A stretch of DNA of 45,757 nt from Desulfomonilia bacterium (lineage in GTDB: Bacteria > Desulfobacterota > Desulfomonilia > UBA1062). Made by a program: the position numbers and the translations under genes. The stretch is from assembly GCA_049275795.1 (NCBI GenBank), contig JBASVF010000200.1, forward strand, positions 1 to 45,757, read 5' to 3'. Under the pieces are notes generated by a model. That model ran no database searches. It was not told the origin of the DNA and saw nothing but the letters and a program-made list of their open reading frames with translations. Position 1 is the stretch's first letter; every line of letters begins with the position of its first letter. This document shows positions 1-45,757 of this stretch, piece by piece.

Positions 1-54
1 GTCGAGAACATCAGGAACATGCTACCCGAAGAGCTGAGGGAAATCTGGCACTGA
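1..54 (+). CDS. 3-prime end of an unidentified CDS entering from upstream of the window
   Basis: Frame 1 is open from base 1 to the TGA at 52-54 (..VENIRNMLPEELREIWH*). Only 17 codons are visible, so no family can be assigned. Confidence 0.25.
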   Translation, partial: VENIRNMLPEELREIWH

Positions 55-171
55 AGCCCCGTTCCACGGGCAGGATCCTGCCGGTGCCGGGAGCCTTTTC
101 CATGTCATGGTCCCGGAGGAACGCCCCCTGGCCACCGGCAAGGTCCGGCCTCGCGAAAAGCCCGGGCGCTT

Positions 172-204
172 AAAAAACCTTCCGGCATGAGCCGCTGCGG
201 GAAG
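172..204 (-). terminator. putative intrinsic terminator after the 228..902 membrane-protein gene
   Basis: Minus-strand hairpin in which 197-204 pairs with 179-186 (CTTCCCGC / GCCGGAAG, one mismatch, 10-nt loop). It is followed on the minus strand by a T6 run (A-run 172-177 on +). Confidence 0.4.
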
Positions 205-227
205 CTCTCCCGGCAGGCGCCCCCGGA

Positions 228-902
228 TCACCCGTGGAACATGTTCACGAGCCTTCCCGCCACGGCCGTCCCGCTCAGGAGGTCGGATACCCCCACTGCG
301 AGAATGGCGACCAGGCTCACCAGCACCGGGCTTACCCCCGAGAGCCCGAGAATCCCCAGCACCACCGCGCCGATGCCGATGAGTGCACGCAAGCCCGCGG
401 CAGCGGCTATTGCCTGGCGGGCCACCTGCCGGGCAAACCTGTCGGGCTCGGCCCTCTCTATGACGAGCATGCTTATCCTGGCGGATATGCCGCTTCCCAT
501 GATCAGGGCGCTGCCCAGCACAACGGCCGCTGCAGGCGGCAGGACCAGGGGATGAATGCCCAGGAGCGCCAGCACGCCCAGGACGATGCCCGTGACACCC
601 CCGAGGAACTCCGCAGTCATGCCGCCCAGCTCCTGGCTCCAGGCCCTCCCCTGGAACGTCTCTTCGAGCATGGCCGAGAGCCGGCCGGCGATCGTCCCTC
701 CCTGCAGCATCAGGCCTGAGCCCGCCGCGATGGTGGCCACGGCGAGCAGGATCCCGGGCGCCACCCCGGTAAGCGCGACCACGGCGATGGTGGCCGCCGA
801 GGCCCCGACTATTCCTTCCGCAACGGAGCTCATTCCCATGCTCCGATACGCACCCGGTTCACGGGCCCCAGTGGTTCCAGCCTCATCCGGCATGCTGTCC
901 AC
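228..902 (-). CDS. Gly/Ala-rich polytopic membrane protein with three internal repeats, unknown family
   Basis: 224-aa ORF with about six hydrophobic helices. Three repeat units each end in a G-x-x-[AS]-[GA]-R-[LI] element (GGTIAGRLSAMLE, GSGISARISMLVIE, SGTAVAGRLVNMF). High GC3 coding pattern. The start could also be the internal MGMSS. Confidence 0.6.
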   Translation of the reverse strand: MDSMPDEAGTTGAREPGAYRSMGMSSVAEGIVGASAATIAVVALTGVAPGILLAVATIAAGSGLMLQGGTIAGRLSAMLEETFQGRAWSQELGGMTAEFLGGVTGIVLGVLALLGIHPLVLPPAAAVVLGSALIMGSGISARISMLVIERAEPDRFARQVARQAIAAAAGLRALIGIGAVVLGILGLSGVSPVLVSLVAILAVGVSDLLSGTAVAGRLVNMFHG

Positions 903-1293
903 CTTTCCCCCAACCGGCGCCCCTTGCCAAAACCCGCAGGCGGGGATGTACCGTTCGTATTGCCGGGTTCATGATCCCGGTTTCATGCCAAAACCGGCGG
1001 GATGGCGGCACTACGCAATGAATGGCCTGCCCGCCGGTCAGAGATCCATGGGTGTGGAAGCGGATATCCAGGAAGGTTAAAGTCATATGGCCTCACGAAC
1101 GCCATATCCCGGCAGGACGGCCCTTGTGCTCCTGCGGCGCGTGGGCATGCCCAAGGCTGCTTTCCGCACGAGCGTGAATGTGATGAGACCGCGGGGTCGA
1201 AGTCGAGCCTTCCATGCCCCGGCCCGTTCATGGCACCTCCCCTCGCACCCGTGCTCCTTGAATATATATAGGGTATGCGGCCTCGGCACGATC

Positions 1294-2124
1294 TCAACCA
1301 GGCCCTTGAAGAACCGGTGCCCTTACCTGGTGGATACTCACCCCGTAGAGAGGGCTCGCATGCTCGATGCTCAGGGCCAGCCCCGCCCAGTTCAGGCCCA
1401 TTGCCACCTCTCTGCCGAAGAACACCCTGGCGCGCTCCATGCCCGGCCCTCCGGGGAAGAGTGAGAAGCCCAGGCCCAGCCGGGGGCTCCTGATCTCGGT
1501 GTTAAAACCCGACTCCATCCATGCAGGGATCCGTGGACCTTCGAGCCGCACGCCCCCGGCCGTCACCTGGTCGAATGGCTCGCCTTCCACCTCGTTGAGC
1601 ATGATGAGCCTGCCTCTCCTGCAGATCCCGTCACCGTTCGCCCGGATATAAACCTTCGATCCACGGCAAAAGAACGACACCTTCAAGCTGCCGATCCCCC
1701 TGACCGGCAGCATCCTGCCCTCAAGGGACATGAGCCCGAGAACACGGTCCCGGAGTCTGAGCAGAGGCGCCTGGAAGATTGTATGTTTCATGAAGAGATC
1801 GACCAGCAGCTCGGAGATGCGGGTGAGGCCGGCCGGGGCCCTTTTCCCGGCCAGGTGCCAGAAGAGACGCCGGTCCAGGGAGAAGACCATATCGATCCGG
1901 TCCTCGCCCGGGTGCTCCAGTGATTCCAAGGTGGGAAAGAAGGTCCCGTCTTCCGACTTGAACACCGGCGCCCCGAAGCCGGCGGACTCACCGCAACACA
2001 CCCTTCCCTCAAGGCACAAGTACAGGCCCTTTCCCATCCCTGCCGTCTTGCCCTGCCCAGCCCCGGGGACGTGCACCAGGGAGACCCGGTCCGATATTCG
2101 GATTTCATGGCTGAAGGCCTGCAT
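1294..2124 (-). CDS. hypothetical protein (276 aa), no recognisable family, operonic with the radical SAM gene
   Basis: Long ORF with non-junk composition. Its start lies 6 nt downstream of the stop of the radical SAM gene (2131) on the same strand. I recognise no motifs. Confidence 0.55.
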   Translation of the reverse strand: MQAFSHEIRISDRVSLVHVPGAGQGKTAGMGKGLYLCLEGRVCCGESAGFGAPVFKSEDGTFFPTLESLEHPGEDRIDMVFSLDRRLFWHLAGKRAPAGLTRISELLVDLFMKHTIFQAPLLRLRDRVLGLMSLEGRMLPVRGIGSLKVSFFCRGSKVYIRANGDGICRRGRLIMLNEVEGEPFDQVTAGGVRLEGPRIPAWMESGFNTEIRSPRLGLGFSLFPGGPGMERARVFFGREVAMGLNWAGLALSIEHASPLYGVSIHQVRAPVLQGPG

Positions 2125-2130
2125 GGGGCC

Positions 2131-3438
2131 TCACCCGCTCATTTGCCTCTTCCTGGCCCGGAACCGCTCGAGGGTGTCGTGGATGCGGCCCTGCAGGTAT
2201 TCTTCCGGGAACTCGGAGCAATAGATCACCCGGTTTTCGTTCTCGTAGGTCCAGTCGACATCGGGCCGCACGCCTTGAACCCGCTCGAAGAGCCTTGTGC
2301 CGGGAAGCGGCACCGGTACCGTGAAGGAGATGTCATCCAACGGGAGGCTCAGCGCCCACCGGAGCGTGGTCTCGATGGTCTCGCGGGTCTCTCCCGGGTA
2401 CCCGATCATGAAGAACCCGGCTGTCTCGATGCCTTCACGGGCAAAGAGCTCCACGGTCCTTGCGGCCTCTGCCGCTGTGATGCGCTTGTTCATGAGCCCG
2501 AGCACCTCGTCACTGCCCGACTCCAGCCCGAAGTAAACCCTCCGGCATCCGGCCCGCTTCATGAGCTGGATGTCCTTTGCCAGCATCTCCTGCGCCCGAG
2601 AGAGGCAGGTCCAGGTCATTTCGAGGCCCTCCCGCTCGAGAAGCCGGCAGAATCGCCTCACGTGCGGCGGGCTCAGGGTGAAGCAGTCATCCGCGACCCA
2701 CAGGCCGTCGTAGCCCTTGGACCTGATGGCCCGGATCTCCCGCAGGATACTGCCCATGCTCCGTGCCCGGAACCGGCTGCCGAAGATGGGCTTCGAGCAG
2801 AACTCGCAATCATAGGGGCAGCCGTAGGTGGTCATGATGCACGCGGGTGAGTAATCCGAGCGATCCTTCCAGAACCGCTGGTACCGGCTGTGATCGAAAT
2901 CCTTGAGGTCGGGTGCGGGCAGACTGTCGAGAAAGTCTTTCCCGCTCGGCGCGGGCGGCGTCCAGGCCGATTGATCGCGGCCGGCATGGGAGATGCCGGG
3001 GTACCTGCCTGGATGTGCAAGCACATCCCGGAGGCTTCCAGATTCCAGGAGATCATGGCAGAACCGCGGAAACGAGGCCAGGGCTTCGCCTCGGAACACG
3101 AGGTCGAAGTCGGCCAGGAACTGTCTGGGACGGACCGCGGGCATGGGGCCGCCACACGCCAGCACGGCATTGGGCATGCTGCGCCGGAGACGCCGGGCAA
3201 GGGTGCGGGCGTTGTCCACCATGGTCATCGCTGCATATATGCCCACGATTTTCGGCCTCGAGCTCTCCAGGTCGCGTAGGGCATCCTCGAGGTTCCGGAA
3301 GGTCAGATCAATAACCGACACCTCCAGCCCCGCCGAACGCAGGAGCGTGCCGAGCTGGGCAATGCCGGCCGGGTAGAAGAGCAGGGCATTTGCTGCGTGC
3401 CGGTATACATAGGGATAGACCAGGGCGACATCGGACAT
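2131..3438 (-). CDS. cobalamin-binding-domain (class B) radical SAM enzyme
   Basis: 435-aa ORF. The N-terminal Rossmann-like B12-binding-type segment reads MSDVALVYPYVY..VSVIDLTF..IVGIYAAMT. It is followed by the canonical radical SAM triad CPYDCEFC and a TIM-barrel-like region (VYFGLESGSDEVL, GFFMIGYPGET). Confidence 0.85.
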   Translation of the reverse strand: MSDVALVYPYVYRHAANALLFYPAGIAQLGTLLRSAGLEVSVIDLTFRNLEDALRDLESSRPKIVGIYAAMTMVDNARTLARRLRRSMPNAVLACGGPMPAVRPRQFLADFDLVFRGEALASFPRFCHDLLESGSLRDVLAHPGRYPGISHAGRDQSAWTPPAPSGKDFLDSLPAPDLKDFDHSRYQRFWKDRSDYSPACIMTTYGCPYDCEFCSKPIFGSRFRARSMGSILREIRAIRSKGYDGLWVADDCFTLSPPHVRRFCRLLEREGLEMTWTCLSRAQEMLAKDIQLMKRAGCRRVYFGLESGSDEVLGLMNKRITAAEAARTVELFAREGIETAGFFMIGYPGETRETIETTLRWALSLPLDDISFTVPVPLPGTRLFERVQGVRPDVDWTYENENRVIYCSEFPEEYLQGRIHDTLERFRARKRQMSG

Positions 3439-3682
3439 CCTTCATCGCTTTCCAGCCCCTTTCCCGATAAACACCTGTACCTCACGAAGGATTCGAGACC
3501 TTCCCATGGGTGGATACCCCAGGAGCTGCAATGAAGGACATAATGTGCCCGGAGGCGGGGCTTATCAACTCCGGTTCGGCACCCTTCGCGCATTGGAGAC
3601 ACCCTTTTTTCTTCCCTCCGGGTTTTTCTGTTGTTTTTGTCATTGTACCAGAGTTAGCATAATCGCTTTAGGAGACCGGCAC

Positions 3683-4429
3683 ATGGATATTCACAGCATC
3701 TTGATCGTGGCATTGCTCCTGTACATCGCCGGGAGCCTGGCATATTTCACCCCCTGGCCGCGGGCCGGGGCGGTTCTCGTTCCGCTCGGCATCGTGCTCA
3801 ACGCGGCGGGCCTGTTTTTCAGGGGCCGGTTCGAGGGTGAGTGGTTCCCCGCCCTGTGGGTCGACGGTCCCTTGATCATACCCATCTTCCTGGCGCTCAT
3901 CAGCCTGAGCTTCTTTCGCTCCGGGGCCAGGGTCCCTGGCAGGGTGGCCGCCGCAGCCCTGGTGCTCTGCTCTCTCGCGGCCTTTATTCCCGCCCCGGCG
4001 CCTGCATTCCCCTCGGCCAAGACAGGGGTGGCGCTCGCCCCGATCTTCTTTCTCGTCGAGACTTCCGGGATCGCCTTCTTCATCACGGGCGGCTTCCTGG
4101 CCCTGGCCGCCCTCCTGCTTCGCCTCGACACCCAGGAGGCCGTCAGGCGGTGCGTGCTGTGGGGGTTCATCCTGTTTACCACAGCCCAGGTGCTCGGAGC
4201 GGTATGGTCTTTCGTGGGGTGGTCCTTCCCGTTTTCCTGGAGCCCGCGGCACCTGGCCAGCGCGTGCCTGTGGTGCCTCTATGCTGCGCTGCTGCACGCG
4301 GGCAGCACCCGCATATCATTCCGAGCGACGGCCGCGCTGATTGCAATGGGCCTCGTGCCCGTGCCCTTCATTCTCTACACCCACCAGGTCCAGCACCTGT
4401 TCATCAAGTTGACCGGGGTGTTCTCGTGA
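3683..4429 (+). CDS. CcsA/ResC-like heme-handling (cytochrome c assembly family) membrane protein, divergent
   Basis: I take the ATG at 3683 (MDIHSILIV..), preceded by GGAGA, as the start rather than the ORF-track 3506. The protein is polytopic with a Trp-rich segment GAVWSFVGWSFPFSWSPRHLASACLWCLYAALLH. This resembles the WWD motif plus distal His of CcsA/CcmC/CcmF, but the WDPKE part is degenerate. Confidence 0.6.
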   Translation: MDIHSILIVALLLYIAGSLAYFTPWPRAGAVLVPLGIVLNAAGLFFRGRFEGEWFPALWVDGPLIIPIFLALISLSFFRSGARVPGRVAAAALVLCSLAAFIPAPAPAFPSAKTGVALAPIFFLVETSGIAFFITGGFLALAALLLRLDTQEAVRRCVLWGFILFTTAQVLGAVWSFVGWSFPFSWSPRHLASACLWCLYAALLHAGSTRISFRATAALIAMGLVPVPFILYTHQVQHLFIKLTGVFS

Positions 4430-5187
4430 GGCGGCTCTGGCGGTTCCTCTCGCGGATGGACCTGGGGTTCTGGCTGCTGGTGCTCGCCTCGGCGAACCTC
4501 TTTGCCGGAGCGGTGGTCACCTCGGTTAACGAGCTGCTCTTCAAGGAGCTCGATTTCATGACCCTGCCGGCCTGGCTCGCTCCGGTGTGGTCTCGGCCCG
4601 GACTCTACGTGTGGATGTTCACGCTCTTCTGCCTTCTGCTCATTCTGGCCGTCAACACCATCCTGTGCACTGCCAGCTACGCGGCAGCGGCGATCAGGCT
4701 GGGCTGCCTGAAGAAGAAGCTCGGCATCGTGTTGTTTCACCTCGCATTTGTCATGGCCCTGGGCGGTCATTGCCTGAGCGTGTTCACCGTGTCCAGCGAC
4801 CGGCTCATCATCGAGACCGGGACAGTGACCCCGGCAAAGGGGGCCGGGCTTACCATCGAGACCGTGGAGGTCCGGAAGGTATCTCCCTCCCCGGATAACT
4901 CCAGTCCGCCCCTGGGCATCGAGGCGAGGCTGAAGGCCCTGCCCTTTGAGGGCCAAGCGGTGGAACTGGACATCGCGACCATGAAGCCCCGGCTCGTCTC
5001 GGGCTGCTCCCTGCACCTCTCCTTCATGGACAAGGGGCTCTCTGCAAACCAGGCGCGGCTCGTCGTGCGCAGGGACCACGGAATCGTGCTGGTCTGCCTC
5101 GCAGGCCTCACCGCCTGCGCGGCAATGGTGCTATACCTGATCTTCAGCCTGCCGGCACGCCAGGGCTCCAGGAAGGAGCCCTCCTGA
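4426..5187 (+). CDS. short ResB/CcsB-like membrane protein
   Basis: The GTG at 4426 overlaps the upstream TGA (GTGA); an alternative ATG lies at 4456. The N-terminus RRLWRFLSRMDLGFWLLVLASANLFAGAVV and the segments VWMFTLFCLLLILAVNTILCT and LFHLAFVMALGGH follow the ResB N-terminal pattern. It is only about 253 aa. The upstream part of ORF 3841..5187 is out-of-frame overlap with the preceding gene. Confidence 0.55.
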   Translation: MRRLWRFLSRMDLGFWLLVLASANLFAGAVVTSVNELLFKELDFMTLPAWLAPVWSRPGLYVWMFTLFCLLLILAVNTILCTASYAAAAIRLGCLKKKLGIVLFHLAFVMALGGHCLSVFTVSSDRLIIETGTVTPAKGAGLTIETVEVRKVSPSPDNSSPPLGIEARLKALPFEGQAVELDIATMKPRLVSGCSLHLSFMDKGLSANQARLVVRRDHGIVLVCLAGLTACAAMVLYLIFSLPARQGSRKEPS

Positions 5188-5287
5188 TCGTTCCCGTTGG
5201 TCGAAACTGACACTGCAGTGGAAGACCCCATGCCCCCAAGAGTGCAGGAACAGGACCCAGTCCCCGTCGCGTTGCCGGGGACCGGCC

Positions 5288-6436
5288 TCAGGCAATGCTG
5301 GAGACGGCCCTGAGTCTGCCGATGGTGTCCGCAAGGACCCGGGCCGTGAATTCGAGGTCTTCCCGGGTTGTGCCGCCGCCCAGGGAAAACCGGATGGTGG
5401 ACTGGGCCTCCTGGGGCTCGATCCCCATGGCGCGCATCACGTGCGAGGGCTCGGCCGAGCCCGTGGCGCACGCAGAGCCGGTGGACGCACAGATCCCTCT
5501 GAGGTCCAGGTGCAGGAGAATGGATTCCCCGTCCACGGCTGCAAAGCTCATGCTCGTGGTGTTGGGGACGCGGGGAGCCCCCTGCCCGTTGATCTCCACT
5601 CCCTCGATGAGGCCCAGCACCTGCTGCTCGAAGAAATCACGCAGCTCGCTCAGGCGCCGGGCGTTTTCCTCGAGACCGGCCTGGGCGAGCACGGCCGCAC
5701 GGGCAAAGCCCGCGGCTGCGGCCACGTTTTCGGTTCCCGCGCGCATGCCGCGCTCCTGGGATCCGCCGGTAACGACCGGGGCGATCGGGGTGCCCTTCCT
5801 GACGTACAGGGCGCCGATCCCCTTGGGGCCGTAGATCTTGTGGGCCGAGAGGGACACGAGGTCCGCACAGGCATTCTCGACGTTAAAGGGGACCTTGCCC
5901 AGGGCCTGGACCGCGTCGACATGAAACGGGATCCCTTGCTGGCGGGCGATCTTGCCGATCTCGGAAGTACGCTGGATGACGCCCGTCTCGTTGTTGGCGG
6001 CCATGACGCTTATGAGCACGGTCCTGGGCGTGATGCTCCGGCCCACCTCGTCCGGGTCGACCAGGCCGTTCGAGTCGACCGGCACCAGGGTAACCTCCAC
6101 ACCCTGCTCATTGAGGTCCTCACAGGTTTTCAAAACCGCGTGGTGCTCGACGGCCGAGGTGACGATGTGGCACGCGCCGCCCCGGCGGGCCCGGCACACG
6201 CCTCTGAGGGCCAGGTTGTCGGCCTCTGTGCCCGAGCCCGTGAACACGATCTCCTGCGCGGAGGCGCCGATGCACGCGGCCACGGCAGCCCTGGCCTCGG
6301 CGAGCGCCGCCCTGGCGTCGCGTCCCGCCCGGTAAAAGCTCGACGCGTTGCCGAAATTTTCCCCAAAGAAGGGGAGCATGGCCTCGAGGACCTGTGGCGA
6401 TACCGGCGTGGTGGCGTTGTGGTCAAGATAGATCAT
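5288..6436 (-). CDS. nifS: cysteine desulfurase, NifS/IscS class
   Basis: MIYLDHNATTPV start, PLP-lysine motif SLSAHKIYGPKG, and active-site Cys loop CASTGSACATGS. The start at 6436 overlaps the end of nifU by 14 nt. The ORF-track start at 6454 adds 6 unlikely codons. Confidence 0.93.
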   Translation of the reverse strand: MIYLDHNATTPVSPQVLEAMLPFFGENFGNASSFYRAGRDARAALAEARAAVAACIGASAQEIVFTGSGTEADNLALRGVCRARRGGACHIVTSAVEHHAVLKTCEDLNEQGVEVTLVPVDSNGLVDPDEVGRSITPRTVLISVMAANNETGVIQRTSEIGKIARQQGIPFHVDAVQALGKVPFNVENACADLVSLSAHKIYGPKGIGALYVRKGTPIAPVVTGGSQERGMRAGTENVAAAAGFARAAVLAQAGLEENARRLSELRDFFEQQVLGLIEGVEINGQGAPRVPNTTSMSFAAVDGESILLHLDLRGICASTGSACATGSAEPSHVMRAMGIEPQEAQSTIRFSLGGGTTREDLEFTARVLADTIGRLRAVSSIA

Positions 6437-6917
6437 GGCCGTCGTCATCCTCAACGCCCATACCGCCCAGCAGGCAGTCGTTGATGGCCTTCTGGAGGGC
6501 CGCGATCCCCAGCAGCGAGCAGTGCTTCTTTTCTTCCGGGATGCCTCCCAGGGCCCTGATGACGTCGTCGTCCGTGAGCTCGGCCGCCTCCTTAAGGGTC
6601 ATGCCGAGGGCCAGGCTGGTGGCCATGCTGCTCGTGGCGATGGCGCCCGGGCACCCGAAGGACTTGAACCGGATGTCCGCGATCCTGCCCTCATCCACCC
6701 TGATCCAGAGCTTCATCTGGTCCCCGCAGCTGGGGTCGCCCACCAACGCGTATCCGCTCGCCTCGCCGGGAGCCATCTCACCCACGTTGCGCGGGTTGAG
6801 GAAGTGATCTATCACCGTGTCGTTGTAGAACAGCACCGGTCCGCCGTCTGCCTGTGCCTGGACGTTCTCTTTTGCTTCTGCGGCACTGACGGGTGCCTGA
6901 GTCTCTTGTTCGCTCAT
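6423..6917 (-). CDS. nifU: NifU/IscU-type Fe-S cluster scaffold protein
   Basis: YNDTVIDHFLNPRNVG followed by three scaffold cysteines (GDPSCGDQM, FKSFGCPGAIA, KKHCSLLG). An AGGA-type RBS lies before the ATG. Confidence 0.9.
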   Translation of the reverse strand: MSEQETQAPVSAAEAKENVQAQADGGPVLFYNDTVIDHFLNPRNVGEMAPGEASGYALVGDPSCGDQMKLWIRVDEGRIADIRFKSFGCPGAIATSSMATSLALGMTLKEAAELTDDDVIRALGGIPEEKKHCSLLGIAALQKAINDCLLGGMGVEDDDGHDLS

Positions 6918-7182
6918 GGTTTTCCTGTCCTTGTATGTCGTGGTTGCCGGTCCCGGCGCAGCCGGGATCCTTCATGGGTATGAGAATAGATCCACCGGCC
7001 CATGGTTTTCAACCACAAAATCAGCGCATTCTTCCAGGCACCTTCGCCTCTCCTGCGGAAGAGGACGCCCTGGTGACCGGGAATCTTCGGGTTTACATTT
7101 GATCTTTTGCCCGGGGTCCGTTACAAGAACAGGCTGGAGCTCACGAAAAAACATCAGTGATTCAGCCGGAAAGGAGTACACC

Positions 7183-7599
7183 ATGGCAAAGATGAACGAA
7201 AAGGTCAGGGCGCTCTTCGAAAGCCAGCCCATCGCGGTGCTGGCGACCTCTTCCGCAGACGGGACCCCCAACGCGGTCCCCATCGGCGCAAAGAAGGTCC
7301 TGGACAATGAGACCATCCTGATCTCGGACCAGCATTTCGGCAAGACCCTGGCCAACCTCAAGGCAAACCCGCAGGCATCCCTCGCCTTCTGGAACCCCGA
7401 GACCGGCGAGGCCTACCAGATCAAGGGCACGGTCACCATCGAGACCTCGGGCAAAATCTTCGAAGAGACCGCTGCCTGGATCGAGGAGATCGCCCGGATC
7501 AGGAAGATCCCCATGAAATCCAAGGGCGCCGTTGTCCTGAAGATCGACGCGGTCTTCACCAGCTCCCCGGGGCCCGACGCGGGCTCCAGGATCGACTGA
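7183..7599 (+). CDS. pyridoxamine 5-prime-phosphate oxidase-like FMN-binding split-barrel protein
   Basis: ATG at 7183 preceded by AAGGAG. MAKMNEKVRALFESQPIAVLATSSADGTPNAVPIG..LAFWNPETGEAYQIKGTV is typical of the PNPOx-like family. The upstream part of ORF 6916..7599 is non-coding-like. Confidence 0.8.
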   Translation: MAKMNEKVRALFESQPIAVLATSSADGTPNAVPIGAKKVLDNETILISDQHFGKTLANLKANPQASLAFWNPETGEAYQIKGTVTIETSGKIFEETAAWIEEIARIRKIPMKSKGAVVLKIDAVFTSSPGPDAGSRID

Positions 7600-7691
7600 G
7601 CCAGGAGGAACAAGGCTTTTGGCGGCCGGTGTCCCTTCGGGATGCCGGCCTTAACCCCGATACCGAGATATCGAGCGAGGAAGAGCCGTTC

Positions 7692-7946
7692 ATGGATTCC
7701 TGCCCTCACCGCCGTCTCCTGGTGCTGCCTCCCGAGCGGAGATCCCTGCGCTGCCAGCACTGCCACCTGAGGCTCAAGCCCGAAGAGCTCACAGGCGGCT
7801 GCTGCCCGGAGTGCCTGGAGACCTCAGGCGTCAGGAGACGCGATTTCGAGGAAATCGAGCCCGATGAGAGCGGCCCGGCCCGCTACCGCTGCGAGGACTG
7901 CGGTGCCCTCATCGAGTGGGACCGCCGGGCAGGAGGGAACACCTGA
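7692..7946 (+). CDS. small Cys-rich zinc-ribbon protein
   Basis: 84 aa counted from MDSCPH. It has paired Cys motifs CQHC, CCPEC and CEDC. The start is uncertain; the ORF opens at 7629. Confidence 0.45.
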   Translation: MDSCPHRRLLVLPPERRSLRCQHCHLRLKPEELTGGCCPECLETSGVRRRDFEEIEPDESGPARYRCEDCGALIEWDRRAGGNT

Positions 7947-8262
7947 GCCTCGTGCAATCCTGCCGAGCTTCACCGGCGACCCTCGACAGGAAGCATAGTG
8001 CAAAAGGATTCACCGGGCATGGGCCGCAGCCCTCGAGCGTCATCGGGTTCCGCCGGGGCGAATGAGCCGGTCGTGAGAACTCCGGTCCTGGGAATCGCTT
8101 CGCTAAAAAGAGCCTCGCTCCCGGACCGGTTACCGGTGGGTACCGGTTCCACGCATGCAGTGCGCACTCCCCGGCGTCCCTGTCAGACATCCCTGATTGA
8201 CTGCCCGGGAGACTCCCATGTGCTTCCCCGTGATTGCACCGCCCTCACGCAGGCAAACGCGA

Positions 8263-8516
8263 CGGGTATTCTGGGGCATCATGGAACAGGTGGTCATGGC
8301 CATCACGATACCCGCCATACCATGGGCGGCGTCATGATCAACGCCAGGGGTTAAGTCATCGAGATGGAATCCGACAAGCCGGTCCCAGGGCTCTATGCCG
8401 CGGGCGAGGCTGTCGGAAACCCCCACGGAGCCAGCCGCCTTGGCAGCTGTGCTATTCCCGACTGCCTGGTGTTCGGCCGTATCTGCGGGAAGACCGCCTC
8501 TAAGGAAAACGCCTAG
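8263..8516 (+). pseudogene. C-terminal remnant of an FAD-dependent fumarate-reductase/flavocytochrome-c-type flavoprotein
   Basis: ..HTMGGVMINARG*VIEMESDKPVPGLYAAGEAVGNPHGASRLGSCAIPDCLVFGRICGKTA matches the conserved C-terminal HTMGG...GLYAAGE...G.HG.NRLG...VFGR signature. An in-frame TAA sits at 8352-8354. At least one frameshift lies just upstream (VVMAITIPA is in another frame). There is no N-terminal FAD-binding part. Confidence 0.6.
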
Positions 8517-8762
8517 CAGCAAGCCTTACCTTCGTTTTTTAACCGCGGGTGGAGGCGTGAGGCTCTTGCCTCCCGTCTCCACCACTTCACCCGGGCGGTG
8601 TCGTACGCCCGGAGAAACCCGTGCCGATTCCCGTATGCCCTAAGGCAGATCAAGACATCCTCTAGTTTGCCAAAGGAAACCATCCCCTTGATTCGCCGGC
8701 GACCTGCAGTATTGTATACACTGTCTCCCAAGAGACCATTCCAACGATGAAAGGACCGCACC

Positions 8763-9334
8763 ATGGAGAAGACGCCTGACGCCCGCCAGGACCTGATCCA
8801 GCTCATCATCGAGCTCGAGCTCGCGATGTTCAGGAAGGTCAACGCGCGCGGGAACGCCCCCTGCCAGGAGATGCCCGAGACATTCAGGGCAATGCGCTGG
8901 ATGGCCCACAGCGTCCTGTCGGAAGGAACCCTCTCCTCCTACCTGGACGACCTGAAAACGGCCGCGGAGGCGGGCAGGAACCTGATGACCGAGAAGTACG
9001 CCCGCATGGACAACTTCATCCCCCCCCCCTCAAGGACGACCCTGAGATCATCTCTGTCCTCGACGAGATCACTGCCGTTGAAAAGCGCTGGATGGGCGAG
9101 TTCGCGGCACGGTACCCCCACATCGTGACCGGGGACGGCTCGGCCTTTGCGAACTACCTGAGATGCGAGCTCGAGACCTACTCGGAGGAGACCCTGCTGC
9201 TGTATCTCAACGACGTGCGGGAGGCCCTCGGGCAGGGGAGAAACCTTGCGCAGGAGAGCTACACGAACCTCTTCAAGAGTCTCGGGTACGCCTCGCTCGA
9301 CGAGGTGGGGCGCGAGGGCCGGGACCGGAGCTGA
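8763..9334 (+). pseudogene. DUF4125-like helical protein, reading frame broken at a C10 homopolymer
   Basis: ORF 8763..9128 reads ..MTEKYARMDNFIPPP and then turns into junk. ORF 9092..9334 extends upstream as LKDDPEIISVLDEITAVEKRWMGEFAARYPHIV.. The two frames join at the C-run 9020-9029, and one extra C or two fewer C restores a single roughly 190-aa protein. The DUF4125 name is from memory. Confidence 0.65.
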
Positions 9335-9487
9335 AAAACACCGGCAGCAGACTCCCGCGCGGTCCACGCCCGTTCCCGGGGCGGCCGGGGTTGTTTTAAT
9401 GCCTCGGGAGAGGCTCTTTCCCCGCGATCCCGGAATACGCCGTGCCGGCTGCACGGTCACCGATAATACCCATGAGAGGAGCAGCGC

Positions 9488-10432
9488 ATGAAGGGACTTC
9501 AACTGGCCCGTGAGTATTTCGACGCGCACGGCGCCCCCATGATCGAGCGGAAATTCGCCTCCTGCCGGGACCGCATCGCGGCCGGACTGGTGGGAGACGG
9601 TTCGGAATGCTTCGGGTTCGACGACGAGATCTCCCGCGACCACGACTGGGGCCCCTCGTTCATCCTGTGGCTGACCCGCGAAGACTACTCGGCCATCGGG
9701 GAGGCGCTCCAGGCCGAGTACGATCGGCTTCCGGGAGAGTTTGCCGGGATGCCGGCCCGCACGCCGAGCGTCTGGGGCATGGGCAGGGTCGGGGTGTTCG
9801 AGATCGGGGCCTTCTACCGGCAGTTCACCGGCCTGGAGTCTATCCCCCAGACCCTGAGCCAGTGGCGGGCCATTCCCGAGGAGAACCTGGCCGTGTGCAC
9901 CAACGGGGAGGTCTTCACCGATCCTGCCGGCGAGTTCACCCGCATCCGCGAGGCCCTGCTGGGGGGCTACCCAGAGGATCTGCGGCGCAAGAAGCTCGCC
10001 TCGTACCTGATGAGCGCGGCCCAGTCGGGCCAGTACAACTTTCTCAGAAGCGTCCGCCGTGGCGAGCTCGTGGCCGCCCAGTATGCCGAGACCCGCTACA
10101 TCGCGGACGTGATCTCCATCGCCTTTCTGCTCAACAGGCGCTACCGCCCCTTCTACAAGTGGATGCACCGCTCGCTGGCCCACCTGCCCATCCTGGGGTC
10201 CCGCCTCCACGCGATGCTCAGCGACCTGGTGACCATACACTCGCGCGCGCAGGGCGCCACGCTCTATCGGATGAAGGCGCTTCTGATCGAGGAAATCGCC
10301 CGGACCGTGATCGGCGGGCTCAGGGAACAGGGGCTGAGCGACTCGGAGAGCGACTTTCTCCTCGACCACGGACCCGAGGTGCAGAAACGCATCGAGGACC
10401 CCGGGCTGCGCGCGCAGAGCGTCTGGGCCTGA
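9488..10432 (+). CDS. DUF4037-type nucleotidyltransferase-like protein
   Basis: 314-aa ORF. The N-terminal GLVGDGSECFGFDDEISRDHDWGPSF fits a pol-beta-type NTase G-S..D-x-D pattern and my memory of DUF4037 proteins. It sits next to DUF4125, as is commonly seen. Confidence 0.75.
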   Translation: MKGLQLAREYFDAHGAPMIERKFASCRDRIAAGLVGDGSECFGFDDEISRDHDWGPSFILWLTREDYSAIGEALQAEYDRLPGEFAGMPARTPSVWGMGRVGVFEIGAFYRQFTGLESIPQTLSQWRAIPEENLAVCTNGEVFTDPAGEFTRIREALLGGYPEDLRRKKLASYLMSAAQSGQYNFLRSVRRGELVAAQYAETRYIADVISIAFLLNRRYRPFYKWMHRSLAHLPILGSRLHAMLSDLVTIHSRAQGATLYRMKALLIEEIARTVIGGLREQGLSDSESDFLLDHGPEVQKRIEDPGLRAQSVWA

Positions 10433-10777
10433 AGCGGTGCCCCGCTGTTCGCCTGCGGGCCCTTCGCCGGCGTGGGTATCGGTGCACGAGAGAATCGCGG
10501 TTGTCGGCCCTCTTCCCGGGCTGCCCCTTCGGGTGTATGCCAGCCCTGATGCCTGCACGGGTGAGCTCCTCACCCCGGCGATGTCGGCTGCGATGAGCGT
10601 ATCGGGCTTGAACCGAATCTTTCCTTTTTCTCTCGGCCTGATACCCCCCTCTTGTCGTGGCGGTGCATGATCGGCGGGCGGGAGCAACCCCGGCGCGCTG
10701 CCCGTCAGGCCTCGCTCGAGGCGATGGAGACCGCTCCCGCCCGCGTGTGATGCGTCTTTCTTACCGAGACTCCCGGC

Positions 10778-12490
10778 CTAGAACGGCAGGACCTGGGCCA
10801 GATCCTCGTCCGTGAAATCGAACACGGCCCCGGTCATGGGAGAAGGCTCGTCGTAGAAGAACTGCGGCAGCCGGTCGTCCTTGGCCGTGAACCCTGCCCC
10901 GCGGTTGAACTTCTTCTCCTGGATCAGCGTCTGCAGCCCGATGCCGAAGAGCCGGTCGGGTGTCCACTCGCCCCCGAACTTGCCCGCAAAGGCCTCGGCA
11001 ATGTGGATGATGCCGAACTTGTGCGTGCTGGCCAGGGGCAGCGCGGCGAAGTGGCAGAAGAAGTTGTCAGCCAGGGCATAGAGAACCTGGACCTTCTGCG
11101 ACATCTGGATGCGGCCCGTGTTTCTGAAGTCGCCGGCAGAGCCGCTGGTGGTGCCGACCGTGTGGTCAGCGCCCTGGGGAGAGGTCGCGTAGCCCACGCC
11201 CGTGCCCTTGCTGTTGCGCGGGTCGTACCCGGGCATGGCCTGACCTTTGACGCAGGGGATCCTCTTGACCCCGAGGTGCTCTCCGGTCACTTTCGTTCCC
11301 TGGGCCAGGACCGCGCCGAACTCGGTTCCCTCGATGATCTCGTTGACGAGCCCCAGGGCCTTCTCGCCGTCGCCCCAGGGGATCTTGCCGCCCTCCATGC
11401 ACACGCCGATGGTGGCGCCAAGCTCGATGGTATCGATCCCGAAGTTGTCGCACAGGCGCTCGATCCGGGCGATGAGGTCGAGGTCACGGATGTCGCAGTT
11501 GGAGCCGATGAGCGCGACCGTCTCGTACTCGAAGCCCGAGGTCACGTACTCACCGTTCTCGTCGACCCAGGTGTTGTGGCACTTGATCGGGCAGCCCGGC
11601 TGGCAGGGGATCTCGGATTTCGCCCCCCGGCGGTTGATGATCTGGAAGAACTTGGTCACCCCGATGTCCTCGAGAATTTCGCAGCGCCGGCCGCTGAAGT
11701 TCTTCACGGGCAGGGCCCCGGTCTTGCCGGTGACCGCCATGCCGATCATGGTGCCGAACTTGTTCATGGCCTTCATGGACGCGTTGCGGTCCAGCACCTC
11801 GAGGAAGGCCCTCATGGCCTTGTTGAACTTCTCCTTGTCCGCAAAGGCGACCTCTGCCTTGGACTTGGCCGGCTCGATGACGATGGCCTTCAGTCCCTTG
11901 GACCCCATGACCGAGCCCACGCCGCCCCTGGCCAGAGCACGGCAGGGATGCCCGGTGGCAAAGTCCGTGACCTGGATTGTGGAGTTGGCGTATCCCCGCT
12001 CGCCGGCGCCGCCGATGCAGGCAACCGCGATCTTGTCTCCGTGAACCGCCTTGAGCTTTCCAACCAGGTCATAGGTGCCCATTCCGGCATACTCGCCGGC
12101 ATCCACGAGCTCCGCCCCGCCGTCGGCCTTGATGTTCAGGATGGAAAGGGACCCATCCGCAGGCTTGCCCTCGACGATCATCAGTTGAACACCCTGGCGC
12201 GCCAGCACGGACCCGATGTTTCCTCCCGAGTTCGCCTCCTTGATGCCCTTGGTCAGAGGACTCTTGGTCCCCACCGAGAGCCGGTTGGCGGTCGGAAACC
12301 CGGTGCCCGCCAGCATCCCCAGCGCGAACACGAGCTTGTTGCCCTCGCCCAGCGGCTCGCAGGCCGGATCGACCTCGTCGTTGAGCACCTTGGCCACCAG
12401 GCCGCGGTTGCCAAAGAGTTTGTAGTCCTCCTTGAGGTCTTCCCATGTCACCGTCTTGTTCGTCATGTTTATTCTCAGTACCTTATCCAT
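10778..12490 (-). CDS. aor: tungsten-type aldehyde:ferredoxin oxidoreductase (AOR family)
   Basis: 570 aa. The AOR N-terminal domain reads MDKVLRINMTNKTVTWEDL..GNRGL..KSPLTKG. A Cys-rich cluster segment reads IPCQPGCPIKC, and the pterin-binding-like regions are DTIELGATIG and GADHT. AGGAGA RBS. Confidence 0.92.
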   Translation of the reverse strand: MDKVLRINMTNKTVTWEDLKEDYKLFGNRGLVAKVLNDEVDPACEPLGEGNKLVFALGMLAGTGFPTANRLSVGTKSPLTKGIKEANSGGNIGSVLARQGVQLMIVEGKPADGSLSILNIKADGGAELVDAGEYAGMGTYDLVGKLKAVHGDKIAVACIGGAGERGYANSTIQVTDFATGHPCRALARGGVGSVMGSKGLKAIVIEPAKSKAEVAFADKEKFNKAMRAFLEVLDRNASMKAMNKFGTMIGMAVTGKTGALPVKNFSGRRCEILEDIGVTKFFQIINRRGAKSEIPCQPGCPIKCHNTWVDENGEYVTSGFEYETVALIGSNCDIRDLDLIARIERLCDNFGIDTIELGATIGVCMEGGKIPWGDGEKALGLVNEIIEGTEFGAVLAQGTKVTGEHLGVKRIPCVKGQAMPGYDPRNSKGTGVGYATSPQGADHTVGTTSGSAGDFRNTGRIQMSQKVQVLYALADNFFCHFAALPLASTHKFGIIHIAEAFAGKFGGEWTPDRLFGIGLQTLIQEKKFNRGAGFTAKDDRLPQFFYDEPSPMTGAVFDFTDEDLAQVLPF

Positions 12491-12532
12491 GGCTTCTCTC
12501 CTGTGTGGTTATCTCGCGAATCCCCTTTAACA

Positions 12533-13702
12533 TCAGACCAGGCTCTCGTACGCCGCTTCCATCAATCCCGTGAGCTGGGCCCTGGTCGGCTTCTTGGGGC
12601 AGGTGATGTAGCCGAACTCGCCCATGGACAGATCAATGATCTGCGGGATGTCCGCCGGATCGGGGATGATCTTGTCCGCCCTGGGCGATCCGAGATCGAT
12701 GTAGAACTTCCTGAGCGCGTCCTTGAACTCCCTGCCGACCTCTTCGATGGGCCGCCCGCTGTTCGACTCCACGCCGAGCATGGCAGCCATCTTCCGGGTC
12801 TCGTCCGGGATGAGATCCGCGTACCACTCGCACACCTCGGGCAGGGTGAACGCGCAGGTGATGCCGTGGGGGCAGTGCGTGACCGCCTCGATGGAATGCC
12901 CCATGGCGTGGGGCAGGTGGAAGCCCCCGTAGGAGCCTACCAGGATGCCGAAGGTCGCGGCCATGGCCATGTTCTCCCTGGCCTCCAGGTCCGAGCCGTT
13001 GGCCACCGCACGCGGCAGGTACTTGAACACCCGCTCCACGACCTCCAGGCCCCAGGCCGTGAGCATGGGGTTACGCTTGAATCCGCCGATGCCTTCCACC
13101 GCGTGCGCCAGGGCGTCGAGGCCCGTGGACGCGGTGAGCCCCGGGGGCATCTTGGACTGGATCACCGGGTCCACCAGGGCCATGGTCGGGGTGACCTCGG
13201 CCTGCGGGAGGGCCTTCTTGATGCCGGTCTTCTCGTCCATGACCACGGCCACGTTGGACACCTCGCTGCCCGTGCCCGCGGTGGTGGGGATGCAGACATA
13301 GGGCTTCATGAGCGGGCCGCGGAGCACGCCCGCATCGAGCAGGCCCACGTAGCTCTCGAAGTCGCCGGGCTGGGTCAGTGCCACGTTCACGGCCTTGCCC
13401 GTGTCCATGGCGCTGCCGCCACCCACGGCCACGATGGTGTCGATGCCCGCCTCGCGGGCGATCTCGACGCACTCGAACACGGTCGAATAGGGCACCGAGA
13501 CCTTTACGTTGTCGAACTGGACCACCTCTATACCTGCCAGCTGAATGGCCTCGATAACCGGGTCCACGATGCCTGCGTCCTTGATGCCCTTGTCGTAGAT
13601 GCACAGGGCCTTCCTGGCGCCCAGCGCCAGGAGATGGGTCCCGGCCTGGGTCGAGACTCCATCGCCGAAAACGATCTTGGTGAGCGGAAATGCGAAGTTC
13701 AT
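12533..13702 (-). CDS. iron-containing (group III) alcohol dehydrogenase
   Basis: 389 aa with VAVGGGSAMDTGKA, ALAHAVEG and HLPHAMGH metal-binding His motifs. AAGGAGG RBS. It lies immediately upstream of aor on the same strand. Confidence 0.92.
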   Translation of the reverse strand: MNFAFPLTKIVFGDGVSTQAGTHLLALGARKALCIYDKGIKDAGIVDPVIEAIQLAGIEVVQFDNVKVSVPYSTVFECVEIAREAGIDTIVAVGGGSAMDTGKAVNVALTQPGDFESYVGLLDAGVLRGPLMKPYVCIPTTAGTGSEVSNVAVVMDEKTGIKKALPQAEVTPTMALVDPVIQSKMPPGLTASTGLDALAHAVEGIGGFKRNPMLTAWGLEVVERVFKYLPRAVANGSDLEARENMAMAATFGILVGSYGGFHLPHAMGHSIEAVTHCPHGITCAFTLPEVCEWYADLIPDETRKMAAMLGVESNSGRPIEEVGREFKDALRKFYIDLGSPRADKIIPDPADIPQIIDLSMGEFGYITCPKKPTRAQLTGLMEAAYESLV

Positions 13703-13938
13703 GCGTTCCTCCTTGGTTGTAATTTCTCCTCGTTGATCCCCTTATCTTTCACATGCCAGTAAACCACGGCACTGTAAGAAAACATACCCGGAAGAATGCC
13801 TGGTTATTACCCAGTGGAAGTAGGACTTTTCAGGATACCGTGCCGTGAGAGAACCGCGCCGGCGTGGTAGGTCCCTGCCAGGGGCGGATGCGCGGGCGTC
13901 TGTCAGAGAAACTTACCCGGCCGGGGAATGCGGAAAGG

Positions 13939-14721
13939 TTACTCCATGGAGGCCAGCATGGACCTCAGATTGACCTTCTGGTTCTTGATGCCGAGCTTTT
14001 CCCGGATCTTTTCCCGGTGGAACTCGATGGTCTTGGCAGAGAGGTTCATGGCCTCGGCAATCTCCTTGGTGGACTTGCCATCCTTGATGAGCAGTGCCAC
14101 CTGGAGGTCGACGGGCGAGAGCGAGTTGAGCCCGGAGGAGAGCTTGCGGGCCATGGGCGTGACCGCCTCCTTGAGGCTGTACTCGATCCGCTCGACCAGG
14201 GCGAGCTGGTCCGGGGTGAGCCTGGTTGCCCTGAGCTTGTCGAGGTAGGGCTTGATCAGGCCGGCGATGTGCGCGCTCAGGTCCTTGCGGTAGCTCTTCT
14301 TGAAGGTCTCGCGCTGCTCGAGGAGCACGTTGACCGTGGTGTTGAGCTCCTTGAGCTGGGCCGAGGTGTCCCTGACCACCTCCTCCATCTGCTCGTAGGC
14401 GGCCTTGAGCTTTTCCTCCATCTCCTTGCGGGCCTGGATTTCGCGGCTGATGCCGATGGACAGGGAGGGCTTGCCATCCTCGCCCAGGAGATAGTTGATG
14501 TTCTGCTCCAGCCAGATACGCGAGCCGTCTTTTCGCAGGCCCAGGTACTCGTAGCACTCGGCGGGGGAGGATTCCTTGAGGTGGTCGATACCCTGGGCGG
14601 CCTGGATGTAGCGGGCCCCCACGTACCTAATGTGCCCATCCAGGCTCTCCGGGGCGATGAAATCGGTCCAGTGGAGCTTGACCGCCTCTTCCTGGGTATA
14701 GCCGTGGAGCTTCTCGACCAT
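13939..14721 (-). CDS. PAS-domain LuxR-family transcriptional regulator (intact ORF portion; see finding on the upstream in-frame TGA)
   Basis: The C-terminal LuxR HTH reads LSPVDLQVALLIKDGKSTKEIAEAMNLSAKTIEFHREKIREKLG. A central coiled-coil follows an N-terminal PAS core (LHGYTQEE..YLGLRKDGSRIWLEQN). The same frame continues upstream to an ATG at 14829 but is broken by a TGA at 14758-14760. Confidence 0.85.
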   Translation of the reverse strand: MVEKLHGYTQEEAVKLHWTDFIAPESLDGHIRYVGARYIQAAQGIDHLKESSPAECYEYLGLRKDGSRIWLEQNINYLLGEDGKPSLSIGISREIQARKEMEEKLKAAYEQMEEVVRDTSAQLKELNTTVNVLLEQRETFKKSYRKDLSAHIAGLIKPYLDKLRATRLTPDQLALVERIEYSLKEAVTPMARKLSSGLNSLSPVDLQVALLIKDGKSTKEIAEAMNLSAKTIEFHREKIREKLGIKNQKVNLRSMLASME

Positions 14722-14838
14722 GGGGCTGAAGTAGAGGAACCGGTTCTCCCTGATGCTTCAGACGTGGGCCAGGTCCCACATGGTATCCATGATGATCTGG
14801 AAGATTGCTGCTGTGTCGATGCGGCTCATGCTTAATAT

Positions 14839-14844
14839 ATTATA
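14839..14844 (-). promoter_or_regulatory. possible -10 box (TATAAT) for a leaderless PAS-LuxR transcript
   Basis: A minus-strand TATAAT ends 9 nt before the ATG at 14829. There is no Shine-Dalgarno between them, and the flank is AT-rich. I found no clear -35. Confidence 0.3.
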
Positions 14845-15027
14845 CTTCACATCGAATAGTTAAGCCCTATGTGATCCTCGGGCAGGTTTCCCGTAGAACC
14901 TGGGGCCCGGAGGGCCCCGCTCGCCACCTGCCGCGCAGGCGCCGCTGCCGGGACTAAGGACCTTTCCCCGCACCGCTTGGCGCATGACCGGTTTTTTTAA
15001 CAGAACCAGGGTAAAGATCTTTTACAG

Positions 15028-15057
15028 TTGAACCGAATCATCACTAGCAGGTATACT
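15028..15057 (+). promoter_or_regulatory. sigma-70-like promoter of lipoprotein paralog 1
   Basis: TTGAAC-18 nt-TATACT. The element GACCGAATC..AGGTATACT is conserved upstream of paralog 2 at 18743-18772. Confidence 0.4.
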
Positions 15058-15148
15058 TACAAACAAAATCAAATGTGTTCGCCGAAAGCCGATGATCCGG
15101 CGTTCAGGGCATTTCAATAGTGATCGTCACACAGAAAAAAACAACAGG

Positions 15149-16834
15149 ATGAAGGAGGAAACAAGGACGAAGAAAATAGGCGGTTTTGTGTTTTCACTGG
15201 CGATGTGCGCCATGCTGGCACTCGCGGGCTGCTCCAGCAGCTCCAGCAGCTCCAGCGCGCCCACGGTCTCGGGCATTGCGTCCACCGGGGCCGCCATCTC
15301 CGGCACGGTCACGCTCAAGGACGCGACCGGCGAGGAGCTGGGGCCACAGGACATCGGGGCGGACGGGAGCTTCAGCTTCGACGTCACCGGCCTGACCCCG
15401 CCCTTCGTGATCAAGGCCACTTCCGGTGAGGAGAGATGGTTTTCCTACGCCGCGGGCCCCGGCACGGCCAACGTGAACCCCCTGACCATGCTGGCCCTGG
15501 CAATGGCTGTGGAGTCGGGTGACCCGGAGGACGCGTACGCCGACCCGTCCGAGGTCGCCGATGATGCGATCGCCTCGGCGCTCGATGATGTACAGGCGCT
15601 TTTCGCGAACCTCTTTGCCGGCTTCGGCGTGGACGAGGACTTCGACCCCTTCACCGGCAACTGCACAGTCAACCACGACGGGATCGATGCGCTCTTCGAC
15701 GCCCTGGATTTCACCGTTGCCGAAGGCTTCCTCACGATCACCAAAAAGGCAACCAGCAGCCCCGTAATTGGCGAGACCCCGATCGGCGAGATCAACCCGG
15801 CCGAGCCTCTCGATGACGTTTCCACTGATCTCCTGTGGGGGACCTACAACTACTGCTACCTGTTTTTCGACACCCCGGCCGGAGGCAACGAATCAGATGC
15901 GGGCGCGGGCTACATGACCTTCGTGACGGACACCACCTGGACCGCTGTCGAGGAGTCGCCTTCGAGCGGAACAGACAGCGGCGAATATGCCATGGCTGCT
16001 CCGGGAGTTTTCACGTTCGACGGCAATTCTTCCGAGCCGGGCTTCATGACCCCTGACCGCGAGATCATGGTCATGCCCGATATGGACGCCTCGGACGGGG
16101 ACGTGGGCATCTCCATCCTGTGCAAGCGCGACACATCCCTCACCGCCGCCGACATCTCCGGCACCTACCTGCTCATGGAGCTCGGCAGGGAGACGGTGGA
16201 CGGCAACGCCTACGCGACATCCGAAATAGCGGTGATCGCCTTCAACGGAAGCGGCGGCTACACCGCTGAAGGTGGTGAATCCGGCACCTACTCGGTCGAC
16301 GCAGGCACGGGCCGGATCACCGTGAATTCCCCCGACGGCGCTCTGACCGGCATGGTGGCCAAGGGCGGCGACGTGATCGTGGTGCCCGAATATTATCCCG
16401 CAGATCAGGAGGCGGCAATCAGTATCCTGGTACGGACATCGAGCAAGGATGGCTGGAGTGTTTCGAGCCTGAACGGCAACTACTACCTGTCCGAGCTGTA
16501 CTCCGATCCGGAGGTTGTCGAGAATATCCCAAATGACTATGCGGCATACACCGTGCGCGCCGAGCTTACCATGAATGGTGGCTCCATTAACGGTTCCTTT
16601 ATCAACTCCACCCCAGAACTTGATTATTCTGAAGAAGGAATCCCATACGTGACGGCTAACTCCCATCCGGATGAGCCTGGTTTAGCCCTCGACTACTTCC
16701 TGGTGGGAGGGGCGTTCCTCGGGATAGCCTCCCCGGACGGCGAGTTCTTCGTCATGACGAGTGAGAACTACGATCCTGAAGAGTCTGAAGAGGCGGGCAT
16801 CAGCCTGGGCGTCAAGACCCTCAACACTTTCTAA
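15149..16834 (+). CDS. large secreted lipoprotein, unknown function (paralog 1)
   Basis: The lipobox LALAGC follows a basic N-terminus and a Ser-rich linker. A beta-sandwich-like N-terminal domain reads ISGTVTLKDATGEELGPQDIGADGSFSFDVTGLTPPFVIKA. The C-terminus has repeated G-[TN]-Y beta-rich segments. It is homologous end to end with 18874..20544. The start ATG at 15149 is chosen over 15092. Confidence 0.8.
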   Translation: MKEETRTKKIGGFVFSLAMCAMLALAGCSSSSSSSSAPTVSGIASTGAAISGTVTLKDATGEELGPQDIGADGSFSFDVTGLTPPFVIKATSGEERWFSYAAGPGTANVNPLTMLALAMAVESGDPEDAYADPSEVADDAIASALDDVQALFANLFAGFGVDEDFDPFTGNCTVNHDGIDALFDALDFTVAEGFLTITKKATSSPVIGETPIGEINPAEPLDDVSTDLLWGTYNYCYLFFDTPAGGNESDAGAGYMTFVTDTTWTAVEESPSSGTDSGEYAMAAPGVFTFDGNSSEPGFMTPDREIMVMPDMDASDGDVGISILCKRDTSLTAADISGTYLLMELGRETVDGNAYATSEIAVIAFNGSGGYTAEGGESGTYSVDAGTGRITVNSPDGALTGMVAKGGDVIVVPEYYPADQEAAISILVRTSSKDGWSVSSLNGNYYLSELYSDPEVVENIPNDYAAYTVRAELTMNGGSINGSFINSTPELDYSEEGIPYVTANSHPDEPGLALDYFLVGGAFLGIASPDGEFFVMTSENYDPEESEEAGISLGVKTLNTF

Positions 16835-16883
16835 TGAGTTTCCGCATCGCCGCGTGAGGGCGGCGGTGCTACGGATCGCGAAA

Positions 16884-16919
16884 CCCGGCAGGGCGTCACA
16901 AGACCCTGCCGGGTTTTTT
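16884..16919 (+). terminator. rho-independent terminator
   Basis: Perfect 10-bp stem CCCGGCAGGG/CCCTGCCGGG (16884-16893 with 16904-16913) with a 10-nt loop, followed by T6 (16914-16919). Confidence 0.75.
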
Positions 16920-16982
16920 GTCCGGCTGCAGGGAACATCCCCTGAGGAGGACCGCTTTCCAGGATCTGAAAGGGCCGGAGGA

Positions 16983-17105
16983 TCACTGCTTGGGCACGAA
17001 GAACTCCATCTGCGGGAAGTCGTCGAGGTCCCCGGAGATGCCCGCCCGCGGGAACGAGTCGACCCGGTTCGCAATGCCGCTCTTCCGGATCAAGGACTGG
17101 AGCTT
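16983..17105 (-). pseudogene. 3-prime remnant of a trehalose-6-phosphate synthase (GT20, otsA-like) gene
   Basis: ..KLQSLIRKSGIANRVDSFPRAGISGDLDDFPQMEFFVPKQ* aligns with the C-terminus of the otsA at 20626 (..RLQASIQKHDVVKWVNSFLRAGLSKDLDDFPQMEFFVPRQ*). An identical 36-mer occurs at 16992-17027 and 20635-20670. Nothing upstream of roughly codon -45 resembles GT20. Confidence 0.75.
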
Positions 17106-17122
17106 GATCTCCCCTTTCTTCC

Positions 17123-17311
17123 TCAGCAGGCAGGGTTCCGGGCCATCTCGTAGACTTCCTGGGTCTTCTGTGAGGGGGCGACGCCGAGAAGCTCGCTCAG
17201 CATGTCTGTGCAGTGGAGGTATGTCTATTCCACCTCGGCGTAGTTGCCCAGGCGGGCGTGGCACACCATGAGGTTCTGGTAAAAGCTCTCTTCCGCCGGA
17301 TGCACGTCCAG
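17123..17311 (-). pseudogene. C-terminal remnant of a BTAD (bacterial transcriptional activator domain) regulator
   Basis: LDVHPAEESFYQNLMVCHARLGNYAEVE*TYLHCTDMLSELLGVAPSQKTQEVYEMA follows the BTAD pattern (P..E..y..LM.....G....A...Y......L..ELGv.Ps..T...Y). An in-frame TAG sits at 17225-17227. There is no upstream continuation. Confidence 0.6.
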
Positions 17312-17638
17312 TTATTATCAGGATCTCCGCGATTCTGACGTGTGGATCTTCAAGGTGGATTCGACCGGGGCTCTCAGGTGCGGCATGGACGCGGACACGT
17401 ATGCAATCGAGGATGACACTGCATCCGTGACGATCACCGACACCATCGGATCGTCCGCCATGGAGACTGCCAGCGCTGTTGTGAACGCCACTGACTGTTC
17501 GGCTTTTCATGCTGCACCGGATGTTTTTACCCAGTGCTCGGAGGAGGAGTAGGCAAGGGGATGAATGCTGAACCGATTCACTCCAGGCTCTTTAAAATAA
17601 TTTCGTGTCCGCATTCGGCCACGAGAGGAGGATGAGAA

Positions 17639-18349
17639 ATGAAAAGGAGATTGCTTTTTTTCATTGTTTTTGTTTGCCTGGCAGGTTTTTCGGGCACAGT
17701 CAACGCCATGCTCTGGGACCGTGGCAGCGGGCTTGTGTATGACGATGTATTCGACATTACCTGGCTTCAGGATGCGAATTATGCGGGGACATCGGGTTAT
17801 ACCGATGGATTGGATTACGGGACCTACACAGACTTGAGCACCGGCGAAAGCTATCCGATTCCATCTGGCCACATGATCTGGAGCGATGCCATGGATTGGG
17901 CGGACAGCCTGGTCTATGGCGGCTTTGATGACTGGCGGCTGCCGATTACCGACCCTGCGGTGAGCGGCTTCGATATCTCCAGCAGCGAGTTGGGGTATAT
18001 GTACTATGTGTAACTCGGGAATGTTGCCGAACCTGCTGACGGAACTCCGAACGCGACTTTCATAGATGGAAACGGCAACGTGGTTTCTTTTTTAAACATC
18101 GAGCCCTTGCGATATTTTACGAGCACGGTGACCGAGCCCAACGAGTTCGGCAATACTGCGGCATGGGCCTTCAGCTTTGAATACAGGAACCAGGTCCTTA
18201 CTTACCCGAACCAATATCTTGGGGCATGGGCGGTCCGCTCCGGCGATGTGGCATCGACGACAGCGCCGGTCCCGGAGCCGGCAACCATGCTGCTCGTAGG
18301 GGCAGGGCTCGTCGGGCTCGCGGGGATGAGAAGACGCCTCAGGCCCTGA
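17639..18349 (+). pseudogene. secreted DUF1566-like protein with PEP-CTERM sorting signal, interrupted by one in-frame TAA
   Basis: Signal peptide MKRRLLFFIVFVCLAGFSGTVNA, then ITWLQDANYA..MIWSDAMDWADSLVYGGFDDWRLP (Lcl/DUF1566-like). The C-terminal VPEPATMLLVGAGLVGLAGMRRR is a PEP-CTERM signal. ORFs 17639..18013 and 18080..18349 are in the same frame and are separated only by the TAA at 18011-18013 (..ELGYMYYV*LGNV..). Confidence 0.75.
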
Positions 18350-18742
18350 CGCCTCGACAACAGCAGGCGGCAGGGCGCAAAGGCGAAGCAGCAAGGCAAG
18401 CCCCCGGCACCTGACCGTGCCTCCCGATGTGGGTCCCAATGGCGGCAAGGCGGGCAGCTCCATCCTGTCAAGAACCTCGATCACCGACGCTGGAATGACT
18501 CGTGCCTTGACGGCTCCTGCTTCTGAGCAGAGCCGTACTCCCGGAGAGCGATCGGACGGGCTCCCATCCCCGATGAGACGCGGCGATTCTGGGAACCGGC
18601 CCGGCTCCAGCCGCAGGGATGACGTCTCGGCGAGTCCCCGCCCGGTCCCTTGAGGGGATTCGGCCGGGACCGTGAACCCGGTATCCTCAAGTTCTCAAGA
18701 TTCCACGATTTACCACAAAAAGCCGCTCGATGTGCGTTTCCA

Positions 18743-18772
18743 ATGGACCGAATCGCCGCAAAAAGGTATACT
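18743..18772 (+). promoter_or_regulatory. sigma-70-like promoter of lipoprotein paralog 2
   Basis: ATGGAC-18 nt-TATACT, sharing GACCGAATC and AGGTATACT with the paralog-1 promoter. It lies about 100 nt upstream of the ATG at 18874. Confidence 0.4.
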
Positions 18773-18873
18773 ACTCTGGCTTTCTCGGGATAATCGGACC
18801 GGACAACCGGAAACCCGGAGTTTTTTCACCATGGTCTATCCATACAGCAAGAAAATGCATCAAGGAGGAATAG

Positions 18874-20544
18874 ATGAGGAAACGAGGCGGTTTTCTGTTT
18901 GTGGCGGCGGTCTTTATCATGCTGGCCTTTGCGGGCTGCTCCGACAGCTCCAGCAGCTCGGACAGCGGCGGCCAGGGCAGCCCTCCCACCGCGCCAGCGG
19001 TTTCGGGCATCGCGTCTTCCGGGGCCGCTATTGACGGCACGGTCACGCTCAAGGACATTAGCGGCGAGGAGCTGGGACCACAGGACATCGGGCCGGACGG
19101 GAGCTTCAGCTTCGACGTCACCGGCCTTACCCCGCCCTTCGTGATCAGGGCCACGGACGGAGCGCGGTCCTGGTATTCCTGTTCACCAGGCCCCGGCACG
19201 GCCAATGTCAACCCCCTGACCACCCTGGTCCTGGCCATGGCCGCGCAGACGGGCAATCCGGCTGCGCTCTACGGCAATCCGGCCCAAATCACTGATGATG
19301 CGATCTCTTCCGCGCTCGAAGACATCCAGGCATTCTTTGCAAACCTCTTTTCCGGCTTCGGCCTCGATGCCGGCTTCGCCCCCTTCACCGGTGACTGCAC
19401 GGTCAACCACGACGGGATCGACGCGCTCTTCGATGCCCTCGAGATCGGCATCAGCCCCGACGGGAATCTCTCGGTCACCAGGAAGGCAACCGGCGAGGTG
19501 CTCGTGAACACCCCGATCACCGGGATCAACCCGGACGAGCCTCTTGAGGATACCGTGACAGCCCTTCTCCTGTGGGGAACCTACAACTACTGCCACCTGT
19601 CTTTCGATACCCCTGCGGCAACAAGCAAGGCTATCGCCGGCAGCTTGACTTTTGCGGCCGACGGTTCTTGGACTGCGGTCGAGGAGGCTTCTTCGAGCGG
19701 GGACACCGGTGATGAACGCGGAGAATATACCATGGCCGGCCCCGGGTATTTCATGCTGTCCGCCGAGCCGGACGGGCCCGGTTTCATGACCTTCGACCGC
19801 GAGATCGCCGTGGTGACGGACATGATCGACGACGGGAATGTGGGCCTCACCGTCCTGTGCAGGCGCGATTCATCATTGAGCGTCTCCGACATCTCCGGGA
19901 CCTACCTCTCGATGAACCTCAACCGGGCCGGCTCCGAGATATCGGTAGTCACCTTTGACGGGGCCGGGAGATTCGTCGCCGGAACAGAAGAAGAGCAGCG
20001 TACCGGCACGTACGCGATCGACCCGGACACGTGCCGCCTGACCCTGACCGTCATGGACGACGAGATCGATGAGGAGATCACATCCTTTGCCATGACCGCC
20101 AAGGCGGGCGACGTGATCGTGGCACCCGAGTTCTCCGCCCCCGATGAGGTGGGGATCAGCATCTTCGTGAGAATCTCGAGCAAGGACGGCTGGGGCGCCT
20201 CGAGCCTGGACGGATCCTATTACTATCTGAGTGAGATCTCCTCCCGGCGCAATGCTTCCCCTGGCGATATGGCGTATGCCTCGATAGGGATGCTGTGGTT
20301 CAATGGGGGCTTCATCGAAGCCTTGTTCTCGTACTCGGACAGGGGCACAGAGCCCGTCTCTGCTTTCCCCTATGCCGTCCTCGACTACCATGACGAACTC
20401 CAGCTGGCTTTCGATCACTTCCTCGTGGACGAGACGGATCTCGGGATAGCCACCCCGGACGGGGAGTTCTTCATCCTCATGGACGACGGGGACCCCGAAG
20501 AGGCAGGCATCAGCCTGGGCATTAAAACACAGCCCTTCTTCTGA
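18874..20544 (+). CDS. large secreted lipoprotein, unknown function (paralog 2)
   Basis: AAGGAGGA RBS, lipobox LAFAGC and a Ser-rich linker. The N-terminal roughly 110 aa are nearly identical to paralog 1 (GSFSFDVTGLTPPFVI, GPGTANVNPLT). The C-terminal end is homologous (GIATPDGEFF..EEAGISLGIKT). Confidence 0.85.
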   Translation: MRKRGGFLFVAAVFIMLAFAGCSDSSSSSDSGGQGSPPTAPAVSGIASSGAAIDGTVTLKDISGEELGPQDIGPDGSFSFDVTGLTPPFVIRATDGARSWYSCSPGPGTANVNPLTTLVLAMAAQTGNPAALYGNPAQITDDAISSALEDIQAFFANLFSGFGLDAGFAPFTGDCTVNHDGIDALFDALEIGISPDGNLSVTRKATGEVLVNTPITGINPDEPLEDTVTALLLWGTYNYCHLSFDTPAATSKAIAGSLTFAADGSWTAVEEASSSGDTGDERGEYTMAGPGYFMLSAEPDGPGFMTFDREIAVVTDMIDDGNVGLTVLCRRDSSLSVSDISGTYLSMNLNRAGSEISVVTFDGAGRFVAGTEEEQRTGTYAIDPDTCRLTLTVMDDEIDEEITSFAMTAKAGDVIVAPEFSAPDEVGISIFVRISSKDGWGASSLDGSYYYLSEISSRRNASPGDMAYASIGMLWFNGGFIEALFSYSDRGTEPVSAFPYAVLDYHDELQLAFDHFLVDETDLGIATPDGEFFILMDDGDPEEAGISLGIKTQPFF

Positions 20545-20625
20545 GGGTGTTTTACGGGCCCGCAGCCGGGACTACGTCCGGGGGCGGGCCCGCCATCCCC
20601 GGGTGATGTTTAAGCCGGGTGCGGC

Positions 20626-22126
20626 TTATTGCCTGGGCACGAAGAACTCCATCTGCGGGAAGTCGTCGAGATCCTTGGAGAGGCCGGCCCGCAGGAACGA
20701 GTTGACCCACTTGACGACGTCGTGCTTCTGGATCGAGGCCTGGAGCCTCCTCATTCGGGCCTGCCGCTCCTCCTGGTCCATGGTGAAGGCCCGGTAGATG
20801 GCGTCGGCCACGCCCTCGAGGTCGTAGGGGTTCACGAGCAGGGCGTGGGGGTAGAATTGGGCCGCGGCCCCGGCGAACTCGCTGAGGATCATGACGCCGT
20901 TGCCCTCGATGCTGCAGGCGCAGTACTCCTTGGCCACCAGGTTCATGCCGTCCTTGAGCGGCGTGATGAGCGCGATCTCGCAGGTCCGGTAGTAGGCCAC
21001 CAGCTCCTTGCGGGGCAGGGAGCGGAAGATGTAGTGCACCGGGGTCCACCCCACCTCGGTGTATCTGCCGTTGATCTCGCCCACCAGGCGCTCGATCTCG
21101 TGCCTGAGCTTCTCGTACTCCTTCACCCCCTGCCGGCTGGGCACCACCACCTGGAGCAGGGTGACCTTCCTCCTCCATATCGGGGTAGCGCGCCAGGGCG
21201 TTATCGAAGGCCAGCAACCGCTGGGGGATGCCCTTGGTGTAGTCCAGCCGGTCCACCCCCAGGATGATCTGCCTCCTGGGCAGGTTCGCGTGAATGATCC
21301 AGGCCTCGTCGGCCACCTCCTGGGTCTTGGCAAAATCTGCGAACTCGCGGTAGTCGATGCTGATCGGGAACGAGCCCACCAGCACGTCCCGGCCGTCGGT
21401 ATGGATGGTGTTGACCTGGCCCCTGCCCTCCACCCGGTACCCCAGCAGAGCCCGCACGCAGCCGATGAAGTTCCTGCGGTCGCGCGCTGTCTGGAACCCG
21501 ATCAGGTCGTACTCCAGTAGCGCATGGAGGATCTGGAACCTCCAGGGAAGCTTGAGAAAGATGTCCAGGGGCGGGAAGGGGATGTGCAGGAAAAAGCCGA
21601 TCTGCCGGTCGACGCCCATTTTCCTGAGCTCCCTAGCCACCAGGATGAGCTGGTAGTCGTGCACCCACAGGTAGTCGCCCTTGAGGGTGTGCTCCCGGGC
21701 ATGCTCGGCGAACTTCCTGTTCACCCGCTGGTAGGCCTCCCAGTACGACGGCTCGAACTTGCAGTTGCTGAAGAGGTCGTGGAACAGCGGCCAGAGGATC
21801 TCGTTTGAGCATCCGTGGTAGTACTGGGCGACCTCGTCCCGCGAGAGGTGGACGTACCTCAGCGAGTACCCGGTGCGGCTCGTCCCTGCCTGGAGCAGCG
21901 CGTCGAGCTGCCTGCCGCTCGGGCAGTCTTCCCGGGGGATGCCGAGCCAGCCCAGCCACAGCCCTCCCCGGTGCTTGAGGACCGGGCCCATGGCGGTGAC
22001 GAGCCCGCCCGATCCGGGCCTGATCTTCCAGTCCCTGGAGCCCGCCTTCTCGATGACTATGGGCAGGCGATTGGAGACCACAACCAGCCGTCCCGAACTC
22101 ACGAGATTTGTCCCCTGCTCGTTCAT
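20626..22126 (-). pseudogene. otsA: trehalose-6-phosphate synthase (GT20), apparent single-base frameshift
   Basis: The N-terminal part (MNEQGTNLVSSGRLVVVSNRLP..GGLVTAM..LWVHDYQL..GVDRLDYTKGI..ALARYPDM) is in the frame of ORF 20552..22354. The C-terminal part (RRKVTLLQVVVPSRQGVKEYE..TPLKDGMNLVAKEY..) is in the frame of ORF 20626..21333. The switch lies at about 21165-21180 (atggaggaggaagg), and removing one G gives RYPDMRRKVTLLQ. Confidence 0.85.
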
Positions 22127-22923
22127 GGCGCAAGCTCCGACCATGCCCTCAGGAAGTCCCTGACCGCCGGGATATCGGGCAGAAACCCCCTGGCTGCGCT
22201 GGGTGTGTCCGGAGGCCCCACCCTGATGCCGAAGCCGGTGTCCCTGATCCTCTCGAATGCGTCCTCGTCGGTGTCGTCGTCGCCGACAAAAACGCATGTC
22301 ACGGGCGGGCGCATTGCCTCTTCGATCTCGGCGAGCGCCCTGCCCTTGTTCCACCCTATGGCCCGGATCTCGACCCCGCCGTTGAACTTGCGCACCTCCA
22401 GGCCGCTTTTTGCCGCGATCCTCTGCCAGAGCCGTGCCACCCCATCCTCGAGCCGGGCCGAGGCAGCGCCGTCGAGCCCGCGGGTGTGGAGGGCAAGGCT
22501 GGCCGGCTTGATCTCCAGGAGCTGCTCAAGCCCCCGCATCTGGATCGCCTCCTGGGCCTCGGCAAGCCCCTTGAGCTGTTCCTTCCCGGGTGTCTTTGTC
22601 ACGATGTCCCCACTGGCGGAGCGCTTCTCGATCCCGTGGCTGCCCACCAAGATCCCGTTAAACGAGCCGAGCAGGATCGCCAGCTCGGCAAGGGGCCGGC
22701 CGGAGATGATCGCCAGGGTGGTGTCACCCCGCATCGTGATCCTCTCGAGAAGGGCCGGGATGCCCGGGTAGGGATATGCCTGCATGCGCTCGAGCCGGAA
22801 AGGCGCGAGGGTGCCGTCGTAATCCAGCGCCAGGAGCTTCCTGGGCGAACGGGCCATCCGGTCCCAGAAATATGGCAGGTTGATCACGGCGGGCTGCCGG
22901 CTTTCCCGATCGCTCCTGATCAT
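22123..22923 (-). CDS. otsB: trehalose-6-phosphate phosphatase (HAD family)
   Basis: LLALDYDGTLAP (HAD motif I), AIISGRP and CVFVGDDDTDEDAF (motif IV). The start ATG overlaps the treT-like stop (ATGA), and its stop overlaps the otsA ATG (ATGA). The upstream 240 codons of ORF 22123..23646 are out-of-frame overlap with treT. Confidence 0.85.
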   Translation of the reverse strand: MIRSDRESRQPAVINLPYFWDRMARSPRKLLALDYDGTLAPFRLERMQAYPYPGIPALLERITMRGDTTLAIISGRPLAELAILLGSFNGILVGSHGIEKRSASGDIVTKTPGKEQLKGLAEAQEAIQMRGLEQLLEIKPASLALHTRGLDGAASARLEDGVARLWQRIAAKSGLEVRKFNGGVEIRAIGWNKGRALAEIEEAMRPPVTCVFVGDDDTDEDAFERIRDTGFGIRVGPPDTPSAARGFLPDIPAVRDFLRAWSELAP

Positions 22924-24161
22924 AGCAGCTCGATCCTGTCCTGGGTTTCGAAGGCCACGGCCACGAGCAGGGTGAGGTACTCGCGCAGGTGCCGGGTGAT
23001 GAGAAAGTTCTCCCGGACGAAGTCCCTGGCCTTGGCCCCCATCTCCTCCAGCCGGTCGCGGTGCCTGAGCAGGTAGCGGATGCGCAGTGCAGCGCCCTCT
23101 GGGGTGTTGACGAGAAACCCGGTATGGTGATTGATGACCTGGAGCCTGATCCCTCCCGTGTCGCCGCCGATGACCGGCTTTCCCTTCCAGAGCGCCTCGG
23201 TCACGGTGAGCCCGAAGCCCTCGCGCGTGGACTTCTGGAGGATGATGTCCGAGATCCTCTGCAGGGCGTTGATGGTGCGGTGATCGTCCGGGGGCAGCAG
23301 CAGGATGTGGATGTCCGGGTCGTCGCCCGCGCTCGTCTTGACCTCGTTGAACACCTCCTCGCCCTCGGGGTCGTCCGTGGCCCCTCCTCCGGCGAGGATG
23401 AGCTGGACCGGGCTGAACTCCTTGACCAGCCGGTATGCGTGCACGACCCCCAAGGGGTCCTTGAACCGGTCGAACCGCGATATCTGGGTGATGATCGGGC
23501 GCTCCGGGTCGAGCCCCCACCGGGAGTATGCCCTGTCGAGCTCGTCCTGCTCGAGCTCGACGTTCTTGTCGCTCAAAGGGTCGATGCTCGGCGGGATGAG
23601 GTACATGGGGTGCGGCAGCCGCTGGGCGAACTCCGAGAGCGACCATACGCTCGCGTCATAGCCCCTGACGAACTCCCGCAAGAACTTCCACACCGGCCGG
23701 TACGGGGTGCTCGCATCGACGTGGCAGCGCCAGATCCACTTGCCCTTGCGGTAGGGAAAGCTCTCGATCATGGCTGCGGGCTGGGGATCGTGGATGAACA
23801 CGATGTCGGCCTCATCGAGCAGCTCTTGGAGGCGCCGGGCGTTCTCGCGGTTCACCTCCTGGTAATGCCGAAGCAGGTGCCCTGGGATGTCGATCCGGTT
23901 GCCCTGCAGGGTGTTGTGCATGAGCTTGGTACACTGGAAGAAGTCGGCATCACCCGTTATGGTCTCCCATATTGCATTGACCTCGAGCTCCTTCTTCAAA
24001 GGAATGATCCGATGGAGGATCTCTGCCACGCCGCCGCCCGCCTTGGTGGAGTTGATGTGAACGATGCGCTTGCCGCCCAGGAGCCCGGCCAGCTGCCTGA
24101 GCTGGTCGATGACATCCCGTCCCACGATCCGCTCGTACTGCTCGAGGAGAGAGGCCATCAC
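22920..24161 (-). CDS. treT: GT4 glycosyltransferase of the TreT (trehalose glycosyltransferring synthase) type
   Basis: 413 aa. The N-terminal IVHINSTKAGGGVAEILHRIIPL..FFQCTKLMHNTLQGN resembles archaeal/bacterial TreT as I remember it. The C-terminal GT1/GT4 motif reads STREGFGLTVTEALWKGKPVIG. The substrate assignment is unverified. Confidence 0.7.
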   Translation of the reverse strand: MMASLLEQYERIVGRDVIDQLRQLAGLLGGKRIVHINSTKAGGGVAEILHRIIPLKKELEVNAIWETITGDADFFQCTKLMHNTLQGNRIDIPGHLLRHYQEVNRENARRLQELLDEADIVFIHDPQPAAMIESFPYRKGKWIWRCHVDASTPYRPVWKFLREFVRGYDASVWSLSEFAQRLPHPMYLIPPSIDPLSDKNVELEQDELDRAYSRWGLDPERPIITQISRFDRFKDPLGVVHAYRLVKEFSPVQLILAGGGATDDPEGEEVFNEVKTSAGDDPDIHILLLPPDDHRTINALQRISDIILQKSTREGFGLTVTEALWKGKPVIGGDTGGIRLQVINHHTGFLVNTPEGAALRIRYLLRHRDRLEEMGAKARDFVRENFLITRHLREYLTLLVAVAFETQDRIELL

Positions 24162-24817
24162 ACACCTCCTTCCGGGAGGTACATGGTGAACACCCGGGCG
24201 AGCTCATCCCTGAGTTCCACCAGGGAGGTGAAGTAGGGGTCGACCTGGAAGATCTGCTCGGCCAGCTCGGCATATGCATCTCCGCAGGACCGGACCCAGT
24301 GCGAAAAGTCGTCCTTGCCCCAGGGCGGGCGCCTCCTCGCATCGATGAAGTGGTAGAAGACGCTGCCCGGAGAGAGGTGAGGGATGAGCTCGCCGAGCTG
24401 CTCCGGCGTGTCGAGCCGTATCCTGGTGTCGAAAACCACGATCTGGGACCTAACGAAGTAGAACCGCTGCGTGGCCCTGACCCAGGGCAGGTACTCGCCC
24501 TCGTCCATCCGCTCTTCGATCAGGTCGATGAGCTCCGTGCGGAGACCCTCGAGGTCGTGGTGCTCGGATGGGTCGACCAGGGCGAGACGCTCCGCGAGGG
24601 GCTTGTCACGCAGGCCCTGGTTTGCCCATATGGCGAAATCGTTCTGGTACTCCGGGTCGTCGAACCTCGGCCTTAAGAGTCCGCCCCAGAAGTGGTAGTA
24701 GATCGAGCTCAGGGGAATGATCTCGAGCCTGTCGCGCAGCTCCGTGAGGGTGTTGGCGTACTGCCCGGTCGCTATGGCTATCAATGCGCAGTCACGCACA
24801 GAAAACGGCTCGTCCAT
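24158..24817 (-). CDS. conserved hypothetical protein (I recall this family as DUF5752), first gene of the trehalose operon
   Basis: 219 aa counted from MDEPFSVRDCALIAIATGQ, preceded by GGAGAGAGG. The stop overlaps the treT-like start by 4 nt. The N-terminal 182 codons of ORF 24158..25363 look non-coding. Confidence 0.6.
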   Translation of the reverse strand: MDEPFSVRDCALIAIATGQYANTLTELRDRLEIIPLSSIYYHFWGGLLRPRFDDPEYQNDFAIWANQGLRDKPLAERLALVDPSEHHDLEGLRTELIDLIEERMDEGEYLPWVRATQRFYFVRSQIVVFDTRIRLDTPEQLGELIPHLSPGSVFYHFIDARRRPPWGKDDFSHWVRSCGDAYAELAEQIFQVDPYFTSLVELRDELARVFTMYLPEGGV

Positions 24818-25490
24818 GATCCTCTCTCCTTTCGCTCCCGGTCCTGCCGCAGCCCGCCCACTTCGCGGGCCGCCGATGGATGTGATACGATAAACGGTTC
24901 TGGATGCAGCCTTGCTGGTAGAAAGATAAATTTTATTATTTAATTCAATAATATAGTTCTGGGCCCATTTGTCAAGTATGGGAGCCCCGGTGCGCGGGCG
25001 CTCCGGGGGAGGGTTTCTTGAGATTGCAGCAGCAGGGGCTATCTTATTACCTGTAGAGAAATCCTCGTGCAGAAAGAATGAGGAGGTGGACCAGAAACAG
25101 GGCTCGCCTCGAAAACAGCAGGTTTTTCGTTTGAAATGTTTACCCCAGGTGGCGTCGTTGATGGAGCGGACAAAATAAAACAGGCTCTCACCACTATCGG
25201 TCCCGCATATTCCAGCGGAAACAAATACCGGCTGACAGGCAGGGGCTCTCCCCGAAACCACGGGAGACCCGCCTATGAGCTGCGGAAATCGTGAAGCCGT
25301 GATGCGGGGAACACAGGTGAACCGACGGGATATTGCAGCGTGCATCCGCGCAGCCGCCGGCATGCCGGCGACCCCGGGTACGGTGCTGACATGGAGCCGG
25401 CCGTGACGGGAACCTTGGAAAAAAGGACGTCATCCTGTCTTTTTATAAGCAGGATGTCCACATAACGAAACCACATAAGGAGGATAGAAC

Positions 25491-25913
25491 ATGAAAAAGT
25501 TTGCCTTGTTGGCTATAGGTGCCCTGATCGTGATGCTCAGCTTCGGCGGCATGGCGTATGCGGCAGGGGAGGATGGTGGAATGGGAGCCGGTGCCGAGGG
25601 GCAGGCCACGGACAAGGTGGATCTCAATACCGCCGGCCTGGACGAGCTGCAGAGCCTTCCGGGAATGGATCAGGAGCTGGCCCAGAACATCATCGACTAC
25701 CGTGAGGCAAGCGGGCCCTTCTCCTCGGTGGACGACCTCGTCAATGTGGAGGGGTTCGACAGCGAGATGATCGAATCGATCCGTGACCAGGTCACGGTCG
25801 GCGAGCTGCCGGGCACCCAGCCCATCGAGCCCCAGGAGCCGGGTGGCGCCCCGGGTGGCACCATGGATCAGCCCATGGGTGAGCCCATGCCCGGCGAATC
25901 GCCCGGGTACTGA
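25491..25913 (+). CDS. secreted ComEA-like helix-hairpin-helix protein, variant hairpins (1 module)
   Basis: AAGGAGGA RBS and signal peptide ..GGMAYA. The module VDLNTAGLDELQSLPGMDQELAQNIIDYREASGPFSSVDDLVNVEGFDSEMIESI is followed by a P/G/E-rich tail. Confidence 0.85.
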   Translation: MKKFALLAIGALIVMLSFGGMAYAAGEDGGMGAGAEGQATDKVDLNTAGLDELQSLPGMDQELAQNIIDYREASGPFSSVDDLVNVEGFDSEMIESIRDQVTVGELPGTQPIEPQEPGGAPGGTMDQPMGEPMPGESPGY

Positions 25914-25955
25914 TCGATCGGGAGATCGATACCGGTAAACAGGTTGAGACGTAAG

Positions 25956-25999
25956 GAAAAGGGATGCCCTGGCGCTTTCCGGTGCCAGCATCCCTTTTC
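25956..25999 (+). terminator. hairpin, possible terminator/attenuator between ComEA-like genes 1 and 2
   Basis: GAAAAGGGATGC(CC)TGGC pairs with GCCAGCATCCCTTTTC, giving a 16-bp stem with a 2-nt bulge and a 10-nt loop. The 3-prime arm ends in TTTTC followed by TCTCC. Confidence 0.4.
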
Positions 26000-26105
26000 T
26001 CTCCTGTGCAGGGTATCCTCATCGAGGAGGTGCACACACATGCTCCGGCAATGGGCCTCTGGGAGGCGCCATCGCTGGCGGCGGGTATGCGAAGGAGGAC
26101 AGATC

Positions 26106-26990
26106 ATGAGACGAATCGGCGTATCGGCAGCTATCATCGCGCTCGTGCTCATCATGAGCGGCATGGCATACGCGCAGGCACAGGATGCTCAGCAGCAAGC
26201 AGGCGCGGAGCTGGTGAACGTGAACATCGCCACCATAGAGGAGCTCCAGCAGGTGCCCGGCATGGACCAGGCACTGGCACAGAGCATTGTCGAGTATCGG
26301 CAGGCAAACGGCCCCTTCTCTTCCGTGAAGGACCTCTCCAAGGTCCAGGGAATGGACGAGCAGAAGCTCAAGGGCATGAAAGGATACCTAACCGCGGAAA
26401 AGATCGACATCAATACCGCCACGGCCGAGCAGCTCAAGAACATTCCCGGAATGGACGAGTCCCTGGCCCAGAGCATTGTGGACTACCGGCAGGCCAACGG
26501 ACCCTTCTCCTCGGTGGACGGCCTCTCGCAGGTGCAGGGCATGGACCAGCAGAAGCTCGACTCTGTGAAGGGCTACCTCACCGCAGACAAGATCAACCTC
26601 AACACGGCCACTGCCGAGCAGCTCAAGGTGATCCCCGGGCTTGACGAGACACTGGCCCAGAGCATCGTTGAATACCGGCAGGTCAACGGCCCCTTCTCGT
26701 CGGTGGACGACCTCTCGCAGGTCCAGGGCATGGACCAGCAGAAGCTCGATTCCATCAGAGAGCACGTCAGCACCGACAAGATCAATCTCAACACGGCCAC
26801 GGCCGAGCATCTGCTGGTGATCCCCGGGCTCGACGAGTCACTGGCGCAGAATATCGTAGAATACCGGCAGACCAACGGACCCTTCTCCTCGGTGGATGAC
26901 CTTTCGCAGGTGAGCGGCATAACGGAGGACAAGCTCATCATCATCCGTGAGCATGTGAGCGTCGAGGACGAAGGCGGGGGAATGTTCTAG
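26106..26990 (+). CDS. secreted protein with four tandem ComEA-like modules, variant hairpins
   Basis: ATG at 26106 after GAAGGAGGA, with signal peptide ..SGMAYA. It carries 4 x 63-aa modules, each N[IL]NTATxEQLxxxPG[ML]D[EQ]xLAQSIVEYRQxNGPFSSVxxLSQVxG[MI][DT]. Confidence 0.9.
   Translation: MRRIGVSAAIIALVLIMSGMAYAQAQDAQQQAGAELVNVNIATIEELQQVPGMDQALAQSIVEYRQANGPFSSVKDLSKVQGMDEQKLKGMKGYLTAEKIDINTATAEQLKNIPGMDESLAQSIVDYRQANGPFSSVDGLSQVQGMDQQKLDSVKGYLTADKINLNTATAEQLKVIPGLDETLAQSIVEYRQVNGPFSSVDDLSQVQGMDQQKLDSIREHVSTDKINLNTATAEHLLVIPGLDESLAQNIVEYRQTNGPFSSVDDLSQVSGITEDKLIIIREHVSVEDEGGGMF
26211..26966 (+). repeat. 4 x 189-bp in-frame tandem repeat (coding domain repeat)
   Basis: Unit starts at 26211, 26400, 26589 and 26778. 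Units are clearly homologous at the DNA level but differ at many synonymous sites. Confidence 0.9.
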
Positions 26991-27170
26991 GATCCCGTGG
27001 CCGGCGGGCTGTTGCAGGTCCCTTCCTCAAGGGACCGGGCAGGAATGGAACGGCAAGAGGGGGTAATTCAGCCGTTTTCTCCGGCAGGCTCGAGGCCTCA
27101 GGCGGCCTTCGTGATGTTTAACAGGGCAATGTCGGTACAGAATACATGCTCAATAAGGAGGTAACCGGAG

Positions 27171-27614
27171 ATGGAGAACAGGTATATCGCAGGGATAGTC
27201 CTGGCGCTGCTCACCGCACTATTCTGTCTTGCCTCGTGCTCGGGCACGCAGGAGCGGGAGGTCGGAGGCCCCTACCCAGGGCCCGGAGGAACCTATGAGG
27301 AGCCAGGCGTGGCGGTCGAGCCGGTGGATATCAACTCGGCCACGGTGGCCGACCTCATGACCGTTCCCGGAATGGACCAGGTAACCGCGCAGAACATCGT
27401 GCAGTATCGAGAGGTGAACGGGCCATTCGACTCCGTGGACGGACTCTTGAATGTCAGCGGGATCGACGAGCAGAGGCTCGATACGCTGCGTGACTGGATC
27501 ACGGTGATGGAACCCGGAACCGGCCAGCAGGATATGGAGATGCCCTCCCAGGATGAGAGCGCTCCCATAGAGCAGGATCCGGGCGACGTGTTCCATAACG
27601 GAGAATACCAATAG
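27171..27614 (+). CDS. ComEA-like lipoprotein, variant hairpins (1 module)
   Basis: AAGGAGG RBS and lipobox LASC. The module reads VDINSATVADLMTVPGMDQVTAQNIVQYREVNGPFDSVDGLLNVSGIDEQRLDTL, followed by an acidic tail. Confidence 0.85.
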   Translation: MENRYIAGIVLALLTALFCLASCSGTQEREVGGPYPGPGGTYEEPGVAVEPVDINSATVADLMTVPGMDQVTAQNIVQYREVNGPFDSVDGLLNVSGIDEQRLDTLRDWITVMEPGTGQQDMEMPSQDESAPIEQDPGDVFHNGEYQ

Positions 27615-27879
27615 CCGAGAATGGAGTGTTTCATTCACCCCCTTTGAGCCGGCACAGATTCAAGGCGCATCTGGGCATCACCGGCAGGCGGCTCAGGCGC
27701 CTCCTGCCGCATGGAATCGCCCGGGCGTAGCGGGGAGGTGACGGCGCTGGCGCTTTTCGCACCGGCGTTGCCTGTCTACCTCGATGCGTGGGCGCAGGAA
27801 CGGGCGACCCGGTCTGATGCATTGCCTCCCTGAACACGGCCGTGCCTGGAGGGGGAGCAACAGTCCAAGGAGGAAAACC

Positions 27880-28356
27880 ATGAAGAGATGTCTCATAACC
27901 GCAATAGTGGTCCTGGCAGCCGTCTTTGCGCTGTCCCTGGCTTCCTGCGGGCAGCAGGGCGACCAGGCTCAGGTGGAACCAGGCACGCAGACCGACCAGA
28001 GCGCCCAGGCTCCGGGCGAGGAGCAGATGGACGGCCAGCAGGCCGCGCCTTCCACCCCCATCGACATCAATGCGGCCTCAGTCGAGGAGCTGGCCTCGAT
28101 CCCCGGACTCGACCAGACCCTGGCACAGAACATCATCGATTACCGCGAGTCGTACGGCCCCTTCTCATCGGTGGACGACCTGCTTCAGGTCAGCGGCATG
28201 GACCAGCAGACCCTGGATTCGATCAGGGGATGGGTAACGGTGGAGCAAGGAGAGGCCATGCCCGAGCAAACACCCGGGCAGACGCCGGGACAGCTCCCCG
28301 GCCAGGCTCCCGATGAGAGCCCGGGAGGCGCAATGGGGGGCGAGGGAGGCATCTAG
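27880..28356 (+). CDS. ComEA-like lipoprotein, variant hairpins (1 module)
   Basis: ATG at 27880 after AAGGAGGA, with lipobox LASC and a Q/E-rich spacer. The module reads IDINAASVEELASIPGLDQTLAQNIIDYRESYGPFSSVDDLLQVSGMDQQTLDSI, followed by the tail PGQTPGQLPGQAP. Confidence 0.85.
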   Translation: MKRCLITAIVVLAAVFALSLASCGQQGDQAQVEPGTQTDQSAQAPGEEQMDGQQAAPSTPIDINAASVEELASIPGLDQTLAQNIIDYRESYGPFSSVDDLLQVSGMDQQTLDSIRGWVTVEQGEAMPEQTPGQTPGQLPGQAPDESPGGAMGGEGGI

Positions 28357-28499
28357 CCCCTTACCCGGAACAACCGTCCTTAAGAGGTTATCCGTAAAAC
28401 GACGGAACCCCTTGAAGCCGGCAAAGGGTGCGAATCAGGACCGTAACGGGTTCTGATCGCCCTTTGCAAGGCCTCCCGCAGGCTCATGGACAAAAGCCC

Positions 28500-28535
28500 G
28501 ATGCCGGTGCCCAACAGCACCGGCATCCATTTTTT
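28500..28535 (+). terminator. rho-independent terminator
   Basis: 11-bp perfect stem GATGCCGGTGC/GCACCGGCATC (28500-28510 with 28517-28527) with a 6-nt loop, then a T6 run at 28530-28535. Confidence 0.65.
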
Positions 28536-28648
28536 ATCACACGACATTTTCCCCTTGTCTAAAGAGGCTGAATGGTTTTATAGAAATGATATTGTAATGA
28601 TGATGGTGCCTTTAAAAAGGCAAATTCAAGTATAAAGGAGGTTAAACA

Positions 28649-28984
28649 ATGCAGGGGAAAACGTGTACCATTCTGGCAGGAGCGGTCCTGGTTCTCGTGC
28701 TTGCCATGGGCGGCCTCGCATACGGAGAGTCGTCACCCGGGAAGATCAACATCAACACCGCCACGATCGAAGAACTCCAGCTGCTCCCGGGGATCGGCCT
28801 GGCAACGGCCCAGAACATCATCGAGTACCGTAAGGCCAACGGACCCTTCACCACCATGGAAGAGTTCACCAAGGTGCGGGGGATCGGTGAGCGCAAGTTC
28901 GAGCGGCTGCGCCCCTATCTCAAGCTCGACGGGGACTCTGATTTCGATCCGGTCCAGGATGTCCCGGACACGGAATCGCTCTGA
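28649..28984 (+). CDS. comEA: canonical ComEA-type periplasmic DNA-binding protein
   Basis: AAGGAGG RBS and signal peptide ..GGLAYG. The module ININTATIEELQLLPGIGLATAQNIIEYRKANGPFTTMEEFTKVRGIGERKFERLRPYL has both G-I-G hairpins and is net basic. Confidence 0.85.
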   Translation: MQGKTCTILAGAVLVLVLAMGGLAYGESSPGKININTATIEELQLLPGIGLATAQNIIEYRKANGPFTTMEEFTKVRGIGERKFERLRPYLKLDGDSDFDPVQDVPDTESL

Positions 28985-29041
28985 GCTCCAGGGGGTGCGC
29001 AATCGGCTCCCTGGATAATCCTCCCTCTTTGAAAAAAGCGC

Positions 29042-29075
29042 CGGCGCGCTTGCCACGCCGGCGCTTCCCTTCGGT
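29042..29075 (-). terminator. intrinsic terminator after the cbpA-like gene (possibly bidirectional)
   Basis: 10-bp GC stem AGCGCCGGCG/CGCCGGCGCT (29047-29056 with 29066-29075). It is followed on the minus strand by a T6 run (A-run 29042-29047 on +). Confidence 0.5.
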
Positions 29076-29104
29076 TCATGCCCGGGACCCTGCTAAAGGT
29101 CAGC

Positions 29105-30043
29105 TCACGGCGTGAAGCCCGAGACCTTCTTGAGCTCTGCGAAGAGCCTTTTCTCCTCGCTGGTGAGGTTCTTGGGCATCATGATCATGACCTGTGCGAA
29201 AAAGTCCCCCCTGTTCGCCAGGCCCTTGCCCTTGAGCCTGAGCCGCTGGCCCGAGGACACCCCTGCCGGGACCTTGAGCTTGAAGGTGCCTTCCGGGGTC
29301 TCGATGGTCTTGGTCGTGCCCAGGGCCGCGTCCCAGGGAGCGAGCGGCAGGTCTGCCACGATGTCATTGCCTTCCAGCCGGTACTTGCCGTTCGGGGCAA
29401 TACGCACCTTGAGGTAGAGGTCGCCCGCACCTCCCACACCGGGGTTTCCCTGGTTCGCGAGGCGTATCTTCATTCCGTCGTGTGCACCTGCGGGAATCTT
29501 TACGTTGAGTCTCTTGGTGCCCCCGGGGCCCTGGAGCTGGATCTCTCTGGTGGTGCCCTTGAAGGCCTCTTCCACCGAGATCTTTACCTCGGTCTCCATG
29601 TCCTCGCCCCGGGCGAATGTCGTGCCGGCCGGCGAATGGCCCGCCATCCCCAGGTCACCGAAGAGCGACTCGAAAAAGTCGGAAAAGCCGCCCGCCCTTC
29701 CGCCTCCTGTTCCGAACTCGAAGGAGAAGGTGCGCCCCCTTCCCGGTCCGCGCCGGCTTGAGAAGGGCCCGGCGCTGAAGATGTCCTCGAACCCTGGCGG
29801 CGGCCTGAATGTCTGCCCTTCCTGCCAATTGCTCCCCAGCGCGTCGTACCGCTCGCGCTTCTTGGGGTCCCCGAGCACCTCGTAGGCCTCGTTGATCTCC
29901 TTGAAGCGCCTCTCTGCATCGGGATCGTTGCGGCAGGTGTCCGGATGGCAGTCACGCGCCAGCTTCCGGTAGCGCTTCTTTATCTCATCCTGGGTTGCAT
30001 TTCTCTCAACACCCAGGACCTTGTAATAATCCTTGTATTCCAA
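29105..30043 (-). CDS. cbpA: DnaJ-class co-chaperone lacking the Zn-finger domain (CbpA-like)
   Basis: The J-domain [35 protein letters not shown] carries the HPD motif. It is followed by a G/F-rich region and two DnaJ C-terminal beta domains, with no CxxCxGxG repeats. Confidence 0.85.
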
Positions 30044-30227
30044 GAATTTGCCCTCTTGTTCTCGTGATTATCACTTATTACATAGGAGAACGCACAGGGA
30101 AAATCAATGCCGTGCACCTTGAGGCCGGTCCCTGGGGCCCTGGCTTCAAGCCGCAGATGCGGCCCTTACCTCGAAAACCGCGGGGATCGGACAGGGAAGG
30201 AAAACGCAATGCCCTCACGGCATGATT

Positions 30228-31148
30228 TCAGAACCGGTCGTCGAGCTGCGCCAGGATGGAGCCGGGTATTCTCTCGAGCTCGGGAACCGAGACCCCGGCC
30301 CGCCGGATTGCCTCGATGGCCCCATCCAGGTGCTCCCGGGCGATGTCCCTGCTCTGCTCGAGGATACTGGGGGTGATGTGTGCGATGAGGTACAGCTGCC
30401 GCTCTTCCGGGGAGGACAGCCGCATGACCTCGGAGAGCGTCTCGGGCTTTTCCCGGAAGATCAGGATCAGGGGAAGCGTGGACTTACCCTCGAGAATGTC
30501 GTTGTACGGGTCTTTGTCGTCTTCCGAGATTGGGGCGAGGTTGATGATGTCATCGACGATCTGGAACCCCATGCCGACGGTGCGCCCGTAGTCCACCAGG
30601 GCCCCGAGGGCCTCGGGAGCCAGCCCGGCGAGGAATGCCGGGGCATAGGCGCAGAACTCGAAGAGCGTGGCTGTCTTTAAGTAGATGATGTCGAAGTACA
30701 CATCGAGCCTGTCGTGGAATGACCGTGCACACTCGAGCTCTTTGAGCTCGCCTTCAGCCATCTTCCTTATGGTGCGGGCCATGCCCTTGATGAGCTCGAT
30801 GCTGCCCGCCGAACAGACGGTTTCCACGGCGGAGGCGGACATGAAGTCCCCCGCGAGCAGGGCGGGCTTGTCGCCGAAGACCTGGTTGGCCGTGGGCCGC
30901 GCCCGGCGCATCTCCGCGCCGTCCACCACGTCGTCGTGAAGCAGGCTGGCTGTGTGCATGAGTTCCACGGTGAAAGCCACCGGCATGACCTTGCCGTCCG
31001 GCAGACCGAGGGCCTTTCCGAGCAGCATGACGATCCTGGGGCGAAGGCGCTTGCCTCCGGAACCGAGAATGTACTCCCCGATCTGCGCCGTATAGGCTGT
31101 CGAGCTCTGGAAGATTTCTCTGAGGTTCTTCTCGAAAGATGCATCCAT
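30228..31148 (-). CDS. trans-polyprenyl diphosphate synthase (IspB/HepT-like), atypical second Asp-rich motif
   Basis: Counted from MDASFEKNL (ATG at 31148). GGKRLRP, first Asp-rich motif LLHDDVVDG, and second motif FQIVDDIIN (DDxxN instead of DDxxD). The chain length cannot be determined. Confidence 0.8.
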   Translation of the reverse strand: MDASFEKNLREIFQSSTAYTAQIGEYILGSGGKRLRPRIVMLLGKALGLPDGKVMPVAFTVELMHTASLLHDDVVDGAEMRRARPTANQVFGDKPALLAGDFMSASAVETVCSAGSIELIKGMARTIRKMAEGELKELECARSFHDRLDVYFDIIYLKTATLFEFCAYAPAFLAGLAPEALGALVDYGRTVGMGFQIVDDIINLAPISEDDKDPYNDILEGKSTLPLILIFREKPETLSEVMRLSSPEERQLYLIAHITPSILEQSRDIAREHLDGAIEAIRRAGVSVPELERIPGSILAQLDDRF

Positions 31149-31628
31149 AGCCTGCCTATACCAGAGAGAAAGTCCGATATCAACGCAAACCTCTCCGGCA
31201 CCCTGCCCTAAGGACCGGCAGTTGCAGCTGTTTTTCACAGGGGCCTTTCCCGGGATCCTGACGGCAGGTTCGGCGGGTCCCTCAACCGGTCTGCCTGGCG
31301 GCTCATTGTCAGAAGACCTGTCCTACCGGCGCCGGGTTTCCCGCGGACTGTGATCCCTGGCCCTCGAGATGCACATCCGCCGCGGGCTGCGCGGAATGCT
31401 TCTCACCGCGGACAGGCCGCGATGCTCAAAGAGGATCCGCGCCGTCCTACGGTCTCGAGCCGCCCGTGTTCCTCGCAGCGGGCCTGGTGGTCTGCCGTGT
31501 TGATGCTCGGTCCCGGGGCCGGGCGTGGATGCAGGGCCCGTCCGACCGGATGCCCCGGCCTTACACGCAAGGGATTGGCGCCCATGCAGGCGGCGCGCAC
31601 CGGCCCCCAAGGGAGGCCCTGCGATCCG

Positions 31629-32921
31629 TCACGGGTCCCGGGACGGATCTTCCGACCTGATCCTTCCGATGATGCCGGTAGTGGAGCACCCCTGCCTGAA
31701 GGACAGGGACCTCACCTTGCCGTCGTAGGATTTCACGATATCGGAGCCCACGATATCCTCGGGCGCCCAGTCCCCTCCCTTGACGAGCACATCGGGGCGC
31801 AGGGCCGCGATGAGCTCATAGGGGGTGTCCTCGCCGAATATGCAGACGTAGTCGACCGCCTCCAACGCCGAGAGCACCTCAGCGCGGGCCTCCTCGCCGT
31901 TGATGGGCCGCTCGGGCCCTTTGAGCCTTCTCACCGAGTCGTCGGAGTTGAGCCCGACCACCAGGAGGTCACCCAGGCCCCTCGCCTCCTTGAGGTATGA
32001 CACGTGCCCCTGGTGCAGGATGTCAAAGCACCCGTTGGTGAAGACCGTCTTCATGCCCCGGGCCTTGACATCCTCGATCCGGGTTGCGAGCTCGCTGCGG
32101 CCGAGGATCTTGGTCCTCTCCCCCAGCCCCGCGGGCCAGGCCCTCGAGGCGAGCTGCGCCGTGGAGCGGCCCAGCGCGAGGTAGGAGTGAAGGACGTCGG
32201 GAAAGCGCCTTTCCAGAGCCTGAAGGTGGGCCAGCACCGTTTCCCAGTCTCCCCGCCGGATCGGACCGGTCAGGGCTGACCTGCCGTGGGCCCTGATGTT
32301 CTCCAGGGTGCCTTGCATCAGGGGGATGAGGTGCCCGATATCGAGCCCCGCACCCTCCACGAGCTCGGCCGCCTGTGAGGCGAGGGTCACCAGGTAGTTG
32401 GAGGCCATGACCGCGGCGGCGTGGTAGAGCACTTTGTCTTCCTTCGTGATGCCCAGCATGCACGATCCGAGCGAGTCCACCAGGCCCTGCGCAGCCCGCC
32501 GTGCGGCCTCCGAACCTTCGAAGGTAAAGAGCGAGCCGGCAATGGCCTCCCCGGCCAGCTCCGGGTCCATGATGGACTGAAGCGGATGCAGGCTCCCCGT
32601 CTCTCCCCCGTACCAGGCCAGGGGCTCGAGCACCTCGGAGGTGAGCAGGCCGCTGAAATGCAGGAACACCAGGCCCTCGCAGGCATCCTTCCACGCGGCC
32701 GCGATACGCTGCGCCGTCTGGACGATGACGCTGTCCGGCACAGCGAGGAGCACCACCGCAGCTCCTTCTGGGCTGGGCGGGATATCCGTAAACACCGGGG
32801 TATCGCCCCGGGCCTCCTTCGACGAGATCACCCACCGCGCCCGGTGGCCCGCATCGGTCAGCAGGGAGAGCATGGCTCCCCCCACCCTGCCCAGTCCGAT
32901 CACGGCGAAATCATACCGCAT
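31629..32921 (-). CDS. fusion protein: Rossmann/DUF2520-type oxidoreductase-like N-terminal domain plus RfaE domain II-type heptose-1-phosphate adenylyltransferase C-terminal domain
   Basis: The N-terminus reads [26 protein letters not shown] (the DUF2520/COG5495 pattern as I remember it). The C-terminus reads [55 protein letters not shown], closely following HldE domain II. The start at 32921 is preferred over 32972. Confidence 0.8.
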
Positions 32922-33822
32922 CCATCGCTCCTTCCTTCCTAAGCCGTTCGAACCGTTCCCAGTCCATGACAAAGGAGAGCTCGTTCATGGTGGATTCGAG
33001 CAGCTCCTTGTACTCCTTGCGCTCGAAGTACCGGTTCAGCCTCCGCGAAATGGGGTACATCTGCTCCGAGGGCTTCCACGAAAACGGCTCGCCGGTCTTG
33101 GCGTTGATCAGACAGTCGAAGGTGACGGCGAACGACACCTTGGCAAGGGGGACCTCCGAGAAGTCCCGCATGATCGCTCCAAGCGTCCCGGCGTCGATCG
33201 GGGAGAAGAACGAGTACATGCGCGAGTAGAGCTCAGAGTAGAGTTTCGAGTAGATTACCGCTGCGTGGTAGAACTCGGGGATATCGATGATGGCGTCCTT
33301 TTTGAGGTCCCTGCCGAAGGTGTAGAGGATCTTCTGCATGTTCTTGAGGCCACCGAGGCCAGGGTACTGCTGCCCCGGGAGCCTCGGCCTCTCCGGGGTG
33401 AAGGAGGCCGCTGGGTCCTGGAGGGCCAGCCACTCGATCAGGAGCATGGTGAGCCCGCCCTGGAAATCGAAATCCGGCACAAAGGTCTGCCTGGGCCTGA
33501 ACACCCCTTCGCGCACGATCAACTCGACGAGCCGCACCTCCTCGCCGGGGGATTTCTCCGAGCTGACGTAGAGCCTGGAGGTGTAGTTGTCCTGTTTCGC
33601 CAGATAGATGCGCAGGTCCCGGTATCCTTTCCAGGAAAGGATTTCCGTCATTCCGGACTTCTCGAGCAGGGCCCTGATCCCATCCTCGTCGTAGAGGCCG
33701 AGAAACCTTCCCGAGGAAAACAGGTCCCCGGGCGCATCGATCCGGGCGCCCTCGAACTCCCTGGTGATGTCCTCCAGGTACCTGGGCTCCTTCTTGGTCG
33801 GATAGCCGCTGCGTATTGTCAT
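32911..33822 (-). CDS. hypothetical protein (303 aa), no recognised family
   Basis: Long ORF of ordinary composition. It overlaps the comF stop by 4 nt and the downstream fusion-gene start by 11 nt. Confidence 0.6.
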
Positions 33823-34562
33823 GAGATCGTCCTCCCCACGCTCGCGAAAACAACGCGCCTGGCCCCGGCTCCTTTGAGCACCCTCGAGATCTCCCGGGCT
33901 GTCTGCCCTGTCGTGATCACGTCGTCGACGACCACGACCGACTTCCCCTCGACACCCGCGGCGGTGAAGGCGCCTTTCAGGTTCCTCTGCCTGTCGGCCC
34001 TGGGCAGTCCGACCTGGCGGGGCGTCTTCCTGGTCTTGCGCAGTACTCCATATCTCACATCGCCTCCCAGATATCCAGTCAATTCACGGGCTATGAGCGC
34101 CGACTGGTTATAGCCACGCTCCACCAGCCGCATCCAGTGCAGCGGAACCGGGAGGATGAGATCCGGGGCCGGCTCACTGCCTGCAAGGCTCTCGGCCAGG
34201 AGCCCGGCCAGGAACCTTTTGAACGAGGTGGCGCGGCGGTACTTGAACCGGTGGATGATGTCCCTGGCAAGGCCCTCGTACAGGCAGGCGCTCAGCATCC
34301 TGTCGAAGGGCGGCGGGCGGTGCAGGCACTCGATGCAGATCCCCGAGGTGCCCACGGGCGCTCCGCATATCTCGCAGGCAGGCTCCGGGATGCGGCGGAT
34401 CCTCGAGCGGCACTCCTCGCACACGCCCAGAACCACCTTTGCGTTGCCCGAGCACACCAGGCACCTTGCCGGCATGATATGGCTCACCAGGGGAGAAAGC
34501 ATGGAAAAACGTATACCACAGGGCCGTCCGGGCTCCAAGGCCCGCAGGGGCTTCTCGAGCAC
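33819..34562 (-). CDS. comF: ComF-family phosphoribosyltransferase-like protein
   Basis: N-terminal 4-Cys zinc region (CLVCSG..CEECRSR..CEICGAP..CIEC) and C-terminal PRTase motif VVVVDDVITTGQT. The start may be an internal Met (MLSPL.. or MPARC..). Confidence 0.8.
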   Translation of the reverse strand: MLEKPLRALEPGRPCGIRFSMLSPLVSHIMPARCLVCSGNAKVVLGVCEECRSRIRRIPEPACEICGAPVGTSGICIECLHRPPPFDRMLSACLYEGLARDIIHRFKYRRATSFKRFLAGLLAESLAGSEPAPDLILPVPLHWMRLVERGYNQSALIARELTGYLGGDVRYGVLRKTRKTPRQVGLPRADRQRNLKGAFTAAGVEGKSVVVVDDVITTGQTAREISRVLKGAGARRVVFASVGRTIS

Positions 34563-34610
34563 TCTTGACCGGCGGCCCGGGGCTGCTGTCAGGAACGGCC
34601 AGAACAGGCG

Positions 34611-35369
34611 CTACCCGTAGTACTTCTGGTAGTTGTACTTGCTGTACTTGTACTTCTTGGCTGGCAGGTCGTCGACCGCATTGAGCACGGTGCCTACGAT
34701 CTTGTTCCGCGGCAGGGCCTCGAGCGCCATCTTGAAATCCGATTCCCGGGTATAGCGGTACCTGGCCACCATGATGATCGCCTCCACCTGGTCGGCGATG
34801 ATCTTGGGGTCTACCGTGGCCTGGATAGGCGAGGTATCGAGGATCACGAAACGGTCCTTGTACCTCTGCGCGAGCTCCTGGATGAGCGTGCTCATCTTCT
34901 TGGATTCCAGGAGCTCCGAGGGGTTTGCCGGGGCCTCTCTGCCTGCGGGCAGCACGGTGAGCTTTTCGATGGGGGTCTTGATCAGGCAGTCGGCCACCTC
35001 TGCGGTCCCCTGGAGGATCTCGGCGACACCCTTCGACGGGGGGTACTTGAAGAGGTTGTACATGCTCGGCTTCCTGAGATCGCATTCCACGAGCAGCACG
35101 TACTGGTCCTCTCCCCTGGCGATGGAGATGGCGAGGTTGGATGCGATGATCGTCTTGCCCTCGGAGGGCAGCGCGCTGGTCACCATGATCACCCGGGGCG
35201 GTTCCTTGTCAGGCATGTGGAAGAGGTGGGTCCTGAGCTTCCTGATCTGCTCGGCGGTATACGAGTAGGGCATGTGGTACATGTAGAGGTGGTCGTCGAG
35301 CCTCCCGGTGATGGCGGCCTCGTTCAGACCCTCCACGTCCTGTTTTTCGAGCAATTTCCAGAGATCCAT
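34611..35369 (-). CDS. BY-kinase type tyrosine autokinase (EpsG/CapB-like)
   Basis: Walker A SALPSEGKT, Walker A-prime LLVECDLRKP, Walker B VILDTSP, and a C-terminal tyrosine cluster KKYKYSKYNYQKYYG. Confidence 0.85.
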   Translation of the reverse strand: MDLWKLLEKQDVEGLNEAAITGRLDDHLYMYHMPYSYTAEQIRKLRTHLFHMPDKEPPRVIMVTSALPSEGKTIIASNLAISIARGEDQYVLLVECDLRKPSMYNLFKYPPSKGVAEILQGTAEVADCLIKTPIEKLTVLPAGREAPANPSELLESKKMSTLIQELAQRYKDRFVILDTSPIQATVDPKIIADQVEAIIMVARYRYTRESDFKMALEALPRNKIVGTVLNAVDDLPAKKYKYSKYNYQKYYG

Positions 35370-35372
35370 GGC

Positions 35373-37154
35373 CTATTCCTCCGTGCTTACCTTGACAGGC
35401 CGTGCATAGAAAAAGCCCTTGCCCAGGAGCTCTTTTGCGTAGTCGATGGCGTCCTGCCTCTCCGTGAACGTTCCGATCGTGATGCGGTACCAGGTGTTCC
35501 TGTTGTCGTCGAGGTAGGGGTAAATCGTCGCCTCGTATCCTTTGCCAATCAGGTCGAGGAACACGGCCTTTGCCTCGTTCATGGAGTGGTACGAAGCAAC
35601 GCTCACGCTGTAGATGACCTGTGGGGCGATGTTCACCTGCGGCAGGAAGATCTTCTGCCCCTCGTAGATGAGATCCACGTTCCTCAGGTCGGGGTTGGCC
35701 TGCTTGACAGCCCTGAGGATCTCGCCGTCGAACCGGCCGTAGTAGTCGGCCGCGAGCTGTGCCACGGTATCCCCGAGCTGGACGACGACCACGGTGCCCT
35801 GGGGCTTCGCGGGTTCCACCAGCGAAGGGGGGACCGGGTGGCCGCTCGAGCCTTCCTCGTCCTTGAGCTTGAAGTCTTCCTGCTTGAACTCCTGCACCGG
35901 ATCGATCAAGGCCGTCTGCCTTCCCACGGGTGGTGAAGACGCCGCCTCCCTGCCGGCCGGCCTTGCCGGAGCAGCCTCGGTCGTTTCCCGGGTGGACCCG
36001 GCTGCAGAGGCTTCTGCCCGGCTGCGCGAACTCCGGGCGGGTGGCGCCGCAGAAGCTGCCTTTTCAGGCTCCTCTCGCAGGGAGGACGGTCCGGTCTCCG
36101 TGCGCGTTTCCCGCGCCTCGCGTTGCGCCTCCGGCTGCGGCCCCGCCTCTTGAACGCCGGATACCGCGTGGTCCGTGGCCGGCTCATCCTGGGCAGACAC
36201 CGGAGCCTCCGGCGATCCGGGCGAAAAGAGCCAGACCGCCCCGGCCAGCGCCAGGACCACGACCAAGATTGACCCCGCCCTCATGAGCCAGGTTCGGACA
36301 TCAGCCTGCGGGGCCGCCGTCTTCAGGGTCGGTTGCCTGCCGCCCGTCTTGGGCGAATACGTGCTCTCGAGCTCGGAGACGACCTTGCGCACCATCTGGG
36401 CGGTGATCTGCTTCTGATTTTCCGTGTAGGCGGAGATGAGAACGCTGTCGCAGACGATGTTGATGAGCCGGGGGAATCCCCTGGTGTAGCGGTACACCTC
36501 GGAGAGGGCCGACACCGTGAAGAGAGGCCTTTCCCTCGGTTCGTAGCCGGCGACCCTCAGCCGGTGATCGATGTAGTCCCTGGTCTCGCTGCCGTCCAGG
36601 GGGGGAATGTGATACTTGATGCCGATGCGCTGCTTGAGCTGCCTGAGCTGGGGGCTCCTGAGCTTTTCGTTGAGCTCCTGCTGGCCCAGCAGCATGATCT
36701 GGACTAGCTTCTCGTTGGTCGTCTCGAGGTTCGAGAGCAGCCGGATCTCCTCGAGCATCTCGAGCGACAGCCCCTGTGCCTCGTCCACGATGAGTACCGC
36801 GCCTCCGATGGTCTTCAGCCGCCCCTCGTATTCCTGGATGTGATCCCGGGAACGCTTGTCCTCGGGAAGGCCGATGGCCTCGCCCAGGAGGAAATAGAGG
36901 TTCTCGGGCCTGATGTGCGGATTCTTCACCACGACCTTCGGCATGCGGGGCGGGAGCTTGAGCAGGAACGCGTTCAAGATGGTGGTCTTGCCCGTGCCTA
37001 CCTCGCCGGTGATCACGACGAAGCCGCTCGCCTCCTTGAGGCCGTAGAGCAGGTGCGCCAAGGCCTCCTTGTGACCCGGACTCATGTAGAGGAACTTGGG
37101 GTTAGGGGTGATGGAAAAAGGCTTGAGCTTGAGTCCGTAATAACTTCGGTACAT
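35373..37154 (-). CDS. ExeA/GspA-like AAA ATPase (PEP-CTERM-locus secretion ATPase type) with TM segment, low-complexity linker, LysM and SPOR domains
   Basis: Walker A GEVGTGKTT, Walker B LIVDEAQ and TM segment GSILVVVLALAGAVWLF. The linker is about 150 aa and P/A/E/S/R-rich. LysM-like segment VVQLGDTVAQLAADYYG..IYEGQKIFLP. SPOR-like C-terminus YSVSVASYHSMNEAKAVFLDL..WYRITIGTFTERQDAIDYAKEL. Confidence 0.8.
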   Translation of the reverse strand: MYRSYYGLKLKPFSITPNPKFLYMSPGHKEALAHLLYGLKEASGFVVITGEVGTGKTTILNAFLLKLPPRMPKVVVKNPHIRPENLYFLLGEAIGLPEDKRSRDHIQEYEGRLKTIGGAVLIVDEAQGLSLEMLEEIRLLSNLETTNEKLVQIMLLGQQELNEKLRSPQLRQLKQRIGIKYHIPPLDGSETRDYIDHRLRVAGYEPRERPLFTVSALSEVYRYTRGFPRLINIVCDSVLISAYTENQKQITAQMVRKVVSELESTYSPKTGGRQPTLKTAAPQADVRTWLMRAGSILVVVLALAGAVWLFSPGSPEAPVSAQDEPATDHAVSGVQEAGPQPEAQREARETRTETGPSSLREEPEKAASAAPPARSSRSRAEASAAGSTRETTEAAPARPAGREAASSPPVGRQTALIDPVQEFKQEDFKLKDEEGSSGHPVPPSLVEPAKPQGTVVVVQLGDTVAQLAADYYGRFDGEILRAVKQANPDLRNVDLIYEGQKIFLPQVNIAPQVIYSVSVASYHSMNEAKAVFLDLIGKGYEATIYPYLDDNRNTWYRITIGTFTERQDAIDYAKELLGKGFFYARPVKVSTEE

Positions 37155-37163
37155 GGCGTCGCC

Positions 37164-38696
37164 TCAGAACGGCAGGGGAATCGGTATGCTCATGATGACA
37201 TGGTTCACCTTCGAGTAGCCTACCACGATGATCCCTGCGATGATAATTAACACGTTGATCCCGACGGCAAAAAGCATGTTGAACTTCCTGCGCTGCCTGT
37301 CGATTTGGGTGAGCGCCAGGGGAACGGCCGTGATGCAGGGTATGCCCCCGCTCCAGTGCTCGAGCTGCTTGATCCCCTTGACCGAGGAGTCCAGGAACTC
37401 CAGCAAAAAGATCAGGCCTGCTCCGGTGCCCAGGCCGAGGAAGAGGAACACCAGGCCCAGCTTGAACTTGTCCGGGCTCACCGGAATCTCGGGCGGCTGG
37501 GCGTAATCCAGGATCCGGAACTGCTCTCCCTGCTGCCTCTTTTCCATGCTCTCGGCGCGCTGAGCCTCGTAGTACCGGTCGAGGAGCCGCTGATAATTTT
37601 CCTGGGTGATGGTATAGTCTCTCGTGAGCGCGGCGAGCTCCTGTTCACGCTTGGGGGTGTTCTCCACCCGCTCCTGGTAGTAGTCGATCCGTTCCTTCAG
37701 CCTGGCCAGATCGGCCTTGAGGGCTTCCACCTCGAGGTCAGCCGCCTTCAGCTGGCTCCTGAGCTCGGCAACGTGCGGGTCGACGGAACCCGGCTCGTCC
37801 TTGATGCTCTCGAGCTCCCTGATCTGGCTCTCGAGGGTCTTGATGCTGGGATGCTCGGGCGTATACCTGGCCCTGGCCTCCTCGAGCTCGGACCTGAGCA
37901 CCAGGAGCCTCTGGCCCCGCTGGGACAGCGTGGCCCCCGGCTCGTCGCTCTCCATCTGGGAGAGCTGGGATTGGAGCATCAGCCTGGCGCTGAGCGCCTC
38001 GGTCAGGGAGGCCTGGACGGATTCCAGCCTCACCTGCAGGCCCGAGATGGTGGAGATGTTGCTGGTGAGCTGCTCGGGCAACTCACCCATGTACCGGTTG
38101 CGGTATTCCTTGACCCTGTCCTCCTGCTCCTGGAGGAGGGCCTTGAGCTCGCCCAGCTGCTTCTCGAGAAAGAGCGTCGTCTCGGAAGCCTGCTTGGCAC
38201 GCAGCCTCAGGTGAGACTCGATGAAGAACGAGGCGAGACGGTTGGTCACCTCGGCCACCTTCCAGGGATCCTGTCCCCGGTAGGTGATGGTGAACGAACT
38301 GGTCTGCCCCCTCGAGCCGCCCACGGTGCTGACCTCGATGTTCTTGCGCATGGAGGCCACCAGGATGTCCATGGAAACGCCCTGCGCCCGGTCCTCGCGG
38401 AAGAGGTCCATCTCCATGATGATGTTCTCGAGGTTCGACCGGGACATGACCTCCTGGGAAAGGGTCCTGAGCCGTTCTTCGATCCCCGAGCTGACCGTGG
38501 CCGCGACGTAGGCCGAGGGGATCTCCTGCGGCTGCACCAGGATCAGGGTGGTCGCCTCGTACTTCCGGGGCAGCACCACGTACAGCCATGCCCCGACGAA
38601 GAGGAATATCAGGAGCGGGATCGTCACCCAATGCCACTTCTTGACCAGGGCGTCGATGATATCCTGCACATTGATCTGCTTTGCCTGTTCGCTCAA
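37164..38696 (-). CDS. polysaccharide chain-length determinant (Wzz/EpsF-like, PCP family)
   Basis: The N-terminal TM and Wzz-like segment reads DIIDALVKKWHWVTIPLLIFLFVGAW. It is followed by a long coiled-coil periplasmic region and a C-terminal TM pair. It overlaps the upstream OMP gene by 4 nt. Confidence 0.8.
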   Translation of the reverse strand: MSEQAKQINVQDIIDALVKKWHWVTIPLLIFLFVGAWLYVVLPRKYEATTLILVQPQEIPSAYVAATVSSGIEERLRTLSQEVMSRSNLENIIMEMDLFREDRAQGVSMDILVASMRKNIEVSTVGGSRGQTSSFTITYRGQDPWKVAEVTNRLASFFIESHLRLRAKQASETTLFLEKQLGELKALLQEQEDRVKEYRNRYMGELPEQLTSNISTISGLQVRLESVQASLTEALSARLMLQSQLSQMESDEPGATLSQRGQRLLVLRSELEEARARYTPEHPSIKTLESQIRELESIKDEPGSVDPHVAELRSQLKAADLEVEALKADLARLKERIDYYQERVENTPKREQELAALTRDYTITQENYQRLLDRYYEAQRAESMEKRQQGEQFRILDYAQPPEIPVSPDKFKLGLVFLFLGLGTGAGLIFLLEFLDSSVKGIKQLEHWSGGIPCITAVPLALTQIDRQRRKFNMLFAVGINVLIIIAGIIVVGYSKVNHVIMSIPIPLPF

Positions 38697-39928
38697 TATC
38701 GTACCTCTACGATCATTCGGTATCGGTTTTCGATAACGGCGTCTGTATTCTCGTCATCCTCTCGTATGCGTTCATACGACGAGGTTATGTCGATGTATCT
38801 CAAAGGCGACCAGAGGAGCGAGATCATGCCTCCGATGTCCTCCTCTTCCCAGCGCTCGATGCCGGTGACTGCATCGAACTCCGAAACGGGCTTGCGCTCC
38901 ACGTAAGTGATAGTAGCAGCCAGTCTTAAGGTTCTCAAGAGCTCCCGTTCCCAGGTGGCCGATGCACGGCGCACATCGTAGGTGCCGTACTCGTCCGTGG
39001 TGAACTCCGCGGTGTACTCTCTGGAGAGTGCGAACCTGAAGGTGTCTCTCTCCATTTCGGTGGAGAGCTCCGCCCGAGCAACGAATGCACTCTCGTCATC
39101 GACATGGTCCATGCTCAACAGGCTGTACCCGCCGGAGAGGCGCACCCGGGTCTGCGGCGTGAGGGAACGCTCCCAGAAAAGGTAGGCCGATTTGATGTCC
39201 GAATCGGGCAGGCCTTCGTCACGCGCGACATGCCGGTACTCCAGGTCTATGCCCACGTCGGTCCTGGGGCTCACCACATGCTCGTAGCCGAGCAGGGCCC
39301 TCAGCACCCTGGCGTCTGCGGAGATTTCGTAGTCATAGGCGTCCTGGCCCGCGGTCACGCGCACGGTGTCGCGCGTGGAGACGGCGTGGGAGAAGTTGCC
39401 TGAGATTCCGTGGGAGACAATGTCCTGCTCGGGGAAGGTATTGTCCTCCGTGCGATAGGTATAGCCCAGGCCGACCGTGGACCGGGACGAGAGGACCCTG
39501 TTGTAGGCCAGGGTTCCCAGGTGTATCCGGGTCTCGCCGGATATGTCGCGGAAGAAATCTTCCCGGCCCGTCTGGATGAAGGTGTACCCGAGCTCCAGGG
39601 AATCTCTCTGGCTCGCTGCGGTGAGCTCGGAGACGAGGTCTACCTCGGTGTCGTCATCGTCGTCGAACCGGTTGTGGTAGCTCCTGGCCGCGTGGCCTGA
39701 AAAGCTCCAGGAGAGGTGCTGCGCGGTACAGATGATCTCCGCGCTCGGGCCCACCTCGAATGTGGTTTCGCTCCGCTTGTTGTCCGGGGTGGACTGGTAG
39801 TTGTCCGTGTACTCCAGGGAGCTGTAGACTCCCCCATGGAATTCGCACTCGAGGCCGTGGCAGGCCCCGGCGCACAGGACGACGGCGAGAAGGGCTCCCG
39901 GAAGGGAGAGAACGGGGGTCTTTCTCAC
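38693..39928 (-). CDS. outer-membrane beta-barrel protein of the PEP-CTERM/EPS-locus type
   Basis: Signal peptide, alternating-polarity beta-strand pattern rich in Y/T/S/R/E, and a C-terminal aromatic residue (..RMIVEVRY). Position between the Wza-like and Wzz-like genes. Confidence 0.65.
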   Translation of the reverse strand: MRKTPVLSLPGALLAVVLCAGACHGLECEFHGGVYSSLEYTDNYQSTPDNKRSETTFEVGPSAEIICTAQHLSWSFSGHAARSYHNRFDDDDDTEVDLVSELTAASQRDSLELGYTFIQTGREDFFRDISGETRIHLGTLAYNRVLSSRSTVGLGYTYRTEDNTFPEQDIVSHGISGNFSHAVSTRDTVRVTAGQDAYDYEISADARVLRALLGYEHVVSPRTDVGIDLEYRHVARDEGLPDSDIKSAYLFWERSLTPQTRVRLSGGYSLLSMDHVDDESAFVARAELSTEMERDTFRFALSREYTAEFTTDEYGTYDVRRASATWERELLRTLRLAATITYVERKPVSEFDAVTGIERWEEEDIGGMISLLWSPLRYIDITSSYERIREDDENTDAVIENRYRMIVEVRY

Positions 39929-40464
39929 GGCACTATGATGGTGTCACCGGGAAGGATCGGGATGTTCTCGTTCTTGCCCTTGACGATCCTCGGGTAGTTC
40001 ACCTTGATCCGGACCTGCTCGCCCTTGTCGCTTCGGAGGATCACGATGCTCTTGGGATTGGCCCACTCGGTGAAGCCCCCGGCCCGGGAAATGACCTGGG
40101 TGATCACCATGGAGCGGTCGAGGATGTACTCGCCGGGCTGGTTGACCTGCCCCTCGACGTAGACCCGCTTGCTCCTCGGCTCGAGCACGATGACGGCGCA
40201 ATGGGGATCTTTCACGTACTTGGCGATGGAGGCCTCGATATCGGCCTGGAGCTCGGCCGGGCTCTTCCTGACGGCCTTGAGGTCTCCGGCCAGGGGCAGG
40301 GAGATGTACCCGTCGCTCCGGACGGTCACCTGCCTCGAGAGGTCCTCTTCGCCCCACACGGAAATCTCCAGCAGGTCGGACTCTCCGATGGAATAGTATG
40401 CATCCTGCGCGTGCGCGGCAAAAGGCACAAGAATACCCGCCAGCACGATAAGAAGCCTTTTCAT
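39925..40464 (-). CDS. periplasmic polysaccharide export protein (Wza/EpsE-like: Poly_export + SLBB)
   Basis: Signal peptide, YSIGESDLLEISVWGEEDLS..VRSDGYISLPLAGDLKA, and an SLBB-like VYVEGQVNQPGEY..PGDTIIVP. Confidence 0.85.
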   Translation of the reverse strand: MKRLLIVLAGILVPFAAHAQDAYYSIGESDLLEISVWGEEDLSRQVTVRSDGYISLPLAGDLKAVRKSPAELQADIEASIAKYVKDPHCAVIVLEPRSKRVYVEGQVNQPGEYILDRSMVITQVISRAGGFTEWANPKSIVILRSDKGEQVRIKVNYPRIVKGKNENIPILPGDTIIVP

Positions 40465-40486
40465 GTGTTACCCCCCCTTAACGTGG

Positions 40487-41920
40487 TTATTTCTCGATCC
40501 CGCATTCCTTGATCTTGTACAGGAGTGCCTTGTAGCTGACTTGCAGGAGATGTGCCGCTCTCTTCTTGTTCCAGTTCGTTCCCCTGAGCGCCTTGAGGAT
40601 CATGTCCCTCTCAGCCTTGACGGACGCCTCCTTGGCGGCGAGCTTCAAGGGGATGATCTCGCTCTCGCCCTGGTCGATCTCCAGCATACCGGAACCGTTG
40701 CCCCGGGAAGGCCTCCCAGGTGAGAGGTGGGCCTTCCCGTTCTCGAGGTAGTTCATGATGTCCTCGACGTCGCCGAGAATCACGAGCCGCTTCACCTGGT
40801 TCTTGAGCTCGCGCACGTTCCCCGGCCACGGGTAGGAAAGAAGCAGGGGGTAGAGCGTCTCCTTGTCCACCTGGAGGTTCTTTCCATACTTCTCGTTGTA
40901 GACGTCGAGAAAGTATTCGAACAGATAGGTGATGTCTTCCACCCTCTCGCACAAGGACGGGATCGTGATGTTGACCTCGTTGAGACGGTAGTAGATGTCC
41001 TCCCGGAAGGTTCCCTCCTGGATCGCCTTGCGCAGGTCCCGGTTGGTGGCGGCGATGACGCGGACGTTGACCTTGACGTCCTGCTTGCCGCCCAGCCGCG
41101 AAAAGGTTCCTTCCTGCAGAACCTGCAGGAGCTTGGACTGGATGGAGAGGTCCATCTCGCCTATCTCGTCGAGAAAGATGGTGCCGTTGTTGGCCAGCTC
41201 GAACTTGCCGGCCTTGGCCTTGTATGCCCCGGTGAACGCGCCTCGCTCGTAGCCGAAGAGCTCCGATTCCAGGAGCTCCCGGGGCAGGGCGGCGCAGTTG
41301 ACCTTGACGAAGGGCTTGTCTCTCAGGCTGGACTGATAGTGCAGGGCCCGCGCGACCAGCTCCTTGCCGGTTCCGCTCTCACCCTCGATGAGCACGCTCA
41401 CGTCCGTTTCCGCCACCTGGTCCACCAGTTCCTTGATCTTCTGCATCTTGGAGCTGCTGTAGATGAACTCGCCCCGCAGCTCGTCGACCCTGAGCTGCTT
41501 CTTGAGGTTGGAGATCTCGGTAAGCAGTTTCTTCTTCTCGAGCGACTTGGTGATGGCCAGTTCCAGCTCTTCCTCCTCGAAGGGCTTGACGAGATAGTCC
41601 GTGGCCCCGGCCTTCATGGCCTTGACGATGATGTTGGTCTGTCCGAGGGCGCTGAGCATGAGGACCGGCAGGGTGTTCGTGAGCTTGCGGATCTCGCTTA
41701 AGGTCTCCAGGCCGTCCATGTCCGGCATGAGGATGTCGAGAATGACCAGGGATACCTCCGGGCCGGTCCTGAGCTCCGCCAGTGCATCCTTGCCGTTGGA
41801 TGCGGTCGCCACCTCGTATCCGGCCTGGGTCAGGAGCTTGGCTATGTATTTCCGAATACTTTCATCGTCATCCACGACCAGGATCCGAATTTTATCTCTC
41901 ACGTTCATGGCACCCACCAA
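40487..41920 (-). CDS. sigma-54-dependent response regulator (NtrC/AtoC class; PrsR-like by context)
   Basis: Receiver [24 protein letters not shown]+ core [15 protein letters not shown] and GAFTGA loop (ERGAFTGA). The C-terminal Fis-type HTH reads [24 protein letters not shown]. Confidence 0.9.
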
Positions 41921-41941
41921 AACTTAATAATACAGAATACA

Positions 41942-43924
41942 TCATTCATGTTCCCTGTTCAAGGGCATTGTAATTACAAAACATCCCCCCTGCCCCGATG
42001 CAACGGCCTCGACAGTGCCCCCGTGGGCATGAACGATCTCCCGGGTGATGGAAAGTCCCAGGCCGATCCCGCCCTTGGCCCTGCCGCTGGTTCCCACGAA
42101 GAAATCGCTGAACAGCTCCCTGGCCTCCTCCTGCTTGATCCCGGGCCCCTGGTCGAGCACGGAGATCGTGAGGCTCCCGCGGTTCAAGAGCCTGTTCACC
42201 GGATTGCGGTCAAGGTCGTTGTGGGAAAGGGCGATGGTTACGACCCCATCCTCGGGGGAGTGTTTGATGGCGTTGTCGAGCAGGTTGCACAGCGCCTGTT
42301 CGAACCTCAGCGGATCCACGGACATCTCCGGGAAGCCCCCGTTGTCATCGAGGACGATCTTGACCCGCTTTTCCCGCGCCTTGACCTGCATGGTCCGGAC
42401 GATCCCGCCGATGTAGTCGGCCACGTTCACCAGCTGGCGGTTCAGCGAGATCTTCTCGGTATTGATCTTGGCGAAATCGAGCAGCGAATTGCTGAAGTGC
42501 TGCAGTTTCTCGCACTGGGCCTCGATCTCAGTGATGCACTCGATCTGGTTCGGGGAGAGAACCTTGCGGGCGTCCCTGGAGAGCATGCGGGCATAGCCGC
42601 GGATCACGGTCAGCGGCACCCGGATCTCGTGGGAGGCCACGTGGAGGAACCGGGTCTTCAAGGCCAGGAGCTCCTTCTTGCTGGTTATGTCGCGGATCAC
42701 CCCCACGTAACACCGTTCGCCCTCTACCAGGAGCCTGCCGATGCTGATCTCGAGAAAGAGCTTCTTTCCGTCTTTCCGCACGGCCTGGATCTCGAGGTTG
42801 GGCACGAAGACATTTCCCTCCTGGTGCCTGAGGCTCGCGGCAATGGTCCGGACGGACTCCCGAGTCACGAAACGGCGGAAGTGCCTGCCCAGGATCTCTC
42901 CCTGGCTCATTCCGAGCAGCTCCTGGAGCTTTCGGTTCGTCAGGAGCAACCGCCCGCCCCGGATGATGTACATGGCATCGAGGGCGTTCTCCACCATGTC
43001 CTTGTACTGGTCCTTGACCCGGACGAGTTCGCGTTCCTTGAACCGCTCGAAAGTCACGTCGTGCACGCATACGAGCGTCTGCCTCTCGGGCTTCATGGGC
43101 AGGGTGGAGATCTCGAGGTTGAGCACCTTGCCCTTGAGATCCACGTCCAGGCCCTCTTCCGGGACCTCCTGGCACGTGAGCCTGCTCGCGCAGTCTCCCA
43201 CGACCTCCCGGATGTTCCTGCCGGTCTTGAGGTTGAGGAGCTCGGAGGCCTTCCTGTTGATCGAGGTGACTCTCCCGTCTTTGTCCGTGGTCAGCACGCC
43301 CACGGACATGCAGGTGAATATCCTGAAGATGTTCTTCCCGAACTCGCTCAAGGCGGTATCCGTCATGGAGAGCTCGGCCTTGAGTGCGGCGTTGATGTCC
43401 GAGAGCTCCCTCATGGCCCGGGCGTTTCTCAGGGCCAGGGCCGCGGGAGGCAGGAGGAGGTTCACCAGCCTGAGGACCTCCTCATCGAAAGCATGAGGCT
43501 GCGAGTGGCTCAGGTTCAGGACGCCCACGAGCTCGTCCTTGCCGTAGATCATGGGCATGCTCAGAAGGGATCCGATCCTGATCCTGGTGCGCTTGGTCTC
43601 GAAGAGCGGATCAACGGCGGTATCGTGGATGATGATCGGGGTGAGCGTGAGGGCAACCCTGCCCGCGATCCCCTCTCCCAGGGGGAACTCCTGGCCCAGC
43701 GATCCTTCGGAAAACCGGGAGCTCTTGTCGGTGCGCCCCTTGGCCGCCCTGATCCGGAGCCTGCTCCCGTCCGGGGAAGGCATCATGATCGAGGCGTTCT
43801 GCGCAACGGTCTCGTCGATGACGATATCCAGGATGGCCCCCGCCACCGCCTCCACATCGGGCGAAAGCGACAAGGCCTCGTTCACCCTCCTGAAGACTGT
43901 GAGCTCCTTAGCGATCATGGTCAT
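41942..43924 (-). CDS. soluble GAF-PAS-PAS sensor histidine kinase
   Basis: No TM segments. GAF-like N-terminus and two PAS-like regions. HisKA H-box FLHVASHEIRVPLTVIRGYARML, and HATPase motifs LLDNAIKHSP, DQGPGI and GIGLGLSITREIV. Confidence 0.88.
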   Translation of the reverse strand: MTMIAKELTVFRRVNEALSLSPDVEAVAGAILDIVIDETVAQNASIMMPSPDGSRLRIRAAKGRTDKSSRFSEGSLGQEFPLGEGIAGRVALTLTPIIIHDTAVDPLFETKRTRIRIGSLLSMPMIYGKDELVGVLNLSHSQPHAFDEEVLRLVNLLLPPAALALRNARAMRELSDINAALKAELSMTDTALSEFGKNIFRIFTCMSVGVLTTDKDGRVTSINRKASELLNLKTGRNIREVVGDCASRLTCQEVPEEGLDVDLKGKVLNLEISTLPMKPERQTLVCVHDVTFERFKERELVRVKDQYKDMVENALDAMYIIRGGRLLLTNRKLQELLGMSQGEILGRHFRRFVTRESVRTIAASLRHQEGNVFVPNLEIQAVRKDGKKLFLEISIGRLLVEGERCYVGVIRDITSKKELLALKTRFLHVASHEIRVPLTVIRGYARMLSRDARKVLSPNQIECITEIEAQCEKLQHFSNSLLDFAKINTEKISLNRQLVNVADYIGGIVRTMQVKAREKRVKIVLDDNGGFPEMSVDPLRFEQALCNLLDNAIKHSPEDGVVTIALSHNDLDRNPVNRLLNRGSLTISVLDQGPGIKQEEARELFSDFFVGTSGRAKGGIGLGLSITREIVHAHGGTVEAVASGQGGCFVITMPLNREHE

Positions 43925-43950
43925 CCGAGACGATGCCCTCCCCGAGGGTC

Positions 43951-45420
43951 TTATCGGTTTCGCCTCTTAGCCTTCTTTACTGCCTTCCGCATGTTCTTCT
44001 TTTTTTTCAGATCCACCAGGGTCTTTTTCGGCCTGTTCGGGATCTGCTCGCCGAGCATGTCCGAGAGCCCGGGGTTGATCCCGAGCCTGCCCAAGGCCTT
44101 CTTCTTGCCCGAGCCCAAGTTTCGCATGAGGGTGCGCATGGTGTTGAACCTGCCCATGAGCTCCACCACCTTGGCGTGCGGCTGCCCGCACCCCCGGGAG
44201 ATCCGCTCCACCCGGCTCTCGTTGAGGATGTCGGGATGCTCGCGCTCGTAGGCGGTCATGGAGTTGATGACCGCTTCCACGCGTGCGAGCTCGCGGTCGT
44301 CCACCTGGAAGCCTTGCGGGATGCCGAGCTGCCCCAGGGGCAGCTTCCCGATAATATCGGTGAGCGAGCCCATTTTCTTCATGACTTTGAGCTGCTTGAG
44401 GAAGTCGTTGTACGTGAAGTCGCCCCTCAAGAGCTTGGCCGCGTCCTCCTCGGCCTTCTTCTCATCCACCACTTCCTCGAAGTCCTTCATCAGGCCCACG
44501 ATGTCACCGTGGCCGAGGATCCTCGAGGCAAGCCCCTCGGGGCGGAACTCCTCGAGCCGGTCCAGCGATTCGCCCATGCCGATGAACTTGATGGGCTTGT
44601 TCACCATCTCCTTGATGGACAGGGCGGCCCCGCCCCGTGCATCGCCGTCGAGCTTGGTGAGGATGAAGCCCGAGAGGTCGAGCCTGCGGTCGAACTCCCT
44701 GGCCACGTTCACGGACTCCTGGCCGATCATGGCATCGAGGACGAGTAGGATGTTCTCAGGCCTGGTGATGCTCCGGATCTCCTCGAGTTCTCCCATGAGC
44801 GTTTCGTCGAGGATGGTGCGGCCCGCGGTGTCGAAGAGCACCACGTTGCAGCCCTTGAAGCGCGCTGCCTCCAGGGAGTCCCTGCATATCTCCGGCGGGG
44901 TCTTGCCCGGCGCGAAGAACACCGGTATCCCCAGCTTGCCGCCCAGCACCTTGAGCTGGTCGATGGCCGCAGGGCGGTACACGTCGGCCGCGACCATCAT
45001 GGGCTTCTTCCCGCTTTTCTGCAGGAACCGGGCGAGCTTTGCCGTGGTGGTGGTCTTGCCGCTTCCCTGGAGGCCCACCATCATGATGGCCCCGACCTCC
45101 CGCTTGCCCAGGTCGAGCGAGACGTCGACCGGGCCCATGAGGTTCACCAGTTCGTCGTAGCAGATCTTGACGAAGTGCTGCTCGGGCGTGGCCTTGAGCT
45201 TCCGGCCGCCGTGGGACACCCGGGTCTGGACGATCTCGCCCAGCGCCTTGTTCCTTACCCTCTCGAGGAAGGATTTGACCACGTGGAACTCGACGTCGGC
45301 CTCCAGGAGCGATATCCGGATCTCTTTGATGGCTTCGTCGATGTGCTTCTCCTGGAGGACCACCTTTCCCTGGAGCAGATCCTGGGCTTTCCTGAATCCG
45401 CCTGATATCATTTCCAGCAT
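43951..45420 (-). CDS. ffh: signal recognition particle protein Ffh
   Basis: N domain ..IKEIRISLLEADVEF, G domain GLQGSGKTTTTAKLA / DTAGR / TKLDGDARGG, and M domain with a Met-rich region and a basic tail. Confidence 0.95.
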   Translation of the reverse strand: MLEMISGGFRKAQDLLQGKVVLQEKHIDEAIKEIRISLLEADVEFHVVKSFLERVRNKALGEIVQTRVSHGGRKLKATPEQHFVKICYDELVNLMGPVDVSLDLGKREVGAIMMVGLQGSGKTTTTAKLARFLQKSGKKPMMVAADVYRPAAIDQLKVLGGKLGIPVFFAPGKTPPEICRDSLEAARFKGCNVVLFDTAGRTILDETLMGELEEIRSITRPENILLVLDAMIGQESVNVAREFDRRLDLSGFILTKLDGDARGGAALSIKEMVNKPIKFIGMGESLDRLEEFRPEGLASRILGHGDIVGLMKDFEEVVDEKKAEEDAAKLLRGDFTYNDFLKQLKVMKKMGSLTDIIGKLPLGQLGIPQGFQVDDRELARVEAVINSMTAYEREHPDILNESRVERISRGCGQPHAKVVELMGRFNTMRTLMRNLGSGKKKALGRLGINPGLSDMLGEQIPNRPKKTLVDLKKKKNMRKAVKKAKRRNR

Positions 45421-45649
45421 ATTGCTTCTCCTGTAGTTTGTCGAAGGGAACCGGCGCCGTGGAGGGCGCCCGGCCGGCGTGCCTGCGTCACTCGTTCTCG
45501 CTGAGCGATCAAACCTCTATCACGATGGCATTCCATGGATCTTTCGCAGCACCCTTTGAAATATCCATAACATAATGTCAAGCATCTTGCACAGGGCTTT
45601 TGCCCGCGGATCCTTTCCCGGCGCGTGGAAACCCTGGAGCATGATGAAA

Positions 45650-45680
45650 GAGGCCTCCGGGGCGATGCCCCGAAGGCCTC
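45650..45680 (-). terminator. GC-rich hairpin, possible terminator of a gene beyond the window end
   Basis: GAGGCCTCCGGGGC (45650-45663) pairs with GCCCCGAAGGCCTC (45667-45680), 13 of 14 bp. On the minus strand only a short TTT follows. Confidence 0.25.
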
Positions 45681-45757
45681 TCGTCTCGCTGTCCTCACCC
45701 ATGCCCCGTGCATGCGCGCCGCCGGAGGCATGGTGGTCGCGGCTCCCCCTTTAGCGG

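Follow-up and report, generated by a model that had tools for sequence, protein, structure and literature searches.

Five consecutive genes for exported proteins (g1–g5, Table 1) lie on the forward strand, at positions 25,491–28,984, of the window analysed here, a 45,757-nucleotide contig of a Desulfomonilia MAG. The first four of them carry modules with altered hairpins and are, on balance, best explained as old, lineage-specific ComEA paralogues that have lost the canonical DNA site and act as exported binders of proteins or other ligands. If so, they would represent exported modules derived from comEA with a task in the cell envelope apart from canonical DNA uptake. The fifth gene, g5, probably encodes the true ComEA of the organism.

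Organization and conservation of the array

An hmmsearch of the window, translated in six frames, found eight HHH_3 modules, all of them within the five genes, in the order 1 + 4 + 1 + 1 + canonical. The sequence-only reading, which had described a five-gene exported array with eight ComEA-type modules, seven of them with variant hairpins, is borne out by the open reading frames, the profile matches, and the hairpin readout. The array is bounded by trehalose-synthesis genes and by dnaJ, a DnaJ-type chaperone gene; these flanks are conserved, of housekeeping type, and located on the opposite strand. A ComF/GntX-like gene is found 5 kb from the array and an XrtA/PEP-CTERM exopolysaccharide locus 5.6 kb downstream of it, and a secretin-like giant protein encoded elsewhere (P0062) includes four degenerate HHH_3 modules. 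The gene context of the array suggests no binding partner and favours none of the proposed ligands. The host lineage comprises uncultured anaerobes, and the organism is without axenic culture.

Table 1. Genes, modules, and terminator-like elements of the array
Feature	Position	Strand	Description
g1	25491..25913	+	140 aa, one variant module, signal peptide ..GGMAYA|A; open reading frame, HHH_3 3.1e-20, Shine-Dalgarno site
Terminator-like hairpin and T-run, g1/g2 gap	25969..25988	+	consensus scan only
g2	26106..26990	+	294 aa, secreted ..SGMAYA|Q, four variant modules; HHH_3 1.1e-88 in four stretches
g2 module 1	26214-26399	+	GMD/GMD
g2 module 2	26403-26588	+	GMD/GMD
g2 module 3	26592-26777	+	GLD/GMD
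g2 module 4	26781-26966	+	GLD/GIT
g3	27171..27614	+	147 aa lipoprotein (LASC), one variant module GMD/GID, acidic tail
g4	27880..28356	+	158 aa lipoprotein (LASC), one variant module GLD/GMD
Strong bidirectional terminator-like hairpin, g4/g5 gap	28500..28527	both	11–12 bp stem, T-runs
g5	28649..28984	+	111 aa, secreted ..GGLAYG|E, hairpins PGIG / RGIGERK, acidic C-terminal tail

Upstream of every ATG of the array, at a distance of 5–9 nt, is a perfect Shine-Dalgarno sequence (AAGGAGG), which fixes the start of g2 at 26,106 (MRRIGV..) and not at the start of the open reading frame, 25,944. As assigned by eye, the signal peptides of g1, g2, and g5 are of the SPase I type, and g3 and g4 have a lipobox that is kept in their orthologues. 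An AT-rich stretch separates the hairpin of the g4/g5 gap from g5. Because a strong terminator is located between g4 and g5, co-transcription of the latter with the variants is not probable.

At least six related MAGs, including Ca. Phosphitivorax Phox-21, carry the same array at the same genomic position, and a looser version of it is present in three more distant relatives. One-to-one orthologues with intact frames, signal peptides, and lipoboxes are found in every related MAG, and the canonical comEA adjoins the variants in every genome of the clade. The expectations that the variant modules form a clade of their own and that the array is syntenic among relatives both hold: in module clustering, the variants separate from g5 and from other ComEA modules, with which g5 groups, and modules group by their position in the array, which keeps its slot across the whole lineage and, being syntenic and conserved lineage-wide, is not a recent neutral expansion. 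Identity across relatives is 60–70% for the variant genes versus 75–87% for the flanking housekeeping genes (60–73% for the g1 orthologues, L007-L012, and 61–66% for those of g3). The dN/dS ratio is 0.16–0.32 overall and 0.16–0.24 for g1–g4 (about 0.17–0.21 for g1 and about 0.22 for g3), values that are approximate since dS (0.7–1.5) is near saturation. These ratios, together with an Asp that is invariant in both hairpins in the orthologue alignments, mark the array as an old, selected feature.

Hairpins, fold, and surface charge

None of the seven variant modules (one in g1, four in g2, and one each in g3 and g4) has the canonical G-h-G hairpin: the pattern is G-[ML]-D in the first hairpin and G-x-[DT] in the second. 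In that order, hairpin 1 reads PGMDQ, PGMDQ, PGMDE, PGLDE, PGLDE, PGMDQ, and PGLDQ, and hairpin 2 reads GFDS, GMDE, GMDQ, GMDQ, GITE, GIDE, and GMDQ; g5 alone among the array genes has G-I-G in both. In the AF2 models of g2 and g4, each hairpin Asp or Thr directly precedes the next helix (in g4, D78 precedes helix 79–92 and D108 precedes helix 109–115), which is the N-cap position as read from the AlphaFold secondary structure rather than from a solved structure. Among 899 related modules, 84–88% of the non-Gly residues at this hairpin position are Asp, Ser, Thr, or Asn, the classical helix N-cap residues.

The AF2 variant module superposes on the solved ComEA domains 8dss (rmsd 0.8 Å) and 2duy, and the top Foldseek match of g4 is the ComEA of G. 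stearothermophilus (rmsd 0.8 Å over 63 residues). HHH_3 matches all five proteins with E values from 3e-20 to 1e-88 (5.7e-25 for g5, which also matches HHH at 6e-12), with scores of 72–88 bits for each protein with one module and 292 for g2, the cut-off being 27. With TIGR00426 (cut-off 53.1), g1, g4, g5, and g2 score 53.5, 57.1, 73.7, and 200.9 bits, respectively, and g3, at 46.6 bits, falls below the cut-off. The DNA of g2 is a repeat with a period of 189 bp (3.5 copies, 82% matches), and the exact protein (P0174) is titled 'ComEA family DNA-binding protein [Desulfomonilia bacterium]' at NCBI; its AF2 model (pTM 0.80, pLDDT >93 across modules and junctions) predicts a rigid four-module rod. 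The module of g4 (residues 61–121, pLDDT >90) is flanked by a disordered Q/E/P-rich linker (~35 aa) and a disordered PGQ-rich tail, both with pLDDT <50. The tail of g1 is rich in Pro, Gly, Glu, and Met and ends with ..SPGY. The variant proteins have a very low pI (4.05–4.4), with D/E/Q/P/G-rich disordered linkers and tails.

The net charge of the 62-residue module is −12 in g1, −2, −5, −5/−6, and −7 along g2, −7 in g3, −9 in g4, and +1/+2 in g5. Thus, the variants are net acidic, as had been described, but net acidity alone does not discriminate them, since many G-I-G/G-I-G ComEA modules of other phyla lie at −4 to −10. The charge of the hairpin face is −3 in the variants (−6 in g1 and 0 in g2 module 1), compared with an average of +0.2 to +0.8 in canonical modules and +3 in g5; off this face both variant and canonical modules are acidic, and most of the shift falls on the hairpin face. 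Nor does the description of g5 as clearly basic stand: with a pI of 8.3, its module is no more than mildly basic, the acidic tail brings the pI of the whole protein to 4.8, and the module charge of its orthologues varies from −1 to +6 (−1 to +1 in close relatives, +5/+6 in distant ones).

Proposed function of the variant modules

In canonical HhH motifs, the backbone amides of the hairpins bind DNA phosphate. Since the variants have acidic residues in both of these DNA-gripping loops, they probably no longer bind DNA. That they are unlikely to do so in the canonical way, as suggested from the sequence, is supported by the modelled N-cap Asp and the hairpin-face charge, as well as by the ComEA of V. 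cholerae, in which G60E, G60V, K63E, and K62/63A abolish DNA uptake (PMC3879209); G60, K62, and K63 align to D, x, and L/T in the variant modules. The substitution K164A in B. subtilis ComEA lowers transformation more than 100-fold, and K166A in that of G. stearothermophilus leads to the loss of the gel shift (PMC9747964). This position, equivalent to V. cholerae K63, is Leu or Thr in 7/7 variant modules, although the absence of Lys is weak evidence, because Lys is not universal in canonical modules (14 of 55 in a biased sample) and g5 also lacks it, with Thr there in g5 and its orthologues. Counting against a loss of DNA binding are the otherwise intact ComEA signature (NxNTA, YR, NGPFxSVxDL) and the neutral hairpin face of g2 module 1. 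Lasting adjacency to comEA across the history of the clade would suit a DNA-related role too.

We propose that g1–g4 descend from a periplasmic ComEA within the Desulfomonilia/Ca. Phosphitivorax clade. They keep the compact dual-HhH fold, whereas the second Gly of G-h-G is changed to Asp in both hairpins (to Thr in g2 module 4). At the N-cap, the side chain of this residue could satisfy the backbone amides that otherwise bond DNA phosphates, and Asp would set a negative charge exactly at the phosphate position; the variants also lack the lysines found after hairpin 1 of working ComEA proteins. With the canonical DNA site presumably lost, the modules would serve as exported protein-binding or non-DNA ligand-binding units, the protein-binding role being modelled on other HhH domains with G-h-D/T hairpins (NusA AR1/AR2, PsbU). 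Their formats are one unattached module in g1, a four-module rod predicted to be rigid in g2, and two lipid-anchored single modules on long disordered tethers in g3 and g4, always adjacent to a canonical comEA that apparently has its own transcription.

It appears rather unlikely that the variants are still DNA receptors, that is, extra periplasmic or lipid-anchored ComEA copies for incoming or extracellular DNA, binding it via Mg2+/Ca2+ bridges between hairpin carboxylates and phosphates or via another face of the module. The strong HHH_3 and TIGR00426 matches would fit such receptors, as would the permanent canonical neighbour, the nearby ComF/GntX-like gene, the net acidity common among accepted ComEA modules, and the missing Lys of g5. 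However, both phosphate-binding hairpins have Asp where G60E kills V. cholerae ComEA, the negative charge is focused on the DNA-binding face, known HhH domains with G-h-D bind proteins and not DNA, and the TIGR00426 cut-off is missed by g3 and barely passed by g1. The adjacency to comEA, conserved throughout the clade genomes, would also suit modulators or decoys of DNA uptake, a quite unlikely role in which the acidic modules would dock, as nucleic-acid mimics, onto the basic face with which g5 ComEA binds DNA, or onto pilins or the secretin, and would keep ComEA in reserve or pass DNA on; AR2 of NusA covers the RNA-binding domains of that protein in a similar way. This would be a special case of the preferred explanation, with a named partner. 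The face charges are complementary (−3 to −6 versus +3, with whole modules of distant orthologues at +5/+6), and the analogy with the NusA repeats and the degenerate modules of P0062 point the same way, yet the transcription unit of g5 is separate and terminator-bounded, its orthologues in close relatives are about neutral, and an origin by tandem duplication may alone account for the adjacency.

The low pI and disordered tails, as well as the perfect Shine-Dalgarno sites, which suggest high expression, would be expected of bulk polyanionic envelope proteins engaged in cation binding (Ca2+, Mg2+, or metal), periplasmic Donnan/osmotic buffering, or a matrix; the HhH fold would then be no more than a stable, soluble carrier of acidic surfaces and tails. 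Such a role is very unlikely: it is the folded modules that are conserved and not the tails, specific hairpin residues are invariant rather than general acidity, and, the exopolysaccharide locus downstream notwithstanding, the array proteins carry no PEP-CTERM or other sorting tag. The conserved trehalose-synthesis and chaperone neighbours would favour it, but they are on the opposite strand and of housekeeping type, so that this link may be coincidental. Finally, decaying or neutral comEA duplicates with no function of their own might evolve faster than the flanking genes and lose the canonical motif, as the variants do, but this extremely improbable reading is contradicted by the one-to-one orthologues in every related MAG, the intact frames, export signals, and strong Shine-Dalgarno sites, the invariant hairpin Asp, and the low dN/dS of g1–g4.

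Comparison with other helix-hairpin-helix proteins

The G-h-D hairpin has counterparts in NusA AR1/AR2, PsbU, and many multi-module HHH_3 proteins, the last two having S/T/D/N at this position. AR1 and AR2 of E. coli NusA are acidic dual-HhH domains with the hairpins G-L-D, G-V-D, and G-L-T, and their ligands are proteins (lambda N, RNAP alpha-CTD, SuhB), not DNA (PMC6614801). They differ in being cytoplasmic parts of a large transcription factor and of the five-helix (HhH)2 type, whereas the array proteins are exported and stand-alone; only the G-h-D/T hairpins and acidity are shared. With the NusA repeat profile TIGR01954, g1 and g4 score 24.0 and 21.4 bits, far under the cut-off of 48.15, and nothing indicates common descent past the HhH superfamily.

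PsbU (PF06514), an extrinsic photosystem II subunit of 12 kDa, is exported to the lumen; this small HhH protein resembles ComEA but has proteins, not DNA, as its ligands. Its second hairpin, PGLTE, resembles SGITE of g2 module 4, and it is among the top structural matches of the variant model (Foldseek). The Pfam profile gives 28–95 bits for g1–g4 (28–31 for the single-module variants) against a gathering threshold of 24.5, and 19.1 bits for g5; with NCBIfam NF002708 (cut-off 85), single modules score 18–38 bits and g2 reaches 91.8 through the sum of four modules. PsbU differs in its first hairpin and is not part of a multi-gene array. Nothing marks the host of the array as a phototroph; photosystem genes are absent from the window, and the MAG belongs to an anaerobic Desulfomonilia lineage.

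Degenerate HHH_3-like modules in a non-DNA use are also found in the alpha-domain of the minor pseudopilin GspK/XcpX (PF03934). An identity of the array proteins with GspK was rejected: with NF037980 (cut-off 130), g2 scores 116.9 bits through summed repeats and single modules 19–28, and the N-termini are of the Sec or lipoprotein type, both the prepilin leader and the body of a pseudopilin being absent. The tandem HhH repeats of EEPD1 (9yi2) have non-G-h-G hairpins as well (PGVT, RGLS), in a eukaryotic nuclease-family protein, unlike the array proteins.

With ComEA itself, which receives dsDNA in the periplasm during natural transformation (HHH_3, PF12836; TIGR00426; structures 2duy, 8dss, and 8dfk), the variants share the compact dual-HhH fold with no connector helix (Foldseek rmsd 0.8–1.4 Å), periplasmic export, and the core signature (NxNTA, L..hPG, YR, GPF.S..DL), and comEA is directly adjacent to them. 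They depart from it in the G-h-D/T of both hairpins, the absence of lysines after hairpin 1, and the negative hairpin face, as well as in their formats, which include a four-module rod and lipoproteins on long disordered tethers.

Composition and conservation of the array

The hairpins described in the sequence-only reading, G-[ML]-D followed by G-x-[DT] in the seven modules of the variant genes g1–g4 and G-I-G in both positions of g5, the probable true ComEA, were found to be correct letter for letter, and the variant array as such (its genes, eight modules, and hairpins) is confirmed. Pfam HHH_3 matches all five proteins with E values between 3e-20 and 1e-88 (in four stretches in g2), the ComEA HhH model TIGR00426 also matches proteins of the array, and a six-frame hmmsearch detected eight modules in the window and no more. 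A perfect AAGGAGG Shine-Dalgarno sequence is present in all five genes. The start of g2 was placed at 26106, and a longer ORF from 25944 was regarded as an artefact, because AAGGAGG is found 7 nt upstream of the former, which also yields a normal signal peptide. The DNA of g2 is a 189-bp repeat (3.5 copies, 82% identity), and its protein is identical to database entry P0174, from a MAG labelled 'Desulfomonilia bacterium' by NCBI.

Features of the array and its surroundings (window positions)
Feature	Positions	Strand	Remarks
Lipoprotein, first paralogue	15092-16834	+	~560-580 aa; 54% identical to second; no Pfam hit
Lipoprotein, second paralogue	18874-20544	+	~560-580 aa; no Pfam hit
otsA, trehalose phosphatase, treT, DUF5752	20552-24817	-	Divergent from array
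g1	25491-25913	+	140 aa; SPase I-type signal peptide ..AYA|A; C-terminus 25890-25913
Terminator-like hairpin after g1	25969-25988		
g2	26106-26990	+	294 aa; four modules (82% identical DNA, 26256-26911); SPase I-type signal peptide ..AYA|Q; C-terminus 26964-26990
Terminator-like hairpin after g2			Weak
g3	27171-27614	+	147 aa; L-A-S-C lipobox
g4	27880-28356	+	158 aa; L-A-S-C lipobox; C-terminus 28330-28356
Terminator-like hairpin before g5	28500-28527		Strong, bidirectional; AT-rich stretch next
g5	28649-28984	+	111 aa; SPase I-type signal peptide ..AYG|E; module 28745-28930
ComF/GntX-like gene, then XrtA/PEP-CTERM exopolysaccharide genes	33819-39928	-	Tyrosine autokinase, ATPase, chain-length determinant, outer-membrane protein
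Sigma-54 response regulator and histidine kinase	40487-43924		Beyond exopolysaccharide genes

An identical array is present on 17 metagenome contigs. Relatives were identified by scanning one genome per species and running hmmsearch on the loci so obtained, and they fall into three groups. The complete layout (1+4+1+1+canonical) is found in the 'Deltaproteobacteria bacterium' MAGs LM3-B1m, SM3-B3m, and SO_2016_LW2 bin 6, as well as in Ca. Phosphitivorax anaerolimi Phox-21; the array is in pieces in SV3-B1.1 and Syntrophaceae UBA1062; and three more distant MAGs (loci L013, L015, and L017) have a looser version made of a two-module protein and single modules, with hairpins GID/GMD, GMT/GIS, and GIN/GVD and a basic (+5/+6) terminal canonical module. 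The slot is constant in all these genomes, including the looser version, with minus-strand genes on both flanks: the trehalose genes and DUF5752 on one, and a polyprenyl synthase gene and a CbpA-type dnaJ on the other. Nine related MAG loci were examined, and the trehalose cluster is in this place in every one of them.

In a neighbour-joining tree of modules, all variant modules form one clade, apart from the g5 orthologues and the ComEA modules of other phyla, and inside this clade they sort by array position, so the duplications are older than the divergence of these genomes. Identity between genomes is 60-73% for the HhH genes, compared to 75-87% for the flanking genes, and the dN/dS values (0.16-0.24 for g1–g4, 0.25-0.32 for g5) are rough because dS is near saturation. 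The hairpin Asp is invariant in the orthologue alignments. A recent neutral expansion, which the sequence-only reading had considered, is rejected on the synteny, the clustering by position, the dN/dS values, and this Asp, and pseudogenes are likewise ruled out by the first three. Neutral decay as the origin of the variants thus appears highly improbable.

Modules 3 and 4 of g2 do not group in the tree with their counterparts in the relatives, which, together with the 82% DNA identity, hints at gene conversion or re-duplication inside this gene. The C-termini of g1, g2, and g4 and of their orthologues are disordered, Gly-rich acidic tails with a conserved hydrophobic or aromatic last residue (..SPGY, ..GGGMF, and ..GGEGGI; ..SSGY in distant relatives). 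Such an end could be a tag that is recognised, for instance, by a PDZ-type protease or chaperone. A PEP-CTERM tag is absent from all HhH proteins of the array.

Predicted hairpin caps, surface charge, and DNA-contact positions

AlphaFold models of g4 and g2 were built with orthologue alignments. In g4, the module (residues 61-121) has pLDDT above 90, with a disordered linker (26-58) and tail (124-158). On superposition, a single module matches the G. stearothermophilus ComEA DNA-binding domain with an rmsd of 0.8 Å over 63 residues, and T. thermophilus 2duy as well. The model of g2 (pTM 0.80) has pLDDT above 93 in each of the four modules and in the junctions of three residues between them, which indicates that the predicted protein is a rod and not a set of loosely strung modules; a structure search found no solved four-module analogue of it.

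In HhH motifs, the DNA phosphate is bound by backbone amides at the start of the helix that follows the hairpin, and such amides are satisfied from within the protein by the classical N-cap residues Asp, Ser, Thr, and Asn. Both models place every hairpin Asp (and the Thr in module 4 of g2) directly in front of the following helix, at its N-cap position (D78 before helix 79-92 and D108 before helix 109-115 in g4; D54, D84, D117, D147, D180, D210, D243, and T273 in g2). This role agrees with a census of 899 modules in 275 related proteins, where the second Gly, when replaced, becomes D, S, T, or N in 88% of cases in hairpin 1 and 84% in hairpin 2.

Mutational data on ComEA address the same positions. 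The second Gly of the first G-I-G in V. cholerae ComEA, G60, tolerates Ala, while neither G60E nor G60V supports DNA uptake or transformation, and K63E and K62/63A abolish both function and DNA binding in vitro (PMC3879209). At the position of K63, K164A in B. subtilis lowers transformation more than 100-fold, and K166A in G. stearothermophilus eliminates the gel shift (PMC9747964). The conserved Arg of 'YR' lies 11 residues after G60, and the spacing is the same in the variant modules, which have D, [E/A/S/T/V], and L/T at the positions of G60, K62, and K63, respectively. Lys at the K63 position is, according to the literature, the best-conserved DNA-contact residue, yet Thr is found there in g5 and all its orthologues (loci L007-L017), and only 14 of 55 canonical modules, a biased sample, have Lys. 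In g5 and its orthologues, basic residues are grouped around hairpin 2 instead.

Net module charge does not discriminate between the two types, because many modules with G-I-G in both hairpins have charges of -4 to -10. What distinguishes variant from canonical modules is the charge split between the hairpin face and the remainder: canonical modules average -2.7 to -3.9 off the hairpins and +0.2 to +0.8 on the hairpin face, whereas the latter is -3 in the variants (-6 in g1, 0 in module 1 of g2) and +3 in g5. A halophile-type acidic proteome is ruled out as the cause, since the hairpin face of g5 is positive and canonical modules elsewhere are acidic only off the hairpins.

Transcription, neighbourhood, and possible roles

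A single operon with comEA is not supported, given the intergenic gaps of 180-290 bp and the terminator-like hairpins. Judged from these sequence features, the genes are probably separate transcription units, with comEA (g5) not co-transcribed with the variants. No Rfam family was found between 24 and 30 kb, no sigma-54 site near the array beats chance, although a sigma-54 regulator is encoded nearby, and the five upstream regions share no motif except the Shine-Dalgarno sequence. Metabolic genes are also present upstream. Both paralogous lipoproteins have Ser-rich N-termini after the lipobox, and the second is kept beside the trehalose genes in related MAGs at ~50% identity. None of the neighbouring genes on either side points to a partner of the variants.

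On balance, we consider it somewhat probable that g1–g4 are ComEA-derived exported modules whose hairpins are self-capped and negative and which bind a protein or another non-DNA ligand. The interpretation in the sequence-only reading finds partial support: the loss of canonical DNA binding that it proposed is well argued from the sequences and models but unproven, and the ligands that it suggested are conjectural. That the variants still bind DNA, directly or via cation bridges, is unlikely; the matches to ComEA domain models and the Thr that even g5 has in place of the contact Lys speak for it, and the inactivity of V. cholerae G60E, also acidic, speaks against it. A role as modulators of ComEA or the uptake machinery seems doubtful; the variants share a conserved slot with g5, which is probably transcribed apart from them. 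Slightly more doubtful is a function as bulk polyanionic envelope proteins, with the acidic tails and modules on one side and the invariant Asp on the other.

A more far-reaching reading, which we regard as improbable, is that the variants are an unrecognised class of exported 'phosphate-mimicking' HhH proteins that place their own carboxylate in the DNA-phosphate site and act as envelope DNA mimics or adaptors. Their modules would dock on the DNA-binding face of, for example, ComEA, pilins, or secretin, gating or relaying DNA uptake, and the rigid four-module rod and two tethered forms would bring it to set depths within the periplasm.

If the reading of capped hairpins is true, the database name 'ComEA family DNA-binding protein' misdescribes four of the five genes and, by extension, many HHH_3 modules with D, S, T, or N at the second hairpin glycine. 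We propose a rule by which G-h-G with a neutral or positive hairpin face predicts DNA binding and G-h-[DSTN] with a negative face predicts none; it could tell ComEA-like domains that bind DNA from those that do not, at little cost to test.

Comparison with known HhH proteins

E. coli NusA AR1 and AR2 (residues 363-495, checked against PDB sequences) contain ..IEGLDEPT.., ..LEGVDRDL.., and ..IEGLTDEK.., which resemble the variant G-h-D/T hairpins, and AR2, a dual-HhH domain, has SuhB and the RNAP alpha-CTD as binding partners (PMC6614801). Structural matches include PsbU, GspK/XcpX, and NusA AR1. Among PDB sequences, EEPD1 matches the variant profile best, and neither of its two modules has G-h-G. 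The Pfam threshold of PsbU is passed by g1–g4 and not by g5; membership of the variants in the PsbU, GspK, or NusA-AR families was considered and not accepted after family membership tests.

P0146 and P0169 are exported proteins of several modules that are unrelated to the array; their hairpins read GID/GID or GIE/GID, their modules have charges of -5 to -11, and by their sequences they look like a convergent version of the variants in another lineage. The loci of P0146 (on a short contig), P0203, and P0226, which have similar hairpins, share no common neighbour. The representative search also returned P0062, a giant secretin-like protein of 2526 aa with four degenerate C-terminal HHH_3 modules (GMP/GMT, GFD/GVT, GLE/GIT, and GLD/GVT), so that a secretin and ComEA-like modules are physically fused in it. 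The all-against-all version of this search, dominated by multi-module proteins, gives no size for the single-module G-h-D clade.

The part of the sequence-only reading that saw no precedent was therefore too strong, since G-h-D hairpins occur in NusA AR1/AR2 and other HhH proteins. HhH domains retooled for non-DNA partners are already known, NusA AR2 and PsbU among them. A literature search yielded no paper on this five-gene array of exported proteins or on its clade, both of which are undescribed. Ca. Phosphitivorax-type syntrophs, in which the array is conserved and its genes have strong ribosome-binding sites, are frequent in anaerobic digesters (PMC7082340). The array may point to a new periplasmic function derived from a DNA-uptake receptor. 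PsbU, an exported photosystem II-binding HhH protein, may have originated likewise.
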